IMG/VR virus record: IMGVR_UViG_3300032240_001991
Span: 1-64,000 of that record
Length of the DNA: 64,000 nt
Direction: 5' to 3' (one strand)
In this document: positions 1 to 64,000 of the stretch, piece by piece
How the letters are laid out: every line of letters starts with the position of its first letter
Position numbering within the stretch: the first letter of the stretch is position 1
Notes under the pieces: model-generated
The model's database searches: none
What the model was told of the DNA's origin: nothing
Seen by the model: the letters and a program-made list of their open reading frames with translations, nothing else
Position numbers and translations under genes: made by a program

Positions 1-825
1 CTTGGTCCATTAGGCCCATTAGGTCCAATTGGTCCACAGGGTGTTCAGGGCCCACTTGGTCCGTTAGGTCCAATAGGCCCGCAAGGTACTCAAGGTCCAA
101 TAGGCCCGCAAGGTACTCAAGGCCCACTTGGTCCAATAGGATTCTCAGGCAGTCAAGGCCGAGATGGCCCATTAGGTCCACTTGGTCCACTAGGCCCATT
201 AGGTCCAATAGGATTTATTGGTAGCCAAGGTATTGGTCCAATTGGATTTATTGGTAGCCGTGGACCAGTTGGTCCACTAGGTCCGCAAGGTACTCAAGGC
301 CCACTTGGTCCGTTAGGCCCAATAGGATTTATTGGTAGCTTTGGAAACCTAGGTCCTCTAGGTCCTGCAGGACCCGGTACTAGTATCAATGCTACTGCGT
401 CAACGGCGGCAGGACCCTTCTTTGTTGTAGGCGTATCCGCTGCTGGCGGAGCAACACCTACTATATCAACAACCAGTCCTATCTCATTTAACGCAACTAG
501 CGGTACATTAAGTGCTGTAATACTTAATGCTACCTCAGATATTAATAAGAAAGTTAATATTTCTCAAATTAATAATGGATTAGAAATTGTAAATAGCTTG
601 ACAGGTGTTAAGTTTAACTGGAAACAAAATCAACTACCAAGTGCGGGACTAATTGCACAAGAAGTTGAACAAGTTCTGCCAGAATTGGTGTCAATTGATC
701 CAGACGGCAGCAAGGCACTTAACTATAACGGTATAATTGGTGCACTAGTTGAAGCAGTTAAGAGCTTAACCACAGAAGTTAATTCGTTGAAGCTAGAAAT
801 TGTAAATATTAAGAAAGGAAAGTAA
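1..825 (+). CDS. Collagen-like tail fibre/spike protein, 3' part (5'-truncated), with C-terminal peptidase S74-like intramolecular chaperone
   Basis: Frame 1 is open from base 1 and reads GPL/GPI/GPQ Gly-X-Y triplets to ~375. It then reads TSDINKKVNI...LTGVKFNW...AGLIAQEVEQVLPELV...LNYNGIIGALVEAVK plus a coiled coil, typical of S74 chaperone domains. The ORF-track start at 598 is internal. Confidence 0.85.
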   Translation, partial: LGPLGPLGPIGPQGVQGPLGPLGPIGPQGTQGPIGPQGTQGPLGPIGFSGSQGRDGPLGPLGPLGPLGPIGFIGSQGIGPIGFIGSRGPVGPLGPQGTQGPLGPLGPIGFIGSFGNLGPLGPAGPGTSINATASTAAGPFFVVGVSAAGGATPTISTTSPISFNATSGTLSAVILNATSDINKKVNISQINNGLEIVNSLTGVKFNWKQNQLPSAGLIAQEVEQVLPELVSIDPDGSKALNYNGIIGALVEAVKSLTTEVNSLKLEIVNIKKGK

Positions 826-828
826 TGA

Positions 829-1698
829 ATGCCATCTAATATACTAACTGGCTCGCCCGGTGTAGACATAGATAATAAACTTGCTCCATATGTTACTGGA
901 GGTAGTTACGGAGCAATACCTGCTGCTGCTGCTACAGGTATAACATCTGCTACATTTGATCTTAATACTAGATTTGCAGCTATTGCGAGAGGTACATCTT
1001 GGACTACTGCAACCAATATACAAAAAGCCGGGGCTGACATTAATACTATATTTGCTGGAAAAGGAACCGCAGTACTATCGTTTACTTCTACACAGGCTAC
1101 TAACGCAACTCCAATTAGCGGAACATTTACTATACCAACTATTTCGCCATCAAGTAGTGCAACTCTAGTTGTATATATGGCTGGAGGTGCAGGCGGAGGT
1201 GGCGCCGGTGTTACAACTGGTGGTAAACCCAACACAAACTACGGTGGTGGTGGCGGAGGTTCGTCTGCAATTTATAGATTTAACTATTCATTAACTTCAG
1301 CAAATAGCAGTCAAACTATAACTTATACCGCAGGTGGAGCTGGAACAACATCAACTGTTTCGGGAGGTAGCGGTAATCCTGGAGCATCTAGTGCTATTAC
1401 GGGAGGAACATTTAGTCCTACTTTATGGAATATTCCCGGAGGGGGCGGTGGTGGTGGTGCAACGGTAGCACCTGCTGCTGGCGGATCAGGAGGCTCAGCA
1501 GGCGGAGGATCTACAACAGGCACTTTAGTTGTAGTTGGACAAGCAGGAACTGCTGGCGCAGCTGGAACAACTGGTACAGGAGGAACCACATCATCTAATA
1601 GTATCGTAAGCACAGGTGGGCGAGGAGGATCCTCTGGATCATTGTTTAATGCAACTACCGGAACCGGGGGCCTTGTTGTTTTTACAATACTTTATTAA
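829..1698 (+). CDS. Glycine-rich virion (tail-fibre-associated) protein
   Basis: GGAGGGG/GGGGGG runs and a C-terminal GTGGLVVF motif; directly follows the fibre gene. Confidence 0.65.
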   Translation: MPSNILTGSPGVDIDNKLAPYVTGGSYGAIPAAAATGITSATFDLNTRFAAIARGTSWTTATNIQKAGADINTIFAGKGTAVLSFTSTQATNATPISGTFTIPTISPSSSATLVVYMAGGAGGGGAGVTTGGKPNTNYGGGGGGSSAIYRFNYSLTSANSSQTITYTAGGAGTTSTVSGGSGNPGASSAITGGTFSPTLWNIPGGGGGGGATVAPAAGGSGGSAGGGSTTGTLVVVGQAGTAGAAGTTGTGGTTSSNSIVSTGGRGGSSGSLFNATTGTGGLVVFTILY

Positions 1699-1710
1699 AA
1701 TGGAAAATTT

Positions 1711-2028
1711 ATGTTAACAAAAATTAGCAATGTTAAACTATATTTTGGTCTTACTGACACAGGATTACCAGATTGTTATGCCTGTAGAGATATTTTAGAT
1801 CAAGAACAAATTAGTTATGATATTATTCATTATACTGATGCTGCTCAATATAGCTTTGTATTTTCAGCTATAAATTCGTGGGGACTTGGCGAAGTAACAG
1901 ATTTTCCTTTTGTTACATGGGACGAAGAGTACGACGATCGTCCGGGGGAAGGATTTTGTAATATGGCTATAGGATCAACAGCACTACAATCAAGCACATT
2001 AGTTCAAAATAAAGGATTAATTCTATGA
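1711..2028 (+). CDS. Glutaredoxin/thioredoxin-fold-like small protein
   Basis: CYAC (CxxC) near the N-terminus and an FPFV cis-Pro-like motif; paralog of 2025..2348. Confidence 0.45.
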   Translation: MLTKISNVKLYFGLTDTGLPDCYACRDILDQEQISYDIIHYTDAAQYSFVFSAINSWGLGEVTDFPFVTWDEEYDDRPGEGFCNMAIGSTALQSSTLVQNKGLIL

Positions 2029-2348
2029 GTAATTTAGTTAAAATTTCTAACGTTACTATGTACTTTGGAGAAAATAATTTTTCAGAGCAATTTCAATGCA
2101 AAAATTTCTTAGATTCTAATAATATTCTTTATTCAAAAGTTATGATTATGGCAAATCCAAGTGATTTCTTTACATCTATGAGTCAAAATGTGTTTGGTGA
2201 TCTTTTTACGATGTATACCTTTTCTTCTTTTCCTATAATCACATGGACTGAATATTATGACGACTATGATAGATTTGATAACGTTTCTCAAAGTTTTTCA
2301 GAATTAACAACTAGTACACTAGTTACAAATGCTTCTTTAATTCGTTAA
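2025..2348 (+). CDS. Glutaredoxin-fold-like small protein (paralog of 1711..2028, single Cys)
   Basis: Shares KISNV.(L/M)YFG and FP(F/I)(V/I)TW.E.YDD motifs; ATGA overlap. Confidence 0.45.
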   Translation: MSNLVKISNVTMYFGENNFSEQFQCKNFLDSNNILYSKVMIMANPSDFFTSMSQNVFGDLFTMYTFSSFPIITWTEYYDDYDRFDNVSQSFSELTTSTLVTNASLIR

Positions 2349-2354
2349 TATAGC

Positions 2355-3044
2355 ATGTCTAATCCTTTTGATTTTTTTGATGAAATTTATTGTATAAATT
2401 TACCTAGCTCTGTTGAAAGATGGAATACGGTATCAGAAACATTCACTAAGTTAGGGATAATGCCTCGAGTTAAAAGAATTGTAGCAAGACCTCCAGATGC
2501 AGATATAATACAGGCTACTCCTGAAGGGCTGTTAAGATTAGGTATAAATTTTAATCCTATTGGAATGCTGGGCTGTAGCTTAAGCCATCTAAAAATTTTA
2601 ACTAAAGTTTTGAATAATCGTTCAAGTAATGTTTTAATCTTTGAAGACGATGTAATGTTTACTGATGTTTTTTCTTTTGAAAAATTAAATAACGCTATTT
2701 TAGAATTACCACCAACTTGGGATATCTTATTTTTAGGTGCTGATCCTGTACAACCAACTTTAAAATATTCAGAAAATCTTATTAAAGTTACTCATACATG
2801 GGGAAGCTATGCATATGCACTCAATCAGAAATGTATTTCACATATTTGTACTACAACAATAGATAATCTTACACAAGGTGGGCTTGATTATTGTTTATCA
2901 ATTTTTAGTTCAGACCTACTAGAAAAATTTTGCATTACTCCGCGAATGTGCACAGATTCGCCAGGAGTAAGTACAATGGACGGAATTTATCATGACTGGA
3001 ACATTGAATCAAATGCCAGATGGAACGAATTTGTGCCAAAATAA
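2355..3044 (+). CDS. Glycosyltransferase family 25
   Basis: IYCINL...ERW, GCSLSHL, LIFEDD and WDILFLG motifs. Confidence 0.85.
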   Translation: MSNPFDFFDEIYCINLPSSVERWNTVSETFTKLGIMPRVKRIVARPPDADIIQATPEGLLRLGINFNPIGMLGCSLSHLKILTKVLNNRSSNVLIFEDDVMFTDVFSFEKLNNAILELPPTWDILFLGADPVQPTLKYSENLIKVTHTWGSYAYALNQKCISHICTTTIDNLTQGGLDYCLSIFSSDLLEKFCITPRMCTDSPGVSTMDGIYHDWNIESNARWNEFVPK

Positions 3045-3054
3045 ATTAAAAGAC

Positions 3055-3540
3055 TTACTTTACAAATTGTCCGTGTTTTATAAGAATAATTTTAGCATCA
3101 CCAGATAATTCAATATCGTACTCTCTTGGTTTTAAATAATTTAATGCTCTAAGCGTTTTTCTATCTCCTGTACATTTACCTAATACACAATAAGCACCTA
3201 TGCCTTTTGGTAAAATAAATGTATCAGTAAGCCTTATAAATTCTGCTGTATAAGGTTTATAACTTGAAAAACATAACCAAGTCGTATCCTGAGGAAATAA
3301 CTCGTATGTATCAAAATTTAAAACAACACTGGTGTTTAAAAAAAATTCACCTTCAAAGATGTTGTTTAATTGAGCTGTTTTAGTTCTATATTCTTCTAAC
3401 CTTCCTCTATACATATAAGTAGCAAATAAATTTTTATCATATTCTCCTTGTCCTACTTCCCATATTCGACTACTATGATCGTTATGACCAACGACATTAA
3501 CTACAAACCCTGAATATTGAACAGTTAGAGTAGAGATCAT
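3055..3540 (-). CDS. Hypothetical protein
   Basis: 161-aa ORF coupled (ATGA overlap) to the upstream GNAT gene. Confidence 0.6.
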   Translation of the reverse strand: MISTLTVQYSGFVVNVVGHNDHSSRIWEVGQGEYDKNLFATYMYRGRLEEYRTKTAQLNNIFEGEFFLNTSVVLNFDTYELFPQDTTWLCFSSYKPYTAEFIRLTDTFILPKGIGAYCVLGKCTGDRKTLRALNYLKPREYDIELSGDAKIILIKHGQFVK

Positions 3541-4139
3541 AACTCAAAACTAAGCGGTTTAGCTTGCCCTTTTATATGACCTGATTGATTTATGGGCGTT
3601 GAAAACATTTCTAAAGTACTTAATAAGATATTAGTTGTAACTTCGCTAGCTTGATCTACATTAATATCTTGTAATAGTTTTAACCTTGCTGCATAATGCA
3701 AATAATCGTTATTATAAAGAATACTGATATTTAACGAGGATTCAAAATCAAACTCATTGTTGCGCGCATCATATGTGCCAACGACAATGTGCGACATGTT
3801 TATAATTTTCTTCCATATTGAGTTTGAATTTTTAGTCATCATAAAATCATTAACTACTGTGTATTTTTCTTTTTCTAAAAGATATCTATAAAAAAATGTA
3901 CCAATTCCTTGATTTTGATATGAATTGAGAACATGTATTTCGTACGCTTTAACGCAGTTCTTATAATCACGCATCTTCATTAACCAAAAATATCCTATCA
4001 AATTTTCATTATCGTACATTCCGTAATATATAGAAATATCAGTAATTTTTCGTTTTAATAAAAATTTATTAAAGAATGCAACTTCTGTTGCTCCTAAGAA
4101 CAGTTGAGATGCTTCGTCAAAATTTCTGAGATCTGTCAT
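3537..4139 (-). CDS. GNAT-family acetyltransferase
   Basis: IHVLNSYQNQGIGTFFY acetyl-CoA-binding motif A; start placed at MTDLRN (TAATG overlap with upstream stop). Confidence 0.7.
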   Translation of the reverse strand: MTDLRNFDEASQLFLGATEVAFFNKFLLKRKITDISIYYGMYDNENLIGYFWLMKMRDYKNCVKAYEIHVLNSYQNQGIGTFFYRYLLEKEKYTVVNDFMMTKNSNSIWKKIINMSHIVVGTYDARNNEFDFESSLNISILYNNDYLHYAARLKLLQDINVDQASEVTTNILLSTLEMFSTPINQSGHIKGQAKPLSFEL

Positions 4140-5416
4140 TAACCACATAATTTTTTTAACTCTTCTAATGCAGTTTCTATGTTTTGATAAACTAAAATTT
4201 TATTTTTGCGCAACACACGTATTCCAGGCGAATTGTTATGCCTACATACAAAAGCTGCTAGTTTACCGGTTAATAACTTTGCTATTTTTTTAGCAAATTC
4301 TTTTTCTTTCTTAGGATCTTCTTGCCCTGTTAAAAATAAAATTATTAAAAACGCATCTATACTAGTCTCATCTGCTAATAAAGAAATAATCTGATACGTT
4401 TTTTCAGAAAATCCAGCCGAAATACCAATTAAATCTATAGGATTGTTAATTTGGTTATTTGATCGATTTAAAATTTCTTGTATTTTTTGAACATCCGTTG
4501 TTGATATGTCAGTTAAATCAAATCCTTTAATTTCAGACTCACCGGCAGCAATTACTCCAAGCCCTCCGGTGTCGGTTATAATCATAATTTTCTTCTTTTC
4601 TTTTTGAAAATTATTAATAATAAGTAACGCAAATTCTTGAAGTGTAGATGCAACAACTGAATCAGCAATATTAATATTACCTAATTTAGACCCAGTATGC
4701 AATAAAGATGCTCTTTTTGATGCATTAGTAATCTTTGGTGATAAAAGTATCAGCGGTTTTGTTAATTTTATAAACGGAAGATTTATGCTTTCTTCTAAAT
4801 ATATAGCAATAACTTTAGTATCTTGATCTAAATTTAAGTAATCAATCATTGACGGAACTAGCGAAGTTTGATTTCCAATAGAAATAATTTTTGAAAATCC
4901 TAGTCCTGATGATGTTGTCATGCGCTCATGAAGATCAGCAATTACTCCGCCGCTCTGGGATATCATCCCAACGCTACCTGATACTGGAGATATTATTGGT
5001 AAACATTGAAACTTTTTTGACCAGACTCCTGCACAATTTGGGCCAATAAGCATACTACCTGCTTGAGAAATTTTTGATTTTATTCTGTTTTCAATATCAT
5101 AATTTCCGGTCTCTCGAAAACCAGTTGTAATTCCAATGATAACTTTTGTTCCGTGATTTAACAACTCGTCAATAACGGTTTCAAACACATACAGAGGAAC
5201 GGTAACAATAGCAACATCAATCTTTTCAGGTATTTCAGAAATTGAAGATAAAGAACGCTGATTAAAAATTAGTTCTCTTTGACGATTAATAAGATATACA
5301 TTTTTATCTTCAGTGTTTAATAATACTTGTTCAGTAATCCAATTTCCCCATTTTGTTACATTAGCAGACGCACCTACAACTGCAACAGATTTTGGAGAAA
5401 ATAAAACATCAAACAC
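4139..5416 (-). CDS. NDP-forming acyl-CoA synthetase (acetate-CoA ligase) alpha-subunit-like, CoA-binding protein
   Basis: LFSPKSVAVVGAS, LIGPNCAG, ISQSGG, ISIGN, LHTGS (phospho-His position), TDTGGLGV and NNPIDL motifs; GTG start at 5416 overlaps the upstream stop. Confidence 0.85.
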   Translation of the reverse strand: MFDVLFSPKSVAVVGASANVTKWGNWITEQVLLNTEDKNVYLINRQRELIFNQRSLSSISEIPEKIDVAIVTVPLYVFETVIDELLNHGTKVIIGITTGFRETGNYDIENRIKSKISQAGSMLIGPNCAGVWSKKFQCLPIISPVSGSVGMISQSGGVIADLHERMTTSSGLGFSKIISIGNQTSLVPSMIDYLNLDQDTKVIAIYLEESINLPFIKLTKPLILLSPKITNASKRASLLHTGSKLGNINIADSVVASTLQEFALLIINNFQKEKKKIMIITDTGGLGVIAAGESEIKGFDLTDISTTDVQKIQEILNRSNNQINNPIDLIGISAGFSEKTYQIISLLADETSIDAFLIILFLTGQEDPKKEKEFAKKIAKLLTGKLAAFVCRHNNSPGIRVLRKNKILVYQNIETALEELKKLCG

Positions 5417-5981
5417 GAATAATATCCCATCTTGCAACAGTGTACGGAGCATTTAATCTAAAATGAGTTCCAATATGTATCTTAGTACGTACAAATCCTA
5501 ACTTTTCAAACATTTTGTCGTATTCTTCAACTGATCGATGATATACTCCATATGGGTATGGTATACCTCTATAAGACCTTTCCATAATTTCTGCTAATAC
5601 AACGGTGTTGGTATTTTCGCATAGCCTTAGTATAATTTGATCTATTTCTTGATCATTAACCAGATGAGGACCGTTAATAAACATAGTTGTTTGACAAGGC
5701 GGTAATTCTAAAAAATTCCATGGTAAAAATCTATAAGATGGGTTTATGCGGGTTGCTTTTTTAACTGCTGACTCGCATATATCAAACCCAATATATGTTA
5801 ACGGATTAAAATTTTTAGCTAATCGACCATACCCACATCCAACATCTCTAACTGGGGAATCCCCAACAAATTCCATAACCGCTTTTACATTTTCTTCACC
5901 TTCGTAATATTCGTGACCGGTTGACCAACGAAAATAATTAATTCCTTCAGTTTTCCAAAAATTTACATCTATAGAAGTCAT
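5409..5981 (-). CDS. Class I SAM-dependent methyltransferase
   Basis: VRDVGCGYGR motif I and YIGFDI motif II; ATGA overlap start at 5981. Confidence 0.8.
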   Translation of the reverse strand: MTSIDVNFWKTEGINYFRWSTGHEYYEGEENVKAVMEFVGDSPVRDVGCGYGRLAKNFNPLTYIGFDICESAVKKATRINPSYRFLPWNFLELPPCQTTMFINGPHLVNDQEIDQIILRLCENTNTVVLAEIMERSYRGIPYPYGVYHRSVEEYDKMFEKLGFVRTKIHIGTHFRLNAPYTVARWDIIRV

Positions 5982-6736
5982 AGCTGATCCCATCCTCTTG
6001 CTATTAAATTATTTTTAAAGTCAATAGGAATTCTATCTAACACATCTAATTCTAATTTTCTTAAAAGGTCAGGTGGCGGTAATTCTTTATTTTTTACAGT
6101 TTCATATGTATTAACTTTTTCTTGAGGAAGACTTGTAACTGTTGGGAGAGAAAAGAAATTTAACATATCATTAAAATGATTCACGTCTAAAATTTTGTCA
6201 ATATTTGTTTCCCAACACAACGATCCTTTCTCTTTTGCGTAATTGTAATAATACTGTGCTCTTTTTTCGCATTCGCATGCATACCAAAAACAAAGTTGAT
6301 AGGTATGCGCCTTTTCCCAATTAGCAAACGGCAAAACATTTGGTTCGTTTGGAATATTAAACCAGCACATATAACCAGGATGTTTTCCAGGAATCCAATT
6401 TAGTTGAAAAAGGCTTGATGCTATTTTTCTAGGATTCCTACGCAATATCACAATTGTTGGAATTATGCCAAAGTCGTAAAAATATTCAAGACATCCCTTA
6501 GATACTGATTGATCTGTATTTGTGTAAGTTTTTCCTGGTAATTGTTGAATGTAGTTAAGATGTTCCTTAACAAATTTTTTTCCAATTTCAGGATTTAAAA
6601 TGTTTGCCTGTCTTACTGAGCTAAAGCTAGGTTCTCTTTCATGTTCTGAAAAATTATTAGGAACTTGAGCAAACAATCTGCTAAGTAAAAAAGTTCCAGA
6701 TCTTCCTGAAGAAATTGTTAGAGTAATTGGTTTCAT
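5978..6736 (-). CDS. Sulfotransferase-family (P-loop) protein
   Basis: ISSGRSGTFLL 5'-phosphosulfate-binding-like loop and LRRNPRKIASS 3'-phosphate-binding-like motif. Confidence 0.65.
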   Translation of the reverse strand: MKPITLTISSGRSGTFLLSRLFAQVPNNFSEHEREPSFSSVRQANILNPEIGKKFVKEHLNYIQQLPGKTYTNTDQSVSKGCLEYFYDFGIIPTIVILRRNPRKIASSLFQLNWIPGKHPGYMCWFNIPNEPNVLPFANWEKAHTYQLCFWYACECEKRAQYYYNYAKEKGSLCWETNIDKILDVNHFNDMLNFFSLPTVTSLPQEKVNTYETVKNKELPPPDLLRKLELDVLDRIPIDFKNNLIARGWDQL

Positions 6737-7326
6737 TATATTTCAATATACGATGAGTTAGCAATTGGTTTTTGCAAAGGGTCATATGCAAAACAAGTTA
6801 AAGAATATTTAATTCCTCTTTTAAGAGTATCGGTATGATGCCGATGAGTGAGCACTCCGGGCCAAAAAATTGCAGTACCTACAGGTAAATCTTTTGTGTT
6901 AAAGTTTTGACGAGGAAAATATAAATCACACCCACTAAAATCGTTATTAAGTTTAATATTACAAGAAATTAGACCAATATCAATATGAGACCTAATTTTA
7001 ACTGCGGTATCTAGGCTATATCGAAGGAAGTACGGACTAAAAAGTTTAAGATCATAAAAGAACCATTCTTTTTTAAGAAGTGGAACAACTTTAGTAAGAT
7101 AGTGATTTTTAAATTCTACAGTAAATTCTTGATCAAATGTAATTGAGTTTAAGTAGTATGTACTAAAATTCATGTCTACAGGATCTGGCGCAAACTGATG
7201 TTTTTGATTTTCAAGTCTTTCTACTAAATCTTGACAAAATTCTTTTGTCCAAAAAGGACATATTAGAATATCGTCTTTAATAGTATATTCTCCAAAATTA
7301 GAATCAATGGCACTAGTGTAATTCAT
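6736..7326 (-). CDS. 2OG-Fe(II) oxygenase, PLOD/lysyl-hydroxylase-like
   Basis: PFWTKEFC, YFLRY, HID, CNIKLNNDFSG, WPGVLTHRH and GIKYSL; HxD...H facial triad. Confidence 0.8.
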   Translation of the reverse strand: MNYTSAIDSNFGEYTIKDDILICPFWTKEFCQDLVERLENQKHQFAPDPVDMNFSTYYLNSITFDQEFTVEFKNHYLTKVVPLLKKEWFFYDLKLFSPYFLRYSLDTAVKIRSHIDIGLISCNIKLNNDFSGCDLYFPRQNFNTKDLPVGTAIFWPGVLTHRHHTDTLKRGIKYSLTCFAYDPLQKPIANSSYIEI

Positions 7327-7928
7327 GGTTTAAGAACAAAACTAACACCTGACGGATCAAACCATTGAAGAGGCGGCCAAGAAAAAGATACAAACGTATA
7401 TTTTTTCCCTTTAGTAAGTTCAGTTACATAATGAGGATGAGTTAGCATTCCCGGCCATATCATTGCATAACCAATTGGAACATCTTGTCCGCAAAACTTT
7501 TGTCGAGGAAAATGTAACTCACAGCCTTCATAATCGTCGTTTATTCTCATGTTTATAGTAATAACACCTTCGTCTGTATGTTTTAAAAGATCTCGATTTT
7601 CGTCCATTGAATAACGAACAAAATATGGAGTAAAAACACCAGGGACGTCCATTTGAACTGCTCGTTGAATCATCCATTCTTTTTTTAACATAGGAATAAT
7701 ACTATTTTTATAATGATCGGCAAAAGATACGACGTAATCTCGTCCTATATCATTTAATCTTAGTATGCGCATGTCGTCATAGGTAGTAACAAATCGGTCT
7801 GAATACCTTTCACATGCCTCAACCATTTCGGCACAAAATTCCTTTGTCCAAAAAGGAGTCACAATAATATCATTATGGATTTCATATTTTCCAAAATCAG
7901 GATGCAGACCGCTGTGGTAATGATTCAT
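7323..7928 (-). CDS. 2OG-Fe(II) oxygenase, PLOD/lysyl-hydroxylase-like (paralog)
   Basis: PFWTKEFCAEMVE, YFVRY, HTD, ITINMRINDDYEG, WPGMLTHPH and GKKYTFVSF. Confidence 0.8.
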   Translation of the reverse strand: MNHYHSGLHPDFGKYEIHNDIIVTPFWTKEFCAEMVEACERYSDRFVTTYDDMRILRLNDIGRDYVVSFADHYKNSIIPMLKKEWMIQRAVQMDVPGVFTPYFVRYSMDENRDLLKHTDEGVITINMRINDDYEGCELHFPRQKFCGQDVPIGYAMIWPGMLTHPHYVTELTKGKKYTFVSFSWPPLQWFDPSGVSFVLKP

Positions 7929-7985
7929 ACCTTACTCTTTTAATAATATACCTATTTATTTTCTAATAAAAAAGAATAAAATATT

Positions 7986-8426
7986 TTAAATTAATTCTAG
8001 CAATAACTCTAACTTAGTTTTAATGATCTTATTTGAAAGAGAAGTCTTAACACCGCGATGCAAGGGTTTAGGCCATGCATCATAATCGCACCATGCATAT
8101 CCTTGATGTTCAGAATTTAATACAGGAATAAATTCTTTATCTACCAACAACACATAGGTATTATACTGAAATCTCTGGTCCCTACTAACAAATAACTCTA
8201 AGGGAATTACTTTACTAATAGGCGGAGGGTTGCCTACCTCTTCAGCTACTTCTCTCATAAGAGTATCGTAAGGAGTAAAATCGGTTGGATCTTTTTTGCC
8301 TCCAATCAGTCCCCATGTATTGGCTGTTTTTCCGTGTGCCCTTAATAGAAATAAAAATCGTTTAGTATCTTTAGCTAAAAATAATCCGCCTGCACAGTTT
8401 ATTTCTATCATAATATCATACGCCAA
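7986..8426 (-). CDS. NUDIX hydrolase
   Basis: WGLIGGKK....TLMREVAEEVG Nudix box. Confidence 0.85.
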   Translation of the reverse strand: MAYDIMIEINCAGGLFLAKDTKRFLFLLRAHGKTANTWGLIGGKKDPTDFTPYDTLMREVAEEVGNPPPISKVIPLELFVSRDQRFQYNTYVLLVDKEFIPVLNSEHQGYAWCDYDAWPKPLHRGVKTSLSNKIIKTKLELLLELI

Positions 8427-9850
8427 TCTGTATTTTCATAAACACCGTCGTAAGACTTAGACCATTGCTCACCATTCCATTTATATTGTATATTTGTATA
8501 TGCGTTTGTAATATAAGTTGTAGATGTAGTTACAGTAGAATCAAACAGCACCCACCATTGAGTACCATCCCATTGTATTATATCGTTGGCGTTTGCTTTA
8601 ATTCCATGGGGTTGTCCAGTAACAGGCGCTATACTACTCCATGCGTCTGGCCCTTCTACAGTATCATTAAGCACTACGTCATCTAGTATTAGATATCTTC
8701 GATCAATGTTCTGGCCAGAAACAGAATGAGGATTAAATGTCTGAGGATTTACAATAGCATCTATTGTTCCTCTACTATAAGTATCAGTATGATCAGTTAA
8801 AATAGTATTAGCAGGAACGGTATCAACGTCAACCGACAAGTTCATTAAACAGGCATTAAAAGGATTCAACGACATGTAAGCTACAATTTCATGACCGTCT
8901 GGTTTGCCTAATCTTAGTTGACTTAATCCCGATGTAAATTTGCCAGGATATAGGTCTAGAATGTTTAACCACGAAGGACGATTTGGAACATTATCTACAG
9001 TAACCCATCCCGTACTGACATTGTCTTCTCCTACTGGAACTAGAACAGCGACATTATCTAAAATTAATAACTTATAATCTTGAGGAGTAAGGGTAACCCT
9101 AGCAGTTGGTTCTAATCCTCCAAAGATATTTCCTCCATGAAGAGCATCTTCATATCCTCCTGCCTTGCCTGTGCCAACAGGCTCTTCAAATATATTAGCA
9201 ATAATTTTTGTAATAATGCCTAACTTCTTAACCTTTGCAGGAGGTGTGATCCAAATAGGTGCAGTAAACTGTAAGGTAGCAATACTTAGATCGTTATTAA
9301 GACCTTGTGGAACTGTTTTACTTTCAAAAACACTACCTTCTGTAATTTCTAAATAACTTAAACTAGTCCAGTCAACGTAGTTGTCTGTTGTTTGGATCTC
9401 CATACTAGGGTTAAACAACACTGTGATCTGTTCCCATAGCTGAAATTTTTGATCAGTATTAGTGGTCCAAATATCTGCATTAAATGTAATTACATAGGGC
9501 GTAGGCATTAAACGTTCGATGGTGTAATTTGCACCTTGTGTGTTTAAATATTGTTGATTAGCATCGTCAAATGCTCTTTCTCTAATATGCATCTTATTAA
9601 CATATGTAGGATTCTGCATTCTTGGGCGATCAAATTTTATATCTTTAATGTAACAAGCAATAAATGGAGCACTCTGAAGAATGTTTTCTGTATTTTTGTT
9701 TAAAATAGTTCCTACTTGTCGAGTCATGTCACCATAACGAACCGGAACTTGTATAATCTTTCCTGAACTATCTTTATAGGCAAAGTTACTCATTAATCTC
9801 ATAAACTGAGTTAGGTAGCGTTTTACCTGCCCGTCATAAAAATGTTCCAT
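8408..9850 (-). CDS. gp15: Tail terminator / sheath stabiliser, T4 gp15-like, with C-terminal extension
   Basis: HFYDGQVKRYLTQF, VPVRYGD, MPTPY..TFNADIW and QKFQLWEQI.VLFNP resemble gp15-family motifs; next to neck genes. Confidence 0.65.
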   Translation of the reverse strand: MEHFYDGQVKRYLTQFMRLMSNFAYKDSSGKIIQVPVRYGDMTRQVGTILNKNTENILQSAPFIACYIKDIKFDRPRMQNPTYVNKMHIRERAFDDANQQYLNTQGANYTIERLMPTPYVITFNADIWTTNTDQKFQLWEQITVLFNPSMEIQTTDNYVDWTSLSYLEITEGSVFESKTVPQGLNNDLSIATLQFTAPIWITPPAKVKKLGIITKIIANIFEEPVGTGKAGGYEDALHGGNIFGGLEPTARVTLTPQDYKLLILDNVAVLVPVGEDNVSTGWVTVDNVPNRPSWLNILDLYPGKFTSGLSQLRLGKPDGHEIVAYMSLNPFNACLMNLSVDVDTVPANTILTDHTDTYSRGTIDAIVNPQTFNPHSVSGQNIDRRYLILDDVVLNDTVEGPDAWSSIAPVTGQPHGIKANANDIIQWDGTQWWVLFDSTVTTSTTYITNAYTNIQYKWNGEQWSKSYDGVYENTDWRMIL

Positions 9851-9851
9851 A

Positions 9852-11048
9852 TTAGTGATCTGCCTTTGGTTTCAATACTTTACTCAATGCTTGACGCTCC
9901 GGTACAACCTGACCTGCAATAGTTGCGGTATTATTGTTGTTAATAAAGCTGGTTTTCTGTGTTTGTCTAGATAGAGAATTATCAACGGGCATGCCGTCTG
10001 TTGGTTTATTAGTTAGAGTCATGCGCACATTGTCTTCGTAAGTAATCCAGTGTTTACCATTCCATCTATAAAGACGATTTGGAAAATAATCTGTACGTAA
10101 GTGAAATTGTCCAGTAACACTAGGCGTTACAAATTCAACTCCCATCGTATATGGAGCACCGTTAGGAGGCATTCCGTCTCCTGTAAGGTAACCAACATAG
10201 ATGTCTCTCTTAGGACTATTTAATATAATACTAGCATCCATTGCTGCTGTTTCACTATCAATTGTTATTGCAGTCATGCTAGCATCTGCAACATCTACAA
10301 TGCCAGATTCTCTTGTTGGTATAACATAATAACTAAAATTATCATAACCACTTAATGGAGCATCTGCTTCTGCTTGAGCAATAATAGCATTATTGATTTC
10401 AATATTCTTATTATAGGTACTAAGGATGTCTCGCAAGCTGCTGCCGTCACCAGCACCAGAATCTCCGTCCAATATTTCTTTAAATTCTTGACTATCAACT
10501 AGCGGTTGACATTTAGCACGTAATAAATGTGGATACCAAGTAGGACTATATCCTGTGCTAGGACGGGTAACTTCTATGATTACATAAAATCTTTTTAATG
10601 CAACCATAGCAGTATCTAACGCATACTCATCTTTTTGATGCGGAAGCTCGATAACATCGCCTGGCATTATTTTTCTACCAAGTGATTCTACTGTACCTCT
10701 TAAATGAAAGTGTACAAGAATTTCGTCATTACTTAAAAATAAACCAAATTGTGCTAGATTAAAAACACTATCCATCATAGTATAGATACCGCGCAATCTA
10801 TAGACGTCAGGATCATATTTCCTATCACGGTTTTCCATAAAAATTAGATCTTGAATACCTAATTCTGGTATAGGATTAGAGTTAATTGGAGTTCCAGGTG
10901 TGCTTTCTCCGCTAAGAGGGTCAGCTGGACCAAGATACTTGTGCACCATGCAATCAGTTCCGCCAACTTGAAATTGCTCGTTGATCAACCGATCAATTAA
11001 TTTAAAGTCATTGCCTTTTTCTGGTCGGTATAAACTTAAGCGTGGCAT
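9852..11048 (-). CDS. gp14: Neck/head-closure protein, T4 gp14-like, with C-terminal extension
   Basis: QDLIFMENRDRKY, LAQFGLFL and MPGDVIELPH; start placed at MPRLSLY. Confidence 0.65.
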   Translation of the reverse strand: MPRLSLYRPEKGNDFKLIDRLINEQFQVGGTDCMVHKYLGPADPLSGESTPGTPINSNPIPELGIQDLIFMENRDRKYDPDVYRLRGIYTMMDSVFNLAQFGLFLSNDEILVHFHLRGTVESLGRKIMPGDVIELPHQKDEYALDTAMVALKRFYVIIEVTRPSTGYSPTWYPHLLRAKCQPLVDSQEFKEILDGDSGAGDGSSLRDILSTYNKNIEINNAIIAQAEADAPLSGYDNFSYYVIPTRESGIVDVADASMTAITIDSETAAMDASIILNSPKRDIYVGYLTGDGMPPNGAPYTMGVEFVTPSVTGQFHLRTDYFPNRLYRWNGKHWITYEDNVRMTLTNKPTDGMPVDNSLSRQTQKTSFINNNNTATIAGQVVPERQALSKVLKPKADH

Positions 11049-11049
11049 A

Positions 11050-11622
11050 TTATCCCCATGAAATACTAGCGTCGTTTTCTTGAGCAAATTTAATTAATTC
11101 AATTAACTTGTCAATATAATGATTTACTTGATCTTGACTGCGTCCCATGTCTATCATCCTAGGTCCAGTTTTTCCAATATGTGTTACACCTTGATCGTCG
11201 GTGTGTTTTTTACCCATTGGACCTTGCATATCGCTAGGTTCTTGCGTATATTGATTAGTATCTTGATTTTTTAACTGGATGAGTCTACGCATGAATTTTG
11301 GCAAATCTCGGTTATGTATAATTCCAGAATAATCAGGATTTGTAACGCCCAGCATACGTTGTATTTCGTATCCGTTAGAATTACTTACTTGCAATTCTGG
11401 AGCTGCACTTACCCATTCTTCACTTTTACCTTTACCGTCACAACGTCGACATGGATATTCACCGTCGCTCCACGTTTCTTTTCCTGTACCATCACATGCA
11501 AAACACGGCTCTAGTTGTTTGGTCTCCCAGTCCGCACTAGACCAAACTTTTCGTCCATCATAATCTTTTAGCTTTGCCGCGGTAAAGGTCATGCCCTCAG
11601 TTATAAGATCTCGTATTTTCAT
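11050..11622 (-). CDS. Hypothetical protein with DnaJ-type CxxCxGxG zinc-finger pair
   Basis: CFACDGTG and CRRCDGKG; N-terminus MKIRDLITE; late promoter upstream. Confidence 0.6.
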   Translation of the reverse strand: MKIRDLITEGMTFTAAKLKDYDGRKVWSSADWETKQLEPCFACDGTGKETWSDGEYPCRRCDGKGKSEEWVSAAPELQVSNSNGYEIQRMLGVTNPDYSGIIHNRDLPKFMRRLIQLKNQDTNQYTQEPSDMQGPMGKKHTDDQGVTHIGKTGPRMIDMGRSQDQVNHYIDKLIELIKFAQENDASISWG

Positions 11623-11668
11623 CAGTGGTTCCAAAGTTTCAATATTGTATTTATGGCTAAATAATTGT

Positions 11669-12427
11669 ATGAATGAGCTAGATAATGAGCGTCAAGTTGT
11701 AATTGATTATATACGCACCTTCTTAGGTGACGGAATGGTTGATGTAGAATTGGATCCTATCCACTATAATACAGCTATTGATAAGGCACTAATGCGGTAT
11801 CGTCAACGCAGTCAAAATGCTACAGAAGAAAGTTTTGGGTTTATAACACTTCAAGTAGATCAAAACGAATACTTTATGCCTAAAGAAGTTATGCAAGTGC
11901 GTCAAGTTTTCCGTAGAAGTATTGGTTCTCGCTCAGGCGGCGGAGACGGTGGTTCTTTATTTGAACCGTTTAATTTAGCTTATACAAATACATATCTGTT
12001 AAGCAGTTCAAATATGGGAGGACTAGCAACATATTTTGCATTTGCTAGCTACCAAAATTTAGTTGGTAAGATGTTTGGAAGTTTTATTAATTTTGATTTT
12101 AACCCTACAACTAAAAAACTAAGAATATCGCAACGTCCGAGAACAGAAGAAAGCGTACTAATTTGGATGTATAATCATCGCCCAGATTTTAACTTGTTTC
12201 AAGACAACTATGCAGGTCTATGGATTAAGGATTATGCGTTAGCTCAGGCTAAAATCATGTTAGGCGAAGCACGCGAAAAGTTTGGAAATATTTCAGGACC
12301 ACAAGGTCAGGTAACTATTAACGGTCAGGCGCTTAAATCAGAAGGGCTAGCAATGACAGAAAAACTCGATGCTGAGTTAGTTAATAACTTTGATAACCAA
12401 CAACCGTTGACATTTGTTATAGGATAA
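11669..12427 (+). CDS. gp13: Neck protein, T4 gp13-like
   Basis: YIRTFLGDGMVDVELD, WIKDYALAQAKIMLGEAREKF and INGQALKSEG; start at MNELDN after TAAATA. Confidence 0.75.
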   Translation: MNELDNERQVVIDYIRTFLGDGMVDVELDPIHYNTAIDKALMRYRQRSQNATEESFGFITLQVDQNEYFMPKEVMQVRQVFRRSIGSRSGGGDGGSLFEPFNLAYTNTYLLSSSNMGGLATYFAFASYQNLVGKMFGSFINFDFNPTTKKLRISQRPRTEESVLIWMYNHRPDFNLFQDNYAGLWIKDYALAQAKIMLGEAREKFGNISGPQGQVTINGQALKSEGLAMTEKLDAELVNNFDNQQPLTFVIG

Positions 12428-12452
12428 CATAAAATAACTCAAAGGAGTTATT

Positions 12453-13172
12453 ATGATTATTGGCATCTTAGGTTTGATTGGTTCCGGAAAAGATACCGCT
12501 GCAGATTATCTTGTAAATCATCATAATTTTGAAAGAGAGAGCTTTGCTAAAAGCTTAAAAGACGCAGTCTCTAATGTTTTTGGGTGGGACAGAGAGATGC
12601 TTGAAGGAAAAACTGATCAATCTCGATTTTGGCGAGAACAAGAGGATCAGTGGTGGGCAAAGAGACTTAATAAACCTGGTCTTACTCCTCGATGGGTGCT
12701 ACAATATTGGGGCACTGAAGTGTGCCGTTCTGGATTTCATGACGATATTTGGATTGCTGGTTTAGAAAATCGTCTTAGAAATGTTAGTTCTAACATAGTC
12801 ATCTCTGATTGCCGATTTCCCAATGAGATTTCCGCTATTAAAAACTCTGGCGGAATTACAATTAGAGTAAAAAGAAGTGCAGAGCCAGAATGGTACGACA
12901 TTGCGTTAACGCAGTGTCGTGCATCTGTGGAAGAACTAGATAAATTAAAAAACTCTGGACTAGTAATGGAACAAATATATCCAGATGTACACTCTAGTGA
13001 GTGGGCATGGATTGGGTCAGAATTTAATTATATTATTGAAAATAACGGCAGCAAACAAGATCTGTTTAGTCAACTAGAGTCAATCATTAAAAATCCGGAA
13101 TTAGATCCCCTTGCCGCCAAGGTAGATGTAGCGTATGAAGCAGCCGTTGGCAATTGGCACAGATTGTCTTAA
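12453..13172 (+). CDS. Deoxynucleoside monophosphate kinase (T4 gp1-like)
   Basis: GLIGSGKDT P-loop, SFAKSLKD, PRWVLQYWGTE and ISDCRFPNE. Confidence 0.85.
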   Translation: MIIGILGLIGSGKDTAADYLVNHHNFERESFAKSLKDAVSNVFGWDREMLEGKTDQSRFWREQEDQWWAKRLNKPGLTPRWVLQYWGTEVCRSGFHDDIWIAGLENRLRNVSSNIVISDCRFPNEISAIKNSGGITIRVKRSAEPEWYDIALTQCRASVEELDKLKNSGLVMEQIYPDVHSSEWAWIGSEFNYIIENNGSKQDLFSQLESIIKNPELDPLAAKVDVAYEAAVGNWHRLS

Positions 13173-13422
13173 GATTACTATAACTGCAATTATTTAAATT
13201 TCCGTCTATGTGAAATACATTAAATTGCTCGCCCCATTTGCTATTGTAACCGCAACGATCACATTTTAACTTTTTCTTATAACCTGTTTTAGCCCATCGT
13301 GGAGTTCCTTCCTTAGATACACGAGCACAATGATCACATTGTGATCGATAATGTGTTACTCCGTCCTTATGATAATTGATAGCAACAGGCCGACAATTAC
13401 AGCTTTTACATAAGTCTCTCAT
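13087..13422 (-). CDS. Small zinc-binding HNH endonuclease-like protein
   Basis: CxxC pairs and HIDGNLNN...NLKTICANC. Confidence 0.7.
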   Translation of the reverse strand: MRDLCKSCNCRPVAINYHKDGVTHYRSQCDHCARVSKEGTPRWAKTGYKKKLKCDRCGYNSKWGEQFNVFHIDGNLNNCSYSNLKTICANCQRLLHTLHLPWRQGDLIPDF

Positions 13423-13523
13423 ATAATGCGCCCTTTAAAGGTGCCCTTTATGACTATTTAATCCGGTAAAAAATGTCAACAACCGATAAATAAAAACAAG
13501 TAATCCTTTAAGGAGATTTGTAA

Positions 13524-16500
13524 ATGGCAACATTAAATTCACCTGGTGTATTAGTTTCAGTAGTTGACGAAAGCTTTTACTTACCAGCGGCACCGGGAAC
13601 AATCCCACTAGTTTTTGTAGCTTCTGCTTCTAACAAACAGAATGCTAGCGGTACAGCTACAGCAGCAGGCACACTAGATGCTAATGCTGGCAAGGTCTGG
13701 ACCATCACAAGTCAGCGCGATTTAGCTGATACATTTGGTACTCCATATTTCCAAACTGACGCTAGCGGTAACCCCGTTAACGCTGGTGAACTAAACGAAT
13801 ATGGCCTACAAGCAACTTATAGTTTGTTAGGCGTAAGTAGTCGTGCTTTTGTTGTAAGAGCTGATGTTGATCTTGGGCAATTGCACGGTGAAAGTTCTAT
13901 TCCAAATGGTGATCCTGCTTCAGGCACCTACTGGGTAGATACTGCAAATTCTTTATATGGTATTAGCGAATGGGATGCTACAAATGCAGTATTTGTAAAT
14001 AAAATCCCATTAGTAATTGATAACGATAATAAAGACATGGTTGCAGCACTTGCTGTAGACGAATGGGTTCCAAACGCTAGTTTTGGTTCACAAGGAAACT
14101 ATGCAATTACTGTAACTAGTGAAAATACCAACCAAGTTTGGTATAAGAACACCGACAACGCATGGGTTAAGGTTGGATCCAACAACGAAGACTTTAGCAC
14201 ATCATGGCATGCAAGCACATGCTGGCAGACCAGCTGGCCGGTAGTATCAAGTACTGGATTCAATGCGGTCAACTCCAGCACATCCTTTAAAATAAACACA
14301 GTATCGGTTACATTAGGATCAAATGTTACTCCAGCAGGCGTTGCAAGTAGCATTAACTCACAGATGTACACTTACGGTGTTGGTGCTAGAGTTGTTAACA
14401 ATAAACTTGCTATATATGCAGATGCGGGTGCTACTTCAAACGGCAGCACTGCAGATGGTAAGATTGCAATCGCAGCTGTTGGAACAGCTACTCAGGTACT
14501 AACCTCATTAGGTCTTGCAGCAGGTACATACGGCAATGTTGACCTTGCAGTACAACCTCATACACAGGTACCAAGATTTGCAACAAATGCAAATCCAACA
14601 GGAAGTGTTTATATTAAGACCACTGCACCAAACACAGGTGCAAACTGGTCTGTCAAATACTTTAACGGTTCTACTAAAACATGGGGAACAGTGAGCACAC
14701 CGATTTATGCTTCGTCGGCAGCAGCACTTTATGCTTATGACAAAGCCGGTGGATTAAATGTTCCAGTTGGAACACTTTACATTGAAAGTAATTATGATCA
14801 CGGAACAGGTGACACAGTTTCATCTCCATTGTTTGGAGAGTTTAAGGTATACCGCAGAAATGCAGTATATCCAACTACAATCACTTACAGTGTTCCAAGT
14901 ACTTTCACAGGATTTGCTGCCACAACCAGCACATTCCAGATTAAAGAAACTGTAGCAAATAGCTCAGCGTTTTCAGCAGGTGTCACAGTTACACTAGCAG
15001 CAAATGCAACACTTACTGATTTTGTAACAGCGGTTAGTGCTGCTGGATTAACAAATGTAAGTGCTGAATACGATTCAACTGCTGATACAATTAGCCTTAG
15101 TCATGCACTAGGCGGAGATATCAAACTGTTAGATGGAACTAATACTCCGTTGACTGGTAATGGCGCTAACGCATTAGGATTTACTGCTTATAATATGAGC
15201 ACAGGGTTAGGAACCGCAAACCTATATGCAACAGGTGAGTACGAAACAGACGGATTTACACTAAAGGCGTCTAACTGGAAGCCGTTGGTATTTGAAGCTA
15301 AAACTACTGCTCCTTATACAACACCAGCAGATGGCCAGTTATGGTATAGCTCAGTTGTAAATGAAGTTGATATTATGTATCACAACGGATCTACATGGGT
15401 AGGATACAAAACAGCGTTTCCAACATCTGATCCAAAAGGCCCGCAGGTAACTGCTACTGCTCCAACTACACAAAGTGACGGAACTCCGTTAGTTGACGGT
15501 GACATTTGGATCAGTACTGCTGATATGGAAAACTACGGAAAAGTTGTTTATGTCTGGAATGGTTCTACTTTAAAGTGGATACTACAGGATGTAACTGATC
15601 AAGTAACTCCAAATGGTTGGCTATTTGCTGATGCTCGATGGGCTGCAAGCGGACAGGCTTCGGAACCAGCTACAATCAAAGCACTATTAAGTAGCAACTA
15701 CCTAGATCCAGACGCTCCAGATCCTGCACTATACCCAGAAGGTATGCGCTTATGGAATCTACGTCGTTCAGGATATAATGTTAAAAAGTATCATTCAAAC
15801 TACATTAATATCTATGCTAACGACGGGAAGAACATTCGTTACAATAACGATATTATGGATAATACAATGGATCCATACTTTGCTGATCGCTGGGTAAGCG
15901 CAAGTCCAAATAATGCAGACGGTAGTGGAACGTTTGGACGCCATGCACAACGCGGTGTAGTTGTAGCAGCATTTAAGTCACTAGTTGATACTAACACAGC
16001 AATTAGAGATACAGATACTCTTACATTTAACTTAATTGCTTGCCCTGGTTATCCAGAAGCTGTGCAAAACATGGTTGCGTTCAATATTGATCGCAAGCAA
16101 ACAGCATTTGTGTTAGGTGACACACCGTTTAGATTAGCGGCCAATGGTACTGATTTAGCAGCATGGGGCAATAATACTAATGGTGCATTAGATAATAATG
16201 ACGAAGGCGGTGTAACACACGATCAGTATATGGCATTCTACTATCCAAGTGGATATACCAATGACAATTTAGGCAACTATATTGTTGTTCCGCCAAGTCA
16301 CATGATGATGAGAACTATTGCTAAGAGCGACAGTGTAAGCTTCCCATGGTTTGCACCAGCAGGACTACGCAGGGGTATTGTTGACAACGCAACCGCAGTA
16401 GGTTATGTTGAGGCAACAACTGGTGAGTTTAAACAAGCATCATTGTACGAAAGCCTACGTGATGTTATGGCGCAGAATGGACATATTAATCCAATAGCTA

Positions 16501-16889
16501 CACTACCAGGAAGTGGTATTGTTGTAATGGGTCAGTATACTCGTGCAAGCGTAGCTAGCGCATTAGATAGAGTAAATGTTGCAAGACTTGTTGCTTACAT
16601 TCGCAAGCAGCTAGAAATTCTATCTCGTCCGTTCTTGTTTGAACCAAACGACAAGATTACACGCGATGAAATTAAAGCAGCAGCTGACAGTTTCTTACTT
16701 GAATTAGTAGGACAGCGTGCGTTGTACGACTTCATTACAGTTTGTGACGAGTCAAACAACACACCTGCAAGAATTGATCGCAGTGAACTTTGGATGGATA
16801 TTGCTATTGAGCCAGTTAAGGCCGTAGAGTTCATCTACATTCCACTCAGACTAGTTAACACTGGTGCGATTGCGGCTGGTAACGTATAA
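13524..16889 (+). CDS. gp18: Contractile tail sheath protein
   Basis: SPGVLVSVVDES N-terminus; FPWFAPAGLRRG, INPI, LDRVNVARL, FLFEPND and IEPVKAVEFIYI C-terminal sheath motifs. Confidence 0.95.
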   Translation: MATLNSPGVLVSVVDESFYLPAAPGTIPLVFVASASNKQNASGTATAAGTLDANAGKVWTITSQRDLADTFGTPYFQTDASGNPVNAGELNEYGLQATYSLLGVSSRAFVVRADVDLGQLHGESSIPNGDPASGTYWVDTANSLYGISEWDATNAVFVNKIPLVIDNDNKDMVAALAVDEWVPNASFGSQGNYAITVTSENTNQVWYKNTDNAWVKVGSNNEDFSTSWHASTCWQTSWPVVSSTGFNAVNSSTSFKINTVSVTLGSNVTPAGVASSINSQMYTYGVGARVVNNKLAIYADAGATSNGSTADGKIAIAAVGTATQVLTSLGLAAGTYGNVDLAVQPHTQVPRFATNANPTGSVYIKTTAPNTGANWSVKYFNGSTKTWGTVSTPIYASSAAALYAYDKAGGLNVPVGTLYIESNYDHGTGDTVSSPLFGEFKVYRRNAVYPTTITYSVPSTFTGFAATTSTFQIKETVANSSAFSAGVTVTLAANATLTDFVTAVSAAGLTNVSAEYDSTADTISLSHALGGDIKLLDGTNTPLTGNGANALGFTAYNMSTGLGTANLYATGEYETDGFTLKASNWKPLVFEAKTTAPYTTPADGQLWYSSVVNEVDIMYHNGSTWVGYKTAFPTSDPKGPQVTATAPTTQSDGTPLVDGDIWISTADMENYGKVVYVWNGSTLKWILQDVTDQVTPNGWLFADARWAASGQASEPATIKALLSSNYLDPDAPDPALYPEGMRLWNLRRSGYNVKKYHSNYINIYANDGKNIRYNNDIMDNTMDPYFADRWVSASPNNADGSGTFGRHAQRGVVVAAFKSLVDTNTAIRDTDTLTFNLIACPGYPEAVQNMVAFNIDRKQTAFVLGDTPFRLAANGTDLAAWGNNTNGALDNNDEGGVTHDQYMAFYYPSGYTNDNLGNYIVVPPSHMMMRTIAKSDSVSFPWFAPAGLRRGIVDNATAVGYVEATTGEFKQASLYESLRDVMAQNGHINPIATLPGSGIVVMGQYTRASVASALDRVNVARLVAYIRKQLEILSRPFLFEPNDKITRDEIKAAADSFLLELVGQRALYDFITVCDESNNTPARIDRSELWMDIAIEPVKAVEFIYIPLRLVNTGAIAAGNV

Positions 16890-16920
16890 TAGGTAAATAA
16901 AAGAGATAAGGAGCACTTAG

Positions 16921-17547
16921 ATGGCAATTTCCAGTTTGAGTAAGTTAGGAGTTCCACTAGAAGGAAACCAGAGCGCAAACAACCAAGGTTTATTAATGCC
17001 GAAGCTTTCATACCGCTTCCGTGTATTATTTCAAAACTTAGGTGTTAGCAAACCAACAACAGAACTAACCAAACAGGTTATGACTGCTGCAAGACCTTCG
17101 CCAGAATTTGATGATGTTGTACTAGATGTCTATAACAGCAGAATTAAACTTGCTGGTAAGGCTAAGTGGAACGACATTTCAATTGTCGTGCGTGACGATG
17201 CTCTTGGTTCAGTTAGCAAACTAGTTGGAGAACAGTTGCAGAAGCAGATGGATTTTTATGAACAAGCTTCAGCTGCTAGCGGCATCGATTATAAATTCAC
17301 AACCAAGATTGAAATTCTTGATGGTGGAAACGGTGCGTTTGATCCAACAGTGTTAGAAACATTTGAGGTATATGGTTGCTATCTAAGCAAAGCAGAATAC
17401 GCTCAGCTTGATTATAGTAAGAGTGATCCATTACAGATTACAATGACAATCAAGTACGACAATGCTCTACAGGTTAACACCGCAGGTGTACCAAACGGCA
17501 TTGGCGTAAATGTTGGACGCACAATACGTACTTTAGCTACAGGTTAA
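16921..17547 (+). CDS. gp19: Tail tube protein
   Basis: MPKLSYRFRV, KLAGKAKWNDISI and LDYSKSD...ITMTIKYDNA; follows the sheath gene. Confidence 0.9.
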   Translation: MAISSLSKLGVPLEGNQSANNQGLLMPKLSYRFRVLFQNLGVSKPTTELTKQVMTAARPSPEFDDVVLDVYNSRIKLAGKAKWNDISIVVRDDALGSVSKLVGEQLQKQMDFYEQASAASGIDYKFTTKIEILDGGNGAFDPTVLETFEVYGCYLSKAEYAQLDYSKSDPLQITMTIKYDNALQVNTAGVPNGIGVNVGRTIRTLATG

Positions 17548-17566
17548 TAGAAATCGTAGATCAAAG

Positions 17567-17595
17567 AAAGGGCGTAAAATTTACGCCCTTTTTTT
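17567..17595 (+). terminator. Intrinsic terminator after the tail tube gene
   Basis: AAAGGGCGTAA-loop-TTACGCCCTTT followed by a T-run. Confidence 0.8.
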
Positions 17596-17611
17596 ATGAC
17601 TAAATATTGTT

Positions 17612-18790
17612 ATGGCAAACGCATTTGTAAATTTTCTCTCAGGGGTGTTAAACGGTTCTGGTAATCTTAGAGATTATCAACATGCCTCAAGACTGTATGT
17701 AAGTAATACATACGAACTTGCACCAAAGAACGGATGGATTTATTATGTTGTAGTTAATATAAATCCAGATCTTGCAAATGCAATAACAGATAACACACTT
17801 AAAACTGAATTTAATGCTTGGTATAACAAATATAAAGGTATGGTTGGGTTATTAGCTAAACAAGTTGATAGTCCAAAGTTTACTGTAGAGACAGAGATAC
17901 TTAATCAATACAATAGAAAAACAGTTGTACAAAAGAGAATTAATTATGATTCCCTTTCAATTGTTTTTCACGACGATATGGCTAATGTTTCCACTAATTT
18001 ATGGAAAGCCTATTACCAATATTATTACGGAGACAGTAATGACTCTTCTTTTGGTGGCACTGTAAAAACTAAATCCGCCAAATATAGCGATAACAAGTAT
18101 AATGAATTTAACGGGCAGCAGACATACCGATACGGTTTAAATAATAGCCAGAGCATACCGTTTTTTGATTCAATTGACATCTATCAACTAAATCAGCGAC
18201 ATTATACTTCTTTTAAAATTGTCAATCCAATAATTAAAAGTTGGCAACACGATCAGTTAGATCAAACACAAGGTAATAGAGTATTAACTAGTAAGTTAGT
18301 AGTAGATTACGAAACTGTAATTTATGATACAAAAGATACAAATGCAGTTACAAAAGGAAATCCTGGATTTAATAAAAATCATTATGATACCACGCCTAGT
18401 CCATTAAGCATAGGCGGCCAAGGAACTACTAGCGTCCTTGGTCCAGGTGGTCTAGTTGCAGGAGCTAAATCAGTGTTTGGTACATTAACAAATCCAGGAG
18501 CTAGTCCATTAGATTTACTAAATGCTGCTATACAAACAGGTAATATTGTTCGCAATGCAAAGAATATTTCTACCGCAGGATTAAAAGAAGAGGGGACAGG
18601 AATATTAACTAGCGTATTATCTGGTATTGAACAATCACCTTCTATACCTGGACAAACTACTGGACAGAGAATTATTTCTGGAACTTTAAATGGGTTAAAT
18701 CAAACCTTAACTCCCGCAGGCATTAATGTTCCTACCGGCAATAAGACAACAAATAATTCAGTAAAAGCAACTCCGGTTACTATAGGATAA
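17612..18790 (+). CDS. Tail-tube-fold baseplate/tube junction protein (gp48/gp54-like)
   Basis: KQVDSPKF....NQYNRK....INYDSLSIVFHDD tube-like motif; position in the tail cluster. Confidence 0.55.
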   Translation: MANAFVNFLSGVLNGSGNLRDYQHASRLYVSNTYELAPKNGWIYYVVVNINPDLANAITDNTLKTEFNAWYNKYKGMVGLLAKQVDSPKFTVETEILNQYNRKTVVQKRINYDSLSIVFHDDMANVSTNLWKAYYQYYYGDSNDSSFGGTVKTKSAKYSDNKYNEFNGQQTYRYGLNNSQSIPFFDSIDIYQLNQRHYTSFKIVNPIIKSWQHDQLDQTQGNRVLTSKLVVDYETVIYDTKDTNAVTKGNPGFNKNHYDTTPSPLSIGGQGTTSVLGPGGLVAGAKSVFGTLTNPGASPLDLLNAAIQTGNIVRNAKNISTAGLKEEGTGILTSVLSGIEQSPSIPGQTTGQRIISGTLNGLNQTLTPAGINVPTGNKTTNNSVKATPVTIG

Positions 18791-18793
18791 GTC

Positions 18794-19171
18794 ATGTCTA
18801 ATCTTTACTCAAACATCCCACCAAGATCTTCAGCATCAAGCTCTAATCCTACGGTAGAAGTATTCAATAACTACTACAAGTTGCCTGTAAGCATTAGCAA
18901 TAACGACTTAGTCGCTATGATAGGATTTTTTGAAAGCAAAGGATTTGAGCCAGTATCAGCTGAAAGAACAGCAGTTATTATTCTTACGCAAGCCGCAAAA
19001 GACGGATACAGTGCTATGCAAGTAATGGATACACTAAAGGGATTAGATTCAATAGAAATTAGTGGACTAGTTGCTGAAATACTAAACTATAACAGAGTGA
19101 ATACTAGTCTGCTAGGAGTCGTACAATATTACTCTCCATCAGAAGAAGTTATACGTAACATAATTGCATGA
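18794..19171 (+). CDS. Hypothetical protein (tail cluster)
   Basis: ORF coupled to flanking genes. Confidence 0.6.
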   Translation: MSNLYSNIPPRSSASSSNPTVEVFNNYYKLPVSISNNDLVAMIGFFESKGFEPVSAERTAVIILTQAAKDGYSAMQVMDTLKGLDSIEISGLVAEILNYNRVNTSLLGVVQYYSPSEEVIRNIIA

Positions 19172-19605
19172 CACTAAAATTTGCACAAGGTACCTATAGA
19201 TTAAAAAATCCAGAGAAATATATTGGATTAGGATCCCCTACTTATAGAAGTAGTTGGGAATTTCAGGTAATGAAAATGTGCGACGAAAATATTGCAATTA
19301 AAGAATGGGCTAGTGAGAGTGTAAAAATTCCATATCGAGATCCGTTAACTGGAAAACAGACAGTTTATGTCCCAGATTTTTTAGTGGTATTTGTAGATAA
19401 AAATAACAAAAAACGTGCTGAGTTATGGGAAGTAAAACCAATTAGCCAAACATTGAGAGAACATGTTGGTAAAAATAAGTACAATCAAGCACAGTTTGTA
19501 AAGAATCAAGTCAAGTGGGCTACTGCAAGAAATTGGTGTAAACAAAACGGTGTGCATTTTAGAATTATTACTGAAAAAGAATTATTCCATACAGGTAAAA
19601 AATAA
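19168..19605 (+). CDS. gp4: Head completion nuclease, T4 gp4-like (TnsA-type PD-(D/E)xK)
   Basis: KNPEKY.G....YRSSWE, WASE...IPY, YVPDF, EVKP and FRIITEKEL. Confidence 0.85.
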   Translation: MTLKFAQGTYRLKNPEKYIGLGSPTYRSSWEFQVMKMCDENIAIKEWASESVKIPYRDPLTGKQTVYVPDFLVVFVDKNNKKRAELWEVKPISQTLREHVGKNKYNQAQFVKNQVKWATARNWCKQNGVHFRIITEKELFHTGKK

Positions 19606-20078
19606 TGACTAGAAAATTAGAAGAAATACTTAACATTGATTCTAAAGAAGAAACAGTAACTCCGGTTGTAGAAGAAGCATCTCCTCCTGCAACGATAGAC
19701 TTAGAAGCTAGATTAGAAGAGTTTGATAAAATTTCAGCAGCTCTTCCTAGAGTTAAAGGATTAGGAGATATTAGTGATGCAGAGTTAGATGCGTTAGGCG
19801 CCAAAGCAGAAAAAGCCTACGACGATTTAATGGATCTTGGCATGAATGTAGAGGCACGATACGGTGCTCGTATGTTTGAAGTAGCCGCTAATATGATGAA
19901 TGCTGCTATACAAGCTAAAAGTGCTAAGATTGACAAGAAGCTTAAGATGATTGATCTGCAAATTAAAAAACTAGCTCTCGATAAAAAGCACGGAACTGAA
20001 ACAGAAGAGATTGCTGGCGAGGGTTATATTATGACAGATCGCAATAGCATCTTAGAAAAACTAAAGAATTTGAAATAA
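19605..20078 (+). CDS. Helical hypothetical protein (possible terminase small subunit)
   Basis: All-alpha/coiled-coil 157 aa in the packaging region; function inferred only. Confidence 0.35.
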   Translation: MTRKLEEILNIDSKEETVTPVVEEASPPATIDLEARLEEFDKISAALPRVKGLGDISDAELDALGAKAEKAYDDLMDLGMNVEARYGARMFEVAANMMNAAIQAKSAKIDKKLKMIDLQIKKLALDKKHGTETEEIAGEGYIMTDRNSILEKLKNLK

Positions 20079-20100
20079 ATAAAGCATAGGGAACTATACT

Positions 20101-20694
20101 ATGACAAAGAATTTTAAAGAATATCTTGCAGAAAGTTGCAAAAAATGGGACTTCCGTATCAAAGTTGCGGGCGAATTTAATGAAGAAAAAGTTAAAACAA
20201 TGGAAGCTTTACTTAATAAATTCCAAGTTTCTAAATTTAAGAAAGTAGGTACTACTCCAATTCAGTCGTTACCTTTAGACTTTCCTAAGATTAGATTTGC
20301 TGAAGTTACAATTTTTGAAGCTGTAGTTGATTATCCAACTACTCAAATGGAATTGCAGGAATATCTTTGCACAAGTTTAGGCATTACAAAAGATGCATTA
20401 GTTGTTCGTCGTCCAGGAGAGCCATCTGAATCTTATCAAGAACCGCATGAGCCTCACGAAGGTGCATTATTAACTGATAGTGAATACAAAGAAGTTAAGA
20501 ATGCTAAGTTTGACGAGTACTACGGGGACAAGTATAACGAAAGTTTTCTTAAAGAATTAAACGATGTTCTTAAACTCCAGCGTAAAGCTCGAGGAGAAGA
20601 AATTCCTTCAGAAACTAAGGTTCACTTTAATACCGATGACAAGCCTAATAATAAAAGTCCTGTAGAACAGGCTGCAGATCCAAGAAAAAAGTAA
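20101..20694 (+). CDS. Putative virion-internal protein
   Basis: N-terminus MTKNFKEYLAE resembles the T4 capsid-targeting sequence; ATAAATA late promoter ~20075. Confidence 0.55.
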   Translation: MTKNFKEYLAESCKKWDFRIKVAGEFNEEKVKTMEALLNKFQVSKFKKVGTTPIQSLPLDFPKIRFAEVTIFEAVVDYPTTQMELQEYLCTSLGITKDALVVRRPGEPSESYQEPHEPHEGALLTDSEYKEVKNAKFDEYYGDKYNESFLKELNDVLKLQRKARGEEIPSETKVHFNTDDKPNNKSPVEQAADPRKK

Positions 20695-20696
20695 TC

Positions 20697-21365
20697 ATGA
20701 AAAAAACAACATCAAAGATAAAAAAAGAAGCAACAGTGACCTTTACAAAAAACGGTAAAGACATGACCCGTCCGGGCGGCGAACTTGATGTTGAATCTGA
20801 TCCTTTTACAACTAACGAACAAAACAAGAGAGAAAATACCATGGAAAATTTAGACACTAACGCATTGAAATACCTAGCAGGGGTTACAAAAACTATTACA
20901 GAATGCGGAATTCCAATGGCAGGTTCTCATTCTCCCGCAAGCATTAATATTACAGCTAGCAATGGACCAGAACTAACTGGCATGCTTAAGGATCTTATGG
21001 GTTTAGCAGGTATTCATAAATCAGCTGATCCTACAGCAGTGCTAACAACTACTCCAGGTCCAACTATGGCCGCAGCAGATACGGCAGAACCTAGAGAAAT
21101 GCCTTCTATGCAAGATTTAATTAAGAAGGTAACCGGCGGTGAACCAAATCCAGAAATGGTACAAGATAGTATGAACGATAATCGTGTTTATGATAATAGT
21201 CCAGATGAACAAGGTAAAGCAGATAGCAACTGGCCAATTGACGGTGATCGAGATAACAACTTGGTAGCAAACAAAGACATGGTAGTTGATAGAAATAAAG
21301 TAACTGCTGAGAGTTTATTTGCTGCGTACCAAGAATTTATTGCCGAAAATAAAAAAAAAGTTTAA
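20697..21365 (+). CDS. Putative prohead core/internal protein
   Basis: Acidic low-complexity 222 aa with LKYLAG, LMGLAG and ITE motifs; ends at an A9 tract. Confidence 0.5.
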   Translation: MKKTTSKIKKEATVTFTKNGKDMTRPGGELDVESDPFTTNEQNKRENTMENLDTNALKYLAGVTKTITECGIPMAGSHSPASINITASNGPELTGMLKDLMGLAGIHKSADPTAVLTTTPGPTMAAADTAEPREMPSMQDLIKKVTGGEPNPEMVQDSMNDNRVYDNSPDEQGKADSNWPIDGDRDNNLVANKDMVVDRNKVTAESLFAAYQEFIAENKKKV

Positions 21366-21964
21366 TTGAACATATAAACATTCGATTAAAAAATATTTTA
21401 AAAAAATACGGCGAAACACTTGGTGATACAACAACACTATCAATTCCTGTAACTGGAATCAATATACATGGGCAGCCTGTTACGGGTCTGTCATTAGTAC
21501 TAACAAAAGATGATGAGGATGATTTAGAATATTCAGGGGCCGGGTTAAATATATCGTACGACACTAATCTGCCTGAAAATGAAGCATTAGAACTTGTTCA
21601 AGCCATATACGAAGACGGCGCACTCCCTGCAGAAATAAAAAGATTTTTGATTATTTGCGGATTTAGTAAAAGGTCTATAGACTCATGCTTTACGAGTGAA
21701 TCTGGAATGCAAGACATTGGATATGCACATTACGATGCTGAGTCTTTAGAAAAAGAAATTGCTGATTTATTAATTGCCAATAACAAAAAAACTGAAGGCA
21801 TAGACATTTTTGGTGACGAGGACGATGTTGATGACACTGACGAACTTGCGCCAGACGAAACTTTAAAACTTTATAGATGTCCTACTTGCAAACGCCCTAA
21901 TTCTATAACAAGAAAAGATTTGCGGTACGGCATGAGTTGCGACGATTGCGAAACAGATATGTAA
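21353..21964 (+). CDS. Open frame without an ATG start; probable frameshift extension of 20697..21365
   Basis: Frame 2 is open from 21353 (KKSLIEHINIRL...) to TAA 21962-64; C-terminal CPTC/CDDC zinc ribbon. Confidence 0.55.
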   Translation, partial: KKSLIEHINIRLKNILKKYGETLGDTTTLSIPVTGINIHGQPVTGLSLVLTKDDEDDLEYSGAGLNISYDTNLPENEALELVQAIYEDGALPAEIKRFLIICGFSKRSIDSCFTSESGMQDIGYAHYDAESLEKEIADLLIANNKKTEGIDIFGDEDDVDDTDELAPDETLKLYRCPTCKRPNSITRKDLRYGMSCDDCETDM

Positions 21965-22006
21965 ATAAATTACCAAATAGCTGCATTTCTTTGATTAAAT
22001 ATAGGT

Positions 22007-23596
22007 ATGGCTAGTAAAAATCTTGACGGCGCCCTTGTTAAAAAGGCTCATACTAAACAACGATGGACTGAAAAAAATATTCAAGATCTGATGTTATGTC
22101 AAGATCCTGAAAACGGTCCAGAGTATTTTCTTAATAATTTCTTCTTTATTCAACATCCTACCCAAGGTAAGATACAATATAAAGCATACGAATATCAAAA
22201 AGAATTACTAGACAGCTATAATCTTCATCGTTTTAGTGTAAACATGCTAGGACGACAGATGGGTAAGACAACTACTGCGGTAGGCTTCTTACTATGGTAC
22301 GCTATGTTTATGGACAATAGCACTATTTTAATTGCCGCACACAAATATACAGGTGCACAAGAAATTATGCAACGTTTGCGATATGCATACGAAATGTGTC
22401 CTGATTTTATTCGAGCAGGTGTTACAAGTTATAATAAACAAAGTATTGAATTTGAAAACGGCAGTCGAATTGTAGCGCAAACGACTACTGAAACAACAGG
22501 ACGCGGTATGTCTGTTTCGTTATTATACTGCGACGAGTTTGCCTACGTTGAACCTAATATTGCTGTTGAATTTTGGACTTCAATTAGTCCTACGCTAGCA
22601 ACAGGTGGTAAAGCAATTATTACTTCTACTCCTAATAGCGACGAAGATCAGTTTGCTCAAATTTGGAATGAAGCTAATAAGAGATTTGACGAATACGGCA
22701 ATGAACAAACTCTAGGTCGAAACGGATTTTATCCTTATAAAGCAGTATGGAGTCAGCATCCTGATAGAGACGAAGTATGGGCTAATACAGAACGCAGTCG
22801 TGTAGGAGACGAGAGATTCCGCCGTGAGCACGAATGTGAATTCTTAGTATTTGATGAAACCTTAATTAATAGTATTAGTTTGTTAGATTTAGAAGGGCGA
22901 GATCCAATAATGAAAATGGGACAAGCTCGTTGGTACAAGAAAATTAATCCTGCAAGCACTTATATTTTTAGTCTAGACCCTAGTTTAGGCACAGGGGGAG
23001 ACTATGCTGCTATTGAAGTAATAGAAGTTCCTAGCATGGAGCAGGTAGCAGAATGGCATCATAACACCACTCCAATACAGTCACAGGTAAGAATACTAAA
23101 GGACATGATTAAGCATGTTGATGATCAGTGCACAGCAATGGGTGTAACTAGTAGCATTTACTATTCTGTAGAAAATAACTCAGTTGGTGAAAGCGCACTA
23201 GTATCTATCAACGAATTAGGTGAAGAAAGTTTTCCTGGGTTGTTTCTTAGCGAACCTATTAAAAAAGGGCACGTTAGACGTTTTCGTAGAGGATTCAACA
23301 CTACGCATTCTGCTAAAATTTCAGCATGTGCTAAATTAAAACAATTAATTGAAACAAAGCAGATTACTATTAATAGTAAAACTTTAATAAGTGAACTTAA
23401 AAGTTTCGTAGCAGCAGGAATAACATTTAAAGCTAAGTCTGGGCAGCACGACGACTTGGTATCTAGCTTATTACTATCTATACGTATGATAATGCTTTTG
23501 CAAGACTGGGATCCTTCTATATACGAAAAGATGAGAGACCATACCGGATTAGAAGAACACGACCTACCAATGCCCATTTATATTAGTACATTCTAG
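22007..23596 (+). CDS. gp17: Terminase large subunit
   Basis: LGRQMGKTT Walker A, LLYCDEFA Walker B, TSTPN, SLDPSLGTGGDY and HDDLV nuclease motifs. Confidence 0.95.
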   Translation: MASKNLDGALVKKAHTKQRWTEKNIQDLMLCQDPENGPEYFLNNFFFIQHPTQGKIQYKAYEYQKELLDSYNLHRFSVNMLGRQMGKTTTAVGFLLWYAMFMDNSTILIAAHKYTGAQEIMQRLRYAYEMCPDFIRAGVTSYNKQSIEFENGSRIVAQTTTETTGRGMSVSLLYCDEFAYVEPNIAVEFWTSISPTLATGGKAIITSTPNSDEDQFAQIWNEANKRFDEYGNEQTLGRNGFYPYKAVWSQHPDRDEVWANTERSRVGDERFRREHECEFLVFDETLINSISLLDLEGRDPIMKMGQARWYKKINPASTYIFSLDPSLGTGGDYAAIEVIEVPSMEQVAEWHHNTTPIQSQVRILKDMIKHVDDQCTAMGVTSSIYYSVENNSVGESALVSINELGEESFPGLFLSEPIKKGHVRRFRRGFNTTHSAKISACAKLKQLIETKQITINSKTLISELKSFVAAGITFKAKSGQHDDLVSSLLLSIRMIMLLQDWDPSIYEKMRDHTGLEEHDLPMPIYISTF

Positions 23597-23604
23597 TATA
23601 AATA
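23597..23604 (+). promoter_or_regulatory. T4-type late promoter TATAAATA
   Basis: Exact T4 late consensus 7 nt before ATG 23612. TAAATA also precedes starts at 11669, 13524, 16921, 17612, 20101, 22007, 33906, 37201, 38703 and 51102. Confidence 0.7.
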
Positions 23605-23611
23605 CAGTACT

Positions 23612-25306
23612 ATGGACGCTATTGAACTTATTTCTCAGGACCTTTTTGATAAAGTACGCAGTCGTTTTACCAACCTAGAAATGGGCGACGAAAACGGAAA
23701 CGTAACATCAGATCCAAGGCAAGCACGTTTCTTTGATTTTAATTTTACTATGGAAGGAACCGATCTTGGTCGGGTTAGTATTAGTATTAACGAAAGAGGT
23801 GCTCTTAAGCTTTATTACGGAAAAGGAATTTTAGAAGGACACGAACCGGGGACACAAAAAATCTGGTTTAGTTTCTTAAAAGAAATGCGCATGTTTGCCA
23901 AACGCAGACTATTAAGATTTGATACTAGAGATATTACTAAATCAAACTTAAACAAAGAAGATTTTCAATTTTTAGCGTCAACCGGAAGTAAGGAAGATAA
24001 TATGTCAGAAAGCAAAATGTTTGGTAGTAGTAAAACTAGTCACCGCATATTAGAAAAAACACGTTTAATTATTCGCCATAGCAGTCCTGTAGAAGAAGGA
24101 CAACGTCATCGTAATATACATGCAATTTATGTAGAAAATGCTGACGGAGAACGTTTTAAATATCCGTTTATACATTTAACAGGTGCAAAAGCCATGCAGC
24201 GTCATGTGGCTAATGGCGGTAGACCTCACGATGTACACGGCCTAGCTATTGTTAAAATGAGCGAAGAAATTGCTCAACTTTCTGCTTTCAAGAGACATGT
24301 TGGTCACAATCATGATACTATGCAAAATGAAGCTAACGAAATTATGGAACGTGCATGTTCTAAACTTGAAAGCTTAAAACATATGATGGAAAGAGTCTGC
24401 GGACAACGTGGATACGAAGAATGGAAAGGTGCTAACGATACCTTTGAAAACAATGATGTAGTAATGGACGAAGCCACGTTAGAAAGTTACAAAGATAAAT
24501 TTACAGTTAGAAATTTTAAAGAAGATCTAGCACAATACTTCCCGCTAATACATAAAATTATGCAGGAAACAAGTGAAGTAGACCTCGAAGAATACGTAGG
24601 TGAAACTAAAGAAGAAACCTGCAATGAATGTGGAATGCTTGAAAGCAGTTGCGAATGCGACCACGAAGAAAAAGATGTTAAAGAATTTGCAGAATTTGAA
24701 AGTTGGGTCAGTAAAATAATAGAAAATCGTTTACCCGACGACGTACTTGATAAACTCAAAGACCTACTAAGTCAAGACACAAAAGCTGGATTAGATGGAA
24801 CAAATGCTGTTCAATCTTTAAAAGGCATTGGTATTGACGACAGTGAACTTGAAGACATGATCGATAAAGCCGGGCCAGAAGGCGACCTTAAAACCATCGT
24901 TAACATCTGGTTGAATAATAAAGGTGATAAAGAATCAATTAAGTATCTAGGTCTACAATCAACACAAAGTGCTCCTGCACCAACACCGCCTCCGCAGGAA
25001 CAACCTCCTGCAGGTGCTGAGCCGGGAACAAATCCTCCGTCTCCAGTTGAAGAAAAAGAAGATACCGAGGAAAATAAAAATCCTAGCTTAAAAGATATTG
25101 CAGAAATGGTAAAAAGTTTTTATGATAGAGAAACTGGTAAATTCCCACTAGGAGAAACTGGCGTTGTAACTAAAATTAGAAAAGAGCTAGGCGAATGGGC
25201 TGGAGACTTAGCAGAAAAATTAGTAAACAAGCTATCCAAAAAAGATGAACCATTGCATACCGAATCAATCGAAAGACTCAAATTTTTATCTGGTTTGAAA
25301 AAATAA
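23612..25306 (+). CDS. Large hypothetical protein (late)
   Basis: 564-aa ORF after a late promoter; acidic and Pro-rich linkers; C-terminal ERLKFLSGL. Confidence 0.65.
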   Translation: MDAIELISQDLFDKVRSRFTNLEMGDENGNVTSDPRQARFFDFNFTMEGTDLGRVSISINERGALKLYYGKGILEGHEPGTQKIWFSFLKEMRMFAKRRLLRFDTRDITKSNLNKEDFQFLASTGSKEDNMSESKMFGSSKTSHRILEKTRLIIRHSSPVEEGQRHRNIHAIYVENADGERFKYPFIHLTGAKAMQRHVANGGRPHDVHGLAIVKMSEEIAQLSAFKRHVGHNHDTMQNEANEIMERACSKLESLKHMMERVCGQRGYEEWKGANDTFENNDVVMDEATLESYKDKFTVRNFKEDLAQYFPLIHKIMQETSEVDLEEYVGETKEETCNECGMLESSCECDHEEKDVKEFAEFESWVSKIIENRLPDDVLDKLKDLLSQDTKAGLDGTNAVQSLKGIGIDDSELEDMIDKAGPEGDLKTIVNIWLNNKGDKESIKYLGLQSTQSAPAPTPPPQEQPPAGAEPGTNPPSPVEEKEDTEENKNPSLKDIAEMVKSFYDRETGKFPLGETGVVTKIRKELGEWAGDLAEKLVNKLSKKDEPLHTESIERLKFLSGLKK

Positions 25307-25318
25307 TTTAAAAAGGTC

Positions 25319-25353
25319 TTGCAAATATAAATAAAAGTGCGTATAGTAACTCA
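25319..25353 (+). promoter_or_regulatory. Overlapping sigma70-like (TTGCAA-17-TATAGT) and late (TATAAATA 25326-33) promoters of gp32
   Basis: Sequence cTTGCAAatataaataaaagtgcgTATAGT. Confidence 0.6.
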
Positions 25354-25426
25354 TACGCACTTTTTCTTTTTAGTCAGTTGGCTAAGAAGAAGTGGCAAAC
25401 TAAAGGCAACATTAAGGAGAAATATT

Positions 25427-26416
25427 ATGGCAACTTTAGCAGAAATTCGAGCAAAACTTCAGGCTTCTAGTCAGCAAGGCGCTGGCAACTCAACTGGCGG
25501 TGATAACGCAATTTATCCTCACTGGAATATTCCAGAAAACAGCACCGCCACTGTACGATTCCTTCCAGACGGCGATCCAAATAACACTTTCTTTTGGGTT
25601 GAACGTGCAATGATCAAATTGCCCTTCGCTGGTGTTAAGGGTGAGACATCTAGCAAGCCAGTAACTGTGCAGGTTCCTTGCATGGAAATGTGGGGTGAAA
25701 CTTGTCCAGTCCTTACAGAGGTACGTCCTTGGTTTAAGGATAAGAGCCTTGAAGATATGGGACGCAAGTATTGGAAGAAGAAGAGTTATTTGTTCCAAGG
25801 GTTTGTTGTTGAAAGCAAACTTCAGGAAGATGGTAAGGTTCCGGAAAATCCGGTTCGTCGATTTATTATTGGTAGTCAGATCTTCAACATTATCAAGAGT
25901 GCAATTATGGATCCAGAAATGGAAGAATTGCCAACTGATTATGTTCGCGGCGTTGATTTTAAGATCTCTAAGACGGCCAAAGGGCAGTATGCCGATTACA
26001 GCACTTCTAATTGGGCGCGGCGTGAACGTGCATTGAGTGATAGCGAACAGGCTGCTATTAAGCAGCATGGTTTGTTTACTCTCAAGGACTTCCTACCTAA
26101 GAAGCCAACTGAAGTTGAGCTTAAGGTCATTAAGGAGATGTTTGAAGCATCTGTTGATGGAGAAGCATTTGACATGGAACGCTGGGGTCAGTATTACAAG
26201 CCGTCCGGCTATGGTAATAGTGTAAACTTTGCTAGCGATGCACAACCTGTTAAGGCTACCGCAGCTAAGGCAGTGTCTGAAGACGAGGATCCTCCTTTTG
26301 AGGCGGATACCAAACCAACTGCAACCGCTGCTCCGTCACCAGCTCCAGTTGCTGATGGCGCAAGCTCACGTGCTCAGGATATCTTGGCAGCAATTCGCAA
26401 TCGTAAACAACAGTAA
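25427..26416 (+). CDS. gp32: Single-stranded DNA-binding protein
   Basis: ATVRFLPDGD, CMEMWGETCPV, RKYWKK, GVDFKISK and YADYSTS; acidic tail; start placed at MATLAEIR. Confidence 0.9.
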   Translation: MATLAEIRAKLQASSQQGAGNSTGGDNAIYPHWNIPENSTATVRFLPDGDPNNTFFWVERAMIKLPFAGVKGETSSKPVTVQVPCMEMWGETCPVLTEVRPWFKDKSLEDMGRKYWKKKSYLFQGFVVESKLQEDGKVPENPVRRFIIGSQIFNIIKSAIMDPEMEELPTDYVRGVDFKISKTAKGQYADYSTSNWARRERALSDSEQAAIKQHGLFTLKDFLPKKPTEVELKVIKEMFEASVDGEAFDMERWGQYYKPSGYGNSVNFASDAQPVKATAAKAVSEDEDPPFEADTKPTATAAPSPAPVADGASSRAQDILAAIRNRKQQ

Positions 26417-26430
26417 TTTAGGAGAAGTCA

Positions 26431-27489
26431 ATGGCAAAAACATTTGATATCTCTAAATTTCGAAAGAGTATTACGAAGTCTATTGACGGCCTTGGGATTG
26501 GATTTAACGATCCCACAGACTGGGTTTCAACTGGTAATTACGCTTTAAACTATCTAATCTCAGGGGACTTCTTTCGAGGAGTCCCTTTGGGTAAGGTAAC
26601 TGTATTTGCAGGTGAATCAGGTGCCGGCAAGAGTTATATCTGTGCTGGCAATATTGTAAGGCATGCTCAGGAACAAGGTATTTTTGTTATCTTAGTTGAT
26701 ACAGAAAATGCGTTGGATGAAGCATGGTTGCATGCACTTGGCGTAGATACATCAGAAGAAAAACTACTTAAACTTAATATGGCAATGATTGACGATGTAG
26801 CTAAAACTATCTCGGAATTCATGAAAGAATATAAGAGCATGCCTGCGGAAGATCGTCCTAAGGTTATGTTTGTTATTGACAGTTTAGGTATGTTGTTGAC
26901 ACCAACTGACGTAAATCAGTTTGAAGCAGGAGAAATGAAGGGAGACATGGGCCGTAAGCCTAAGGCCTTAACATCTCTTGTTCGTAATTGTGTAAATATG
27001 TTTGGTTCGTATAATGTAGGTATGGTATGCACCAATCATACTTATGCTAGCCAAGACATGTTTGACCCAGATGATAAGATTTCCGGTGGGCAAGGGTTTA
27101 TCTATGCATCTAGTATTGTAGTTGCTATGAAAAAACTTAAGCTCAAAGAAGATGAAGATGGAAACAAGGTCAGTGATGTATTAGGTATTCGCAGTGCCTG
27201 TAAGATTATGAAGACTAGGTATGCTAAGCCTTTTGAAACTGTGCAGGTTAAGATTCCATATTCAACCGGAATGAGTCCTACGTCCGGTCTAGTTGACATG
27301 TTTGAGAAAATGAATGTATTATCCAAGGTAGGCAACAAGTTAGCCTATACAGATAAAGAAACAGGTGAAATTATTGCTGAGTTCCGTAAAAACTGGACTG
27401 AAGATAAGTTAACGCTTATCATGAAACAGTGGGATGAAAGCAGTGTAAATCCTGTAGTAGATTCTGAAAATTCAACTGAGGAAGAATAA
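26431..27489 (+). CDS. uvsX: RecA-like recombinase
   Basis: AGESGAGKS Walker A, VIDSLG, TNHTY and SGGQG..YASS. Confidence 0.95.
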   Translation: MAKTFDISKFRKSITKSIDGLGIGFNDPTDWVSTGNYALNYLISGDFFRGVPLGKVTVFAGESGAGKSYICAGNIVRHAQEQGIFVILVDTENALDEAWLHALGVDTSEEKLLKLNMAMIDDVAKTISEFMKEYKSMPAEDRPKVMFVIDSLGMLLTPTDVNQFEAGEMKGDMGRKPKALTSLVRNCVNMFGSYNVGMVCTNHTYASQDMFDPDDKISGGQGFIYASSIVVAMKKLKLKEDEDGNKVSDVLGIRSACKIMKTRYAKPFETVQVKIPYSTGMSPTSGLVDMFEKMNVLSKVGNKLAYTDKETGEIIAEFRKNWTEDKLTLIMKQWDESSVNPVVDSENSTEEE

Positions 27490-27731
27490 TGGACGAGAGT
27501 TTAATTGTTGAAATTTGGGATACCTTTAAGCAATATATTCCTGAAAAGAACCGTAACAACGCTGCTGAACAGTATGTTGACTGGCTTCTAGGTAAGGAGT
27601 TTACGTCGGAAGACCTTGAAGGTTACTTAGGATATGATCCTCATCTAGACGATGCTATTTCTGCCATTCTTGAAGGCGGGGAGTATGAAGAGGACGAGGA
27701 ATACGATCAGGAAGATGGCGAGGACTATTAA
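27489..27731 (+). CDS. Small acidic hypothetical protein
   Basis: Translationally coupled between uvsX and uvsY. Confidence 0.6.
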   Translation: MDESLIVEIWDTFKQYIPEKNRNNAAEQYVDWLLGKEFTSEDLEGYLGYDPHLDDAISAILEGGEYEEDEEYDQEDGEDY

Positions 27732-28189
27732 TGTCTTTGTGGTATTCCAAGGTGAGCAAGGATATTGCTCACCTTCCTGATTGTATTGAACATTTCTACA
27801 AAGAGATAGAAATTGCCAGACGAGAAGTCAGAATACACGGCAACGTTGAAAAAGCAGCTTCTTCACTACCAGGTATTGTTGAGCAAAGATTTAATCAGCT
27901 TCAAGAAATTGAAGCTATTTTAGAATATCTTAACATTGAATTAAGACGAGTAAGAAGTAAAACCTTTAAAAAGTTTTTAGAGAATTATCAAAGAGCCCTT
28001 AGTTCTCGAGATGTTGAAAAATATGTAGACGGTGAGGCTGATGTAGTTGATATGGAAAAAATTATCAACGAATTTGCTCTTTTGAGAAATCAATGGTTGG
28101 GTATCATTAAGGCCATCGATCAGAAGCAATGGCAAATTACTAATATTGTTAAATTAAGAGCCGCTGGCCTAGAGGATGTAACAGTATAA
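27731..28189 (+). CDS. uvsY: Recombination mediator UvsY-like
   Basis: ALSSRDVEKYVDGEADVV...GIIKAID.K.WQITNIVKLR. Confidence 0.75.
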   Translation: MSLWYSKVSKDIAHLPDCIEHFYKEIEIARREVRIHGNVEKAASSLPGIVEQRFNQLQEIEAILEYLNIELRRVRSKTFKKFLENYQRALSSRDVEKYVDGEADVVDMEKIINEFALLRNQWLGIIKAIDQKQWQITNIVKLRAAGLEDVTV

Positions 28190-29379
28190 TGCACATTGAA
28201 GACTTAATTGAACGTCTAGCAGGATCAGGTAATTTTATATTTACTACTCCAATTCCGTTGTCGTCGTTTGATGATAAAATCATTCACAGCTTTTCTCATC
28301 AAATTATGACGGGTAATGCCTTTACTAAAAAGCAAAGAGAACTTGCTTTAAAATTAGTAAACAAATATAAAAAATCTTTAAAACAAGAACTATCAATAGA
28401 TATTGAAAGTATCTTAAAAGCACCTTCTTTCAGAATGCCTGAAAGGACTATTTCAAGTGCAAAACAAATTTCAATTAACCTTGATTCGCAGGGAATTAAA
28501 ACAATCTTTGTAAAATTTCCTTATGATAATGCGTTAGTTGAAATGATAAAAGATTTCAGAAAGCGGTCAATTAACATTGAACGAAGTTTAATTGCATGGA
28601 ATTCTGAACAGAGAGTTTGGGAATTTGGATTGAGCGAAGGGAATATCTTATTCCTCTCGTCTTTTTTAGATCACGGATTTGTTGCCGATGAACAATTTAT
28701 TGAATTCTTAAATGAAATTAAAATCATTGTAGGTAACATTGAAGGATACGTTCCGATGTTAGTTCGTACAGGAGATCAATTTACTTTTGTAAATCTGCCA
28801 TCAAATGTACATAACGAGACGTATTCTAATCTAACAGAAGCACTACTAAGTGCACGGCGACGAGGAGTATCGTGCTGGGATGACCAAGTTAATTCAGTAT
28901 TGAAATCCCAATATAAAGAATCAGTTATTAACTTCTTTGAAAATAAATCAGAAGAACAGCGTAATAATTCTCTTGCTGATTTTCAAGAAATAATCAAGTA
29001 TTCAAAAAACGTTTTGTTTGTTATACCTGGAGGGCATGAACTTAAGATACTTCGGCCAGTTCACCAACTTTTAAAAACTATTCAAAATGACTTTGATAAT
29101 ATTTCAGTTTTGTTTAGACTTGACAGTGGTTTAGGAACCGTGTTTAATGACTATGTTAAAGAGAATTCACTTAATCAGCCGTTGACTAATGATACAAAAT
29201 ATATCTTTGTTAGTGGTAAGTTACCTAAAACTATTGTAGAGTCAAACAAATACTTTGATCTTGTATTTCAGTTTGGGTTAAATTCTGCGCATTACGGTCT
29301 AAAGAAATTTGTAAAATTACATCAAAACGTAATTGTTATAGATTCTGTAGGAGAAACACAGGAGTTTAAATTTGGCTAA
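28189..29379 (+). CDS. Hypothetical protein
   Basis: 396-aa ORF coupled to neighbours. Confidence 0.65.
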   Translation: MHIEDLIERLAGSGNFIFTTPIPLSSFDDKIIHSFSHQIMTGNAFTKKQRELALKLVNKYKKSLKQELSIDIESILKAPSFRMPERTISSAKQISINLDSQGIKTIFVKFPYDNALVEMIKDFRKRSINIERSLIAWNSEQRVWEFGLSEGNILFLSSFLDHGFVADEQFIEFLNEIKIIVGNIEGYVPMLVRTGDQFTFVNLPSNVHNETYSNLTEALLSARRRGVSCWDDQVNSVLKSQYKESVINFFENKSEEQRNNSLADFQEIIKYSKNVLFVIPGGHELKILRPVHQLLKTIQNDFDNISVLFRLDSGLGTVFNDYVKENSLNQPLTNDTKYIFVSGKLPKTIVESNKYFDLVFQFGLNSAHYGLKKFVKLHQNVIVIDSVGETQEFKFG

Positions 29380-30844
29380 TTGTACTATAATCATACTTGA
29401 CGAAGTTAATGTTAAGATCACTAACTTAGATCTTGACACTCGTAAAGCATTGGTTAAAAAATTTAAACTAGAAGATCCTACCGCTCGATTTAGGCCTTCT
29501 TATAAATTAGGAAGATGGGATGGCTCTGTTAGTTTCTTTAATATTGGAGGAACTACATACTTCAATATGCTTGAAAAAATATTGGCAGAATTAGAAAATA
29601 GAAATTATGAAATCAATGTAGACGATCGTCGCAATAGTCCTCAATTAGAATTTGATAGAATTACTGAAGATTTTTGGGGTGAAAAATGTTGGCCAAAAGG
29701 TCATCGATTTGAAGGACACCCTATTAGATTGAGAGACGACCAAGTTGAAGTCGTTAACAACTTTCTTGCCAATCCACAAAGTTTGCAGGAAGTTGCTACC
29801 GGTGCTGGTAAAACTATTATGACTGCAACTTTATCAAAAATTTGCGAAAAATACGGAAGAACTATTACAATCGTACCTAATAAAAGCCTAGTTGAACAGA
29901 CAGAAGAAGACTTTATTAATGTAGGATTGGATGTAGGTGTTTACTACGGAAATAGAAAGGATCTTAATAAAACACATACTATTTGTACGTGGCAAAGCCT
30001 TAACATCTTAGATAAAAAATCATTTGATAATGATTCAGAAATTTTAACACTAGCAGAATTTCTAGAAGGCGTTGGCACAGTAATCGTTGACGAAGTACAT
30101 ATGGCTAAAGCTGATGTACTCAAGAAACTTTTAACAAATAATCTTGCAAATGCACCTATTCGTTGGGGACTAACTGGCACTATTCCAAAGGAAGAAATTA
30201 ATTTTGAAAACATTCGCGTATCGATTGGCGACGTAGTTGGTCGTGTTAGTGCACATGAATTACAACAAAAAGGAATACTTAGCCAGTGTCATGTGAATAT
30301 TATTCAGACAGGCGAATGGAAGGAATTTCGTAGCTATGCTGAAGAATTAAAGTATCTTGTAACAAATTCTGAAAGAATAGAGTTTGTTTCTAAGAAAATT
30401 TCGGCAATATCTAACACAGGTAATACACTTATTTTGGTTGATAGAATTGAGTGCGGTCAAATGCTAAAAGACAGTTTAACAAAACTTACAGGAAACGAAG
30501 TAGCATTTGTTTCTGGTGCAGTTAAAACTAAAGACCGTAAAGAAGAATACGACGAAGTATCAACTAGCTCTAATAAAATTATTGTAGCAACTTACGGCGT
30601 AGCTGCTGTTGGTATTAATATACCTCGTATTTTTAACCTTGTTCTCATTGAACCCGGAAAAAGCTTTGTTCGTGTTATACAAAGTATTGGGCGCGGAATA
30701 AGAAAAGCAGAAGATAAAGATTTTGTGCAAATTTGGGACATAACCGCAGCTTGTAAGTTTGCTAAACGACACTTAACTGAAAGAAAGAAATTTTATAAAG
30801 ACGCACAATATCCATTTACAATAGAAAAGGTACAATATCAATAA
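29372..30844 (+). CDS. uvsW: SF2 DNA helicase UvsW
   Basis: ATGAGKT, VDEVH, GLTGT, VGINIP and QSIGRGIR. Confidence 0.92.
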   Translation: MANCTIIILDEVNVKITNLDLDTRKALVKKFKLEDPTARFRPSYKLGRWDGSVSFFNIGGTTYFNMLEKILAELENRNYEINVDDRRNSPQLEFDRITEDFWGEKCWPKGHRFEGHPIRLRDDQVEVVNNFLANPQSLQEVATGAGKTIMTATLSKICEKYGRTITIVPNKSLVEQTEEDFINVGLDVGVYYGNRKDLNKTHTICTWQSLNILDKKSFDNDSEILTLAEFLEGVGTVIVDEVHMAKADVLKKLLTNNLANAPIRWGLTGTIPKEEINFENIRVSIGDVVGRVSAHELQQKGILSQCHVNIIQTGEWKEFRSYAEELKYLVTNSERIEFVSKKISAISNTGNTLILVDRIECGQMLKDSLTKLTGNEVAFVSGAVKTKDRKEEYDEVSTSSNKIIVATYGVAAVGINIPRIFNLVLIEPGKSFVRVIQSIGRGIRKAEDKDFVQIWDITAACKFAKRHLTERKKFYKDAQYPFTIEKVQYQ

Positions 30845-31347
30845 TGCAAATTTTAACTTTAGAAAATCAGACTTTTTATCTAAATGATCTACCAGAAGAG
30901 GTAGACGATGATATGAGATTTTCGGTATTAGATAATAGCGATCCGTCTAACACTGATTACTTTTTTATCCCTTTAATTTTTCTAGAAAGTTTTACAGCAC
31001 CTGCCGCTGTGCTACAAATTGGTTCTTATGAATTGACAATGCCGCTTGATTGGTGTGCATTGGTTGGGGATCCAGAGTGTTCAGAAATGGAAGTATTACC
31101 ATTAACTAGTTTAAATGATCGAGGATTTAAGGTTTTTTGTTTTAATCCTCTTTCATCTTTTAGACCGTCATTCTTAGACATTGATATTATTAATGTATAC
31201 CAAGAAGTTAAATGGTATTTTCCAAAGGTTAAACCTGGTCAATTACTAACTACTCCCTTACATAGCGGTCCTTCTCCAATCTGCACTTATTTTGTAAAAG
31301 AGATTAGCCGTCAAAGCGAGCTTGTTGATTATACTAAGTGTTGGTGA
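30844..31347 (+). CDS. Hypothetical protein
   Basis: 167-aa ORF coupled to uvsW. Confidence 0.65.
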   Translation: MQILTLENQTFYLNDLPEEVDDDMRFSVLDNSDPSNTDYFFIPLIFLESFTAPAAVLQIGSYELTMPLDWCALVGDPECSEMEVLPLTSLNDRGFKVFCFNPLSSFRPSFLDIDIINVYQEVKWYFPKVKPGQLLTTPLHSGPSPICTYFVKEISRQSELVDYTKCW

Positions 31348-31350
31348 TTT

Positions 31351-31596
31351 ATGGGGACATTAAATCCAGGAGCAACATACATATACGAAAACGACGGTAA
31401 CAGGATCTATGCTAGGGAAGCAGGATCATTGCATAGGGTATGTATTGGTGTAAATTTTATTGAAGCACAACGCTTTAAAGAAGAAATGAAGATTTGGGAA
31501 AAAATTATTGAAGATGCTAAAACAGATCCTACTTTACAAGAAGAGCTAGATCGTGTTAAAGTAACGTATTATCTGAGAAAAGAAAATGGCACTTGA
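31351..31596 (+). CDS. Hypothetical protein
   Basis: 81-aa ORF in the operon. Confidence 0.6.
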   Translation: MGTLNPGATYIYENDGNRIYAREAGSLHRVCIGVNFIEAQRFKEEMKIWEKIIEDAKTDPTLQEELDRVKVTYYLRKENGT

Positions 31597-32041
31597 TATT
31601 AAAAGAGAACTTGCTGCTGTAGATTTAAGAAACTATAATTTCTTTAATAGCCTTACAGACGAAGAAAAGAAATCCTTTAGTCCTTACGTATTGATGAGAT
31701 ATACTAGTAATGTTCAAGGAGATAGCGACATTCAAGAATGGTTCGTTGAAATGACTAACGAGTTAGTCAATAAAGACCATTGGACGTTAAGTAAAAACCA
31801 TAAAGGACTGTTATGGAAATTATTTGCTAGTACAGGAGCAGGAGTAAAATGTTTTCACCCTTATCTTGCTCAGGGTAAAAAAGCCAAAGTAGATAAGATA
31901 GAAAAACTTATAGCAGAACTTAACCCTGCTATGAAAATGAATGAAGTTAAGTTACTAGCTTCTATGATGACTAAGCAAGACATAAAGGAACTGTTTGATA
32001 ATTTAGGGTTTGATAAAAAGCAGAGAAAGGATTATGAATGA
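31586..32041 (+). CDS. Possible clamp-loader small subunit (gp62-like)
   Basis: FSPYVLMRY...EMTNE helical pattern; in the replication cluster. Confidence 0.4.
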   Translation: MALDIKRELAAVDLRNYNFFNSLTDEEKKSFSPYVLMRYTSNVQGDSDIQEWFVEMTNELVNKDHWTLSKNHKGLLWKLFASTGAGVKCFHPYLAQGKKAKVDKIEKLIAELNPAMKMNEVKLLASMMTKQDIKELFDNLGFDKKQRKDYE

Positions 32042-32234
32042 ACCGCAGGATGTCTGTGAATGTTACCAATGCATCTTAGATAATAATTTAACACAAAATG
32101 GATGGCCGCTATATTTGGTCAAATTTATCTTATGTACAGAATGTGGTAATAAACGTTGTCCAAAAGCAACAGATCATAGGCATAAGTGCACCGGAAGTAA
32201 CGAGACCGGCCAACCAGGAAGTCGATTTCAATGA
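32034..32234 (+). CDS. Small Cys-rich protein
   Basis: CECYQC...CTECGNKRCPKATDHRHKC. Confidence 0.55.
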   Translation: MNEPQDVCECYQCILDNNLTQNGWPLYLVKFILCTECGNKRCPKATDHRHKCTGSNETGQPGSRFQ

Positions 32235-32926
32235 TTGATTTAGTAGAACAACCGTTTAATTGCGTACATTGCGGAAAGAGTTTTATGAAAGAAAAAACTC
32301 TTGTGGCTCATATGTGCGAAAATAAAAGACGCGCTTTACAAAAGGATGAAAAGCGTGTTCAGGCTGGATTCATGGCCTACAATCGTTTCTATCAATTAAC
32401 ACAAAATGCTAAAAAAGCTAAGACTTATGACGATTTTTGTAAGAGTTCTTACTATAATGCATTTGTTAAGTTTGGTAGCTTTATTAATAACGTTAATCCA
32501 TTATACCCTGATAAGTTCATTGACTTTGTTATTAAAAGTGGTGTAAAATTGGACCATTGGTGTAGAGACGAACTTTACGAAAAGTATCTTTACGAAACAA
32601 TCAAAGTTGAACCGGTAGAATCTGCTGTGCAAAGAAGTCTGCAAACAATGATGGACTGGGGTGACATCAGTCAAGCACAGTTTAATCATTATTTTAGATA
32701 TGTAAATCATAATCGCGCTGTCCATGATATACTTAATGGAAAAATTAGTCCTTGGTTAATACTTAATACTAAGAGCGGCAAAGATATGGTATCAGGCTTC
32801 AACGACGAGCAGCTAAACTTAATTGCACCAGCATTTGATGTATCATATTGGCTTAAAAAATTTAAAGATCGAGTTGACGATGTTACGCTTGTCAAAGAAA
32901 TCTGTAAAGAAGCAGGCATCAAATGA
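32231..32926 (+). CDS. Hypothetical protein with N-terminal C2H2-like zinc finger
   Basis: CVHCGKSF...LVAHMC. Confidence 0.6.
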   Translation: MIDLVEQPFNCVHCGKSFMKEKTLVAHMCENKRRALQKDEKRVQAGFMAYNRFYQLTQNAKKAKTYDDFCKSSYYNAFVKFGSFINNVNPLYPDKFIDFVIKSGVKLDHWCRDELYEKYLYETIKVEPVESAVQRSLQTMMDWGDISQAQFNHYFRYVNHNRAVHDILNGKISPWLILNTKSGKDMVSGFNDEQLNLIAPAFDVSYWLKKFKDRVDDVTLVKEICKEAGIK

Positions 32927-33519
32927 CTAAAGTAAGTTGTGACGTTGACATTGATTTTGCAAATCGAGATGATATTTTAAATAAATTACAATATATATCA
33001 GCATATCGTGTTGAAAGAGGCGAAGGAAAACGGCATAATACTGGCGTATATATGCACAAAATTCCTTTTAATCCAATAACTAATACCGCAAGCATTGAAT
33101 ACGAAGAAGCAGAAGGCCGCGGTTATTTTAAGTTTGATTTTTTAAATGTTAGCATTTATAAAGACATAAAAAACGAAGAACATTTAATTGAGTTAATGAA
33201 TAAGGAGCCATTATGGGAACTTTTACTTCAAGAGGAATTTGTAAATCTGTTATTTCATTTAAAGGGCCACTCGGCGGTTCTGAAGAAAAATTGCCCCACT
33301 TCAGTGGAACAATTAGCTGCGGTCCTAGCGATGATACGCCCCGCGAAACGTTATCTGATTGGGAAAGATTGGACGACGATTATGAAGGAGATTTGGGAGA
33401 AACCTGAGCATAACGAGTATTACTTTAAACGTGCACACGCTATTAGCTATGCATTTCTTGTAGTAGTGCACATGAACTTATTATGCGAAAATTTTGAAAA
33501 AGTTACTTCAGTCTCTTAA
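32923..33519 (+). CDS. Minimal DnaE (DNA polymerase III alpha)-like palm-domain protein
   Basis: CDVDIDF, RHNTGVY, KFDFLNV, LAMIRPA and FKRAHAISYA match DnaE motifs in order within 198 aa. Confidence 0.75.
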   Translation: MTKVSCDVDIDFANRDDILNKLQYISAYRVERGEGKRHNTGVYMHKIPFNPITNTASIEYEEAEGRGYFKFDFLNVSIYKDIKNEEHLIELMNKEPLWELLLQEEFVNLLFHLKGHSAVLKKNCPTSVEQLAAVLAMIRPAKRYLIGKDWTTIMKEIWEKPEHNEYYFKRAHAISYAFLVVVHMNLLCENFEKVTSVS

Positions 33520-33883
33520 CTGTACGTACTAGCTGAATTGATTTTCTTTTAACTCTTTTTTCAGCTAGTTCACTTAAATTAACAACAGGCCCAAATATTA
33601 ATTTAACATCTTTAGAATTAAATGTTTTGATATAATCTCTAAATAATATCATATCTTTTTTAAGGAAAATATTAATAGGAATTTTTCTATTACTTTCCCA
33701 CCACCAAATATCACCTAACTCTAAGAATTTCTGACGTTCGTCGTCTGATTTAATACAGGAAAAGTCGTAGATACTCGTTACATAGGAATCAAAATTGAGA
33801 ATGATTCCCACGTATTCAACATCGCTTGATTTGATGCATGTTATGAATGGAAAATTCTTTTGAATGTTGTCTTTAGTAGTCAT
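33503..33883 (-). CDS. Hypothetical protein
   Basis: 126-aa ORF convergent with the mini-DnaE gene. Confidence 0.6.
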   Translation of the reverse strand: MTTKDNIQKNFPFITCIKSSDVEYVGIILNFDSYVTSIYDFSCIKSDDERQKFLELGDIWWWESNRKIPINIFLKKDMILFRDYIKTFNSKDVKLIFGPVVNLSELAEKRVKRKSIQLVRTVKRLK

Positions 33884-33905
33884 TAATTATAAAATAAATA
33901 CACAC

Positions 33906-34751
33906 ATGAAATTACCAGTTTATTTATACCCCAATACGTTTGAAATAGTATTGGATTTGGATAACAATAACAGGATTTACCAAGTTATGTATCAAAAAAA
34001 CCTTAAGGTTCAAAAAGGCGTCAAAAATACTATTCAGCTTCAATTTAAAAACAGCGATCAAAAATTTTTAAATGTTTCTTCAAGCACCTTTGTGTTTGTT
34101 TTATTTGATGCAGACGATCAACGAAATTTAATACAAAAACCTGTAACAATTTTAGATGTAGGGTCTACCTCAACAGTTTATCCAACTAAAGGACTAGGAC
34201 AAGTAGTATTAACTGAAAGCGATTTACAGGCCTGTGAAAGCACTTTTTATAAAATTGGCATTAAGGCTTTAGATTCTAGCGGCAGTTTTGTTCCTGCATA
34301 TGCTAATACCTATTACGATGTTGCAGGCACATTAGAAGTAAGACACGATTTATATCCAACACTTTTACCAAGTCAAGATATAACACATTTCCTTCCTTAC
34401 TATAACGCAAATGTTGGTGCACAGCAGTACGAATATTACAGTGGTAATTTAGATGCAGCTCCGCAATTTAAATCGAATGTGGCATTACATACTGTAGCGG
34501 TATACATGACAGATTATAAGGGACATGTCTTAATTGAAGGTACTTTAGAAAACGATCCTGCAACTTTTGGCAACTATGCTCTAATTAGCAATAAATCCTA
34601 TGACGGCTTTAGTGGCATTGATTACACTAATTTTAATGGTATTTTTTCAAAAGTTCGAATTCGTTACATACCTGCTAAAAATCCAGTGACTCAACAAAAC
34701 AACGACACTGCGTATGCAGGAACAGTTGACAGGGCGTTATATAGAAGTTAA
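33906..34751 (+). CDS. Hypothetical (probably structural, late) protein
   Basis: ATAAATA directly upstream of MKLPVYL; beta-rich composition. Confidence 0.6.
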   Translation: MKLPVYLYPNTFEIVLDLDNNNRIYQVMYQKNLKVQKGVKNTIQLQFKNSDQKFLNVSSSTFVFVLFDADDQRNLIQKPVTILDVGSTSTVYPTKGLGQVVLTESDLQACESTFYKIGIKALDSSGSFVPAYANTYYDVAGTLEVRHDLYPTLLPSQDITHFLPYYNANVGAQQYEYYSGNLDAAPQFKSNVALHTVAVYMTDYKGHVLIEGTLENDPATFGNYALISNKSYDGFSGIDYTNFNGIFSKVRIRYIPAKNPVTQQNNDTAYAGTVDRALYRS

Positions 34752-34760
34752 AATTTCTGT

Positions 34761-35756
34761 ATGAACCTTATACAGGGTACCGTACAGTCATTTTTACCTT
34801 CAAGAAGAAAAACAACCTCAGGCGGTTGGATTTCTTTTAATGCTCCCTGTTGTCAACATCGAGGCGAAAATCAGGATAAAAAAAGCCGAGGTGGAATTAT
34901 TTTTGAAAAAGACGGCTTTGTATATAATTGTTTTAATTGCGGTTATAAAGCAGGATGGGTACCTGGTAAAAATCTTTCAAAGAATGCTAAAGAGTTGATG
35001 CGTTGGCTAGGAATGCCAGACACTGAAATTAACAAACTTTCTTTAGAAGCGTTAAAAGAAAAAGATGCTATCCCAGTAGCTAAAAAAGAGCTTGTATTTG
35101 ATTTACAAGACGAAGATCTTCCAGATAATTGCATTAGTGTATCTGAATGGATTGCACATGGATGCGAAGATTCTTACATGCTAGATTGTATTGAGTATAT
35201 AATAAGCAGAGGATTAAGTTTAGACGACTATAATTGGCATTGGTCTCCAGAACTTGGTTATCGAGATAGAATCATTTTACCATTTTATTATCAAAATAGA
35301 ATAGTAGGTTGGACAGGAAGAAAAATTAATGACGGAAAACCTAAGTATTTGACAAAAACTCAGGCAGGCTACGTTTTTAATTTAGACGCACAAGTCTATG
35401 AGAGAAAGTTTGTTGTAGTTGTTGAAGGCCAGTTTGATGCTATTGCCATCGATGGCGTTGCTATTATGCATAATGAACCAAATGAAGTTCAATGTGCAAG
35501 AATTAATGGTCTAGAAAAGGAAGTGATTGTAGTTCCAGACAGAGATCGAGCAGGTGCAAAGTTGTTAAAATCGGCACTTGAACACGGATGGAGTGTAAGT
35601 TTACCTCCGTGGGGAGATCATATTAAAGACGTTGCGGATGCAGTTAAAGAATACGGTAAAATTTATGTATTAGCCGCAATTTTACACTATAGAGAGCACA
35701 ATAGGATAAAAATAGAACTAATGAAAAAGAAGCTGGAGAAATTAAATGTCAAATAA
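34761..35756 (+). CDS. gp61: DNA primase (zinc-binding + TOPRIM)
   Basis: CCQH...CFNCG zinc site; VVEGQFDA and PDRDRAG TOPRIM motifs. Confidence 0.85.
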   Translation: MNLIQGTVQSFLPSRRKTTSGGWISFNAPCCQHRGENQDKKSRGGIIFEKDGFVYNCFNCGYKAGWVPGKNLSKNAKELMRWLGMPDTEINKLSLEALKEKDAIPVAKKELVFDLQDEDLPDNCISVSEWIAHGCEDSYMLDCIEYIISRGLSLDDYNWHWSPELGYRDRIILPFYYQNRIVGWTGRKINDGKPKYLTKTQAGYVFNLDAQVYERKFVVVVEGQFDAIAIDGVAIMHNEPNEVQCARINGLEKEVIVVPDRDRAGAKLLKSALEHGWSVSLPPWGDHIKDVADAVKEYGKIYVLAAILHYREHNRIKIELMKKKLEKLNVK

Positions 35757-37191
35757 AACAGATTACAGTTATGAGATTCAAAAAATCTACTTGGAAATGT
35801 TTTTAAGCGACGCTGAGACATTTATTCGATGCCAAAATATCTTTAATCCTGAGAATTTTGACCAAAAATTACGTAATGCGGCAGAATTCCTGACAACGTA
35901 TGTTGACAAATATAAAGTTATGCCTGAAGCTAATATTGTAAATGCTCAATGTAGAACACAGCTAGAGCCGGTATCAGTAGCTAAAGAAAACTATGTCTGG
36001 TTAATGGACGATTTTGAAAGATTTAGCCGACATAAATCGCTAGAACGTGCAATTATTACTAGCAGCGACCTGCTTGAAGCGGGAGACTATGGCCCTGTTG
36101 AAAAATTAATTAAAGAGGCTATTGCGATTAGTTTACAGAAAGACATGGGCACAGACTACTGGGAAGATCCTCGAGCTCGATTGATGAAATTAAAGGAAAA
36201 TAACGGCCAAATTAGCACTGGATGGCCTAGTGTTGATAAAAAACTATACGGCGGGTTTAAGCGGGGAGAACTTGACATTTGGTGCGCAGGATCAGGTGGT
36301 GGTAAGAGTTTATTCTTGGCTAACCTTGGTGTAAATTTTGCGCTTGCTGGATTAAATGTTATCTATTTTACGTTTGAATTAAGTGAAGAACTTGTGGGTA
36401 TGCGTATTGATAGTATGGTCACGGGCATCTCAACTAGAGAAGTGTTTAAGAATCTAGATGACGTTGAAATGAAGGTTAAGATGATAGGGAAGAAGTCTGG
36501 TAGTATACAGATAAAATACCTTCCTTCTGGCAAAAATTGTAATGATTTGAGGTCATTTTTGAAGGAATATCAGGTCAAAACTGGCAAAAAAGCTGACATT
36601 TTATTAGTGGACTACTTAGACCTTATGTTGCCTCTTAGTATTAAGATTAGTCCTGCTGATCTTTATGTGAAAGACAAATACGTTAGTGAAGAATTGCGTA
36701 ATTTAGCCATGGAAACGCAGACCGTTGTAGTAACTGCAAGTCAGTTAAACCGTTCTGCTGTTGAAGAAATTGAGTTTGACCATAGTCATATTTCAGGCGG
36801 ATTGAGTAAGATTCAAACAGCAGATAATGTCATAGGAATCTTTACAAGTCGCGCGATGAAGGAACGAGGCCGCTATCAAATTCAGTTTATGAAAACACGT
36901 AGTAGTAGCGGTGTTGGACAAAAAGTTGACCTAGAATTTAATGTTGACACACTGAGAATTAACGACCTTGGAGAAGAGGAAGAATCTAGCTTTAATCAGC
37001 AACGAGCCAATTCTTCTACTAGTAATATCGTAAATCAGTTTAAAAAAACCAGCACTATTAAAGAACCTGAACCAGACGAAAATCGTAACGTAGATCCTGC
37101 AGTTGGCGTGCCGGTTGGTAAAGTTAAAGCTACGTCTGATAGCTCTCGTATACGAGCAATGTTGGCTAATCTTAATAGTGAAAAGGATTAA
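35746..37191 (+). CDS. gp41: DnaB-like replicative helicase
   Basis: AGSGGGKS, FTFELSE, LVDYLDL, TASQLNR and QFMKTR. Confidence 0.92.
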   Translation: MSNKTDYSYEIQKIYLEMFLSDAETFIRCQNIFNPENFDQKLRNAAEFLTTYVDKYKVMPEANIVNAQCRTQLEPVSVAKENYVWLMDDFERFSRHKSLERAIITSSDLLEAGDYGPVEKLIKEAIAISLQKDMGTDYWEDPRARLMKLKENNGQISTGWPSVDKKLYGGFKRGELDIWCAGSGGGKSLFLANLGVNFALAGLNVIYFTFELSEELVGMRIDSMVTGISTREVFKNLDDVEMKVKMIGKKSGSIQIKYLPSGKNCNDLRSFLKEYQVKTGKKADILLVDYLDLMLPLSIKISPADLYVKDKYVSEELRNLAMETQTVVVTASQLNRSAVEEIEFDHSHISGGLSKIQTADNVIGIFTSRAMKERGRYQIQFMKTRSSSGVGQKVDLEFNVDTLRINDLGEEEESSFNQQRANSSTSNIVNQFKKTSTIKEPEPDENRNVDPAVGVPVGKVKATSDSSRIRAMLANLNSEKD

Positions 37192-37200
37192 ATATATGAT

Positions 37201-37884
37201 ATGCCAAAGTATACTGCACCAATTGGAATTCACGATACCTTAAATCCTAAAATATGGGACGGAGAAAGCCTCCGTCCTGAAGTTAAGAAATCTCTATTAA
37301 GAATTGCAAAAGAATTTTACAAATTTCTTAAAGTTTCTTCTCCTGTTCAGGATGTATTGTTAACTGGAAGTCAGGCCAATTACAACTATTCAAGAAACTC
37401 TGATATTGATTTGCACTTAGTTTTTGATTTTGAAAATATTGCTTGCGACGAGCCTATAAGCGAGTTGTTTGACACTAAAAGAAAGCTATGGAAAGAAAAA
37501 CATGACATCGACATCTACGGAATCCCTGTAGAAGTCTACGGCGAAGATTCAAATAATCCGTCTGTAAGTTCTGCTTATAGTCTTATTAAAGATGCATGGG
37601 TAAGAAACCCAAGTGATCCTGTAATTTCTTATAATAAAGATCGGGTAGAATACCTAACAGCTTTATGGATTAAGCTTATGGAAATATCCATTGAAAGCAA
37701 AAATCTAAAGATTTGTAATATAGTGCAACAGCTATTAGCAGACTATAGAAAAATGGGTTTGAAGGTCTACGGAGAATTTGGAGTACCAAATTTAGTATAC
37801 AAAAGTTTAAGAAATATTGGTATTATTAAACACATGAGCGATACAATTATTATGCTCACAGATGACGATTTAAGCCTTGACTAA
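37201..37884 (+). CDS. DNA polymerase beta-superfamily nucleotidyltransferase
   Basis: LTGSQANYNY...SDIDLHLV (GS + DxD) and VEVYGED. Confidence 0.75.
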   Translation: MPKYTAPIGIHDTLNPKIWDGESLRPEVKKSLLRIAKEFYKFLKVSSPVQDVLLTGSQANYNYSRNSDIDLHLVFDFENIACDEPISELFDTKRKLWKEKHDIDIYGIPVEVYGEDSNNPSVSSAYSLIKDAWVRNPSDPVISYNKDRVEYLTALWIKLMEISIESKNLKICNIVQQLLADYRKMGLKVYGEFGVPNLVYKSLRNIGIIKHMSDTIIMLTDDDLSLD

Positions 37885-37912
37885 CTGCTATTAAGATTAT
37901 ATATTACAGGTT

Positions 37913-38431
37913 ATGAAACACACAATTTATTTAGATATGGACGGCGTTGTAGCTGACTGGAACGCAGGCGTTCGAGATATTTTAGGTTATACTAAAGAAG
38001 ATCCAAACGCACACTATCCTGACGAAGACTGGAACAGAATCAAAACTAATGAACGCATGTATCGTGACCTTCCGGTTATGAAAAATGCTCAAGATTTGGT
38101 TAATATTGCAAGGCAGTTTCGAGACCGTTTAGGATGGAGATTGCTTTTTCTAACCGCGGTTCCTAAGGGTAATGACGTTCCTTGGGCATTCTGGGATAAG
38201 TGCAATTGGGCACAGAAAAATTTTCCTGATGTACCGGTACACTTTGGACCTTTTGCAAAAGATAAGCAGGTACATGCTGTAGAAGGGGATATCTTAGTTG
38301 ATGATCGTCGTAGCAATGTTGAACAGTGGCGTAGCAAGGGCGGAGTTGGAATCGAGGTCACTGAAGGTGATCTAGGCGCTGCTATTATTAAACTAAGATT
38401 ACTGTTTGATCAGAAGTTATCAGGGCGATAA
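37913..38431 (+). CDS. 5'(3')-deoxyribonucleotidase, HAD family
   Basis: IYLDMDGVVADW, FLTAVP and ILVDDR.SN..QW...GG.GI. Confidence 0.85.
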   Translation: MKHTIYLDMDGVVADWNAGVRDILGYTKEDPNAHYPDEDWNRIKTNERMYRDLPVMKNAQDLVNIARQFRDRLGWRLLFLTAVPKGNDVPWAFWDKCNWAQKNFPDVPVHFGPFAKDKQVHAVEGDILVDDRRSNVEQWRSKGGVGIEVTEGDLGAAIIKLRLLFDQKLSGR

Positions 38432-38625
38432 TCATTCATTTTTTCAATAGTGGCAATTAATTTGTCCTGGTTGGGAAATAAGCTCATTCCTCTATCTCCT
38501 AGGGGACTCTGCCATTTTAAAAACCACACATCGTTAATTTCTGCTACCATAAAAACCCAACCAAATCTATTACCTATAGGACCTAAGGTATAGAACAGTA
38601 TTGGTTTAAAATCATGATCTAACAT
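38410..38625 (-). CDS. Hypothetical protein
   Basis: 71-aa ORF filling the gap between genes. Confidence 0.4.
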   Translation of the reverse strand: MLDHDFKPILFYTLGPIGNRFGWVFMVAEINDVWFLKWQSPLGDRGMSLFPNQDKLIATIEKMNDYRPDNF

Positions 38626-38702
38626 CGCTATGATATTTAGTTTTTTTGGAGTTAGATTAAGGTATAAATTACATAAATAATTAAAATACGAGGTATTTAG
38701 AT

Positions 38703-38918
38703 ATGAGAGCTAAGGACTTTAGCAAAGGTAAAGGATCATCTACTAAACAAGTTAGTACTGCTCCAATTCCAGTTCAAAGGGTTGAAATCCCGTCAGTAGC
38801 AGCAAATCCGTCAAGTAATAATCAGGAACCTATTTTTGGTGTTGATGATAATGATTGGGTTGATGGGTTAAAAGAAACAAATTACTCTGCGTATCTAAAT
38901 TTACGAAACTGGGATTAA
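38703..38918 (+). CDS. Small late protein preceding the AAA gene (same frame)
   Basis: CATAAATA promoter and GAGG SD; MRAKDF N-terminus. Confidence 0.55.
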   Translation: MRAKDFSKGKGSSTKQVSTAPIPVQRVEIPSVAANPSSNNQEPIFGVDDNDWVDGLKETNYSAYLNLRNWD

Positions 38919-38921
38919 AAA

Positions 38922-41486
38922 ATGACTCCAGCTGATCCAACAAATAATCAACAACAGGCTACTCAACAAGCCCAACAACAGGCTCCTCAACAAGCTCCAA
39001 AACTAGCATCACCTGACTTTCAGAGTCAAATAGATTTTATGGCAGGTGTTATCGATAACATGCTATCCGGAGCTAATAAAAGAATTTTAGTTGGAGGAAA
39101 AACTGGTCTAGGTAAAACATCTTTTGTAAAACAGTTTGCTAAAGTTTTTGGATTTCCAACCATTATAGTTGAAATTCCTCATATTGTTGAAGAACAAATG
39201 ATTAACATCCCCTTTGTTATCTTTGATAAAAATGGTCAAAGCTCACAAGGGTACGATCAGGTTAAAATGGAAAAGGAAGGTTCTAGTCCTAAGGTTGAAT
39301 TAGGTAGTTCTTATCTTGCTACAAAATTAGCAAACTTAACAAAACTATCTGATGTTGAATACCGTACAAAAGTTAATAGTTACGACTCAACACTAAAAGA
39401 ATTAATACGTCAATTTGAAGAACAGTATCCTGGAACTATAGCTAAAGTTCGTTCAAAATACGATAAAATTTTATTCTTAGACGAATACTTTAGACAAACA
39501 ACACCCGCCATTAGAAATATTCTTAGAAATATATTAAACGACAGAATTGGTAATGACATTATACCTGCAGGTACATATGTAATGTACGCTTCTAACTTAG
39601 AAGATGTTTCAGGTAGTATTGATCCGCAATCTTCTCACACAACATTCTTTCAGAAAAAGTTTAAGGCTCCAACCAAATCTCAATGGTTATCTTATACTGT
39701 AAGCTCAGCCGTTGGCCAAGGCGTACACATTAAACAAGAAGTAGTAGATGCGTTTGATAAATCTCTTAAAGATGAACACGTTAGCTATGATGATTTAAAT
39801 TTAGAAATAAGAACAAGTCCTAGAAGATGGAGTGACATTTTTATATACATAAACAATGCCTTCCCATTTAAGAGCCCAGATGAGCTAGGAATTTTAAAAA
39901 CAACAATTAAGAAACAATTTCAAAACGATCAAGGAAACACTTCTGATCTATACAATGTAGTAGAAGCATTGCTAGCTAGACTAGCTATTCAATCAAATAT
40001 AGATCCTAAAAAAGTAAAAGAAGTATCCCCCGAGCAGTGGAGAGATGTGTTAGCCCAACAAGTTATGACCGTCATGCAAAGTAAAGGCATGAAGAAATAT
40101 GTTCCAGTCATACAAGGATTGCCCGGTGTAGGTAAGACTGCGATCGGCGGAACTTTTGAGAATCCGCCGTACAACATGAGATTTATTCCAATACTAGCAA
40201 CAACATTGTCTCGTGATAGCGTTGTGGGTATTCCTTTGCCTAAAGAGCAAAATAAACAAATGGGTGTAGAGTTTGCTAAACCAGAATTAGCTATTAAAAT
40301 AGATGACGATATTGAAAGAGCAAATAAGTCCTATTTTAACAGGCTACAGAAAAGAGAAAAAGAAGGCAAGCTAAACGGTAAAACTGCACAAGAAGCTTAT
40401 AGAGATTTTGAAAATCAAGAATACAAATATCTAATTTTTATTGACGAAATTAATCGTGTTAAAGATGTTGCTATCTTTAACAGTTTAAGAAGATTAATAT
40501 TAGAAAAAGAATTCAATGATCAATACAAGCTGCCTAAAGGGGCAGTAGTTGTTGCAGCAATGAATCCGTCGGACCTTGGTACAATTCCAATGACGTCTCA
40601 CTTTAGAGATGCTATTGATCTTATTGACGTTGAACCTAGTTGGAAAGATACAATCAAGTTTATTAAGAACCAAGTTGTTCCTTACCTAAAGAACGAGTAC
40701 AATCCTAGTGACATTGCACTTGATACGTCTTTACAAATTGTTGAAACGTTTCCACAAAACTTCTCTTTAGGAAGAAGACGAACCGCTAAAGAATTTTACA
40801 TTGCAATTGGAGGTTCAGAAGAACTTTACCTAAGTCCTAGAGACTATGACAATATGTTTAAAGTAATTGTCTCTGCAATTGATCGAGTTGCAAACTCACT
40901 TAAAGAGCAAATTAAACGTGGTAAAACTTTCTCACAAGACGAAGTTAACAATCGTATTATTCGTGCAGCAGCTGAAGTAATTGAAAGTACATTTGACGAT
41001 TTATTTTATAAGGCAGGAATGGGAACGCCACCGGGTTGGGATGACCGAGTTCTTAATTTCTTAAATAAGATCGTTGATGTTTCATTACAAATGAAATCAA
41101 CTAAAGCAGGACTAGGATCTTTATTAGACGATGTTATTGCAGGAACAACACAACTAAAAGACGACATAGATTTTGACAACTACATGGCAGATTATATGCC
41201 GGCAAAGTTCCAAAAGGACTTTGACGAATATCTGCACAATATGATCAAAACTACAGAGAACATTCAAGATGTTGTTGACAGTTTAAAAATAATTATAACT
41301 CAATTTGGAACAGCAATTAGAGAAAATCAATTAAATCCTGATGTGTTAAATCGTATAGAAAATACGATACATGTAAACTTTAATGAAGTTCTAAAATCAA
41401 CCGAAGGTAGTGAACAAGAAGACGCTGCTAGATATCTAGCTAAGAATTATAGCGATCTATTAGATATGCTAGGCGTAGATGCGTAA
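38922..41486 (+). CDS. Tandem-domain MoxR/dynein-related AAA+ ATPase
   Basis: Two modules: GGKTGLGKT/LFLDEY/ASN/SPRRW and GLPGVGKT/IFIDEINR/AAMNP/SPRDY. Confidence 0.85.
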   Translation: MTPADPTNNQQQATQQAQQQAPQQAPKLASPDFQSQIDFMAGVIDNMLSGANKRILVGGKTGLGKTSFVKQFAKVFGFPTIIVEIPHIVEEQMINIPFVIFDKNGQSSQGYDQVKMEKEGSSPKVELGSSYLATKLANLTKLSDVEYRTKVNSYDSTLKELIRQFEEQYPGTIAKVRSKYDKILFLDEYFRQTTPAIRNILRNILNDRIGNDIIPAGTYVMYASNLEDVSGSIDPQSSHTTFFQKKFKAPTKSQWLSYTVSSAVGQGVHIKQEVVDAFDKSLKDEHVSYDDLNLEIRTSPRRWSDIFIYINNAFPFKSPDELGILKTTIKKQFQNDQGNTSDLYNVVEALLARLAIQSNIDPKKVKEVSPEQWRDVLAQQVMTVMQSKGMKKYVPVIQGLPGVGKTAIGGTFENPPYNMRFIPILATTLSRDSVVGIPLPKEQNKQMGVEFAKPELAIKIDDDIERANKSYFNRLQKREKEGKLNGKTAQEAYRDFENQEYKYLIFIDEINRVKDVAIFNSLRRLILEKEFNDQYKLPKGAVVVAAMNPSDLGTIPMTSHFRDAIDLIDVEPSWKDTIKFIKNQVVPYLKNEYNPSDIALDTSLQIVETFPQNFSLGRRRTAKEFYIAIGGSEELYLSPRDYDNMFKVIVSAIDRVANSLKEQIKRGKTFSQDEVNNRIIRAAAEVIESTFDDLFYKAGMGTPPGWDDRVLNFLNKIVDVSLQMKSTKAGLGSLLDDVIAGTTQLKDDIDFDNYMADYMPAKFQKDFDEYLHNMIKTTENIQDVVDSLKIIITQFGTAIRENQLNPDVLNRIENTIHVNFNEVLKSTEGSEQEDAARYLAKNYSDLLDMLGVDA

Positions 41487-41495
41487 GGGCACAGT

Positions 41496-42596
41496 ATGAG
41501 ATTTTTTGAATTTAGACCTGTTATAAATGAAATCCTTTCTAAGAAGGGTGTTGAAAAAGGCAAAGTTGCCTTTAAACGGTCTGACATCTCCGATGCTTAT
41601 ATTGCAAAAGTAATACAACAAGTGTCTACAGAGACTGGTGTACCTTATAATGATCTTATCAACGAAATGACTGCTGATATTGAAAAATTTAAAGAGGTTG
41701 GTAAGTACAGCCCCTTGCTATACGATACAATTATTCAAAACTATGCAGAAAATTCAGCATTTAAATTAATTTGGAAATCAAAGCATCCGGTAAAAAAAGA
41801 AAATTATAAATTAGATGTTGGTGTGTTTAAAGAGCTTTTACGTCTAGTTCAGATGGACCATGAATCTTTTTTTCCTTTAAGAGCGCCCGACGGTTTACAA
41901 ATAATAAACAGAATATCTCCAATTTTAGTTCCGTCTCAGAGACAAGAATATGTAAAGGCAGGGTTCAATACCATTGAAACTGCGGCCGTAACAAATACCG
42001 GCGAATTCATTTTTAATGTACCGTTTTTAGAAAGTTTGCTATATTACGGAACTGCCGTGGATGTAAAGCCACAAGGTAAGAAATATGTAGACAATGGCGG
42101 TACTATTCCTAATAATTATTGCTATATTGAATTTATTATAGTACATGAAATATTACACTGGGCATATGGAGATTTCTTTGCCGGTAACAGATTTAAGCAG
42201 TATTCAGGCAGAGCACACAACATTGCTAGCGATTTAAGATCAAATTATCTTTTAGTAAAGAACGGTTACGAGCAACTGCCGCTAGGCCTATTCAGCGATG
42301 ATTTAAACTTTGATAGACCAGAAACTAATTCTTATCAAAAATTAATTGCTGTAGTTGACAGAGAACTGAAGAAAATGCCAAAGCAGTTGCAAGCATGGAT
42401 TGAAGAAACCACAGGCGGAGATGTGCATCCTCCGGGTGATCCATGGAAACCAAAACCTGGAGAAATCTGCCTTAATAATAAAACAGGCGGGTTTGTGATG
42501 ATTACTAAAGACAACGGCGACGGCACATACGAATCAAACGATTTGACAAAAGAGCAAGTAGAAGCTATCCTTGGAAAAACTGTTAATGTGGGTTAA
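41496..42596 (+). CDS. HExxH metallopeptidase-like protein (DUF2201 N-terminal type)
   Basis: TAAVT....FIFN..F, IIVHEILH and HNIASDLRSN. Confidence 0.7.
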   Translation: MRFFEFRPVINEILSKKGVEKGKVAFKRSDISDAYIAKVIQQVSTETGVPYNDLINEMTADIEKFKEVGKYSPLLYDTIIQNYAENSAFKLIWKSKHPVKKENYKLDVGVFKELLRLVQMDHESFFPLRAPDGLQIINRISPILVPSQRQEYVKAGFNTIETAAVTNTGEFIFNVPFLESLLYYGTAVDVKPQGKKYVDNGGTIPNNYCYIEFIIVHEILHWAYGDFFAGNRFKQYSGRAHNIASDLRSNYLLVKNGYEQLPLGLFSDDLNFDRPETNSYQKLIAVVDRELKKMPKQLQAWIEETTGGDVHPPGDPWKPKPGEICLNNKTGGFVMITKDNGDGTYESNDLTKEQVEAILGKTVNVG

Positions 42597-42602
42597 TTTA
42601 AT

Positions 42603-43808
42603 ATGAGAGTTTCAATTAACGATTTATCACCAATTCAATCAAAAGGCGACGGACCGGGCGGCGACGAAGGCGAAGGTGATCAACCAGGCGGCGATCAACC
42701 AGGCGGCGGCGAAGGCGAAGGTGATCAACCAGGCGGCGATCAACCCGGAAAAGGTAAGGGAAAAGGCAAAGGTAAGGGAGAAGGGCCCGGCGAAGGAGAA
42801 GGCGAGGGAGAAGGCGAGGGAGAAGGGCCCGGCGAAGGAGAAGGAGAAGGAGAAGGCGAAGGCGAGGGCAAGGGTAAAGGAAAGGGCAACGGTACCGGTA
42901 ATTCAGGCGGCGGTGATGACGGCGGTGACGGTGATTGGTTAAATCCTAACAAGGGCGGTGGATCCGGAACAGCAAAAACACCAGAAGAGCAAGATATAGA
43001 AAACAAGTTATCTAAACGGGGCGATAACAATGTTGAAGACTTAAAAAAGCGGCAAGGAGAGCAACAGAAAGCTACTCCTCAAGGTAGTCCACAAAGTGGA
43101 AATCAACAAATAACTAGAACTGACGTTGATATCCGTCCAAAGTTTAGTTGGAGAGATTTAGTACGCCAATTTGTGGCAAATTCTAAACCTCCTGAGACTA
43201 CTTATACTCGCCCTTCAAATAGAGCTGCTACGCAGGTTAGTATTGCTCAGCAGACTGGTGCGGCAGCTATTAAACCTGGTGAAAGACCAGGTGAAGAAAT
43301 TTACAAGTTAGCCTTTGTTTTTGATACTTCGGGTAGCATGTACGGAGCTATAGGTCCAGCACTAGCGGAAACAAGAAATTTATTAAAACAACAAAAAGCA
43401 TCTACAGAATCAACATTAGGAATATGCTTTTTTGCAAGTAGATATCTATTAATAGAAGCTAACTTAATGTCTAATAAAGCATGGAAAGTTGCTTCTTTTA
43501 AGAATATGGGAAAACCAGTACCAGAAACAGCAAAGAAATCTCTTGACGATGTTCTTAGAAGCAGCGATACTGGAGGAACCTACTTTGGACCTGAGTTAGC
43601 ATCAGAACTAGCATCAATTGCTTCAACAGGATTCAATGTTATAATCTTCTCAGACAGCGATATGCTAGACAGCAAAAACTGGAATAATTTCTTAAGTCTT
43701 TATCAACGTTACAAACGACAGGTATTTTTTATTGCTCCCGATTTAAATACGTATAAACAAATAGTTAAAAAATTAGGTATACAACCTAACACCTTTGGAC
43801 ACATGTAA
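42603..43808 (+). CDS. Gly/Glu-rich linker + vWA (MIDAS) domain protein
   Basis: GEGE/GKGK low complexity, then VFDTSGSM (DxSxS), TGGT and IFSDSD. Confidence 0.85.
   Translation: MRVSINDLSPIQSKGDGPGGDEGEGDQPGGDQPGGGEGEGDQPGGDQPGKGKGKGKGKGEGPGEGEGEGEGEGEGPGEGEGEGEGEGEGKGKGKGNGTGNSGGGDDGGDGDWLNPNKGGGSGTAKTPEEQDIENKLSKRGDNNVEDLKKRQGEQQKATPQGSPQSGNQQITRTDVDIRPKFSWRDLVRQFVANSKPPETTYTRPSNRAATQVSIAQQTGAAAIKPGERPGEEIYKLAFVFDTSGSMYGAIGPALAETRNLLKQQKASTESTLGICFFASRYLLIEANLMSNKAWKVASFKNMGKPVPETAKKSLDDVLRSSDTGGTYFGPELASELASIASTGFNVIIFSDSDMLDSKNWNNFLSLYQRYKRQVFFIAPDLNTYKQIVKKLGIQPNTFGHM
42648..42925 (+). repeat. Coding low-complexity repeats (GEGE / GDQPGG / GKGK)
   Basis: Repeated units such as GGCGAAGGTGATCAACCAGGCGGCGATCAACC and GAAGGCGAG. 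Confidence 0.85.
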
Positions 43809-43809
43809 T

Positions 43810-44517
43810 ATGAAACTTAAACAAATTATAAAAGAAAATGAAGATACTTCTTTAATCAAGAAATACTTTGATGAGAGTGGGTTTAGCAAAATAGAAGTTA
43901 CGCCTGACGGGGTTAATGTTGAGGGAGATCTTATATTTCGTAGCGAGACATTACAGGTTGAAGAATTACCAGTAAAATTAAATATTGTAACTGGCAACGT
44001 CGACCTTATGGGGTCAGGAATTAAAACATTAAAAAATATTCCTAACTCTTGTAATTCATTAAATGTAAGTTATAATGGATTAACTTCATTGGCAACTGAT
44101 ACTCCATTAGTCGTTAATTCGTTAGCCGCTGACGGCACAAACATAACAGATTTATCAGGAATAAAACTTAATGGTTTACAATATCTAACTTTAGAATACT
44201 GCGAACAATTAAGAACTCTCAAAGGTCTCGAAGGAGTTGCTGTTAAGGAATTAACACTAAAAGGATGTCCTCTTTTTGAAGACGATCTTAGCAGATATAA
44301 TATTGATATAGTAGATATAGAACTTGCTGATTGTAAAAATATGCCCTTAGTTTTCCTTGTAGCATTTGGAAAACCTCATATTAAAGAAGTAGGACGGGAT
44401 ACCAGTCCTCTAATAAAAATTGCTAAAAAATATTTAGATAAAGGTCCGTCGGTCGTACTTGATCTCGTTAGAGAATTGAGAGACCAAGGATTTAAAAACT
44501 CAGCTAAAGTCCTTTAA
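43810..44517 (+). CDS. Leucine-rich-repeat protein
   Basis: LKNIP...LNVSYNGLTSL, LTLEYCEQLRTLKGL and LTLKGCP; start MKLKQIIKE. Confidence 0.65.
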   Translation: MKLKQIIKENEDTSLIKKYFDESGFSKIEVTPDGVNVEGDLIFRSETLQVEELPVKLNIVTGNVDLMGSGIKTLKNIPNSCNSLNVSYNGLTSLATDTPLVVNSLAADGTNITDLSGIKLNGLQYLTLEYCEQLRTLKGLEGVAVKELTLKGCPLFEDDLSRYNIDIVDIELADCKNMPLVFLVAFGKPHIKEVGRDTSPLIKIAKKYLDKGPSVVLDLVRELRDQGFKNSAKVL

Positions 44518-44527
44518 AAGGCTAATA

Positions 44528-45574
44528 TTACCTATTAGCCTTTGCTTCTAATTGAGTTCTAACTGCTTTTAAAAGAGGAGATAGAACTTTACTTGACCCT
44601 TTAGCAGCTAATCTAGCTGCTACAAGCTCATCTGAAGATTTATCGCCTGTTTCTTGTCGATATTGATCAACGTCAGCTTTAACTGCATTTAAAAATTCGT
44701 CGCTAGTTACAGCTTGTTCAACTGCTTCAAACCAGCTAGCACTATACTGATCTGGTTGCTGTTCCCAATTTTTAATTATAAGATTGTTTTTATCGCCAGC
44801 ACGGATACGGCGTATTTTGACTTGTTTTAACACCTTATCTTTAATTCTGCCTAATCTCGCTGATATACGATTTATTGCTGAGTGTATATCATCCTTGTCT
44901 TTCATGGCAGCACGGACGTCAATTTTTCTTCTTTGCACACTAGCTTTGGTTGGCATATCACCGCTACGACGACCCATTAGCTGTGAAGCTGGTAGTTTTT
45001 CAACTTCTTCTGGATCACGCTCCATTAGTCTATAAACACTGATTGGCTTTTCGCCAATAAAATGTTTGAGCTGATCTGCAATTGTTGCTTTAGTAACTTC
45101 TTTCTTTTCTTTCTTATTATAAGCACCACCGCGTGTGCCTACAATTTCTTTTTCTTGGATACCCTGACCATCTTTCAAACTGAATATACCTGTATATTTG
45201 ATAGTTCTGTCTTTAGCTGGATTATAACCTGGCATTTGTAGCATGCGTTGCAAATACTCTTCTTGAGGCTTAAATGCAGCCCAACCATTTGGTCCTTTTA
45301 GGATCATGAAGTTATCATAATGTCCCTTAAACGTTTCTAGGTCTAAATTTCCTGTAGGGTGTGTAAATGGCACTAATACAGCTTGATCACTAACCTTGTA
45401 TGTTTTATGTAGATACTTGGCTAATCTAACACCTTGCTCATCTCGTCCAAAGGTATTGATTAACGGACTAGCTTCAAACATCAATTCAAGCTCTTCCATT
45501 AGCTCCTGGTCAAACTGAGCATCTTCTTCTATTAGATCTAAGCGATCGCGCATTTCTTGTATTATATTCTTCAT
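44528..45574 (-). CDS. Hypothetical late protein (putative head-packaged)
   Basis: TATAAATA at 45603-10 (minus); N-terminus MKNIIQEMRDRLDLIEE. Confidence 0.6.
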   Translation of the reverse strand: MKNIIQEMRDRLDLIEEDAQFDQELMEELELMFEASPLINTFGRDEQGVRLAKYLHKTYKVSDQAVLVPFTHPTGNLDLETFKGHYDNFMILKGPNGWAAFKPQEEYLQRMLQMPGYNPAKDRTIKYTGIFSLKDGQGIQEKEIVGTRGGAYNKKEKKEVTKATIADQLKHFIGEKPISVYRLMERDPEEVEKLPASQLMGRRSGDMPTKASVQRRKIDVRAAMKDKDDIHSAINRISARLGRIKDKVLKQVKIRRIRAGDKNNLIIKNWEQQPDQYSASWFEAVEQAVTSDEFLNAVKADVDQYRQETGDKSSDELVAARLAAKGSSKVLSPLLKAVRTQLEAKANR

Positions 45575-45610
45575 ACTAGGTTATTCCCTAACGTTGTTAG
45601 TATATTTATA

Positions 45611-46162
45611 TTATTGTGTTTGATCTTTTTGAGATAATCGTTGCTTCTGTTTCCATGCATACTGAGCTGCGCGGTTTATTTCTGATACAAAACTATTATT
45701 GATCTGCATTCTTACTGATATACGATATATGCTAACCGATTCAATTTCAAATAACTTGACTTTACTAGCAGCTGAACTAAATCCTGATTGCTGTAACTCA
45801 GTAGATATCGCATTAGCAAACTCTGGTGTTTTTACCAACAATTCAAATTCTTCAGTAGGAATTTTATCATAAAATGGAGTGTTAACGCTTACTGATAATA
45901 AGGTTGCTGGATTTTCAGACCAAGGAATAAGTTGACCATCTTTAATCGTTCCTATAGCAAAAATAAGATAAGAAAGAAATAGGGGTGTATCTAAATTAAG
46001 TTTGTGCTCGTCATACGATGTATAAGATTTTTGAAAAGCGCAATGATAGTCGTTTCCTTCCTTGTGCTGAAACACAATACGCCTACTGAGGATTCCTGTA
46101 TTTCCCTGGCTTTCAATTAATCGCATAGTCTGCATTAATTTTTGAAATTCTTGATTATTCAT
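45611..46162 (-). CDS. Hypothetical protein, paralog 3 of tandem triplet
   Basis: MNNQEFQKL...LIESQGN.G, LQQSGFS and RAAQYAWK; ATGA overlap. Confidence 0.65.
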   Translation of the reverse strand: MNNQEFQKLMQTMRLIESQGNTGILSRRIVFQHKEGNDYHCAFQKSYTSYDEHKLNLDTPLFLSYLIFAIGTIKDGQLIPWSENPATLLSVSVNTPFYDKIPTEEFELLVKTPEFANAISTELQQSGFSSAASKVKLFEIESVSIYRISVRMQINNSFVSEINRAAQYAWKQKQRLSQKDQTQ

Positions 46163-46713
46163 TTCCTGTGCCTTAATTTCCAAGCAAGGTTTACTGCTCT
46201 TTCCAATGTTTTGCGTAATTCTTCATTAGAATTGTGCCAATGGTAAAGGGCAGAATGCTTGCCGATACTTGCTGATGTAAGCTTGTCGTCATCTAGTGCA
46301 AGTATTTCATCTTTAATAAACATATCAGCACTAAAGCCTGACGCTTGTAGATTCTTAGCAGTAACATCTAACAGCTTTTTTTTAAATTCTTCCGACTGCG
46401 ATAGTTCTTGAAATTGTTCTCTAGTCATTCCTGTATATTTAACGACTATCATTATGCGTAACGGATTGGGTGGTATCCGAAATTGACTAAGTCTTTCCTT
46501 AGACAGCAGATGGATATTAATATCTGTAACGAGAACATTATTAAAGATTTCACCATTTTCAATTTTATCTCTGATAAATGTTGCACGTACAAAGCTTGAA
46601 AAATTAGTATCCGCATCTGCAAACTTTATAAATCTACTGACGATTCCTGAATTGCCTTGACTTTCTAATAGGCGAATAGTTTCTGTTAATTTTTGAAACT
46701 CTTGATTATTCAT
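46159..46713 (-). CDS. Hypothetical protein, paralog 2 of tandem triplet
   Basis: MNNQEFQKL...LLESQGN.G, LQASGFS and RAVNLAWK; ATGA overlap. Confidence 0.65.
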   Translation of the reverse strand: MNNQEFQKLTETIRLLESQGNSGIVSRFIKFADADTNFSSFVRATFIRDKIENGEIFNNVLVTDINIHLLSKERLSQFRIPPNPLRIMIVVKYTGMTREQFQELSQSEEFKKKLLDVTAKNLQASGFSADMFIKDEILALDDDKLTSASIGKHSALYHWHNSNEELRKTLERAVNLAWKLRHRK

Positions 46714-47234
46714 CGCATACGCCTTAATTTCCATGCATGCTTACATGCACGGATTGCTTCTTTTTTAAATTCTTCCGTAACTGACATTTCTATAGATATA
46801 TTGTACTTGTCAGCCCATTCAATATCTGTAAGAGAAACTTCGCTAGCAACTAGACTAAAGCCTATCTTTTGCAAATGCTTAGATATCTCGCCAGAAAATT
46901 GATCAGTACTTGTCATGATCTTGTGGTCAAGCTCAGTACGCTCTTTGTTAGAGATAGGCCAATAACCAAGTTTTATATTTAGGTCTCTATGCCAAAATTG
47001 AATATCGCTGCCATTTGTAGTAACTCCTACAGGATACATAAAAGAAAGTAAGTAATATCCGTCAAATAAATTAACCTCGTTATGATTATATCTCCGGCCA
47101 ACGGTATAGTTGTAACTGTTATTAAATGCAGGATCAATAATAATTGATCTAGTAAGGAGTCCTATGTTACCCTGATTTTCCAGTAACGCTAGTCGCTGCA
47201 TTAGTCTTTGATAAGTTTGTTCTTTGTTACTCAT
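46710..47234 (-). CDS. Hypothetical protein, paralog 1 of tandem triplet
   Basis: LLENQGNIG, LQKIGFS and RACKHAWK; GTAAATA upstream. Confidence 0.65.
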   Translation of the reverse strand: MSNKEQTYQRLMQRLALLENQGNIGLLTRSIIIDPAFNNSYNYTVGRRYNHNEVNLFDGYYLLSFMYPVGVTTNGSDIQFWHRDLNIKLGYWPISNKERTELDHKIMTSTDQFSGEISKHLQKIGFSLVASEVSLTDIEWADKYNISIEMSVTEEFKKEAIRACKHAWKLRRMR

Positions 47235-47260
47235 AGTGGGTCAGAATTGCTGTTAATTGT

Positions 47261-47278
47261 AATATTTACCTATAAATA
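47261..47278. promoter_or_regulatory. Back-to-back late promoters (GTAAATA leftward, TATAAATA rightward)
   Basis: aaTATTTACcTATAAATA between divergent genes. Confidence 0.6.
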
Positions 47279-47302
47279 TCTCGCTACTAGCATTAAGGAT
47301 TT

Positions 47303-47968
47303 ATGAATTCTCAATACGTTAAAAGATTGCTAACACCCAGAAATATTGGTCATGAAAAGATTCGTATAGGACCCAAACATGACGGCGGTTATGTGATCAG
47401 CAAGACCTGTTTAGATCAAACTAGCGCAGTTTATTCATTGGGTATAGGTGACGAGGTAGGTTTTGATATAGATATAGCTGATCGAGGTCTAACAGTCTAT
47501 CAGTACGACGGTACCATATCTGGTACGCCCCATCCTCATAACAATTTTAAATTCAAAAGTCTTATGATGAGTTCTCAAACTCTAGCAGAAGAACTAACGG
47601 CCAATGGACATATAGATCGTAAAGATTTAATGTTAAAGATGGATATTGAAGGCGCTGAATACGAACTACTCTATCACTTGGACTGGCAGCTACTAGACTG
47701 CTTTAATCAAATTGTACTTGAACTGCATCATGTCACTAACTTTGCTATGTCAGGTACGATGTTACAGAAATTCTGTACGCAGTTTATACCTATACACGTA
47801 CACGCTAACAATAATGACTATCGTAGTGTAGATGGAGTTCCCAACATGTTAGAACTAACATTTGTCAATACCAATATGCTGGTTACGGCAGACTCATGCC
47901 CTATGCCAGGATTAGACTATCGCAACTTTGATAACTTTCACGAATTTTACCTAGACTGGTGGAAATAA
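47303..47968 (+). CDS. FkbM-like methyltransferase
   Basis: RIGPKHDGGY, YSLGIG, LKMDIEGAEY and QIVLELH. Confidence 0.75.
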   Translation: MNSQYVKRLLTPRNIGHEKIRIGPKHDGGYVISKTCLDQTSAVYSLGIGDEVGFDIDIADRGLTVYQYDGTISGTPHPHNNFKFKSLMMSSQTLAEELTANGHIDRKDLMLKMDIEGAEYELLYHLDWQLLDCFNQIVLELHHVTNFAMSGTMLQKFCTQFIPIHVHANNNDYRSVDGVPNMLELTFVNTNMLVTADSCPMPGLDYRNFDNFHEFYLDWWK

Positions 47969-47973
47969 AAATT

Positions 47974-48642
47974 ATGGATACTCAACTGATTGAAAAATTA
48001 ATTTCTCAGGTAGAAACTGCTATTACCCTTGCTGAACAAGGTCAAACTCAATTAACAGAAAAAGAACTGACCTTAGAAGGTATGAGCAGCAGAAAGAATC
48101 GTATTTTTTTAAACGAGCTAGTAAAAAATCCTAACACTCGTTATTTAGAAATTGGTACTTGGCGCGGCAGCACTTTGGTCTCAGCACTATACCGTAACAG
48201 TCCCCAATTAGCTGTAGCTATTGATAATTTTAGCCAGTTTGATGCTGACCAATCTCAGCTACTAACCAACTGTAAAAATAGCGGACTGGAAGAAGGTAAA
48301 GATTTTCAGTTTATCAATCAAGATTGTTTTAACCTAACACCAGAACAAAAAGCTCAAATCAAAGATATCACCGTATACTTTTATGACGGTGACCATAGGC
48401 CTATAGATCAAGAAATGGCACTGACTTACTATCTAGATCACATGGCGGATTATTTTATATTCATAGTAGATGATTGGGATTACTCTGAAGTAAAACAAGG
48501 TACTAGATCAGCACTATATAAAATGCCAGTATCTGTGCACAAAGAGTGGCAGCTGCTCGGAGGTTGGCCTCACAACACAGCTAACACTTGGTGGAATGGA
48601 TTATACGTGGGCGTATTAAGTAAAAAATCTCTAGGAAGATAA
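47974..48642 (+). CDS. Class I SAM methyltransferase (Methyltransf_24-like)
   Basis: YLEIGTWRGST, AIDNFS, YFYDGDH and IVDDW. Confidence 0.75.
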   Translation: MDTQLIEKLISQVETAITLAEQGQTQLTEKELTLEGMSSRKNRIFLNELVKNPNTRYLEIGTWRGSTLVSALYRNSPQLAVAIDNFSQFDADQSQLLTNCKNSGLEEGKDFQFINQDCFNLTPEQKAQIKDITVYFYDGDHRPIDQEMALTYYLDHMADYFIFIVDDWDYSEVKQGTRSALYKMPVSVHKEWQLLGGWPHNTANTWWNGLYVGVLSKKSLGR

Positions 48643-48646
48643 AATT

Positions 48647-49300
48647 ATGCAGATCAGTTACGGACCAATTGAATTAGGCAGACATCAGATAAGGCAAGAG
48701 ATCATAAAGGCAAAGACTGCTACTACAGCAGAATGTCGAGTTATAGATCTTGGTGCCGTAGCAGGACAAGGATGGGCCAGTGATTTAACTGATTTAGTAA
48801 TAGATATCAATGCTAATCCTTTAGACAGTCGCGCACTGGCGTTAGACATATGTGATCCTGAAACATGGGATCAGCTGTTTGATCTAGTAGAAAAGCAGGG
48901 TCTTTTTGACTATGCCATATGCACACATACCTTAGAAGATCTGTATGATCCTATAATGGCTCTGCGATATCTACCCAAAATTGCCAAAGCTGGAGCTATA
49001 TCTATGCCCAGCCTACAGACTGAGCTCTGCAGAGAAGATGATCCTAGATTTTTAGGCTACATACATCATCGTTGGCTTTTTGATCAAGAAGATGGTCAAA
49101 TGCTGTTAGCACCTAAACTTACTTGCTTAGAATCCATCATGAATCCGCCCACTAAGTATAATCCACAACATCAAGAAATACTCTATCGATGGCAGGGTTC
49201 TATTCCCTATAAGATGTTTATGAACAACTATCTAGGCCCGGATACTAATACGGTTATGAACACGTTTAGACAGTTTATCAAGGACAGGGTAACCTTTTAG
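48647..49300 (+). CDS. Methyltransferase-like protein
   Basis: VIDLGAVAG and FDYAICTHTLEDL.DP. Confidence 0.55.
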   Translation: MQISYGPIELGRHQIRQEIIKAKTATTAECRVIDLGAVAGQGWASDLTDLVIDINANPLDSRALALDICDPETWDQLFDLVEKQGLFDYAICTHTLEDLYDPIMALRYLPKIAKAGAISMPSLQTELCREDDPRFLGYIHHRWLFDQEDGQMLLAPKLTCLESIMNPPTKYNPQHQEILYRWQGSIPYKMFMNNYLGPDTNTVMNTFRQFIKDRVTF

Positions 49301-50109
49301 CTGTTTATTTTATTAAAAAATTCTTCAGTAGCCCACTTACTAAAAATAACCTGTTCAGAATTAGGTTCCCTATAAAATCTAACCATAACCTTTATATTAT
49401 GGTCAGCAAAGGTATATTCTTTGCTATTATGTAGATGATAGTGCAGCAGACACTCAGGGATTGGTGTAACATCGTTTTTTAAGTATTGATCTAGATATAA
49501 TACCAAATTTGAATAGTAGGTCATAGCAGCACCGGATCCCATAGCAAACACATCATTGATCTCTTTAAATTCACAGGGTTCTTTAGGCAGTGGCAGTATG
49601 TCAGGAAAAGAGCCTGGTACTAACGGAGGAGGGATTAACAGTGTATTTTCTAGCACAGGCACGTTTAGCTGACCTCGGATAACAGAATCAGGACGCAGGC
49701 GTATTACAAGATCAAATTGCCAACCCTGCTGATTTTCATAGCCTGTGCGCATTTGATTGACCTTATATAACGCCCAAAGCTGTTTATAAAATCTAGGTAC
49801 TAGTCCTAGAGGAACCACGCAAGATTCGTCTGATTCTGATATGATAGACGACGTTACCGTTCCGGGAAACACAGCAGACAGTCTTCTATGGGCTAGCTCA
49901 GGTGTAAGAGATCTCCAAACAGGAGCAACTGAACTTAGCCTACCCCATTTATGACCATTGTAGCTGTGATCATCGTTTTGCTCGTCCCATAGGGCAAAAA
50001 ACCAATACAACTGATCTTGAGCAAAGTGATGTTTAATATAGGCTATGAGATCGCTGGTATCTTGACAGAATCTAGGTTGTCCAGAAATCATCAATGCTAT
50101 GCGTGCCAT
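49297..50109 (-). CDS. Putative glycosyltransferase-like protein
   Basis: IALMISGQPRF, FDLVIRLRPD, INDVFAMG and PECLL. Confidence 0.55.
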   Translation of the reverse strand: MARIALMISGQPRFCQDTSDLIAYIKHHFAQDQLYWFFALWDEQNDDHSYNGHKWGRLSSVAPVWRSLTPELAHRRLSAVFPGTVTSSIISESDESCVVPLGLVPRFYKQLWALYKVNQMRTGYENQQGWQFDLVIRLRPDSVIRGQLNVPVLENTLLIPPPLVPGSFPDILPLPKEPCEFKEINDVFAMGSGAAMTYYSNLVLYLDQYLKNDVTPIPECLLHYHLHNSKEYTFADHNIKVMVRFYREPNSEQVIFSKWATEEFFNKINS

Positions 50110-50139
50110 ACTTGACCTTTATAGCTATTATTATTACTA

Positions 50140-50400
50140 TTACTTACTGTCTGATTGAAAAATGTACCACAGCTTGTTGATGTCACGACCCATATAGTGA
50201 TCTTGACCATAGAGTTCAAAGGCCCGTTTGATCGTTAACACTTGATCTCGTTCACCAGCTTTGGCCTCTGCTTCTTCCTGAGAATACAGCATGGGCTCCA
50301 GTGCAAACCCTCCACGTATGATCACATGATCTCTAATAGGTCTTGGAGCAAACTGCTTACGCCTTGCTTCTGTAGTTTTTGCAAATTCATGTAGACGCAT
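50140..50400 (-). CDS. Small late hypothetical protein
   Basis: MRLHEF N-terminus; ATAAATA upstream on the minus strand. Confidence 0.55.
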   Translation of the reverse strand: MRLHEFAKTTEARRKQFAPRPIRDHVIIRGGFALEPMLYSQEEAEAKAGERDQVLTIKRAFELYGQDHYMGRDINKLWYIFQSDSK

Positions 50401-50658
50401 ATAACAGTTATTTATTGGCGCAGGGCGGAACCCTAGTTCTAAGCGCGAAGCGCGAAGCGGTTTTTAAAAATTTTTTTAGCAGTTATCTACGCTGATAACT
50501 TGGCGTCCACCAAGTGATTAAGTCTATGAAATATGTAGTTGATCAAGCGTATGCCAAAGAACGTAGCTAGAACAGTGATAGACAATTATTTAAGAAAAAT
50601 CTTGCGATCTTTTACTGGTGAGTTTACTATAAATAACTTTCTAAGCGAGCACACAAAC

Positions 50659-50994
50659 ATGACTGACTTAAGAAAACTAGTAAAGCTAATAGAATCCATT
50701 GAATCCAATCTAGGCCAAGAAGACATAGATCTAATTAAGCAGGCTATGGAATATCAACTGGCGCATCCACGCAAAGCTGTGGTAAGTGGTGAAATGGCAT
50801 TTGTATCCAATCGTCTTAACAGTGAATATAATAGACCAGACTTGGGCATGCTGGCATGGCAATGGGCTTGTAACACGCACAGTGGACGAGTATTAGACGA
50901 CTACCCTGAGCTAGTAGCACTTAAAGACAAACTACGCGATATTGATCAGGAAAGCCAAAAAAACTTTCCTGACTGGGGCACTTCTGGTACCTAA
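50659..50994 (+). CDS. Small late hypothetical protein
   Basis: TATAAATA at 50628-35; start MTDLRKLVKLIE. Confidence 0.55.
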   Translation: MTDLRKLVKLIESIESNLGQEDIDLIKQAMEYQLAHPRKAVVSGEMAFVSNRLNSEYNRPDLGMLAWQWACNTHSGRVLDDYPELVALKDKLRDIDQESQKNFPDWGTSGT

Positions 50995-51012
50995 GCATTT
51001 AGACGATTAAAC

Positions 51013-51057
51013 CAAGGCCGGTCTATACTAGCCCAAAATTTTGCTGCAAAAAAATTT
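51013..51057 (+). repeat. Direct repeat copy 1 (flanks the flavodoxin-like gene)
   Basis: CAAGGCCGGTCTATACTAGCCCAAAATTTTGCTGCAAAAAAA. Confidence 0.8.
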
Positions 51058-51101
51058 TTAAACCCCAGAATCTAGATTGGTGAGAAATAAATAACAGCTA
51101 T

Positions 51102-51674
51102 ATGCGTGCATTAATAGTAGAAGCTAGTCTTAAACCTTTAGATCAAGAGAGTAATACTCGTGCGGTATGCCGTGTTGCTCAACAGAGTTTGAAAGGATTA
51201 GGTGTTGATACTTTGGTACAACATTTAAAAGGTATGCAGTATGATTTTTCTACAGAAATAGTAAATGATCAAGGTCAAGCCGATGATATGACTCAACTGT
51301 TAAAAACAGTACTAGACGCTGACATACTGGTTATAGCAACACCCATATGGTGGGGTATACACAGCAGTCTAGCACAGAGCTTTATTGAGCGTATGGACAA
51401 GTTTGATGACTGGTCTCAAAAAAAGAATACCAATGTCATGGGCCTTAAAACACTGGGCACTATAGTTAGTGGTAGCGGTGATGGATTCCAACACATACAC
51501 GGCCTACACTCAGCATTTGCCAGCTATCTGGGATTCACTGTACCACCCAAAAGCATGCTGGAGTGTAACACGCAGGGCTATAAAAAAATACTGCAAGATC
51601 GCGAACTAAAAACACAAGCATCTAAATGGGCAGAGAATCTAGTACGCTGCTCCCGTCAACTACAACAACGTTAA
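51102..51674 (+). CDS. NADPH-dependent FMN reductase / WrbA-like flavodoxin
   Basis: ASLK....SNT, ADILVIATPIWWG and FIERMD. Confidence 0.8.
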   Translation: MRALIVEASLKPLDQESNTRAVCRVAQQSLKGLGVDTLVQHLKGMQYDFSTEIVNDQGQADDMTQLLKTVLDADILVIATPIWWGIHSSLAQSFIERMDKFDDWSQKKNTNVMGLKTLGTIVSGSGDGFQHIHGLHSAFASYLGFTVPPKSMLECNTQGYKKILQDRELKTQASKWAENLVRCSRQLQQR

Positions 51675-51675
51675 G

Positions 51676-51720
51676 CAAGGCCGGTCTATAGTAGCCTAAA
51701 AATCTGCGCTGCAAAAAAAA
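51676..51720 (+). repeat. Direct repeat copy 2
   Basis: CAAGGCCGGTCTATAGTAGCCTAAAAATCTGCGCTGCAAAAAAA. Confidence 0.8.
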
Positions 51721-51981
51721 TAGAGAGTGGAGAACCGTACCCCTGGTGATTTTACTACCTTGGTTTTAAAAAACGGCTGCTGCTGCTTAAGTTGCTAATC
51801 TGCGCTAACGCAAGCCTTTTCCTCGGGGTCCACCAGACCCCACCTCAACCAGGGAGACCACCAGACCCCACTATTTCAGCTTTAGCAGAATTTTTGAATT
51901 TTTTTGGTTGACAGAGGAGATGAGAGGGCGCACACGCCCCTCTCAAGCGTGTGCGCTCTGCAGTCTATAAGCAGTGTAGTG

Positions 51982-52215
51982 TTAGGCTGCGTGCTCTATA
52001 GCGGGCAGCGGAAACTCCTTACGCTGATAGTACTCTACCAGCTGCCGCATGATAACAGCGATCTGCTCGCCTTCTTCGCTAACAGTGAAGCGCACGGGAC
52101 TGTGGCGCCAGCTGTTGGTACGCATGAACTCTGTAAACAATCGACGGTGGCGGTTGTTGTTGACATCAAAGTGTGTGATGGGACGCACGGTGCGTGCTGT
52201 AGCAATGTTACGCAT
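51982..52215 (-). CDS. Small early hypothetical protein (paralog of 61612..61821)
   Basis: RP...FD..N..HRR.FT.FMRT..W.H.PVRF shared; own promoter. Confidence 0.65.
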   Translation of the reverse strand: MRNIATARTVRPITHFDVNNNRHRRLFTEFMRTNSWRHSPVRFTVSEEGEQIAVIMRQLVEYYQRKEFPLPAIEHAA

Positions 52216-52250
52216 AGTAGTTGTCCTGGGTTGTTATGTTAACGACTACA

Positions 52251-52279
52251 GTTATACAGTCTAGCCGCTGAGTCCGCAA
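52251..52279 (-). promoter_or_regulatory. sigma70-like early promoter
   Basis: TTGCGG-17-TATAAC. Confidence 0.55.
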
Positions 52280-52435
52280 TGGGTTTATGGGGTGGGCCCC
52301 ATAAAAAAATAACGGTTGCAGACCTGCTGATGAGATGCTAGCGGTGCCCCAGACGCCTACGGGAGGACGCGGGCTTAACACCGTGCGGGCAGGGTTGCAA
52401 GCAATATTTTTTTACGCAAGTGTAAAAAAATATAG

Positions 52436-52464
52436 TTGCACAAGCACTAGCATGGCGCTACTAT
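52436..52464 (+). promoter_or_regulatory. sigma70-like early promoter
   Basis: TTGCAC-17-TACTAT. Confidence 0.55.
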
Positions 52465-52505
52465 TAACGGGCTGCAATGTAGCAGCGCACTAGTAGTACA
52501 AGCAT

Positions 52506-52820
52506 ATGCAAACACAAGCACAAACAACAACAGCCACTGCGCCGCGCGTAAAGCGCAAGTATACAAAGCGTAGCCTGCGCATTGTTACCGCTAACGACGC
52601 CAACACTGCAACCGCTACTGCAAAGCGCAACAGCGCACTGCACACGCAGCGTATGTTAAACTTTGCTACTGCGCAAAGCGCACAGCAAATTAACAAAGCA
52701 CTGTATACAAGCAAAGTACGCTACCTGCAGGCCTGCATTGCGCACAACACAGCAATGCAGCAGTTGCAAGCGCAAATTACTGCGCACTTGCTAAACGTAG
52801 CAGCGCACATACAGTACTAA
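52506..52820 (+). CDS. Small basic early protein (no Glu, one Asp)
   Basis: 104-aa ORF between a promoter and a terminator hairpin. Confidence 0.55.
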   Translation: MQTQAQTTTATAPRVKRKYTKRSLRIVTANDANTATATAKRNSALHTQRMLNFATAQSAQQINKALYTSKVRYLQACIAHNTAMQQLQAQITAHLLNVAAHIQY

Positions 52821-52837
52821 CTGCTACTGCACTGCAC

Positions 52838-52873
52838 AAAACGCACACGCTATGCAAGTAGCGTGTGCGTTTT
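52838..52873. terminator. Perfect 15-bp hairpin, probable bidirectional terminator
   Basis: AAAACGCACACGCTA-tgcaag-TAGCGTGTGCGTTTT. Confidence 0.7.
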
Positions 52874-53455
52874 CGCGTCTGCCCGCTGCACACACTGCAA
52901 AACAACAACTTACGCGCTGGCTAGCTCTGGGGCGCGCTGATCTACTGTATATATGCACAGTAGCAAAACTTTGCAGTCGTTGGGCCTGGGGCACTGCTAA
53001 ACAAGTTTGTGCTGTGGTGAGCGGGCTGAGTGCACTCTGCTGGGGCATCAGCAATCCCATGAATACTGCAGATATCTGTACAACAATACAGTGTGTTTGC
53101 GTGCCTAAGCACAGTAATAGCCGCCCTAAATTAAAAATTTAAGCAGCAGTTTCTTTGTCGTAGTTGTGGGGCAGGATCGTAGGTCTAGTTACTACAAAGT
53201 AAGAGATCTTACCCGGTGGTCGTGGGGACATTAGAGGCCAAACGCGCAAAATTTTTTTACAGATCAGTAAATGCAGAGCTCTCGGTCATGGGGCGTGCAG
53301 ACCCCACTGATCGCTGGAATTAGGCCTAAGAGAGGGCGGTCTGCGGACCCCAGGCAGCAGAAAGCATGAGCAGAGGTTACCCCATAGTACCCAAAATACC
53401 AGCGAGAGATACCCCATGTTGCACAAAAAATCCAGCAAAATATCCCAGAAAACAG

Positions 53456-53483
53456 TTGCGTGCAGCAGCAAAGAGTGTATAGT
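53456..53483 (+). promoter_or_regulatory. sigma70-like early promoter
   Basis: TTGCGT-16-TATAGT with TG immediately upstream of the -10 hexamer. Confidence 0.55.
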
Positions 53484-53524
53484 AACTGGGCTGCAACGTA
53501 GCAGCGACACTAGCAGTAGTAAAA

Positions 53525-54082
53525 ATGCAACAAAACGACGTAGCGCAACAAGTAGCGCAGTTGTTGGCTAACACAAGCGTGACCTTTGCTTGTGTGGCCT
53601 ACAGCACCCCGGTTAAACTAGCGGCTAAAAACAAGCACTTAACTGTGCAGAAGCACACTGTGGCAAACGTGCAACTGTTTGCTAACATTAACGCAGCAAC
53701 CAGCGTGTACGCTAATGCAGTTAAGCGTAGTGCAGCCACACACACCACAAACAGCCCCGCAGCAGTCGCAGAGTTCGCTGCGCAGAGTAACTACTACGAG
53801 CACACTGACTGCTACAGCATTGTGCAGCATAAAAACAACAGTAACCTGTACTTGTACTGCATTTATAACCGCGCACGCAGCAGTTACACCATTGACGGCG
53901 CCCCGGCTAGCCGACAAGATGTAGCAGCCCTGCTAACACCCAGCGCAGCAGAGCAGTTGTTGCATAGCAACAACGTAGTGCATAATGCCGCGCATAACAT
54001 TACGCATAGCGTAATCGTGCGTACTATTGCACTTAGCAACATCAAGCAAATCCGTGCTCGCCGGCAGCAACTGACTTTTTAG
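53525..54082 (+). CDS. Early hypothetical protein
   Basis: 185-aa ORF with an upstream promoter and a downstream hairpin (54109-54137). Confidence 0.65.
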   Translation: MQQNDVAQQVAQLLANTSVTFACVAYSTPVKLAAKNKHLTVQKHTVANVQLFANINAATSVYANAVKRSAATHTTNSPAAVAEFAAQSNYYEHTDCYSIVQHKNNSNLYLYCIYNRARSSYTIDGAPASRQDVAALLTPSAAEQLLHSNNVVHNAAHNITHSVIVRTIALSNIKQIRARRQQLTF

Positions 54083-54217
54083 CAAAAAGCAGCAGCAGCT
54101 GGCGTTAGTAGTAGCGGGGCATCGCGTCCCGCTACTAGTGCTGAGTGCAGGAAACTTCGCCCAGCAAGGGTTCGTTGGGCTGGTGGGGTTTGCCCCAGAC
54201 TTCTCAGAAACCCAACG

Positions 54218-54246
54218 TTGACTACTGGTACTTTTTGCTATACACT
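54218..54246 (+). promoter_or_regulatory. sigma70-like early promoter
   Basis: TTGACT-17-TACACT. Confidence 0.6.
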
Positions 54247-54275
54247 AAACACATACAAGGACATAGGAGCCCACA

Positions 54276-54506
54276 GTGATTGCAACTATTGTGTATGCGC
54301 GTAATCCGCGCCAGCCTAATCCAATCGAAGGCTTTACCTCGTTCGCTCCCTCTGCTGCACACGCACAACGCCGCTTGCAGCAGTTGCAGCGCGACATTGC
54401 TTCCGGGCAGTGGCGTACTTGGACGGGTGAATCCCGGCGGCACTTCGTGGCTCGCGCACAGCGCAACGGCTGGGCGATTGAAGTCAAACAGGCTGTTATT
54501 GTCTAA
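54276..54506 (+). CDS. Small hypothetical protein
   Basis: AGGAG SD + GTG start. Confidence 0.55.
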   Translation: MIATIVYARNPRQPNPIEGFTSFAPSAAHAQRRLQQLQRDIASGQWRTWTGESRRHFVARAQRNGWAIEVKQAVIV

Positions 54507-54519
54507 CAAGGAACTGAAC

Positions 54520-54651
54520 ATGATCCGCAGCATACTAGATCAGTTTGCCAGCATCCCGCGTGATGAATGGCTGCACTTGGCGTCTTTGTTGTTCTTGTCG
54601 TTTGCAATTTCTGCTCTGCTTTACTTTGCACTGATGCTGTTGCTAAACTAA
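54520..54651 (+). CDS. Small membrane protein
   Basis: AAGGA SD; hydrophobic C-terminal helix. Confidence 0.5.
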   Translation: MIRSILDQFASIPRDEWLHLASLLFLSFAISALLYFALMLLLN

Positions 54652-54992
54652 CCCAAGTTTACACAAAGTTTTAAGCTGGCGCGCTCCGTAGCAGTATGGG
54701 GCGCGCGGCCTCACCTCTCCTGGCTCAAAAAATCTGTCTCTCTCAAAATGTAAACACTTACTGGTTCAAGGGGTATACCCCACAACCTAAGGTGGACCTA
54801 GTGCACAGTTTTTGTTTGTTAGTTCTAGTACGCACAACTTAGCAGTTGCCTAAACAACAAACTGTTAGCACACGCGATCTTCCAGTGATAGCGGGGTATG
54901 TGTGCCCCTATAGGCAGCTTGAAGAACGGCAACGGGCTTAAAAATTGTTATAGCAACGCTCACCGCACGCACACGTTAGCTCGGGAAACCAT

Positions 54993-55021
54993 TTGACCAC
55001 TATTCGTTGGCGTGTTATAAC
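54993..55021 (+). promoter_or_regulatory. sigma70-like promoter of csrA
   Basis: TTGACC-17-TATAAC. Confidence 0.6.
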
Positions 55022-55056
55022 ATAACTGCGTTTAACTTAAACAAGGAAGTCTGCAT

Positions 55057-55248
55057 ATGCTAGTGCTCACACGGCGCCCCGAGGAAGGCATCTGGCTGGG
55101 AGAAGACATCTGCATACGAATTGTTGCTATCAAAGGCAACCAAGTCCGTATTGCTATCGACGCCCCTAGTACAGTAAAGATACTGCGTACAGAACTATTA
55201 GACTTGACAGAAACTGTACAAAAACAGTTGACACACAAACACTACTAA
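55057..55248 (+). CDS. csrA: Carbon storage regulator CsrA/RsmA RNA-binding protein
   Basis: MLVLTRRPEEGI...I.IRIVAIKGNQVRIAIDAP.TVKILR.EL matches the CsrA consensus; AAGGA SD. Confidence 0.92.
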   Translation: MLVLTRRPEEGIWLGEDICIRIVAIKGNQVRIAIDAPSTVKILRTELLDLTETVQKQLTHKHY

Positions 55249-55256
55249 GGTACTAT
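55228..55256 (+). promoter_or_regulatory. sigma70-like early promoter
   Basis: TTGACA-17-TACTAT. Confidence 0.65.
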
Positions 55257-55262
55257 TAGCAC

Positions 55263-55418
55263 ATGAACACTGAACACGACGACGAAGAGCTTGACTACTA
55301 CAAGCGCAAAGTTGCTAAAGCGGATGCTACCCTGGATCTGCTGATTGACTGCTTGGGCATTGGCCTAACGCTGTTCGTTGCATACCAACTGTTTCAACTG
55401 GTTCGCGCTTGGCTATGA
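55263..55418 (+). CDS. Small membrane protein
   Basis: MNTEHDDEELDYY...LGIGLTLFVAYQLF; 51 aa, read manually. Confidence 0.5.
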   Translation: MNTEHDDEELDYYKRKVAKADATLDLLIDCLGIGLTLFVAYQLFQLVRAWL

Positions 55419-55627
55419 TCGACATCAACTTTGACCAATTACTGAAGTTAGCCTCGCGCTCCGGTAACAGCATGGTATCCCGCACAGAATGCTTTGGCTG
55501 CGGCAGCAAGCAACGCTTGACACTGACCAGTGATGCGGGTTATCGTCTGTGCCAGAGCTGCCAGGTTGAAGACCCGGAGCTGGCTGACAGTTTCCGTCCC
55601 GAACCTGACTTCTTCGAATACCGCTAG
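55415..55627 (+). CDS. Small zinc-ribbon protein
   Basis: CFGC...CQSC; ATGA overlap. Confidence 0.55.
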   Translation: MIDINFDQLLKLASRSGNSMVSRTECFGCGSKQRLTLTSDAGYRLCQSCQVEDPELADSFRPEPDFFEYR

Positions 55628-56037
55628 CACCACTTCCTCACCTCCTTCCTTCTTTTTCTGGTGCTAGTGCTTTGCGGGCTGCTTAGTAGCCCGCTTTTTT
55701 TTGACCGCAAATTCTGATCGCCATAGAAAGGACGTGGATCCATTCCTGATAAGAATCCATGTTCATGGCTAGCGGGGTATCCTAAGTTCTTACACCTTAG
55801 ATCAAAAAATCTAATCATCTTGTTGTTGGTGTGTAAATTTTAAGTCCGCTAAGTCTTTGATTTATAAGAGGCTGACCCCACAGAATACAGTTTGAATTGC
55901 CAAAGATCGGATAAGATCAGATAAGATATCTGCAGCGAACCTGGGGTAAAGAACGATCCTCTTAGACCCTCTCAAACAAATATGGTAAGTATGTAGATGC
56001 TCTCTTGGGGTTATTGGGCAGCATCTACATTAACTTT

Positions 56038-56065
56038 TTGTAATGTTTAAGCGTTATGTTATAAT
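56038..56065 (+). promoter_or_regulatory. Strong sigma70-like promoter with no downstream ORF
   Basis: TTGTAA-16-TATAAT with extended TG. Confidence 0.55.
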
Positions 56066-56069
56066 TTGC

Positions 56070-56225
56070 AAAATAACAACAACACACGACGCCGTACGAC
56101 TTACGTGGTGAGCTAGAGTTTGCCGGGGTCCGCAACCCTACGTAGCAAGCGCATTTTTAGTACGCATTAGTAGTTACACACGCACATAGCGGACTCCTGT
56201 ACCGATGGGGTTATTGGTACTGTTG
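56070..56225 (+). ncRNA. Candidate structured non-coding RNA
   Basis: Helix GGGGTCCGC (56125-33)/GCGGACTCC (56189-97) and hairpin 56199-56220; no ORF. Confidence 0.3.
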
Positions 56226-56669
56226 TGCATTAAGTTTTTTTAATGTTGTGCGCTGTAAGAAACCCCAAGATAGCCTCTTGCGTACTGCTGTGCAGTTGTG
56301 CTATAAATTAACTTAATGCAGCGCAACTTAACTTAACGTAGCAACATAATATGTTGCAACGCACAAAGACAAGTGCTGTAGCGATGGGAGGAAAAAAACA
56401 GCGACGGGACTGAACAGCCCCTCACCGGCGGCGGTTCTGTAGAGACAGGCGCCTTCGTGGCGCGAGATCTGGCTAGGGCCAGTAGTCCTGACCCCGCCCT
56501 GCGCAGCTAGAAGCCTATCAACGATTTCTCAAGGACCAAGAACCCGGATGTTTCCATTGCAGTCAACGCTACAACAGAGATAACAATAAAGACTGCGATC
56601 TTAGATACAAAGGCAGTAAAGCGTACCATGTGCGTGTGTCCCGTTGGGTAGAGCTTGCGAATTCTTGCG

Positions 56670-56870
56670 TTAGCGGACTTTGTGAATCCAGCAGACTTGA
56701 TTGTTGTGATCGGCAGCAAAGATCACTTCGCGGCGGCGAGCAACACCCAAGTGCTGATTGGGAGCAATCTCTTCCCAAAGGTGCTGAAGAAGAGTAGCAC
56801 GGTAAATGGCATAGCGAGCGAAGTTGCGGTCGTAGTAGCCCATTCGTTCACGGCGGATGTGAAGTTCCAT
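56670..56870 (-). CDS. Small hypothetical protein
   Basis: AAGGA SD; promoter TTGCAA-17-TATATT at 56929-56957. Confidence 0.55.
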   Translation of the reverse strand: MELHIRRERMGYYDRNFARYAIYRATLLQHLWEEIAPNQHLGVARRREVIFAADHNNQVCWIHKVR

Positions 56871-57098
56871 AGTCGGTAGTTCCTTGTAGAAGTTTTAGGT
56901 GGAATCTATTGCGTCTCTCAACAAGCGCAATATATGACTATTTAACTTAAGTTGCAAGTTTTCTCTTGTTAAGACTAAGAATCTCTAGCTTGGCCGTGGG
57001 GTAGAAATCCTAGATAGAAATTCCTTCTAGGGTATTCTAGCAAGCAGCGGGGTATTTGCAGGTCCTGGGTGGATCCCAGGACCCGCTAGGGTTTCTGT

Positions 57099-57389
57099 TT
57101 AGCGATTACGATCCAAGCGATCTACATAGTCCATACGATGTAGATCGCAGTTGCCAAACCAAATGCTGTAACACCAAAAGAACAAGGACGCCCATAGGAC
57201 TTCAAACAAGATGTCGTTGGCTTTATCGTAATGTAAGAAGCCGGTTACTATCCATCCCAACCAGACTGTGATGGCAATCACACCCGAGGTCTTGTATAAG
57301 CGTGAGGCACGCCGATAGCGTGCAATGTCAGCTTCAGTCATTTGTTTCTTTAGGATAGCATCAATAGTTTCTTGACTTGGACGATACAT
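57099..57389 (-). CDS. Small membrane protein
   Basis: Two hydrophobic segments. Confidence 0.5.
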   Translation of the reverse strand: MYRPSQETIDAILKKQMTEADIARYRRASRLYKTSGVIAITVWLGWIVTGFLHYDKANDILFEVLWASLFFWCYSIWFGNCDLHRMDYVDRLDRNR

Positions 57390-57393
57390 AGTG

Positions 57394-57684
57394 CTACACC
57401 AATCGTATGTTCGCGGACAGGTACTTGAGAACTTTGGGATACCCGTGCTTGTCTAGCATCAAGTCCAGCATAGCATTAGCTGAAGTGTCCCGTGCTTCAT
57501 AGCCCAAGCGATCAGCATCAATGCAGCACTCTATTGCGCTGTCGTTGTCAATGCGCTCGCCTATCGTTTCGGCATCGCGCATGACATCTGGGGCTACCAT
57601 GCCCCAGACCTTCAGGATGGGCTTCTTCATGCGCTCTACAAACTCGGAATTAAGAGCGATTGCAGCAATCTTTTTTGGAGCCAT
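57394..57684 (-). CDS. Hypothetical protein
   Basis: Part of a compact leftward run of small genes. Confidence 0.55.
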   Translation of the reverse strand: MAPKKIAAIALNSEFVERMKKPILKVWGMVAPDVMRDAETIGERIDNDSAIECCIDADRLGYEARDTSANAMLDLMLDKHGYPKVLKYLSANIRLV

Positions 57685-57689
57685 CGTAG

Positions 57690-57935
57690 TTACCATCCCA
57701 TCGCTGTCAGCTTACCACGCAACTTAATCTGCGCTTCAGTCAGTTCAACTGTGTGCCACACCCCATTGGCATCCTGCGCACGAGCTATATCGTGTGCATA
57801 AACGCTGCCAATTTCCTTAAAGAAGCCCTCAACTTCAACTAAGCGGAGGTTGCCCTTCTTGCTATCGTACATAGTCCCATACCAGCCGTTCCGCTGCTGG
57901 ACTCGTTGCCCTTTCTTAATGTCGTTGGTCTTCAT
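57690..57935 (-). CDS. Hypothetical protein (SH3-like beta pattern)
   Basis: IKKGQRV...G.M.D...GSVYAHDI. Confidence 0.6.
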   Translation of the reverse strand: MKTNDIKKGQRVQQRNGWYGTMYDSKKGNLRLVEVEGFFKEIGSVYAHDIARAQDANGVWHTVELTEAQIKLRGKLTAMGW

Positions 57936-57942
57936 AACAGTA

Positions 57943-58164
57943 TTACTCCGTGTCTGCTGTTACAATATTAGTGTGCTGCTTTGCGTAGGTTTCGTCAAGA
58001 ACAGTATAGCCTTTGCCGCGGAATTCTTTAGCGAAAGCGGCAACCAGTAGCCAGTTATCAACACTAAGAGCCATCTTCCAGATCTTGTGATGTCCCCAAG
58101 TGACATCAATGGTCTTCTGCGTGTTGCTGATGCGATAAACATTCTTGTTCATGTACTGCATCAT
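57943..58164 (-). CDS. Hypothetical protein
   Basis: Part of the leftward small-gene run. Confidence 0.5.
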   Translation of the reverse strand: MMQYMNKNVYRISNTQKTIDVTWGHHKIWKMALSVDNWLLVAAFAKEFRGKGYTVLDETYAKQHTNIVTADTE

Positions 58165-58301
58165 CCTAATGGCACTGCTACGTTGCAGTAAGCTCATAGT
58201 AACATAATATATAACTTCTGCAACCTTTTTAAAACTGTTTACACTTGGATCTTGGGGTAGGACCCCATGTTTCTACGAATCAAAAAAATTTTTTTTACTG
58301 G

Positions 58302-58330
58302 TTGACAAGTTTTGCTGCGAGTCGTATGTT
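58302..58330 (+). promoter_or_regulatory. sigma70-like promoter (rightward, no clear gene)
   Basis: GGTTGACA-17-TATGTT. Confidence 0.55.
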
Positions 58331-58500
58331 CAATAGATGATTAAACATAATTCGCTGCAACGCAACATAACGTGTAGCGCAACAACAGATCATATGGAGG
58401 AGTGGGGTACGCACCCCACAGAGGACTCACAAAGACATCGCTGAAACAGGGGGGACAATCCACGACTTTTTGATTGAGACGGCCTAGTCTAGCCACGGCC

Positions 58501-58537
58501 AAAAAAACACCCTCGGAGAGGTCTCTCAACGAGGGTG
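58501..58537 (-). terminator. Intrinsic terminator for leftward genes
   Basis: CACCCTCG...CGAGGGTG stem followed by T7 on the minus strand. Confidence 0.65.
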
Positions 58538-58580
58538 AGGGGCCACGTTCGCCCCAAATCAAATTTTCTGAACTGCTAGA

Positions 58581-58790
58581 CTAGATCCAGTAGTCTTCGG
58601 AGTAGTAGTGATCCTGCTCCAACAGGATACGATCGTACTCTGCGCCGCCCGCCGCAACAAAACGCTCCCAGTCGTCCTGTTCCTGTGCTGCGATCGCATC
58701 GTCTGCAAAGCCCTGCTCGTCCAGCCACTGCTGGTACTCGGCATCAAACTCTGCCGCTTCGTCCTGCGCCATTGCCCAAAGCTCGTCCAT
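58581..58790 (-). CDS. Small highly acidic protein
   Basis: AAGGAG SD, start MDELWAM; own promoter. Confidence 0.6.
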   Translation of the reverse strand: MDELWAMAQDEAAEFDAEYQQWLDEQGFADDAIAAQEQDDWERFVAAGGAEYDRILLEQDHYYSEDYWI

Positions 58791-58829
58791 TGCCAGCTCC
58801 TTGTCTGCTGTTGCTACTAACGTGCGTGT

Positions 58830-58858
58830 ACTATAGCAGGCAGTGCACCCGCTGTCAA
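58830..58858 (-). promoter_or_regulatory. sigma70-like early promoter whose -35 box supplies the upstream gene's TGA stop
   Basis: GGTTGACA-17-TATAGT. Confidence 0.7.
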
Positions 58859-59067
58859 CCAGTTTTACTGCGGATGTCTGCCAAGGCAAGGTCATAGGCG
58901 CGGTCCACACGCTCTTCGTAGAACAGCTTGGCAAAAGGCCGATCATAATAGCGATTGCAAAGATACTGACCAAAGCGAAGACCTTGGGAATCTCTCCCCA
59001 TGCCACACTTGTTGATCCACTTAAGGTATTCACTTGATAGCAGTTCCGTTGTTAGATCTTGTAGCAT
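58855..59067 (-). CDS. Small hypothetical protein
   Basis: LRFGQYLCN...LFY pattern. Confidence 0.55.
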   Translation of the reverse strand: MLQDLTTELLSSEYLKWINKCGMGRDSQGLRFGQYLCNRYYDRPFAKLFYEERVDRAYDLALADIRSKTG

Positions 59068-59111
59068 AATCTTTAGCTTAGTCTTCTGTGGCGCAGCGGG
59101 GTATTTACAGC

Positions 59112-59699
59112 CTACCGAAACCTAGGCCCCGCAATCCAAACTACCAAGGTCCGCCTAACTCCGCGAGTCACAGGAGTAACACGATGTGCTACCCAACTTG
59201 GGAACACGTAGGCCATGCCTCGTGCCTTACGAGCAACTATGGGAGGATCCTGTATACCAAACTCCAAGTCCCCACCATCGTAGTCTGCAGGGTCTGACAA
59301 CTGTATCACTACGCTTAACTTTCTAGGCGACGCAGTAAGTATACCGCGATCAGTATGCCACGAGTAATGGGAACCTTCTTCGTCATAGACCGTATACTGA
59401 AAGTCCTCTACAAAGCCAAATAGATCAAACTGAAAGTATTGTCCGTTAGCGGTAGCAGCCACGTTCCTAATAGTGTTGTAAATGAAGTCAGTTTCATCGT
59501 TATGCGGAAGCCAAGCAACCTTGCTCTTCCTACGAGGATCACTGGGGCCGTCTGTAGTGTGTGCAGTTATCAGCGTCTGTGCTTGACCAATCTCAACAAT
59601 GCGATCCAGCTCTTGCTCTGTAAAGGTCTGCTCGCAGCAGGCGTATTCTAACTCACCTCCTGCGAGACTGGGCGAGGGTGGGAACAGGTATACTGACAT
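59112..59699 (-). CDS. PKHD-type 2OG-Fe(II) oxygenase
   Basis: YSWHTD, RKLSVVIQL, YDGGDLEF, FPSWVAHRVTPVTRGVRRTLVVW. Confidence 0.88.
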   Translation of the reverse strand: MSVYLFPPSPSLAGGELEYACCEQTFTEQELDRIVEIGQAQTLITAHTTDGPSDPRRKSKVAWLPHNDETDFIYNTIRNVAATANGQYFQFDLFGFVEDFQYTVYDEEGSHYSWHTDRGILTASPRKLSVVIQLSDPADYDGGDLEFGIQDPPIVARKARGMAYVFPSWVAHRVTPVTRGVRRTLVVWIAGPRFR

Positions 59700-59700
59700 A

Positions 59701-59979
59701 TTAGGTATTATGCAGTCCCTGAAGGACTTTGTCAATCCACTCCCCGTGACCCTTGTGAGCATCTTCTGCTGTGTAGTAACGCTCTACCACACGGCTATCC
59801 CCGTCATCAAAGAACAAGCAGGTCTCCCAAGTGGGCTTTTTGATAAGACCGCCCGGAGTGACCATTAGGCGTACAGTACTGATATCAACATCATGTACAG
59901 TATCATGCCCAACGAGCACAGTGGGATCATTGTGGTGCTCAGCGATACACTTGGCCAAAACATCTAGATCGATTGGCAT
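59701..59979 (-). CDS. Hypothetical protein
   Basis: WETCLF...RY.T.EDA.KGH pattern. Confidence 0.55.
   Translation of the reverse strand: MPIDLDVLAKCIAEHHNDPTVLVGHDTVHDVDISTVRLMVTPGGLIKKPTWETCLFFDDGDSRVVERYYTAEDAHKGHGEWIDKVLQGLHNT
59707..59735 (-). promoter_or_regulatory. sigma70-like promoter with an inverted repeat in the spacer
   Basis: TTGACA-17-CATAAT; spacer contains AGTCC-n5-GGACT. Confidence 0.6.
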
Positions 59980-60031
59980 TGCCAGCTCCCAAAAAATACG
60001 GTTGACCTATACACCGTAAGGTATTAGTGGA

Positions 60032-60232
60032 CTAGCAGTCGGGATCGTAGTCGTGCCACTCCAAGGACTCGTCCACGCTGTCGTAGCGGTCGTCGTAGCG
60101 GTCGTCCTCGTCCTCGTCCTCGTCCTCGTCGTCGCGGAAGGTGCGCTCGTCCAGCTCCTTGTCCTCAGGCAGGTCAAAGTCGCCAGTGTTGTCGTCATCC
60201 AGGACGTCGTCAAAGCTCTTGTAACGCGGCAT
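60032..60232 (-). CDS. Small highly acidic protein
   Basis: D/E-rich; AGGAG SD; promoter TTGACA-16-TAAAAT at 60267-60294. Confidence 0.55.
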   Translation of the reverse strand: MPRYKSFDDVLDDDNTGDFDLPEDKELDERTFRDDEDEDEDEDDRYDDRYDSVDESLEWHDYDPDC

Positions 60233-60486
60233 TGCATTTCTCCTATGTGCTGTGCCTACAGTTCCAATTTTACGTCTTTGCTAACGGTTGTCAACCATTT
60301 TTTGAAAAGATTTTTAGTGTGTTTGGAGCCAAGCAATCATAGCGTTGATCAACGCAAAGATGTGCATGATACCCCACCCAACAAAGATAGCTAGAGCCAC
60401 TGTGCAGACTGCCCAGCCTGCCACAGCCCATTTAAACAAGTTATTAATATTTGGAGTCTTCTGCATGACAACTTCCTCAAAAAAAG

Positions 60487-60562
60487 TGGTGGGTCCTGAG
60501 GGGTTCGAACCCTCGACAAACGGATTAAAAGTCCGCTGCTCTACCGACTGAGCTAAGGACCC
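60487..60562 (-). tRNA. trnK: tRNA-Lys (anticodon TTT) with encoded CCA
   Basis: GGGTCCTTAGCTCAGTCGGTAGAGCAGCGGACTTTTAATCCGTTTGTCGAGGGTTCGAACCCCTCAGGACCCACCA folds as a 76-nt cloverleaf. Confidence 0.95.
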
Positions 60563-60569
60563 AAAAATC

Positions 60570-60740
60570 TTATTCGTTGGTGTCCCAATTCAGCCCATAC
60601 TTGGGCTTACGTTTGTAGTCGTGCTTGCGGTCACGATGCGTGTCCGCACGGTTGAAAGTGTTAAGATTACGGGCCACGGGATTGCGACGGCTAATCACGT
60701 CAGCCTTGAGAAGAAACATTGGTGCGTTTGAATTCTTCAT
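60570..60740 (-). CDS. Small basic hypothetical protein
   Basis: 56 aa read manually (RNPVARNL..FN....HRDRK.DYKRK); promoter upstream. Confidence 0.55.
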   Translation of the reverse strand: MKNSNAPMFLLKADVISRRNPVARNLNTFNRADTHRDRKHDYKRKPKYGLNWDTNE

Positions 60741-60769
60741 ATCAATCACTCAGTTACTGTATGTGTAGT

Positions 60770-60866
60770 AATGTAGCAGGTTATTTACCACTTGTCAACC
60801 TTTATTTCGATAACTCTGTACTATCTGCACTAGGATTACTATAGCAATACCCCACGCAAAAGTCAA
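60770..60866 (-). promoter_or_regulatory. Two tandem sigma70-like promoters
   Basis: TTGACT-17-TATAGT (60838-66) and GGTTGACA-17-TACATT (60770-98). Confidence 0.65.
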
Positions 60867-60893
60867 GCCAAGGCCCTGAACTGTCATGGGGCA

Positions 60894-61154
60894 CTACCGT
60901 TTAGGTCGCGGAACGACGCGTTTGAGCATACGCTGTAGCATGGCGTTGAGACTCCTAAGATCTTCCTTATCCCGTTCTGATCGTTCTAGCCTAGCTTCTA
61001 GAGCTTCAATCTTGATCTTGAGACGGCGCATATCAAGCTCTAGCTCTTGATTTTTCTTGCGTACGGCAGTAGCATCCGCCCGATGTAGATCTCGATGCCG
61101 CATGGCTGCGGATAGCAGCTCATTGAGGTGTCCAAATGTCAGCCCCTCGCTCAT
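60894..61154 (-). CDS. Coiled-coil hypothetical protein
   Basis: Heptad pattern; coupled to the upstream gene. Confidence 0.55.
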   Translation of the reverse strand: MSEGLTFGHLNELLSAAMRHRDLHRADATAVRKKNQELELDMRRLKIKIEALEARLERSERDKEDLRSLNAMLQRMLKRVVPRPKR

Positions 61155-61360
61155 CGGGAGACCTTGATCTGTAGCAGCCCCTTAACGATCACGATCGCAC
61201 ACCAAGTCTCCAGTGTGTAGGGTATTAGCAGTAGGCTACCAAACAGGGTGTTCCACGCCCATATGGCCAGCAGGGGACCAAAGATAATGCTTAGGATCCC
61301 CAGCAGCAGCATTGCTGTGGCTGTGGCTTCTGTATCAGTAGTGGTGTCGCGATCCGACAT
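61151..61360 (-). CDS. Small membrane protein
   Basis: Hydrophobic helices; P.L..WAWNTLF pattern. Confidence 0.6.
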   Translation of the reverse strand: MSDRDTTTDTEATATAMLLLGILSIIFGPLLAIWAWNTLFGSLLLIPYTLETWCAIVIVKGLLQIKVSR

Positions 61361-61559
61361 AATTGAAGTCCTCTAGTATTAGATCACTATCTTCTTCGTC
61401 CTCAATCTCCTGATCAAGGTCAAAGAACTCGTTAGTGTGACAGAGGTCTTTGACTTCGCTTTCGCTCATGTACTTGACACAGGCCGTAATCACAGTGTCC
61501 TTGTCCAGGACGCCCTCTTCAATCAGCTCTAGCAAGCGATTAGTGTATTCACGAACCAT
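61335..61559 (-). CDS. Small hypothetical protein
   Basis: REYTNRLLEL.EEG.LD.D.VI.AC.KYMSE.EV; AAGGAG SD. Confidence 0.6.
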   Translation of the reverse strand: MVREYTNRLLELIEEGVLDKDTVITACVKYMSESEVKDLCHTNEFFDLDQEIEDEEDSDLILEDFNYVGSRHHY

Positions 61560-61586
61560 CAGCTGCTCCTTACTAACTATGCGGGT

Positions 61587-61615
61587 ACTATACAGCCATT
61601 TGCGGCCAATGTCAA
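61587..61615 (-). promoter_or_regulatory. sigma70-like early promoter overlapping the upstream stop codon
   Basis: GGTTGACA-17-TATAGT. Confidence 0.7.
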
Positions 61616-61821
61616 CCAAACTCTCGTTCAGCGTAGTACTCTAGGATCTGCCGCTGAATGTTAGGGATCAGTTCCCCGTCCTCCTTGACTTCAAAGCGTA
61701 CAGGGCAATGACCCCACGCAGAGGTCCTCATGAAGTCCGTGAACCACCGGCGGTGGTCCGTGTTCTGGGCATCAAAGATCACAAGCGGACGTTTGACAAA
61801 GGCCAGTTTAGAACGTAGCAT
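61612..61821 (-). CDS. Small hypothetical protein (paralog of 51982..52215)
   Basis: Shared RP..FD..N..HRR.F..FMRT..W..PVRF motif; start placed at MLRSKL. Confidence 0.65.
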   Translation of the reverse strand: MLRSKLAFVKRPLVIFDAQNTDHRRWFTDFMRTSAWGHCPVRFEVKEDGELIPNIQRQILEYYAEREFG

Positions 61822-61858
61822 TAGGGTATCCTCTGCAGCGGGGTATTCTAGGGAGTTG

Positions 61859-62140
61859 TTAGGCAAACTCAGCAGCGGCAGTCTTGGTAGTAGCAGCGGT
61901 GCCGCGCTTGATCTGCTCTTCTTCTAGAGCCCGTCGTACCTGCTGATTGCCGTTATCAAAGCTGTTGGCCAGCAAATAGTCTACAGCTTCAGCTTTGGTC
62001 ATGGGATGGATCAAGGGCAGGATATCAATGTTGGTATGCCCGTTGGCCGCTAGTACCTTGATACGAGTAATATCGTTAGCAAACCGAACTCGAATCTTAC
62101 CGTTAAGGGTGCTGACACCCGCGTGTGTATAAGTCGTCAT
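61859..62140 (-). CDS. Hypothetical protein
   Basis: GAGG SD; promoter TTGACT-17-TAATAT at 62185-62213; leader palindrome GTTAGGAC-T-GTCCTAAC (62161-77). Confidence 0.65.
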   Translation of the reverse strand: MTTYTHAGVSTLNGKIRVRFANDITRIKVLAANGHTNIDILPLIHPMTKAEAVDYLLANSFDNGNQQVRRALEEEQIKRGTAATTKTAAAEFA

Positions 62141-62193
62141 ATGTAGCCTCTCTGTGTTGTGTTAGGACTGTCCTAACAGTTAATATATTACTA

Positions 62194-62412
62194 TCATGCT
62201 AGATCAAAGTCAACCACTAGTATCAACTCAGCTTCCCAAAGTCTAAGAGCAAAGGTGCTAGAGCCCACTCTAACGGCGAGGGGTCCGCCCCTCGCAGCGC
62301 GAGCCAGTACTACCACACGCTCGCCCGCAACAAACCCCAAGTCAGCCCAACGACCACTAGGAGCAGAAGTAATTCTATAGGCACATCCCTGCACCGCTTC
62401 CGCTAAGGTCAT
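62194..62412 (-). CDS. feoA: FeoA-domain protein
   Basis: MTLAE...RI.....RWADLGFVAGERV.V...A..GGPLAVRVGSSTFALR..EA..I.V. Confidence 0.75.
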   Translation of the reverse strand: MTLAEAVQGCAYRITSAPSGRWADLGFVAGERVVVLARAARGGPLAVRVGSSTFALRLWEAELILVVDFDLA

Positions 62413-63572
62413 GCGACTCGTAACAGTACTGTGTGCTCGTTAGTACGCGGTTTCATAGTGTGCTCCACGCCCTTGATCGCGTCAAACCACTTACGCAGTT
62501 GATTCTTGCCCAGCTTCATAAACTCTGCCAGCTGAGTTTCGGGCTTACGCAGAGTCTTCTGTATGCAGCCTTTATTAGCAATGCCCACAAGACTGGTGCC
62601 TTTAGCCATAATGCTCTTGTCAAATTCCCCACGATATACGCCCAGCTTGCGCCGCCGTACATCATAAACCCACACTTCTGAAGCACCCAAGACTTCTATG
62701 GGCTTGATGCTGGTGATCTTGAGTTCCTTATGCTCCCCAAGATACTTGAGCTTGCGTACCAACTTAGCACGATCTACGGGTTTGGCCTTGCGTACACGAG
62801 CCACTTTCTTTTCAATAGCCAAACGACCCGCACTGGCTTCACAGTCATCTAGAAACGCTATAGCAGCCTTAAGACTCTTGGCACTGACGAATCTGTAGCC
62901 CTCTAAGAGCTGCTGTGTGCTGTTATCATGATCTCGGCTGGTACGAGCCTCCGCTAGTTCGCGAAGTTCCGCTGTAGACCCTGCTAGTGCTGCTGCCAGC
63001 TTCTTAAAGTGTATGGCACTAAAGCGAGCAAATCCTGTGATGTTAGCAGTCTTGCCTTCACGTACAACACCCCGTAGAATGCTGCCCACAATCTCTTCTA
63101 TTTCTATTACTGCTTGATTGACCTGCAGATCCATGCGTTCCTGCACCCCAATGCGCTCTGCAGGCTGCTGCTGTACAGCAGGAGTGTCTTCCGCTACTTC
63201 TACACGGCGTGCTGCAGACTCTGCTATACTAGACCATATGCGAGCCTGCTCAGAGTCTGTAATAGCAAAGCCTTTGACCTGCAGGCGTGCTAGATAGCTC
63301 ATGCTGGTGCTAAGATGTCGATCGCTAGCGCGTGCTAGGATCTTGAGATCTTGACCAGCAGATTCCCCACGATACAGCGTGATCCAGTCTTCAAAGAACC
63401 GTCGCGAGTCCTTGCTGTCACAGGCATAGTTATACCAGTTGAGTGCTCGTATCAAGAGCCCCATGCGTGTGGACTCTGTAACAGCAACACCTTCCCACTG
63501 AGGTTCATAGCCTCGCGTGTGTATAGTATCTGCTGATACCTTAAGATCGTAAGGTTTGAATGCTCGTGCCAT
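62409..63572 (-). CDS. Hypothetical protein (early)
   Basis: 387 aa; promoter TTGACT-18-TAAAAT at 63636-63665. Confidence 0.7.
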   Translation of the reverse strand: MARAFKPYDLKVSADTIHTRGYEPQWEGVAVTESTRMGLLIRALNWYNYACDSKDSRRFFEDWITLYRGESAGQDLKILARASDRHLSTSMSYLARLQVKGFAITDSEQARIWSSIAESAARRVEVAEDTPAVQQQPAERIGVQERMDLQVNQAVIEIEEIVGSILRGVVREGKTANITGFARFSAIHFKKLAAALAGSTAELRELAEARTSRDHDNSTQQLLEGYRFVSAKSLKAAIAFLDDCEASAGRLAIEKKVARVRKAKPVDRAKLVRKLKYLGEHKELKITSIKPIEVLGASEVWVYDVRRRKLGVYRGEFDKSIMAKGTSLVGIANKGCIQKTLRKPETQLAEFMKLGKNQLRKWFDAIKGVEHTMKPRTNEHTVLLRVA

Positions 63573-63769
63573 AGTTAGTATACCTTGTTTAAAAACAGTC
63601 TAAAAAGACACCAAAAACTGTCTCTTTAGGCGGTTATTTTACCACTATTTAGACCAAAAAGTCAAGAAACTGAGCAAATTTTGGTAAAAAATAATTTGGT
63701 TGACAGTGGGGAAGAGAGGCATAGTTAAAATGGTGCCAACCAGTTTCCCCTCAAACCTCACCTCAAACC

Positions 63770-63952
63770 TCACCCCAAATCCGTTTTATAGCGAATGTGT
63801 ACAGCAAAGTCATAGGCTGCTTCAGGATCCAAACCTTTGGCTACAGCCCATCCCAGAGTCAAACTAAACCAATCTTGTTCGCTGTCTGGGTCAATTGCTA
63901 GTGCTCTATCGGAGCATTCGGTTTTGAACAGTTCGATCAATTGTTCGTTCAT
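63770..63952 (-). CDS. Small hypothetical protein
   Basis: GAGG SD + ATG; 60 aa. Confidence 0.5.
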   Translation of the reverse strand: MNEQLIELFKTECSDRALAIDPDSEQDWFSLTLGWAVAKGLDPEAAYDFAVHIRYKTDLG

Positions 63953-64000
63953 TGGTTGCCCTCGGCCATGTCGTTAATAGCGGCCGCTGTTTGGATTCCC

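What the first reader, a model, noticed from the sequence alone, without database searches (positions are those of the whole stretch)
32923..33519. A 198-aa mini-DnaE retaining the catalytic palm motifs
Seen in order: DVDIDF (two catalytic Asp), RHNTGVY, KFDFL (third Asp), LAMIRP and FKRAHAISYA, all C-family polymerase hallmarks. The PHP domain, most of the fingers, and the clamp-binding and OB regions of the ~1100-aa bacterial DnaE are absent. It lies near primase and helicase. Inference: a minimal polymerase or primer-extension/repair enzyme, or one half of a split enzyme whose partner might be the overlapping zinc-finger ORF 32231..32926. No B-family polymerase is in this window.
Basis: partly seen in the sequence, partly recalled or inferred. 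Interest (0 to 1): 0.65.

Follow-up and report, generated by a model that had tools for sequence, protein, structure and literature searches.

The report
Half of a split mini polymerase
This 198-residue gene is a real, strongly conserved piece of a bacterial-type (Pol III alpha) DNA polymerase active site in a giant phage. It is one half of a two-gene "minimal split polymerase" that was described computationally in 2021, and its other half lies about 190 kb away in the same genome.

Summary
It is not a decaying fragment. It matches the 197-position profile PHROG 11778 ("DNA polymerase") end to end at E 1e-65. It has 7,438 homologous cluster representatives, and the best 120 listed are 187-205 aa. 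D7/D9/D11, K70, D72, R139-P140, K169 and H172 are invariant even in orthologs of about 39% identity. dN/dS is about 0.18.

An AlphaFold model (pLDDT 89.7) matches only C-family polymerases. The best match is Z 9.6 to Thermus Pol III alpha; the best unrelated chain scores Z 3.8.

The window is the first 64 kb of a 326,658-bp T4-like jumbo phage contig. The missing half of the palm, with the G-R-G-S nucleotide-binding loop, is a separate 187-aa gene at genome 222445-223008. It matches Pfam DNA_pol3_alpha above cut-off and ends where this ORF begins (E. coli alpha residues ~395-400). A complex prediction passes its controls (0.89 against 0.11).

The genome shows no PHP, finger-domain or HhH matches, but it has a family B polymerase.

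Iyer et al. 2021 (PMC7824862) already described this split minimal Pol III alpha of group 2.2 jumbo phages. The proposed partner, the zinc-finger ORF, is not supported as the missing half. The activity has not been tested.

The parts
32923..33519 (+). C-terminal (metal-binding / template-side) subunit of the split minimal Pol III alpha, 198 aa (P0001)
   Evidence: PHROG 11778 E 1e-65 over the full length. AF2 model pLDDT 89.7. VIA-align Z 9.6/9.5/9.4/8.1 to Taq, Mtb, PolC and E. coli Pol III alpha, with 188-196 residues aligned.
32941..32958 (+). D-V-D-I-D-F strand (D7, D9, D11). Aligns to E. coli DnaE P400-D401-F-D403-V-D405-F406.
   Evidence: Invariant in 63 close and 8 distant orthologs. 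Alignment to Mtb DnaE1 413-425 and E. coli 400-420.
33031..33051 (+). R-H-N-T-G-V-Y palm strand (H38 and G41 invariant). By eye it corresponds to E. coli K510-H-A-G-G-V-V516.
   Evidence: Invariance. E. coli sequence printed. The correspondence is by motif inspection, not by a scored alignment.
33130..33144 (+). K-F-D-F-L strand: K70 and D72, equivalent to E. coli K553 and D555 (third catalytic Asp)
   Evidence: Invariant. Lies inside the best-scoring collinear block against Mtb DnaE1 566-663. E. coli sequence.
33334..33348 (+). I-R-P-A-K finger motif (R139, P140 and K142 invariant), equivalent to E. coli F638-R-P-G641
33424..33450 (+). F-K-R-A-H-A-I-S-Y finger motif, equivalent to E. coli F756-N-K-S-H760-S-A-A-Y764
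   Evidence: K169, H172 and Y176 invariant. Aligned.
32231..32926 (+). Context, not shown to be part of the enzyme: a C2H2 zinc-finger plus all-alpha protein (PHROG 11058). Its stop overlaps the C-half start (ATGA).
   Evidence: Upstream on the same strand in 78/80 related loci and 8/8 distant phages, but at gaps from an overlap to 2.8 kb. No structural match.
33503..33883 (-). Context: a conserved convergent 126-aa ORF (PHROG 11637) that overlaps the 3' end of the C-half gene by 17 nt
   Evidence: Present on the opposite strand just downstream in 78/80 loci and 8/8 distant phages.

Best explanation
The ORF encodes the C-terminal subunit of the two-gene "split minimal DNA polymerase III alpha" of T4-like (group 2.2) jumbo phages.

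This subunit carries:
- the three metal-binding carboxylates (D7 and D9 on one strand, D72 on another), plus K70;
- a much reduced set of finger helices, with the R-P and F-K-x-x-H motifs.

The other subunit is a 187-aa protein encoded about 190 kb away (genome 222445-223008). It carries the G-R-G-S triphosphate-binding loop and the strand that precedes it.

The break falls inside the Pol-beta-type palm, between E. coli alpha residues ~395 and 400. Neither product can therefore form an active site alone. The two are predicted to assemble into one palm, with the N-half strand (I136-G139) lying against the C-half D-x-D strand.

The resulting ~385-aa heterodimer has no PHP/proofreading domain, thumb, clamp-binding region or OB region. 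The phage's main replicase is its own family B polymerase. The split enzyme most likely acts as a short-patch, low-processivity DNA polymerase, for example in gap filling, primer extension or recombination-dependent synthesis. That fits its place in the UvsX-UvsY-UvsW-primase-DnaB module.

Shown: homology, fold, completeness of the motif set across the two genes, co-occurrence and purifying selection. Predicted only: heterodimer formation. Inferred only: polymerase activity and its role.
For: Family and fold:
- PHROG 11778 full-length match at E 1e-65.
- The top 14 structural matches are all DnaE/PolC (Z 6.1-9.6, 188-197 aligned, rmsd 3.4-3.9). The next, unrelated, match scores Z 3.8.
- Foldseek's top 11 hits are all Pol III alpha.
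- Collinear profile matches to Mtb DnaE1 and E. coli DnaE.

Partner:
- G-L-G-R-G-S ORF found at genome 222445-223008.
- Pfam PF07733 positions 19-100/260, 40 bits against a cut-off of 23.9.
- PHROG 11127 at E 3e-44.
- Aligns to E. coli alpha 322-394, while the C-half starts at 400-401.

Co-occurrence:
- Nearly identical per-genus record counts in the phage database: Escherichia 34/34, Pseudomonas 11/11, Klebsiella 11/10.
- The N-half is present in 4 of 5 long uncultivated contigs that carry the C-half, including both complete ones.
- The two are always separate genes, 14 kb (RAS14) to 224 kb (Phosso) apart.

Selection:
- D7, D9, D11, K70, D72, R139, P140, K169 and H172 are invariant in 63 close and 8 distant orthologs.
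- Median dN/dS is 0.18 over 220 unsaturated pairs.
- 7,438 homologs of the C-half and 3,488 of the N-half; the best 120 listed for each are 187-205 aa and 167-190 aa.

Complex prediction:
- ipSAE 0.89 against a best control of 0.11. This mark was reached by 58 of 80 solved complexes and 2 of 110 mismatched pairs.
- The runs agree in at least 91% of contacts, and the partner's pLDDT is at least 89.
- Contacts include N-half 138-139 with C-half 10-12.

No other DnaE parts in the genome: no PHP, DNA_pol3_finger or HHH_6 match. A family B polymerase is present.

Prior description: Iyer et al. 2021, PMC7824862.
Against: - No biochemical or genetic data exist for any member. Literature searches found only the 2021 computational paper.
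- The complex score may partly reflect the model's memory of intact Pol III alpha structures, and my own alignments were used, so the calibration holds only roughly.
- The enzyme lacks a thumb. About 105 residues separate the D-x-D strand from the H-A-G-G strand in E. coli, against 26 here. It also lacks about 100 finger residues, including the stretch that holds E. coli R709/R710. Whether K142/R143 replace those residues was not tested. Templated synthesis is therefore not assured.
- Pfam DNA_pol3_alpha does not match the C-half at all.
- One 79%-complete contig with a C-half showed no N-half.
Confidence: 0.8

Rival explanations
1. One reading: the C-half pairs with the overlapping zinc-finger ORF 32231-32926, which supplies the missing part of the enzyme or a DNA-binding subunit.
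For: The stop and start overlap by 4 nt in this genome. The zinc-finger gene lies upstream on the same strand in 78/80 related loci and 8/8 distant phages. Its distribution among phage records (93) nearly equals that of the C-half (96). A thumb-less polymerase could need a DNA-binding helper.
Against: - The missing catalytic half is fully accounted for by the N-half gene.
- The gap between the zinc-finger gene and the C-half varies from an overlap to 2.8 kb, with other genes inserted.
- In phage RAS14 the zinc-finger gene is about 10 kb from the C-half.
- The confident model (pLDDT 92.9) is a C2H2 finger plus a helical domain with no DnaE-like or other clear match: Foldseek best E 1.7, VIA best Z 4.8.
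- The shared distribution is what any core gene of this clade would show.
Confidence: 0.1
2. The heterodimer is a Pol-beta-fold nucleotidyltransferase that no longer copies DNA. It could add nucleotides without a template, or make a nucleotide-derived product.
For: - It lacks the thumb, most of the fingers, the clamp-binding part and proofreading.
- The phage already has a family B replicase, and it encodes an RFC-like reading frame near the N-half (sequence read, not scanned against a family library).
- The Pol-beta superfamily has many non-replicative members. An unsplit one (NTP_transf_2) sits at 37201-37884.
Against: - The motifs kept outside the palm (R-P and F-K-x-x-H-x-x-x-Y) are specific to C-family fingers and are invariant.
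- The gene sits in a replication/recombination module.
- The only structural relatives are replicative polymerases.
Confidence: 0.12
3. A decaying remnant of a captured bacterial dnaE gene, or an intein-type split DnaE that is spliced into a full-length protein as in cyanobacteria.
For: It is short compared with the 1,160-aa DnaE. Two distant genes encode consecutive parts of the same domain.
Against: - Length and motifs are conserved across thousands of homologs and down to about 39% identity.
- dN/dS is about 0.18.
- There is no further DnaE-like sequence in the genome.
- Neither half has a Pfam intein/Hint match, and there is no room for one: the N-half ends about 8 residues after the last aligned DnaE position, and the C-half begins 6 residues before the D-x-D strand.
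Confidence: 0.01

Closest known systems
Split minimal DNA polymerase III alpha of group 2.2 jumbo phages (Iyer, Anantharaman, Krishnan, Burroughs & Aravind 2021, Viruses 13:63). Examples: RaK2 ORF124 (YP_007007279.1, "DNA polymerase"), 121Q gp16, Phosso gp437 ("DnaE-like DNA polymerase III alpha"). PHROG 11778 (C-half) and PHROG 11127 (N-half).
   Same: - Same family, at 38-53% identity to cultured-phage orthologs.
- Same length, same motifs and the same two-gene split.
- Same syntenic module: UvsW, small ORFs, zinc-finger ORF, C-half, convergent ORF, virion protein, primase, DnaB.
- A family B polymerase is also present.
   Different: Only in detail. This is an uncultivated phage. Its nearest relative is 80% identical, and the two halves are about 190 kb apart rather than 14-44 kb as in RAS14, 121Q, RaK2 and PA5oct.
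Bacterial C-family replicative polymerases (DnaE1/DnaE2/DnaE3/PolC; structures 2hnh, 2hpi/3e0d, 5lew, 3f2b)
   Same: - The Pol-beta-type palm, with the G-R-G-S loop, D401/D403/D555 and K553 equivalents.
- The R-P-G and F-N-K-S-H finger motifs.
- The fold superposes over nearly the whole 198 residues.
   Different: - Two polypeptides of 187 and 198 aa instead of one of about 1,100.
- No PHP, thumb, DNA_pol3_finger or HhH match, and no clamp-binding or OB parts.
- It is not the genome's main replicase.
Intein-split DnaE of cyanobacteria (DnaE-N / DnaE-C joined by trans-splicing; from established knowledge)
   Same: Two genes far apart on the genome encode consecutive parts of Pol III alpha.
   Different: There is no intein or Hint domain at the junction. 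The break lies inside the palm, not in the fingers. The product is predicted to be a non-covalent heterodimer. The combined length is about 385 aa, not about 1,200.

Membership tests
Jumbo-phage split minimal Pol III alpha, C-terminal subunit (PHROG 11778; Iyer et al. 2021) | Full-length match to the family profile, as a stand-alone protein of about 190-215 aa | tested here: met
   E 1.3e-65, residues 3-189 on profile positions 4-193 of 197. The best 120 listed homologs are 187-205 aa.
Jumbo-phage split minimal Pol III alpha, C-terminal subunit (PHROG 11778; Iyer et al. 2021) | Metal-binding carboxylates and finger motifs conserved | tested here: met
   D7, D9, D11, K70, D72, R139, P140, K169 and H172 are invariant in 63 close and 8 distant orthologs.
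Jumbo-phage split minimal Pol III alpha, C-terminal subunit (PHROG 11778; Iyer et al. 2021) | A separate, distantly located gene in the same genome encodes the N-terminal NTP-binding half | tested here: met
   Genome 222445-223008, 187 aa, G-R-G-S loop. PF07733 at 40 bits (cut-off 23.9). PHROG 11127 at E 3e-44.
Jumbo-phage split minimal Pol III alpha, C-terminal subunit (PHROG 11778; Iyer et al. 2021) | The host genome is a T4-like jumbo myovirus with a family B polymerase and no other Pol III domains | tested here: met
   - 326,658-bp virus contig.
- PolB at 237898-239130.
- gp32-type SSB, UvsX, UvsY, UvsW, DnaB, tail sheath and terminase.
- No PHP, finger-domain or HHH_6 match.
Jumbo-phage split minimal Pol III alpha, C-terminal subunit (PHROG 11778; Iyer et al. 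2021) | The two halves assemble into one catalytic domain | tested here: met
   Prediction only. ipSAE 0.89 against a best control of 0.11 (mark reached by 58/80 solved and 2/110 mismatched pairs). Contact agreement at least 91%, partner pLDDT at least 89. Physical binding was not measured.
Jumbo-phage split minimal Pol III alpha, C-terminal subunit (PHROG 11778; Iyer et al. 2021) | DNA polymerase activity | not testable with these tools
   No experimental report was found.
Canonical C-family DNA polymerase (DnaE/PolC) | Pol-beta-type palm with three catalytic carboxylates | tested here: met
   The palm is complete only when the N-half is added.
Canonical C-family DNA polymerase (DnaE/PolC) | N-terminal PHP domain | tested here: not met
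   No PF02811 match anywhere in the genome, while all 14 control genomes give a match.
Canonical C-family DNA polymerase (DnaE/PolC) | Thumb domain between the D-x-D strand and the H-A-G-G strand | tested here: not met
   26 residues (F12 to H38) against about 105 in E. coli (F406 to H511).
Canonical C-family DNA polymerase (DnaE/PolC) | Full finger domain, (HhH)2/beta-binding region and OB fold on one polypeptide | tested here: not met
   No PF17657 or PF14579 match. The protein ends about 25 residues after the F-K-x-x-H motif. Pfam PF07733 does not match the C-half.
Intein-split DnaE (cyanobacterial type) | Split-intein (Hint) halves at the junction | tested here: not met
   No intein/Hint Pfam match in either half. 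The termini leave no room for one.

The most novel reading that the evidence does not exclude
The most novel reading not excluded has two alternative forms.

1. The 187-aa and 198-aa pair is a working, self-sufficient template-directed DNA polymerase. It would be by far the smallest C-family enzyme, an obligate heterodimer whose core beta-sheet is built from two gene products. It might be completed by clade-specific neighbours (the zinc-finger protein, or the convergent 126-aa ORF) acting in place of the thumb. That would give an experimentally tractable model of an ancestral Pol III.

2. The pair has shifted to a new nucleotidyltransferase chemistry.

Either outcome would be new biochemistry, although the gene family itself is already described.
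Probability: 0.3. Interest if true: 0.7.

Novelty: already known. Interest (0 to 1): 0.35.

Why it matters
C-family polymerases replicate bacterial chromosomes and are large multi-domain enzymes. A naturally occurring version of about 385 aa, in two pieces and with only the catalytic core, shows how little of the enzyme is needed. It is conserved under purifying selection in thousands of environmental jumbo phages. It bears on how the Pol-beta-type replicases arose.

Because the family was described only by sequence analysis in 2021, the open question is biochemical: does the pair polymerise DNA, and for what? For this scan, the value lies in correct annotation of both halves and in correcting the proposed partner.

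Tried and rejected
- Pfam on the C-half gave no family at E <= 0.1.
- phmmer of the C-half against PDB sequences gave nothing. Only the 28-sequence profile reached DnaE1.
- Foldseek E-values for the C-half model were marginal (best 2.8e-3). The VIA-align second look gave the clear separation.
- Zinc-finger ORF: there is no significant structural match. The nominal top Foldseek hit, the lambda P helicase loader (E 1.7), and the T4 gp59 C-domain (Z 3.6, rank 23) are too weak to use. So I do not call it a helicase loader.
- The promoter scan of 29-38 kb was not above shuffled expectation (39 found, 34.5 expected). It gave no evidence on transcription units.
- The supplements of Iyer et al. are not held. 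I could not match accession numbers and rely on the text description plus the RefSeq and GenBank product names.
- The PA5oct omics paper does not mention these genes. The 2026 survey of bacterial polymerases does not cover them.
- Not run: the large representative-protein search (costly, and the claim does not rest on absence of relatives). A fused, unsplit mini-Pol III was therefore not looked for beyond the 80 loci, where the N-half was never within 3 kb of the C-half.

Full report
**What is there**

ORF 32923-33519 (+) encodes 198 residues. Its ATG overlaps the TGA of the upstream ORF 32231-32926 (ATGA). Its last 17 nt overlap a convergent ORF, 33503-33883.

The window is the first 64 kb of a single 326,658-bp virus contig. 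The contig is a T4-like jumbo myovirus. In the window:
- tail sheath 13524-16889 and large terminase 22007-23596;
- gp32-type SSB 25337-26416, UvsX 26431-27489 and UvsY 27731-28189;
- UvsW-type helicase 29372-30844 and primase 34761-35756;
- DnaB-type helicase 35746-37191.

**Is it a DnaE relative?**

Pfam finds nothing in the protein, and single-sequence search of PDB sequences finds nothing. Other evidence is clear:
- PHROG 11778, a 197-position family labelled "DNA polymerase", matches end to end at E 1.3e-65.
- A 28-sequence profile reaches M. tuberculosis DnaE1 at E 0.0015 in collinear pieces: 1-13 to 413-425, 53-137 to 566-663 and 160-175 to 773-788.
- A profile search against E. coli DnaE, taken from NC_000913.3, gives the same order: 400-420, 597-641 and 752-767.
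- In E. coli numbering, D7/D9/D11 align with D401/D403/D405. K70/D72 align with K553/D555. R139-P140 align with R639-P640. F168..H172..Y176 align with F756..H760..Y764.
- That D401, D403 and D555 are the catalytic residues of E. coli alpha is established knowledge, not tested here.

An AlphaFold2 model built on 63 sequences has mean pLDDT 89.7.
- Foldseek's top 11 PDB hits are all Pol III alpha, though with marginal E-values (best 2.8e-3).
- VIA-align gives Z 9.6 (rmsd 3.4, 194 aligned) to Thermus alpha 457-841, Z 9.5 to Mtb DnaE1 415-839, Z 9.4 to Geobacillus PolC and Z 8.1 to E. coli alpha 397-784.
- The best unrelated chain scores Z 3.8.

So 198 residues cover what takes about 390 residues in bacterial enzymes. 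About 80 residues between the D-x-D strand and the H-A-G-G strand (the thumb) are missing, and so are about 100 finger residues.

**Not a decaying fragment**

- The word-based search returns 7,438 cluster representatives at E <= 0.001. The best 120 are 187-205 aa, and several are named "DNA polymerase III alpha subunit" by JGI.
- In 63 sequences of 54-78% identity, 42 columns are invariant, including D7, D9, D11, K70, D72, R139, P140, K169 and H172.
- The same residues are invariant in the 38-53% identical orthologs of phages Phosso, PA5oct, Atu_ph07, XaC1, Vibrio 2.275.O, RaK2, GAP32 and 121Q.
- Nei-Gojobori dN/dS over 220 unsaturated pairs has median 0.18. The window against its nearest locus gives 0.15.

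**The other half**

A motif scan of the whole contig found a 187-aa ORF at 222445-223008 (+) with G-L-G-R-G-S-S-V-A-S.
- It matches Pfam DNA_pol3_alpha positions 19-100 of 260 at 40 bits, against a cut-off of 23.9.
- It matches PHROG 11127 ("DNA polymerase", 171 positions) at E 3e-44.
- It aligns with E. coli alpha 322-394, with G141-R142-G143-S144 on G361-R362-G363-S364.

The N-half therefore stops, and the C-half starts, within E. coli residues ~395-400. That point lies between the helix that follows the nucleotide-binding loop and the catalytic D-x-D strand. The genome has no PHP, DNA_pol3_finger or HHH_6 match. It does have a family B polymerase in an 898-aa frame at about 237.9-239.1 kb.

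**Do the halves belong together?**

Phyletic evidence:
- The C-half hits 96 phage records. The N-half hits the same jumbo-phage genera with nearly the same counts: Escherichia 34/34, Pseudomonas 11/11, Klebsiella 11/10, Salmonella 8/8, Erwinia 8/8.
- The N-half also hits about 58 records that carry ordinary full-length DnaE.
- Of five long uncultivated contigs with a C-half, four have an N-half, including both that are rated complete.
- The genes are never adjacent: 0 of 80 loci have the N-half within 3 kb.
- Their distance ranges from 14 kb in Stenotrophomonas phage RAS14, through 31-44 kb in 121Q, RaK2 and PA5oct, to 120-224 kb here, in related contigs and in Phosso.

Structural prediction:
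- The complex test gives ipSAE 0.89 against a best control of 0.11.
- This mark was reached by 58 of 80 solved complexes and 2 of 110 mismatched pairs. The counts hold only roughly, because my own alignments were used.
- The runs agree in at least 91% of contacts, and the partner's pLDDT is at least 89.
- The least-error contacts include N-half W138/G139 with C-half I10-F12. The strand before the G-R-G-S loop thus lies against the D-x-D strand, as in an intact palm.
- The N-half's clade-specific N-terminal region (residues 70-79) also packs on C-half 44-47 and 66-68.
- The tool warns that such a pass can come from memory of solved Pol III alpha structures. It supports binding but does not show it.

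**The zinc-finger ORF**

- It is a core gene of the clade. It lies upstream on the same strand in 78/80 loci and in all eight distant phages, and it is found in 93 phage records.
- The gap to the C-half varies from an overlap to 2.8 kb, with genes inserted. In RAS14 it is about 10 kb from the C-half.
- Its model is confident (pLDDT 92.9): a C2H2 finger followed by helices.
- It has no significant structural match and none to any polymerase.
- It cannot be the missing half of the active site. A role as an accessory factor is neither supported nor excluded.

**Prior knowledge**

Iyer et al. [quoted passage not shown] - They suggest a role with PolB in synthesis of one strand or in repair.
- RefSeq and GenBank already label orthologs "DNA polymerase" or "DnaE-like DNA polymerase III alpha".
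- I found no experimental study.

**Verdict**

- The split-enzyme guess is correct, but the proposed partner is wrong.
- The phenomenon is already published.

What this analysis adds:
- the location of both halves in this genome;
- the residue-level position of the break;
- a passing heterodimer prediction;
- evidence of strong purifying selection and very wide environmental distribution;
- the variable spacing between the halves.

Polymerase activity and its biological role remain inferred.

Noticed in passing
window 32231-32926 (+): Clade-specific protein (PHROG 11058) with an N-terminal C2H2 zinc finger (C11, C14, H27 and C29 invariant) and a helical body. The model is confident (pLDDT 92.9) but has no significant PDB match. 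It is a conserved member of the UvsW-primase-DnaB module, so it may be an uncharacterised replication factor.
   Followed up: partly
window 33503-33883 (-): A 126-aa ORF (PHROG 11637) convergent with the C-half gene, overlapping its last 17 nt. The same arrangement is found in 78/80 related loci and all 8 distant cultured phages. A conserved antisense-overlapping gene pair inside an otherwise one-directional replication module.
   Followed up: partly
window 37201-37884 (+): An intact, unsplit minimal Pol-beta-fold nucleotidyltransferase (Pfam NTP_transf_2, 24.9 bits against a cut-off of 21; G-S ... D-I-D motif; PHROG 36119, unknown function) directly after the DnaB gene. This is a second member of the same superfamily in the module.
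   Followed up: partly
window ~50000-64000, continuing to genome ~78000: A higher-GC island (47-50% against about 36% elsewhere) in which ORFs of >=100 aa cover only 28-69% of each 5-kb bin (genome mean 88%). It holds many short ORFs and one tRNA-Lys(UUU) at 60487-62. No Rfam family other than the tRNA was found. Its origin and content are not explained.
   Followed up: partly
genome 222445-223008 (L002:6446-7006), N-half: The N-half also matches PHROG 13169 (463 positions, match at 336-410) and PHROG 7513 (461 positions, match at 372-452), close to the C-terminal ends of those profiles. Other phage DnaE-like genes may therefore be broken at about the same point, but with a PHP domain attached.
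   Followed up: no
L096 / L097 (Stenotrophomonas phage RAS14, OP752703.1): Here the N-half gene (189807-190358) sits inside the UvsW-to-zinc-finger module, and the C-half (204470-205048) is only about 14 kb away. The halves have moved relative to each other during evolution while staying separate.
   Followed up: partly
window 38922-41486 (+): An 854-aa protein with two AAA-type ATPase regions (AAA_5 and AAA hits; PHROG 1297 "ATPase") and a Q-rich N-terminus. Function unknown.
   Followed up: no
whole contig G000: The record's listed completeness estimate is 36% although the contig is 326,658 bp and carries structural, replication and packaging genes. The estimate looks unreliable for this clade, or the true genome is much larger.
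   Followed up: no

What the first reader, a model, noticed from the sequence alone, without database searches (positions are those of the whole stretch)
38703..43808. Double-AAA / metallopeptidase / acidic linker / vWA operon written in a single reading frame
Seen: ORFs 38703, 38922, 41496 and 42603 are all in the same frame, separated only by single TAA codons plus 3, 9 and 6 nt (TAA AAA ATG; TAA GGG CAC AGT ATG; TAA TTT AAT ATG). Three same-frame junctions have a 1/27 chance if random. Read through, they would give ~1700 aa: AAA-AAA, HExxH domain, G/E/D-rich linker, MIDAS vWA. That order recalls midasin/Rea1 (AAA ring, linker, acidic region, MIDAS). Known: MoxR ATPases work with vWA partners, and DUF2201-type peptidase and vWA domains are usually one polypeptide, whereas here they are split. 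The AAA gene has two complete modules. Inference: a late-expressed, possibly virion-carried remodelling/proteolysis machine, derived by fission of a polyprotein or subject to readthrough.
Basis: partly seen in the sequence, partly recalled or inferred. Interest (0 to 1): 0.7.

Follow-up and report, generated by a model that had tools for sequence, protein, structure and literature searches.

The report
Jumbo-phage MoxR chaperone operon, split partner
Four neighbouring genes of a giant bacteriophage encode a MoxR-type ATPase machine whose peptidase/vWA helper protein has been split into two genes; the fact that all four genes share one reading frame is coincidence, not a sign of a read-through polyprotein.

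Summary
The four ORFs and their TAA+3/+9/+6 nt junctions are exactly as described. The shared frame is chance. A crude gene call on the same 326-kb phage genome gives six such runs of four co-frame genes. TAA is its commonest stop codon. In eight or nine related loci the same junctions sit in other frames, overlap, or have a different gene order.

The genes form a jumbo-phage MoxR AAA+ / metallopeptidase–vWA module, a pairing already noted by Iyer et al. 2021. The 854-aa ATPase is an internal duplication with two intact AAA modules. They are predicted to lie side by side, as neighbouring modules do in dynein and Rea1. ORFs 41496 and 42603 are the two halves of a DUF2201-type protein that is one chain in about 70% of relatives, for example Ralstonia phage RsoM2USA gp85. 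The break lies in a repeat-rich disordered linker. It is inherited across the window's whole clade and has arisen repeatedly elsewhere.

The 71-aa first ORF is a conserved fourth component with a C-terminal NP..Y...N-W-D tail.

Fission is supported for the peptidase/vWA pair only. Read-through is not supported. Virion association is plausible from proteomics on homologues. This is a new variant of a known kind.

The parts
38703..38918 (+). Small protein (71 aa) with a variable N-terminal part and a conserved C-terminal tail (…NxxxYxxLxNWD-COOH). It is a conserved first gene of the module.
   Evidence: A small ORF ending just before the AAA gene is present in about 20 related loci and shares the C-terminal motif [RK][IL]K.xNPxx[YF]x.[IL]xN[WLFY][DE]-end. 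BLAST hits in L028-L030. GAGG lies 9-12 nt upstream of the ATG.
38922..41486 (+). Tandem-duplicated MoxR-type (AAA_5) ATPase, 854 aa. Module 1 is about aa 30-370, module 2 about aa 373-725, followed by a C-terminal helical domain.
   Evidence: Pfam AAA_5 48.4 bits (cut-off 22) and phrog_1297 ATPase. More than 100 homologue clusters of 840-950 aa. The two halves align to each other, E 7e-6. AF2 model pLDDT 84, pTM 0.70. Best PDB matches are two adjacent ring modules of dynein (Z 14-15) and Rea1 (Z 13).
39096..39119 (+). Walker A of AAA module 1 (G59-T66).
   Evidence: G59, G62 and K65 are invariant in 25 homologues.
39468..39485 (+). Walker B of AAA module 1 (I183-E188; D187 and E188 invariant).
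40116..40139 (+). Walker A of AAA module 2 (G399-T406).
   Evidence: P401, G402, G404 and K405 are invariant.
40431..40448 (+). Walker B of AAA module 2 (L504-E509; D508 and E509 invariant).
41496..42596 (+). N-terminal half of a split DUF2201-type protein. It has a helical extension (aa 1-100), a zincin metallopeptidase core (aa ~105-300), a Pro-rich spacer and an SH3/Tudor-like barrel (aa 314-364).
   Evidence: Aligns to residues 12-310 of fused RsoM2USA gp85. The profile aligns to the peptidase core of the canonical DUF2201 protein of phage PA5oct (hhalign 88.7%). AF2 pLDDT 91. Fold hits are to 'putative metallopeptidase domain' AFDB clusters (prob 0.95-1.0), and to minimal zincins and SH3-like barrels.
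42144..42158 (+). HExxH zinc site (H217 E218 I L H221). D226, D246 and N250 downstream are also invariant.
   Evidence: Invariant columns in 74 homologues.
42603..43808 (+). C-terminal half of the split protein. It has a low-complexity G/E/D/P/K linker (aa ~15-128), a conserved pre-vWA segment (aa ~170-235) and a vWA domain with MIDAS (aa ~236-401).
   Evidence: Aligns to residues 325-610 of fused RsoM2USA gp85. The profile aligns to PA5oct DUF2201 protein residues 209-364 (hhalign 97.8%, E 1e-12).
42653..42889 (+). DNA tandem repeats (45-nt x2, 42-nt x2, GGCGAA x14, GGCAAG x5) that encode the acidic/glycine linker.
   Evidence: Tandem Repeats Finder. Independent contigs break here.
43323..43337 (+). 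MIDAS DxSxS (D241 T S243 G S245). The remaining MIDAS residues are T326 (43578-43580) and D351 (43653-43655).
   Evidence: All five positions are invariant in 56 homologues.
43810..44517 (+). Leucine-rich-repeat-like protein (235 aa), probably the last gene of the operon. It is often, but not always, linked to the module.
   Evidence: Weak Pfam LRR hits. Homologues lie directly downstream in L005, L007 and L028-L030, upstream in L012, and nearby in L021.
44517..44543 (+). 11-bp-stem hairpin between convergent genes, a probable operon end.
   Evidence: Terminator-like scan. This is a consensus match only.

Best explanation
This is one operon of separately translated genes. It encodes a jumbo-phage MoxR-type AAA+ chaperone with its metallopeptidase/vWA cochaperone.

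The components are:
- The ATPase (38922-41486) is an internally duplicated MoxR module. Both nucleotide sites are intact. The two modules are predicted to sit side by side like ring neighbours in dynein or midasin. By inference, three chains would close a six-module ring.
- The cochaperone is a divergent DUF2201-type protein: a zincin peptidase, a disordered linker and a MIDAS vWA. It is one chain in most relatives.
- In the window's clade a stop and a restart arose in the repeat-rich, indel-prone linker. The result is two genes, 41496-42596 and 42603-43808. They most likely still work together, because the segment Pfam counts as the end of the peptidase domain now travels with the vWA half.
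- A conserved small protein (38703-38918) with an acidic aromatic C-terminus is a fourth component.

The shared reading frame is coincidental. Short gaps and Shine-Dalgarno-like sequences point to ordinary coupled initiation, not read-through.

The function is inferred, not shown. The proposal is ATP-driven remodelling plus proteolytic processing of a protein assembly, most likely during virion assembly or maturation or as a particle-associated machine. The vWA MIDAS would grip an acidic residue of the client.
For: Identity of the proteins:
- Pfam AAA_5 for P0002.
- Walker A/B, sensor-1 Asn and SPR motifs are invariant in both modules.
- The two halves are homologous to each other.
- Dynein and Rea1 are the best structural matches with in-plane geometry (Z 13-15). 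Stacked double-ring ATPases fit poorly, with rmsd 13-14 A and TMq 0.17-0.19.

Fission:
- RsoM2USA gp85 covers both ORFs.
- Fused homologues reach the Pfam DUF2201_N cut-off.
- hhalign to the canonical PA5oct DUF2201 protein succeeds for both halves, with P0004 carrying residues 209-262 of that domain.
- 105 of the top 150 representatives are fused and about 34 are peptidase-only.
- The window sits in a clade of 11 split-only clusters (SH-aLRT 98), nested among fused forms. At least 11 state changes are forced by well-supported branches.
- The split state was verified at DNA level in L005, L007, L018, L025, L028, L029, L030 and the P0010 contig.

No read-through:
- Frames and gaps differ at every junction among relatives. 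Only the window has all three in frame.
- There are 6 co-frame quartets in this genome, and TAA is the stop of 266 of 394 genes.
- The stops are confirmed in an independent contig.

Function:
- Iyer et al. 2021 describe a MoxR plus metallopeptidase-vWA pair in group 2.2 jumbo phages and propose virion assembly.
- ATV p618 (MoxR) is a major virion component that binds the vWA protein p892.
- RsoM2USA ORF86 (96.44 kDa, the AAA-AAA homologue) was assigned to a band of purified virions.
- The single-module MoxR ATPase CDS of PA5oct (371 aa, only distantly related to P0002) carries the particle MS note.
Against: - No experiment exists on this protein family.
- The virion assignments are band-level or bulk MS. 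Large AAA+ complexes can co-purify with particles.
- The operon lies after replication genes, not in a structural block.
- The module diverges much faster than its flanks. In L025 and L005 the AAA is 36-38% identical while DnaB is 76-81%. That would also fit a host-interaction role.
- Physical association of the two halves was not shown. The complex prediction gave no verdict.
- The ring stoichiometry is inferred from a monomer model with pTM 0.70.
- P0003 and P0004 themselves do not reach Pfam thresholds for DUF2201_N or DUF2201.
- Some 'peptidase-only' representatives elsewhere in the tree may be truncated gene calls rather than true fissions.
Confidence: 0.8

Rival explanations
1. Programmed stop-codon read-through or a polyprotein. 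The four ORFs would be translated, at least sometimes, as one midasin-like chain, which would explain the shared frame.
For: All three junctions are in frame with short spacers. The peptidase-to-vWA junction is also in frame in the two closest relatives, L028 and the P0010 contig. The domain order resembles midasin.
Against: - TAA is the commonest genuine stop here, and it is generally regarded as the least leaky stop codon (from general knowledge, not tested here).
- Frames differ in L029, L030, L007, L018 and L025. Many junctions overlap by 1 or 4 nt, and the order is reversed in L023.
- The AAA-to-peptidase junction is in frame in only about 4 of 19 loci.
- Six co-frame quartets occur by chance in this genome.
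- No homologue longer than 897 aa contains the peptidase.
- Each ORF has its own start codon and a purine-rich upstream element.
Confidence: 0.03
2. The split is damage. Either a sequencing or assembly error, or a recent pseudogenising nonsense mutation, hit a normally fused gene.
For: The fused form is the majority state. The break lies next to a repeat array where short-read assemblies break.
Against: - The same two-gene layout, with intact full-length ORFs, is found in at least eight independent assemblies down to 36% AAA identity.
- Catalytic HExxH and MIDAS residues are conserved in both halves across the split clade.
- An independent contig reproduces the junction exactly.
Confidence: 0.03
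3. The machine is the same but the job is different. It would be a host-directed or conflict module (takeover, anti-defence, or processing of a signalling or toxic peptide) rather than a virion-assembly chaperone. In one version, the small NWD-tailed protein is a precursor cleaved by the zincin.
For: - The module, from the small ORF to the LRR-like gene, diverges far faster than the adjacent replication genes.
- An LRR-like partner is variably linked to it.
- Kaur et al. 2020 describe zincin peptidases next to MoxR-vWA systems that cleave small, fast-evolving precursors with conserved C-terminal peptides. The small ORF here has exactly that pattern of a variable body and a conserved tail.
Against: - No PADLOC defence-family match.
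- Particle proteomics on homologues point to virions.
- The Iyer et al. proposal and the ATV precedent favour assembly.
- The peptide analogy comes from bacterial systems with different partners.
Confidence: 0.3

Closest known systems
MoxR AAA+ / metallopeptidase-vWA pair of group 2.2 jumbo phages (Iyer, Anantharaman, Krishnan, Burroughs, Aravind 2021, Viruses 13:63); concrete example PA5oct ATPase (371 aa) + DUF2201_N-DUF2201 protein (394 aa)
   Same: A MoxR-clade ATPase is encoded with a protein that joins a zincin HExxH peptidase to a MIDAS vWA. Both occur in jumbo myoviruses. The profile-level homology of both halves to the PA5oct protein is shown.
   Different: - Here the ATPase is a tandem duplicate (854 aa against 371).
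- The cochaperone has an extra N-terminal helical region, a long disordered linker and an SH3-like barrel, and it is split into two genes.
- A conserved small NWD-tailed protein precedes the ATPase.
- Sequence similarity to the PA5oct pair is marginal.
Ralstonia phage RsoM2USA gp87-gp86-gp85 (MG752970)
   Same: It is the only isolate in the phage collection with this family. It has a small ORF ending in NWD, an 840-aa tandem-AAA ATPase (33% identity) and a peptidase-linker-vWA protein.
   Different: The peptidase and vWA are one 610-aa chain. The AAA and peptidase genes overlap by 4 nt and so lie in different frames. The downstream neighbour is a TilS-like gene, not the LRR-like gene.
Midasin/Rea1 and dynein (dynein-midasin branch of the MoxR clade)
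   Same: AAA_5-type modules are concatenated in one chain and predicted to lie side by side in one ring. An acidic or low-complexity stretch precedes a MIDAS domain.
   Different: There are two modules, not six. There is no linker or tail domain of the midasin type. The MIDAS is on a separate polypeptide that also carries, or pairs with, a peptidase. No sequence-level orthology was detected.
Acidianus two-tailed virus p618 (MoxR) / p892 (vWA)
   Same: It is a virus-encoded MoxR-vWA pair. The ATPase is a virion component and binds the vWA protein.
   Different: It is an archaeal virus with a single AAA module, no peptidase domain, and no detectable close homology to this family.
Other MoxR-vWA pairs such as RavA-ViaA (named); CbbQ-CbbO, NorQ-NorD and BchI-BchD are recalled from general knowledge, not from a tool result
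   Same: The general logic is a MoxR-clade ring plus a vWA adaptor. In BchD an acidic/proline-rich linker precedes the vWA.
   Different: These are cellular enzyme-maturation systems with single-module ATPases and no zincin domain.

Membership tests
MoxR-clade AAA+ ATPase (Pfam AAA_5) | AAA_5 profile match above the curated cut-off | tested here: met
   48.4 bits against a cut-off of 22, with two stretches. JGI names homologues 'MoxR-like ATPase'.
MoxR-clade AAA+ ATPase (Pfam AAA_5) | Intact Walker A, Walker B, sensor-1 and sensor-2 (SPR) motifs, here in both modules | tested here: met
   Invariant residues in 25 homologues. Module 1: G59, G62, K65, D187, E188, N225, S299, P300, R301. Module 2: G402, G404, K405, D508, E509, N548, R640.
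MoxR-clade AAA+ ATPase (Pfam AAA_5) | Helix-2 insert typical of the clade | not tested
   This was not examined residue by residue. Structural matches to dynein and Rea1 are consistent with it.
MoxR-clade AAA+ ATPase (Pfam AAA_5) | Genomic coupling to a vWA protein | tested here: met
   A vWA-bearing gene is adjacent in every locus with enough sequence.
DUF2201_N putative metallopeptidase (PF13203) | Profile match above the gathering score | tested here: inconclusive
   P0003 alone has no hit at E<=1. Fused homologues score 23.5-48 bits against a cut-off of 23.2. hhalign of the family profile to a canonical member gives 88.7%, E 2.6e-6. AFDB fold hits to this family have prob 0.95-1.0 but TM<0.6.
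DUF2201_N putative metallopeptidase (PF13203) | Conserved HExxH zinc-binding motif | tested here: met
   H217, E218 and H221 are invariant in 74 sequences.
DUF2201 VWA-like domain (PF09967) / vWA | Profile match above the gathering score | tested here: inconclusive
   P0004 scores VWA_4 17.9 bits (cut-off 27) and VWA_2 13.7 bits. hhalign to the canonical PA5oct DUF2201 protein gives 97.8%, E 1.2e-12.
DUF2201 VWA-like domain (PF09967) / vWA | MIDAS motif DxSxS…T…D | tested here: met
   D241, S243, S245, T326 and D351 are invariant in 56 sequences.
DUF2201-type protein | Peptidase and vWA in one polypeptide | tested here: not met
   Two ORFs are separated by TAA plus 6 nt in the window. The split is conserved in its clade.
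Midasin/Rea1 | Six concatenated AAA modules forming the ring in one chain | tested here: not met
   Only two modules are present.
Midasin/Rea1 | Linker, D/E-rich region and MIDAS in the same polypeptide as the ring | tested here: not met
   These are separate genes in all loci, and no homologue exceeds 897 aa on the peptidase side.
Programmed stop-codon read-through unit | In-frame arrangement and read-through context conserved among relatives | tested here: not met
   Frames, gaps and overlaps vary.
Programmed stop-codon read-through unit | Detection of the extended product | not testable with these tools
   No RNA or proteome data are available. Only DNA runs hold the sequence.
Known anti-phage defence or counter-defence families (PADLOC) | Profile match | tested here: not met
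   Only noise-level hits.

The most novel reading that the evidence does not exclude
This may be a virus-specific, dynein/midasin-like 'half-way' motor. Three tandem-AAA chains would form an asymmetric six-module ring that works with a two-piece peptidase/MIDAS cochaperone. The conserved C-terminal …N-W-D carboxylate of the small upstream protein would be either the MIDAS ligand or a peptide released by the zincin. The whole machine would be packaged in the particle and act at or after ejection.
Probability: 0.15. Interest if true: 0.7.

Novelty: new variant of a known kind. Interest (0 to 1): 0.4.

Why it matters
MoxR-vWA chaperones are widespread but poorly understood, and their role in jumbo phages rests on one comparative-genomics proposal.

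This family adds three testable features:
- a duplicated MoxR module that may be a simple model for how concatenated rings such as dynein and midasin arose;
- a natural fused-versus-split series of the peptidase/vWA partner, which marks the disordered linker as dispensable for covalent continuity;
- a conserved small protein that may be the client or ligand.

One cultivable phage, RsoM2USA, carries the fused version, and its ATPase was reported in virion preparations, so the questions can be addressed experimentally.

The co-frame observation carries a warning. Runs of same-frame genes are common in compact phage genomes and should not be read as polyproteins.

Tried and rejected
- Megablast of the region against 50,697 phage records gave no match.
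- The search for related loci with the single protein found no relatives. An alignment was needed.
- One close relative (the P0010 contig) gave gene coordinates but no DNA.
- Complex prediction of P0003 with P0004 residues 165-401 gave no verdict. The chains were folded without alignments at pLDDT ~59. This is not evidence for or against binding.
It was re-run without that row.
- Sequence search of PDB with both family profiles found only generic P-loop hits, or nothing.
- Foldseek against PDB for the peptidase model found nothing significant. VIA-align gave only weak (Z 5-5.6) but thematically consistent zincin hits.
- PADLOC gave no defence family.
- BLASTP of the small proteins of the window and RsoM2USA found no alignment. 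The shared C-terminal motif emerged only from the multi-locus alignment.
- The supplement of Iyer et al. is not held, so the phage carrying ASV44729.1 could not be confirmed.
- An alternative genetic code was considered and rejected. All three stop codons terminate normal-length genes, and TAA is the commonest.
- A stacked double-ring (p97/ClpA-like) architecture was considered and judged less likely from the model geometry.

Full report
**1. Observation**

The window is the first 64 kb of a 326,658-bp IMG/VR virus record. It carries T4-like myovirus genes:
- tail sheath, 13524-16889;
- large terminase, 22007-23596;
- gp32-like SSB and UvsX;
- primase and DnaB helicase.

ORFs 38703-38918, 38922-41486, 41496-42596 and 42603-43808 are all in one frame. 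They are joined by TAA AAA ATG, TAA GGG CAC AGT ATG and TAA TTT AAT ATG. A contig from an independent assembly of the probable source run covers 38600-42694 without a single difference. The stops are therefore real.

**2. Is the shared frame meaningful? No.**

I made a crude non-overlapping gene call on the whole genome, giving 394 genes at 93% coding.
- 27% of 334 same-strand neighbour pairs share a frame.
- There are six runs of four co-frame genes, close to the roughly six expected.
- One of them is an unrelated run in this same window, 21647-26416, which includes the terminase and SSB genes.
- TAA ends 266 of the 394 genes, so it is an ordinary stop here.

The decisive test is comparative. 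I collected 25 IMG/VR loci with an alignment-based scan, four closer contigs by exact protein look-up, and the one isolate that has the family, Ralstonia phage RsoM2USA.

| Junction | Window | Relatives |
|---|---|---|
| small ORF → AAA | +3 nt | +7, +1, +2, +47 nt |
| AAA → peptidase | +9 nt | -4, -1, +3, +1, -4 nt and others; in frame in about 4 of 19 loci |
| peptidase → vWA | +6 nt | +3, +3, +1, +1, -1, -4 nt |

Only the window has all three junctions in frame. In L023 the peptidase-vWA gene lies upstream of the small ORF and the ATPase. Each window ORF has its own ATG preceded by a purine-rich element. The tight spacing is what translationally coupled phage genes normally show.

**3. What the genes are**

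*The ATPase, P0002 (854 aa).* It matches Pfam AAA_5, the dynein-related MoxR-type domain, at 48 bits, and phrog_1297.
- More than 100 homologue clusters of about 840-950 aa exist. Nearly all are metagenomic and many sit on 200-440-kb contigs.
- In an alignment of 25 of them, both modules keep Walker A (G59/G62/K65 and G402/G404/K405), Walker B (D187-E188 and D508-E509), a sensor-1 Asn (N225, N548) and an S-P-R motif (R301, R640).
- The two halves align to each other across the unusual helical insert between Walker A and B (E 7e-6). The gene is therefore an internal duplication.
- An AlphaFold2 model (pLDDT 84, pTM 0.70) places the modules side by side.
- Its best PDB matches are two adjacent ring modules of dynein (about 500 residues, rmsd ~5.5 A, Z 14-15) and of Rea1/midasin (Z 13).
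- Stacked double-ring ATPases superpose badly. ClpA, ClpC and Hsp104 give rmsd 13-14 A, and p97 gives TMq 0.17-0.19.
- In the ESM Atlas only one large, purely viral cluster shares the whole tandem architecture.
- A trimer closing a six-module ring is my inference, not a result.

*The peptidase and vWA ORFs, P0003 and P0004.* Together they are homologous to single proteins elsewhere.
- RsoM2USA gp85 (610 aa) aligns to P0003 residues 10-311 (37% identity, E 1e-65) and to P0004 residues 129-401 (33%, E 2e-42).
- phrog_1314 hits both ORFs at successive profile positions.
- An exhaustive HMMER search with P0003 against 1.84 billion representatives found only 188 relatives. Of the best 150, 105 carry the vWA in the same chain (455-897 aa), about 34 are peptidase-only proteins of 320-470 aa, and the rest are fragments.
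- Fused members reach the Pfam gathering score for DUF2201_N.
- The family profiles align to the canonical DUF2201_N-DUF2201 protein of phage PA5oct. The peptidase core aligns to residues 40-106 (88.7%). The P0004 profile aligns to residues 209-364 (97.8%, E 1e-12).
- The second alignment shows that the conserved segment just before the vWA (P0004 residues ~170-235, W..L....TY.+P.RR...KPGE) corresponds to the C-terminal part of what Pfam models as the peptidase domain. The break therefore lies inside that model, in a long variable insert.
- Catalytic residues are invariant on both sides: H217, E218, H221, D226, D246 and N250 in P0003, and the full MIDAS D241, S243, S245, T326 and D351 in P0004.
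- The P0003 model is confident (pLDDT 91). It has an N-terminal helical extension and a zincin core. The core matches AlphaFold DB 'putative metallopeptidase' clusters (prob 0.95-1.0) and, weakly, minimal zincins such as selecase (Z 5.6). It ends in an SH3/Tudor-like barrel at residues 314-364.

*The linker.* The first ~128 residues of P0004 are G/E/D/P/K low complexity. They are encoded by DNA tandem repeats: 45-nt and 42-nt duplications and a GGCGAA x14 array. Relatives have Pro/Gly/acidic linkers of different sequence. In L025 the region is cut twice, leaving a separate 121-aa ORF with poly-Pro and another small barrel. A repeat-rich, disordered, indel-prone linker is where a frameshift or nonsense change followed by re-initiation would do least harm. 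That explains why fission recurs.

*Phylogeny of the split.* On a tree of the peptidase domain (142 rows), the window lies in a well-supported clade (SH-aLRT 98) of 11 split-only clusters nested among fused forms. Well-supported branches force at least 11 changes of state over the tree. Some isolated short representatives may be truncated calls. I verified the two-gene state at DNA level in L005/L006, L007, L018, L025, L028, L029 and L030, and from gene coordinates in the P0010 contig. No protein joins the ATPase to the peptidase. The longest peptidase homologue is 897 aa. Fission of a polyprotein therefore applies only to the peptidase/vWA pair.

*The small ORF.* P0001 is not filler. A small ORF ends just before the ATPase gene in about 20 loci. 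Its body is variable, but it shares a C-terminal motif, roughly [RK][IL]K.xNPxx[YF]x.[IL]xN[WLFY][DE]-COOH, including RsoM2USA gp87.

*The downstream gene.* The LRR-like gene 43810-44517 is often linked. It is downstream in L005, L007 and L028-L030, and upstream in L012. A strong hairpin at 44517-44543 probably ends the operon.

**4. How it probably works**

Shown:
- the domain identities and conserved catalytic residues;
- the fused and split states;
- the lack of frame conservation.

From established knowledge: MoxR-clade ATPases act with vWA cochaperones whose MIDAS binds an acidic residue of a client (summarised in Kaur et al. 2020).

From the literature:
- Iyer et al. 2021 already reported a MoxR plus metallopeptidase-vWA pair in group 2.2 jumbo phages. 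They proposed a role in virion assembly with proteolytic processing.
- In the archaeal virus ATV, the MoxR p618 is a major virion component that binds the vWA protein p892.
- In RsoM2USA, ORF86 (96.44 kDa, the tandem-AAA homologue) was assigned to one of ten bands from purified virions.

Inferred: a ring of three tandem-AAA chains engages the MIDAS protein. That protein brings a client, and the zincin half, to be remodelled and cut. The two halves reassemble non-covalently.

A competing reading is a host-directed or peptide-processing role. It is kept alive by two observations. The module diverges much faster than the neighbouring replication genes (AAA 36-38% against DnaB 76-81% in L005/L025). 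The small ORF also resembles the fast-evolving precursors with conserved C-terminal peptides that zincins process next to bacterial MoxR-vWA systems.

**5. Comparison and novelty**

The system belongs with the jumbo-phage MoxR/DUF2201 pairs. It is a divergent branch. tblastn finds it in only one of 50,697 phage records. It differs from the PA5oct-type pair in four ways:
- the duplicated ATPase;
- the expanded cochaperone;
- the conserved small protein;
- in this clade, the split.

It is not a midasin. It has two modules, not six, and the MIDAS is on another chain. The resemblance in ring geometry and in the acidic stretch before the MIDAS is real but limited.

**6. Verdict**

- Read-through is rejected.
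- Fission is confirmed for one gene pair.
- The virion link is plausible.
- The system is a new variant of a known kind, of moderate interest.

Noticed in passing
window 21647-26416: A second run of four co-frame genes in the same window. It includes the large terminase (22007-23596), a virion protein and a gp32-like SSB. These functions are plainly unrelated, so it serves as a useful internal control.
   Followed up: yes
window 52000-64000: G+C jumps from about 35-40% to about 49%. The region holds mostly tightly packed small ORFs (60-100 aa) and a tRNA-Lys(UUU) at 60487-60562 on the minus strand. Its composition and gene size differ from the rest of the window. No Rfam family other than the tRNA was found.
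   Followed up: partly
L025:9739-10104: In this relative the peptidase/vWA region is cut into three genes. A 121-aa ORF with a poly-proline stretch and a second SH3-like barrel sits between the halves, overlapping each neighbour by 4 nt.
   Followed up: partly
L023:3270-8526: The gene order is reversed. The fused peptidase-vWA gene precedes the small ORF and the tandem-AAA gene.
   Followed up: no
window 32231-45574 versus L005, L025, L029, L030: The module (small ORF, ATPase, peptidase, vWA, LRR-like gene and the convergent gene 44528-45574) is far more diverged than the syntenic replication genes just upstream. In L025, for example, DnaB is 81% identical while the ATPase is 38% and the vWA 32%.
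   Followed up: partly
L032 (Pseudomonas phage PA5oct, NC_071039.1 238080-239264) and related records: A canonical DUF2201_N + DUF2201 (peptidase + vWA) protein is annotated as 'HNH endonuclease', 'homing endonuclease', 'DNA repair ATPase' or 'Zn-dependent hydrolase' in different PA5oct-like records. phrog_1314 carries the HNH label. This is probably a propagated mis-annotation.
   Followed up: partly
protein P0108: One tandem-AAA homologue is 1332 aa and carries a LAGLIDADG-type domain (PF14528). This suggests an intein or homing endonuclease inserted in the ATPase.
   Followed up: no
G000 (whole record): CheckV rates this 326-kb linear contig as only 36% complete. That is odd for a T4-like jumbo phage whose relatives assemble at 240-440 kb.
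   Followed up: no
window 42787-42901: Independent short-read contigs break or are masked at the GGCGAA/GGCAAG repeat array. The exact repeat number in the acidic linker may therefore be uncertain.
   Followed up: partly
window 37201-37884: A nucleotidyltransferase-fold protein (NTP_transf_2 / Pol-beta-like, phrog_36119) sits between the DnaB helicase and the NT5C-like deoxynucleotidase. It is present in L028 and L029 but absent from other syntenic relatives.
   Followed up: no

What the first reader, a model, noticed from the sequence alone, without database searches (positions are those of the whole stretch)
52369..54082. Near-total avoidance of GA/TC dinucleotides in two early gene cassettes
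Seen by manual count: 52369-52872 (~500 nt: promoter, gene, terminator) contains one GA (52596) and no TC, against roughly 60 expected for GA+TC. Gene 53525-54082 has about 18 against roughly 70 expected. The constraint overrides protein sequence: the 104-aa product has no Glu, one Asp and only AGY Ser codons. It covers non-coding DNA too, stops abruptly, and partly recurs at ~54800-54990 and ~56040-56390. Hypotheses: (1) first-entering DNA purged of sites for restriction or modification-sensing systems (GATC, GANTC, GAAC/GTTC all contain GA/TC). (2) The phage hypermodifies bases in a GA context (7-deazaguanine modification at GA motifs is known in some phages) and keeps the earliest host-RNAP-transcribed genes unmodified. 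(3) Escape from TC-specific deaminases or ADP-ribosyltransferases, or from UV TC lesions. The pattern is certain; the cause is inference.
Basis: partly seen in the sequence, partly recalled or inferred. Interest (0 to 1): 0.82.

Follow-up and report, generated by a model that had tools for sequence, protein, structure and literature searches.

The report
Dinucleotide-free early genes in jumbo phages
Two small early-type gene cassettes of an uncultured 327-kb phage belong to a widespread class of phage transcription units that selection keeps completely free of particular dinucleotides (GA/TC here, GA/GG/TC/CC in relatives). The constraint is strong enough to remove Gly, Pro, Asp, Glu and Trp from the encoded proteins, which points to an unidentified enzyme that acts on nucleic acid in a two-base context.

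Summary
Window 52367-52872 (promoter, 104-aa gene, terminator) holds 1 GA and 0 TC, against 61 expected. Recoding the same protein with the genome's codon usage gives 19, never fewer than 8. Gene 53525-54082 holds 18 against 37.

The 185-aa product defines a family of at least 193 clusters in uncultured phages related to PA5oct. In 32 of 71 distinct homologous genes GA, GG, TC and CC are all absent or nearly so, despite a median 36% DNA divergence. Other lineages avoid only TC+CC on the sense strand, only CC+GG, or nothing.

The free zone runs from about 50 nt upstream of the start of transcription to the terminator. Short spacers between cassettes still carry these dinucleotides. The encoded proteins lose exactly the amino acids whose codons are forbidden.

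This is purifying selection at nucleotide level, tied to transcription units. Sense-strand YC (which equals GR on the template strand) has priority.

The cause is not identified. My best reading is DNA kept blank for an enzyme that acts on G in a GA/GG context. Phage DpdA 7-deazaguanine systems share that motif, but no such genes were found. RNA-level toxins, Rho evasion and restriction or PAM avoidance fit less well.

The parts
52367..52872 (+). Cassette 1: a GA/TC-free zone covering a whole transcription unit
   Evidence: 1 GA and 0 TC against 61 expected. The edges lie at 52366 and 52873.
52436..52464 (+). Predicted sigma-70-type promoter of cassette 1: TTGCAC, 17-nt spacer, TACTAT, preceded by an A/T tract
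   Evidence: Read from the sequence. It falls below the stringency of the scan tool. The same layout occurs in relatives.
52471..52486 (+). Leader hairpin at the predicted 5' end of the transcript, shared with cassette 2
   Evidence: 19-nt repeat at 95% identity between 52469-52487 and 53488-53506. It folds as a 5-bp stem.
52506..52820 (+). 104-aa ORF with no Shine-Dalgarno sequence, no Glu/Gly/Trp, 1 Asp and 1 Pro
   Evidence: Orthologues at 70-72% identity sit next to the 185-aa gene in L002/L003. No PHROG match.
52838..52877 (+). Intrinsic terminator with 15-bp perfect arms, flanked by an A-run and a T-run (so it reads as bidirectional)
   Evidence: Inverted repeat I12. Folding energy -27.3 kcal/mol, z-score -5.2.
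53456..53483 (+). Predicted promoter of cassette 2: TTGCGT, 16-nt spacer, TATAGT
   Evidence: Read from the sequence.
53490..53505 (+). Leader hairpin of cassette 2
53525..54082 (+). 185-aa 'marker' gene, partly relaxed: GA 12, TC 6, GG 8, CC 25
   Evidence: GA/TC is 18 against 37.2 for the same protein recoded. More than 355 homologues in 193 clusters at 50% identity. AlphaFold pLDDT 82, with no PDB fold match.
54111..54135 (+). 3' hairpin of cassette 2, without a T-run
   Evidence: Folding energy -28.6 kcal/mol, z-score -3.5.
56280..56370 (+). Short stretch free of GA, GG, TC and CC in non-coding DNA; possibly the remnant of a cassette
   Evidence: Weak evidence.

Best explanation
**Shown.**
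- The two cassettes are members of a class of self-contained early-type transcription units: promoter, leader, small ORF, terminator.
- They occur in uncultured jumbo phages related to PA5oct.
- Purifying selection keeps them free of the base-pair step 5'-GR-3'/5'-YC-3'.
- Sense-strand YC, which is the same thing as GR on the template strand, is purged in all such units.
- Sense-strand GR is purged as well in a stricter subset. That subset gives up its Shine-Dalgarno sequence and the residues Asp, Glu, Gly and Trp.
- In this phage the constraint has narrowed to GA/TC and is decaying in the second gene.

**Inferred.**
- The units are 'blank' DNA for an enzyme that alters the G of a GA/GG step (or its paired C) in DNA.
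- Blank DNA would let host RNA polymerase bind the promoter and read an unaltered template for the first proteins the phage needs.
- The leading candidate is the phage's own sequence-context-specific G modification. DpdA-type 7-deazaguanine replacement has exactly these motifs.
- In that case the unmodified patches would be immune to whatever blocks or attacks modified DNA.

**My confidence by layer.**
- About 0.85 that this is selection against a dinucleotide-specific nucleic-acid-targeting activity.
- About 0.5 that the level of action is DNA.
- About 0.3 that the agent is the phage's own G modification.
For: **Selection, not chance or composition.**
- Codon-level controls.
- 32 fully free genes differ at a median 36% of nucleotide positions yet hold 0-6 GR/YC. 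The same number of random substitutions gives 80-120. 53% of all single changes would create one.
- Only CC, TC, GG and GA show more than a handful of 300-nt-free runs among the 16 dinucleotides (83-141 runs each; CG has 4, GC 2, CT and TA 1 each, the other eight none).

**Nucleotide level, not codon level.**
- All three codon phases and the untranslated regions are empty.
- Residual GA sits almost only in Asp/Glu codons: 93 of 104.
- Amino-acid alphabets follow the forbidden codons state by state.

**DNA level rather than RNA level.**
- Promoters are empty too. From -50 to -1, the strict class has YC 0 against 104 expected and GR 2 against 109. The sense-only class has YC 9 against 125.
- The partial states are Watson-Crick pairs: CC with GG in five loci and GA with TC in the window. 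TC+GG and CC+GA never occur.

**Template strand first.**
- In YC-free runs that keep normal GR, the longest ORF is on the same strand in 28 of 35 cases. In GR-free runs that keep YC, the ORF is on the opposite strand in 3 of 3.

**Bounded by transcription units.**
- The 3' edge lies 10-25 nt after the terminator.
- Spacers between cassettes carry G and C runs.

**Motif precedent.**
- DpdA replaces G at GA in phage iggy (97% of sites; PMC10484667).
- It replaces G at GA plus GGC in CAjan (PMC7544227).
- These match the window state (GA only) and the relatives' state (GA+GG).

**A lineage trait that comes and goes.**
- The state is lineage-specific, derived and repeatedly lost, as expected for a trait tied to an accessory gene set.
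Against: - No TGT/DpdA, FolE, QueC, QueD or QueE was found among the window ORFs scanned with Pfam. None was found in the further 20 kb of this contig, nor by tblastn in about 1.05 Mb of held sequence. About 240 kb of the genome was not seen.
- Replication genes, which must also be read from the injected DNA, carry normal GR on their template strand (window 25-37 kb).
- 7-deazaguanine groups lie in the major groove and are not known to stop RNA polymerase (established knowledge).
- The split into a sense-YC-only class and an all-four class within one phage is not explained. Removable GG is not avoided in the first class, and removable GA is avoided only about two-fold.
- Giving up the Shine-Dalgarno sequence is a high price if only the non-template strand is at stake. 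That fits an RNA-level hit better.
Confidence: 0.3

Rival explanations
1. A host-encoded enzyme hits incoming or transcribed phage DNA in a two-base context. Examples would be a DNA ADP-ribosyltransferase, a nickase, a glycosylase or a single-strand-DNA cytosine deaminase. The first-expressed genes, presumably its inhibitors, are immune because they lack the target.
For: - It rests on the same DNA-level evidence as the best explanation.
- Anti-phage enzymes with short contexts are known. DarT2 acts at TNTC/TCTN in single-stranded DNA, DarT1 at G, and ScARP/Scabin at both G and C (PMC12945103).
- Many sense-YC-only genes encode acidic proteins (15% Asp+Glu). That would suit DNA-mimic decoys.
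Against: - No known enzyme has GR/YC specificity.
- An enzyme specific for single-stranded DNA would reach the displaced non-template strand. A G-targeting one would then make sense-strand GR the primary constraint, which is the opposite of what is seen.
- A sporadic host defence is an unlikely driver of such costly recoding across phages from many lakes and seas.
- The rest of the genome would still be hit.
Confidence: 0.2
2. The agent acts on RNA. The mRNAs lack the cleavage or modification sites of a dinucleotide-specific RNase or mRNA ADP-ribosyltransferase. That enzyme could be a host abortive-infection or CRISPR effector, or the phage's own host-shutoff weapon, possibly the 185-aa protein itself. 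The cassette mRNAs would then be the only ones still translated.
For: - The primary constraint is on the sense strand and ends at the terminator.
- The strict class has no Shine-Dalgarno sequence (3 of 42, against 34 of 44 in the other class).
- Residual GA occurs only where Asp or Glu is needed.
- Precedents exist. CmdT modifies A in GA of single-stranded mRNA and blocks translation (PMC11618068). Cas13b orthologues prefer UC or GA (PMC10196884).
- The 185-aa protein is well folded, has invariant His, Cys, Lys and Arg residues and, in the strict state, no acidic residues. The avoidance state tracks its phylogeny.
Against: - Promoter DNA from -50 to -1 is as empty as the transcript.
- The partial states are complementary pairs.
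- Two separate agents would be needed.
- The few residual TC lie in terminator loops, not in stems.
- The phage's own middle and late mRNAs would be destroyed too.
Confidence: 0.2
3. The transcripts evade Rho. They contain no 5'-YC dimers, which are what the primary RNA-binding clefts of Rho hold, so immediate-early RNAs cannot be terminated prematurely.
For: - The match is exact: YC, sense strand, transcribed region.
- C content is normal (19-22%), but every C follows a purine.
- Rho's clefts bind 5'-YC (PMC6144790).
- In T4, Rho limits transcription to immediate-early RNA in vitro (PMC2988021).
- mRNAs without a Shine-Dalgarno sequence would be especially exposed to Rho.
Against: - Rho needs several spaced YC dimers, so a single one should be neutral. 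Yet counts are zero across 36% divergence.
- The window's own cassette 1 keeps 9 CC.
- The CC+GG-only lineage keeps normal TC.
- GR avoidance and empty promoters are not explained. G-rich motifs actually hinder Rho.
Confidence: 0.08
4. This is classical avoidance of restriction sites or CRISPR PAMs in the DNA that enters the cell first, as in the T5 first-step-transfer region (established knowledge).
For: - Many restriction sites and several PAMs contain GA/TC or GG/CC.
- The marker gene lies within 10 kb of a contig end in 7 of 12 contigs of at least 60 kb (2.2 expected, p=0.002).
- The nearest cultured relative, PA5oct, has a 39-kb terminal repeat full of small genes.
Against: - The strand-specific class cannot result from recognition of double-stranded sites.
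- The spacers between cassettes are full of GG/CC and GA/TC.
- Other palindromes such as GCGC, CTGCAG and TGCA are frequent inside the islands.
- Whole-dinucleotide removal far exceeds what any set of sites requires.
Confidence: 0.07
5. The cause lies in translation or RNA pairing. mRNAs that can neither pair with the anti-Shine-Dalgarno sequence (no GG/GA) nor mimic it (no CC/UC) might escape a phage CsrA-like or RegB-like shutoff of Shine-Dalgarno-dependent translation.
For: - The avoided dinucleotides are those of GGAGG and CCUCC.
- The strict class lacks a Shine-Dalgarno sequence, while the other class uses GGAG.
- A CsrA-like gene lies 1 kb downstream in the window.
- CsrA and Rho are known to act together on one transcript (PMC4052769).
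Against: - Removing every GA and GG goes far beyond removing GGA or GGAG.
- AG and CU are not avoided.
- Promoters are empty too.
- The CsrA-like gene was not found in the other loci.
Confidence: 0.05
6. There is no selection for avoidance. The pattern would instead be a mutational footprint (deaminase or UV damage at YC), a low-complexity origin, or import from a donor genome with odd composition.
For: - YC is the hotspot of APOBEC-type deaminases and of UV (6-4) photoproducts (established knowledge).
- The islands have higher G+C than their surroundings.
Against: - C content is normal and TT is only mildly raised.
- The proteins are conserved and confidently folded.
- Zero counts persist over deep divergence.
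- TT and AA, the main sites of UV dimers, are not avoided.
- Independent assemblies from JGI, ENA, Logan and GOS show the same pattern.
Confidence: 0.03

Closest known systems
DpdA-type 7-deazaguanine DNA modification of phages (CAjan, iggy)
   Same: It acts on G in a two-base context: GA (iggy), or GA plus GGC (CAjan). These match the GA-only state of the window and the GA+GG state of its relatives. It is lineage-specific accessory equipment of phages.
   Different: No dpdA or preQ0 genes were seen here. In CAjan and iggy the modification is spread over the whole genome, and neither paper mentions motif-free islands in the passages I read. All GG is avoided here, not only GGC.
Restriction-site-free first-entering DNA (T5 first-step-transfer region, T7 early region)
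   Same: Early genes are protected by the absence of target sequences. There is a possible position near a genome end.
   Different: Here the unit is a dinucleotide and the count is zero. The zone is bounded by single transcription units and is strand-hierarchical. It also reshapes the amino-acid alphabet.
Target-free mRNAs of mRNA-interferase or mRNA-modifying systems (ACA-less mRNAs with MazF; GA sites of CmdT)
   Same: The logic is that a message lacking the enzyme's short motif stays translatable. CmdT gives a real GA-specific example.
   Different: The free zone here includes the promoter DNA and shows complementary-pair states, which do not fit an RNA-only target.
Rho utilisation sites (5'-YC dimers)
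   Same: The dinucleotide and the strand are the same.
   Different: The avoidance here is absolute rather than graded. GR avoidance, the CC+GG-only state and the empty promoters are not predicted.
T4-type mobile early cassettes (promoter-early stem-loop modules)
   Same: Small ORFs each have their own early promoter and stem-loop terminator. They are arranged in tandem, duplicated and shuffled.
   Different: No dinucleotide avoidance has been described for those modules, as far as I know and as far as the paper searches showed.
Dinucleotide depletion in viruses under host pressure (APOBEC TC footprints, CpG and ZAP)
   Same: A virus lowers the frequency of a two-base motif that a host factor recognises.
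   Different: Those are partial, genome-wide biases. This one is complete, local and strand-ordered.

Membership tests
DpdA / 7-deazaguanine modification system | The phage encodes a TGT-like DpdA and preQ0 synthesis genes (FolE, QueC, QueD, QueE) | tested here: inconclusive
   None found among the 60 window ORFs scanned with Pfam. None at contig positions 64-83.5 kb. None by tblastn with the CAjan proteins in 1.05 Mb of held sequence. About 240 kb of the genome was not seen.
DpdA / 7-deazaguanine modification system | G replaced at GA (and GGC) sites in virion DNA | not testable with these tools
   This needs native-DNA sequencing or mass spectrometry.
DpdA / 7-deazaguanine modification system | Sequence context GA, with or without GG(C) | tested here: met
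   The avoided steps are GA/TC in the window and GA+GG/TC+CC in relatives. This is a match of motif only.
Restriction-site or PAM avoidance in first-entering DNA | Strand-symmetric loss of the sites | tested here: not met
   44 ORFs are YC-free on the sense strand with normal GR.
Restriction-site or PAM avoidance in first-entering DNA | A continuous tract of DNA is protected, regardless of gene boundaries | tested here: not met
   The free zones start about 50-75 nt before the transcription start and end 10-25 nt after the terminator. The spacers between them are rich in GG/CC.
Restriction-site or PAM avoidance in first-entering DNA | Location at the genome end that enters the cell first | tested here: inconclusive
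   The gene lies near a contig end in 7 of 12 long contigs (p=0.002), but at 53.5 kb in this 327-kb contig. True genome ends are unknown.
Target-free mRNAs (RNase or mRNA ADP-ribosyltransferase immunity) | Avoidance confined to the transcribed sense strand | tested here: not met
   The sense strand has priority, but the promoter from -50 to -1 is empty (0 of 104 and 2 of 109 expected). The strict class is empty on both strands. The transcription starts are predicted, not mapped.
Rho-resistant transcripts | Depletion of 5'-YC in the RNA | tested here: met
   21 YC in 39 kb of cassette ORFs, with C at 19-22%. These ORFs were picked for having at most 1 YC each, so the low count is by construction.
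Rho-resistant transcripts | Graded effect: several YC are needed for Rho loading, so a few should be tolerated; no constraint on GR | tested here: not met
   Counts are zero over 36% divergence. GR is also purged in 42 ORFs. The CC+GG-only lineage keeps TC.
Deaminase or UV mutational footprint | Loss of C, gain of the products TT/CT (AA/AG), and erosion of the protein | tested here: not met
   C is 19-22%. TT is 1.4-1.5 times expected and CT 0.9-1.0. The proteins are conserved and fold confidently.
T4-type early promoter/stem-loop cassettes | Small ORF flanked by its own sigma-70-type promoter and a stem-loop terminator, repeated in arrays | tested here: met
   Window cassettes. L006 holds an array with 13 terminator motifs and 6 near-identical promoters.
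T4 endonuclease IV (DenB, a dC-specific single-strand-DNA nuclease, 185 aa) | Sequence homology of the 185-aa protein to DenB | tested here: not met
   hhalign probability 0.1, BLASTP E=24. No DenB homologue in held sequence. The equal length is a coincidence.

The most novel reading that the evidence does not exclude
A group of jumbo phages carries, or always faces, a so far undescribed enzyme that acts on nucleic acid in the context of a single base-pair step (GR/YC, with GA-only and GG-only variants). These phages have built a set of 'stealth' first-responder genes that are invisible to it. In doing so they produced natural, folded, conserved proteins written in a 15-letter alphabet without Gly, Pro, Asp, Glu and Trp, translated without a Shine-Dalgarno sequence. 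The 185-aa marker protein may itself be the enzyme or its inhibitor.
Probability: 0.45. Interest if true: 0.92.

Novelty: new variant of a known kind. Interest (0 to 1): 0.86.

Why it matters
1. **A sequence-only signature.** Complete absence of YC, with or without GR, from promoter to terminator marks a special class of early phage genes. It could be used to mine metagenomes for first-responder or anti-defence genes that have no homologues.
2. **An unknown agent.** The pattern implies a strong, still unknown selective agent with two-base specificity. The agent could be a new DNA modification context, a new defence or a new host-shutoff weapon. The lineage states (all four, GA/TC, GG/CC, none) give a ready-made comparative test.
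3. **A natural experiment in reduced amino-acid alphabets.** The same protein family exists with and without Asp, Glu, Gly, Pro and Trp. Asp-to-Asn and Glu-to-Gln replacements occur at conserved positions.
4. **Translation signals.** It shows that phage genes in hosts that use Shine-Dalgarno sequences can do entirely without them.

Tried and rejected
- **Similarity to cultured phages.** DNA and protein searches of the cassettes and of four other island proteins against 50,697 phage records found nothing.
- **Family and structure searches.** PHROGs, Pfam, PDB sequence, PDB fold and ESM Atlas searches of the 185-aa protein gave no function. Only uncharacterised viral proteins share the fold.
- **Other databases.** Rfam shows no RNA family in 49-62 kb other than the tRNA. 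No copy of the family exists in 185,579 bacterial and archaeal genomes, so there is no host clue.
- **Flanking genes.** Families shared among loci are ordinary: DnaB, primase, AAA ATPase, ClpP and a cell-wall hydrolase.
- **PA5oct.** Its first 50 kb, including the 39-kb terminal repeat, has no island. The longest YC-free run is 187 nt.
- **Walking along the contig.** Positions 64-83.5 kb hold no further island and no modification gene. I stopped there because each step added only 10 kb.
- **DenB.** It is not related to the 185-aa family.
- **A single symmetric constraint?** I tested whether one symmetric constraint, overridden only by essential Asp, Glu and Gly codons, explains the sense-only class. 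It does not. Removable GG is not avoided and removable GA is avoided only two-fold.
- **Antisense 'families'.** The antisense ORF families in the clustering are artefacts of conserved DNA that lacks TCA.
- **Tree of near relatives.** It suggested that the avoidance is ancestral. The library-wide search shows instead that it is derived within a mostly normal family.
- **Literature.** Paper searches found no description of dinucleotide-free phage genes.
Full report
**1. The observation**

The window is positions 1-64000 of a 326,658-bp viral contig (IMGVR_UViG_3300032240_001991, also Ga0335271_1015169). It carries T4-type genes: sheath, gp15-like, gp19-like, TerL, gp32, a UvsX-like RecA, UvsW, primase and DnaB. 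Its large terminase is 54% identical to that of the jumbo phage PA5oct.

Between 52367 and 52872 there is one GA and no TC. Shuffling the bases gives 61.2 ± 6.1, with a minimum of 38. Only four other gaps in the 64 kb reach 70 nt (116, 92, 87 and 77 nt), and all four also lie between 53.0 and 56.4 kb. The longest gap outside 52-57 kb is 69 nt.

The zone holds a whole unit:
- an A/T tract;
- a promoter, TTGCAC-17-TACTAT;
- a small leader hairpin;
- a 104-aa ORF with no Shine-Dalgarno sequence;
- a 15-bp perfect terminator (-27.3 kcal/mol, z-score -5.2).

The same protein recoded with the genome's codon usage would hold 19 GA/TC, never fewer than 8 in 2000 trials. The 191 non-coding bases hold none, against about 20 expected.

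The second unit, gene 53525-54082, has the same leader motif. Its depletion is weaker: 18 against 37 for the recoded protein. TC is almost absent over its first 490 nt.

GG/CC is also rare. In this phage that follows from amino-acid composition alone.

**2. The pattern is conserved and stronger elsewhere**

The 185-aa product has more than 355 relatives at 90% clustering and 193 clusters at 50%. None carries an informative name (those named at all are only 'hypothetical protein') and none has a Pfam domain. None occurs in cultured phages or in bacterial genomes.

I fetched 98 loci that encode it. Among 71 distinct genes:

| State | Genes | Description |
|---|---|---|
| All four free | 32 | At most 4 YC and at most 4 GR in about 520 nt; several have exactly zero against about 120 expected |
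| Sense YC only | 3 | For example GA 24, TC 0, GG 15-18, CC 0 |
| CC+GG only | 5 | Normal GA and TC |
| No avoidance | 10 | |
| Intermediate | 21 | Includes the window's copy |

Cassette 1 is syntenic in the nearest relatives L002 and L003 at 70-72% amino-acid identity. In L003 both cassettes are free of all four dinucleotides.

Across 671 kb of loci, only CC, TC, GG and GA show more than a handful of runs of at least 300 nt without them (141, 128, 108 and 83 runs). CG has 4, GC 2, CT and TA 1 each, and the other eight none.

**3. It is selection at the nucleotide level**

- The 32 fully free genes differ at a median 36% of positions.
- The same number of random substitutions would create 80-120 GR/YC per gene.
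- 53% of all possible single changes, and half of the synonymous ones, would create one.
- All three codon phases and the untranslated regions are empty.
- Where a few GA remain, 93 of 104 are the first two bases of Asp or Glu codons.

The amino-acid alphabet follows the forbidden codons:

| State | Asp % | Glu % | Gly % | Pro % | Trp % |
|---|---|---|---|---|---|
| All four free | 0.3 | 0.1 | 0.0 | 0.1 | 0.0 |
| CC+GG only | 7.0 | 4.6 | 0.5 | 0.0 | 0.0 |
| Sense YC only | 3.7 | 3.2 | 3.2 | 0.0 | 0.5 |
| No avoidance | 4.0 | 5.8 | 3.2 | 1.9 | 0.2 |

At conserved positions Asp becomes Asn and Glu becomes Gln. The protein still gives a confident model (pLDDT 82, pTM 0.76). Its fold is shared only with uncharacterised viral proteins.

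Library-wide, most of the family has normal composition: 103 of 133 representatives. The avoidance is therefore derived. The tree of near relatives also shows reversals, including the window's own long branch.

In the window's cassette 1, 19 GG/CC have returned against 1 GA/TC. GA/TC is therefore still under selection there, while GG/CC is not.

**4. Anatomy of the constraint**

In relatives the cassettes form arrays. L006 holds about ten units over 8 kb. Each unit has:
- a terminator;
- a roughly 55-nt spacer with G and C runs;
- an A/T tract;
- a near-consensus promoter;
- a leader hairpin;
- a small ORF.

GR/YC occurs only in the spacers.

The 3' edge of the free zone lies 10-25 nt after the terminator. 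The 5' edge lies 50-75 nt before the predicted transcription start. Within -50 to -1, the strict class has 0 YC and 2 GR against 104 and 109 expected from local base composition. The other class has 9 YC against 125.

I found 108 distinct YC-free ORFs, which fall into three groups.

*Strict class (42 ORFs):*
- They lack GR as well.
- They almost never have a Shine-Dalgarno-like motif (3 of 42).
- They use -35 boxes of the TTGCAN type.

*Sense-only class (44 ORFs):*
- They keep GR at near-normal levels.
- They use a GGAG Shine-Dalgarno sequence (34 of 44).
- About a third use TTGAC -35 boxes.
- They encode acidic proteins, about 15% Asp+Glu.

*Intermediate (22 ORFs).*

In the sense-only class, removable GA is only about two-fold depleted and removable GG is not depleted at all. 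The two classes are therefore genuinely different, not one constraint overridden by protein needs.

Runs free of GR that keep YC hold genes on the opposite strand (3 of 3). Runs free of YC that keep GR hold genes on the same strand (28 of 35).

Clean combinations seen in 300-nt windows:
- all four free: 40 loci;
- TC+CC: 27 loci;
- CC+GG: 5 loci;
- GA+GG: 4 loci, all minus-strand genes;
- TC+GG or CC+GA: never.

**5. What this allows and excludes**

*Codon, tRNA or amino-acid explanations.* Excluded, because all phases, the untranslated regions and the promoters are affected.

*A mutational footprint of a deaminase or of UV.* Contradicted by four results:
- C content is normal (19-22%).
- The expected products rise only mildly.
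- The proteins are conserved.
- TT is not avoided.

*Restriction-site or PAM avoidance in first-entering DNA.*
- Contradicted by the strand-specific class and by the GR/YC-rich spacers.
- One element survives: the gene sits within 10 kb of a contig end in 7 of 12 contigs of at least 60 kb (2.2 expected, p=0.002).
- PA5oct has a 39-kb terminal repeat packed with small genes.

*Rho evasion.*
- It fits the identity of the dinucleotide exactly: Rho's clefts bind 5'-YC (PMC6144790). In T4, Rho restricts transcription to immediate-early RNA (PMC2988021).
- However, Rho needs several YC, so it predicts depletion rather than zero.
- It does not explain GR avoidance, the CC+GG lineage, the empty promoters, or the 9 CC left in the window's own cassette.

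*RNA-level single-hit agents.*
- They have real precedents: CmdT at GA in mRNA (PMC11618068), and Cas13b orthologues that prefer UC or GA (PMC10196884).
- They explain the loss of the Shine-Dalgarno sequence well.
- They do not explain the empty promoter DNA or the complementary-pair states.

*A DNA-level agent that acts on the G of a GR step.*
- It explains the pairs, the promoters, the transcription-unit bounds and the priority of the template strand.
- It does not explain why some genes also clean the non-template strand at such cost.

*Known enzymes with this context.* Phage DpdA transglycosylases replace G at GA in iggy (PMC10484667) and at GA plus GGC in CAjan (PMC7544227). That mirrors the GA-only and GA+GG states here. 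I found no DpdA or preQ0 genes in 84 kb of this genome or in about 1 Mb of flanks. About 240 kb of the genome was not read, so the link rests on motif identity alone.

**6. Verdict**

The finding is real, statistically overwhelming, conserved and under selection. As far as my searches show, it has not been described.

The window itself shows a late, relaxed form: GA/TC only, with the second gene decaying. Its relatives show the full phenomenon.

My layered estimates for the mechanism:
- about 0.85 that these are target-free early transcription units shaped by a dinucleotide-specific nucleic-acid-targeting activity;
- about 0.5 that the target is DNA;
- about 0.3 that it is the phage's own G modification.

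The split into two classes and the identity of the agent remain open.

Noticed in passing
window 55057-55248 (+): A 63-aa CsrA-like RNA-binding regulator (phrog_9500, E=5e-15; Pfam CsrA in the contig's gene calls) lies 1 kb downstream of the cassettes. CsrA binds GGA motifs, which the strict cassettes lack. It was not found in the other loci.
   Followed up: partly
L006 7585-7640, 8189-8245, 8775-8830, 9649-9716 and others; window 52270-52400, 53280-53400, 54111-54200: A conserved spacer of about 55 nt sits between cassettes. It has runs GCGGG, GCCCCA, (CCCCGC) and TGGGGC that could pair as a hairpin or pseudoknot. It is the only place in the arrays where GG/CC occur. Similar G/C-run elements flank the window's cassettes. 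Its function is unknown; it might be an insulator, a processing site or a protein-binding site.
   Followed up: partly
window 60487-60562 (-): A tRNA-Lys(UUU) gene. This is the tRNA species cut by anticodon nucleases such as PrrC, so it is a possible counter-defence tRNA.
   Followed up: no
window 2355-7928 and 47303-49300: Two clusters of tailoring enzymes. The first holds a GT25 glycosyltransferase, a GNAT, a CoA-ligase-like protein, a SAM methyltransferase and a 2OG-oxygenase-like protein. The second holds three more methyltransferases (FkbM type and others). They look like sugar or small-molecule tailoring rather than DNA-base modification, but their substrates are unknown.
   Followed up: no
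contigs; PA5oct 1-39080 (L101): The 185-aa gene lies within 10 kb of a contig end in 7 of 12 contigs of at least 60 kb (p=0.002). PA5oct, the nearest cultured relative, has a 39-kb terminal repeat filled with small genes. The cassette arrays may lie at or next to terminal repeats.
   Followed up: partly
window 51825-51871 and 53289-53307: A 19-nt motif (GGGGTCCACCAGACCCCAC and variants) occurs three times in the intergenic DNA around the cassettes (repeat family D6).
   Followed up: no
window 51982-52215 (-) and about 61540-61710 (-): The 77-aa ORF next to cassette 1 has a 57%-identical paralogue about 9.5 kb away (L001 18094-18267) and weak relatives in L043 and L082.
   Followed up: no
window 52873-53455: About 580 nt separate the two cassettes here, whereas they are adjacent in L003. 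This stretch has no homologue in any fetched locus. It may be an insertion or a decayed cassette.
   Followed up: partly
L018, L093-L098 islands (for example L095 1-2566): In one lineage, islands of 1.8-2.5 kb holding several genes have no CC and almost no GG but normal GA and TC. Their proteins lack Gly, Pro and Trp while keeping Asp and Glu.
   Followed up: partly
window 37201-38431: A nucleotidyltransferase (poly(A)-polymerase-like fold) sits next to a 5'-deoxynucleotidase (NT5C) in the replication module.
   Followed up: no
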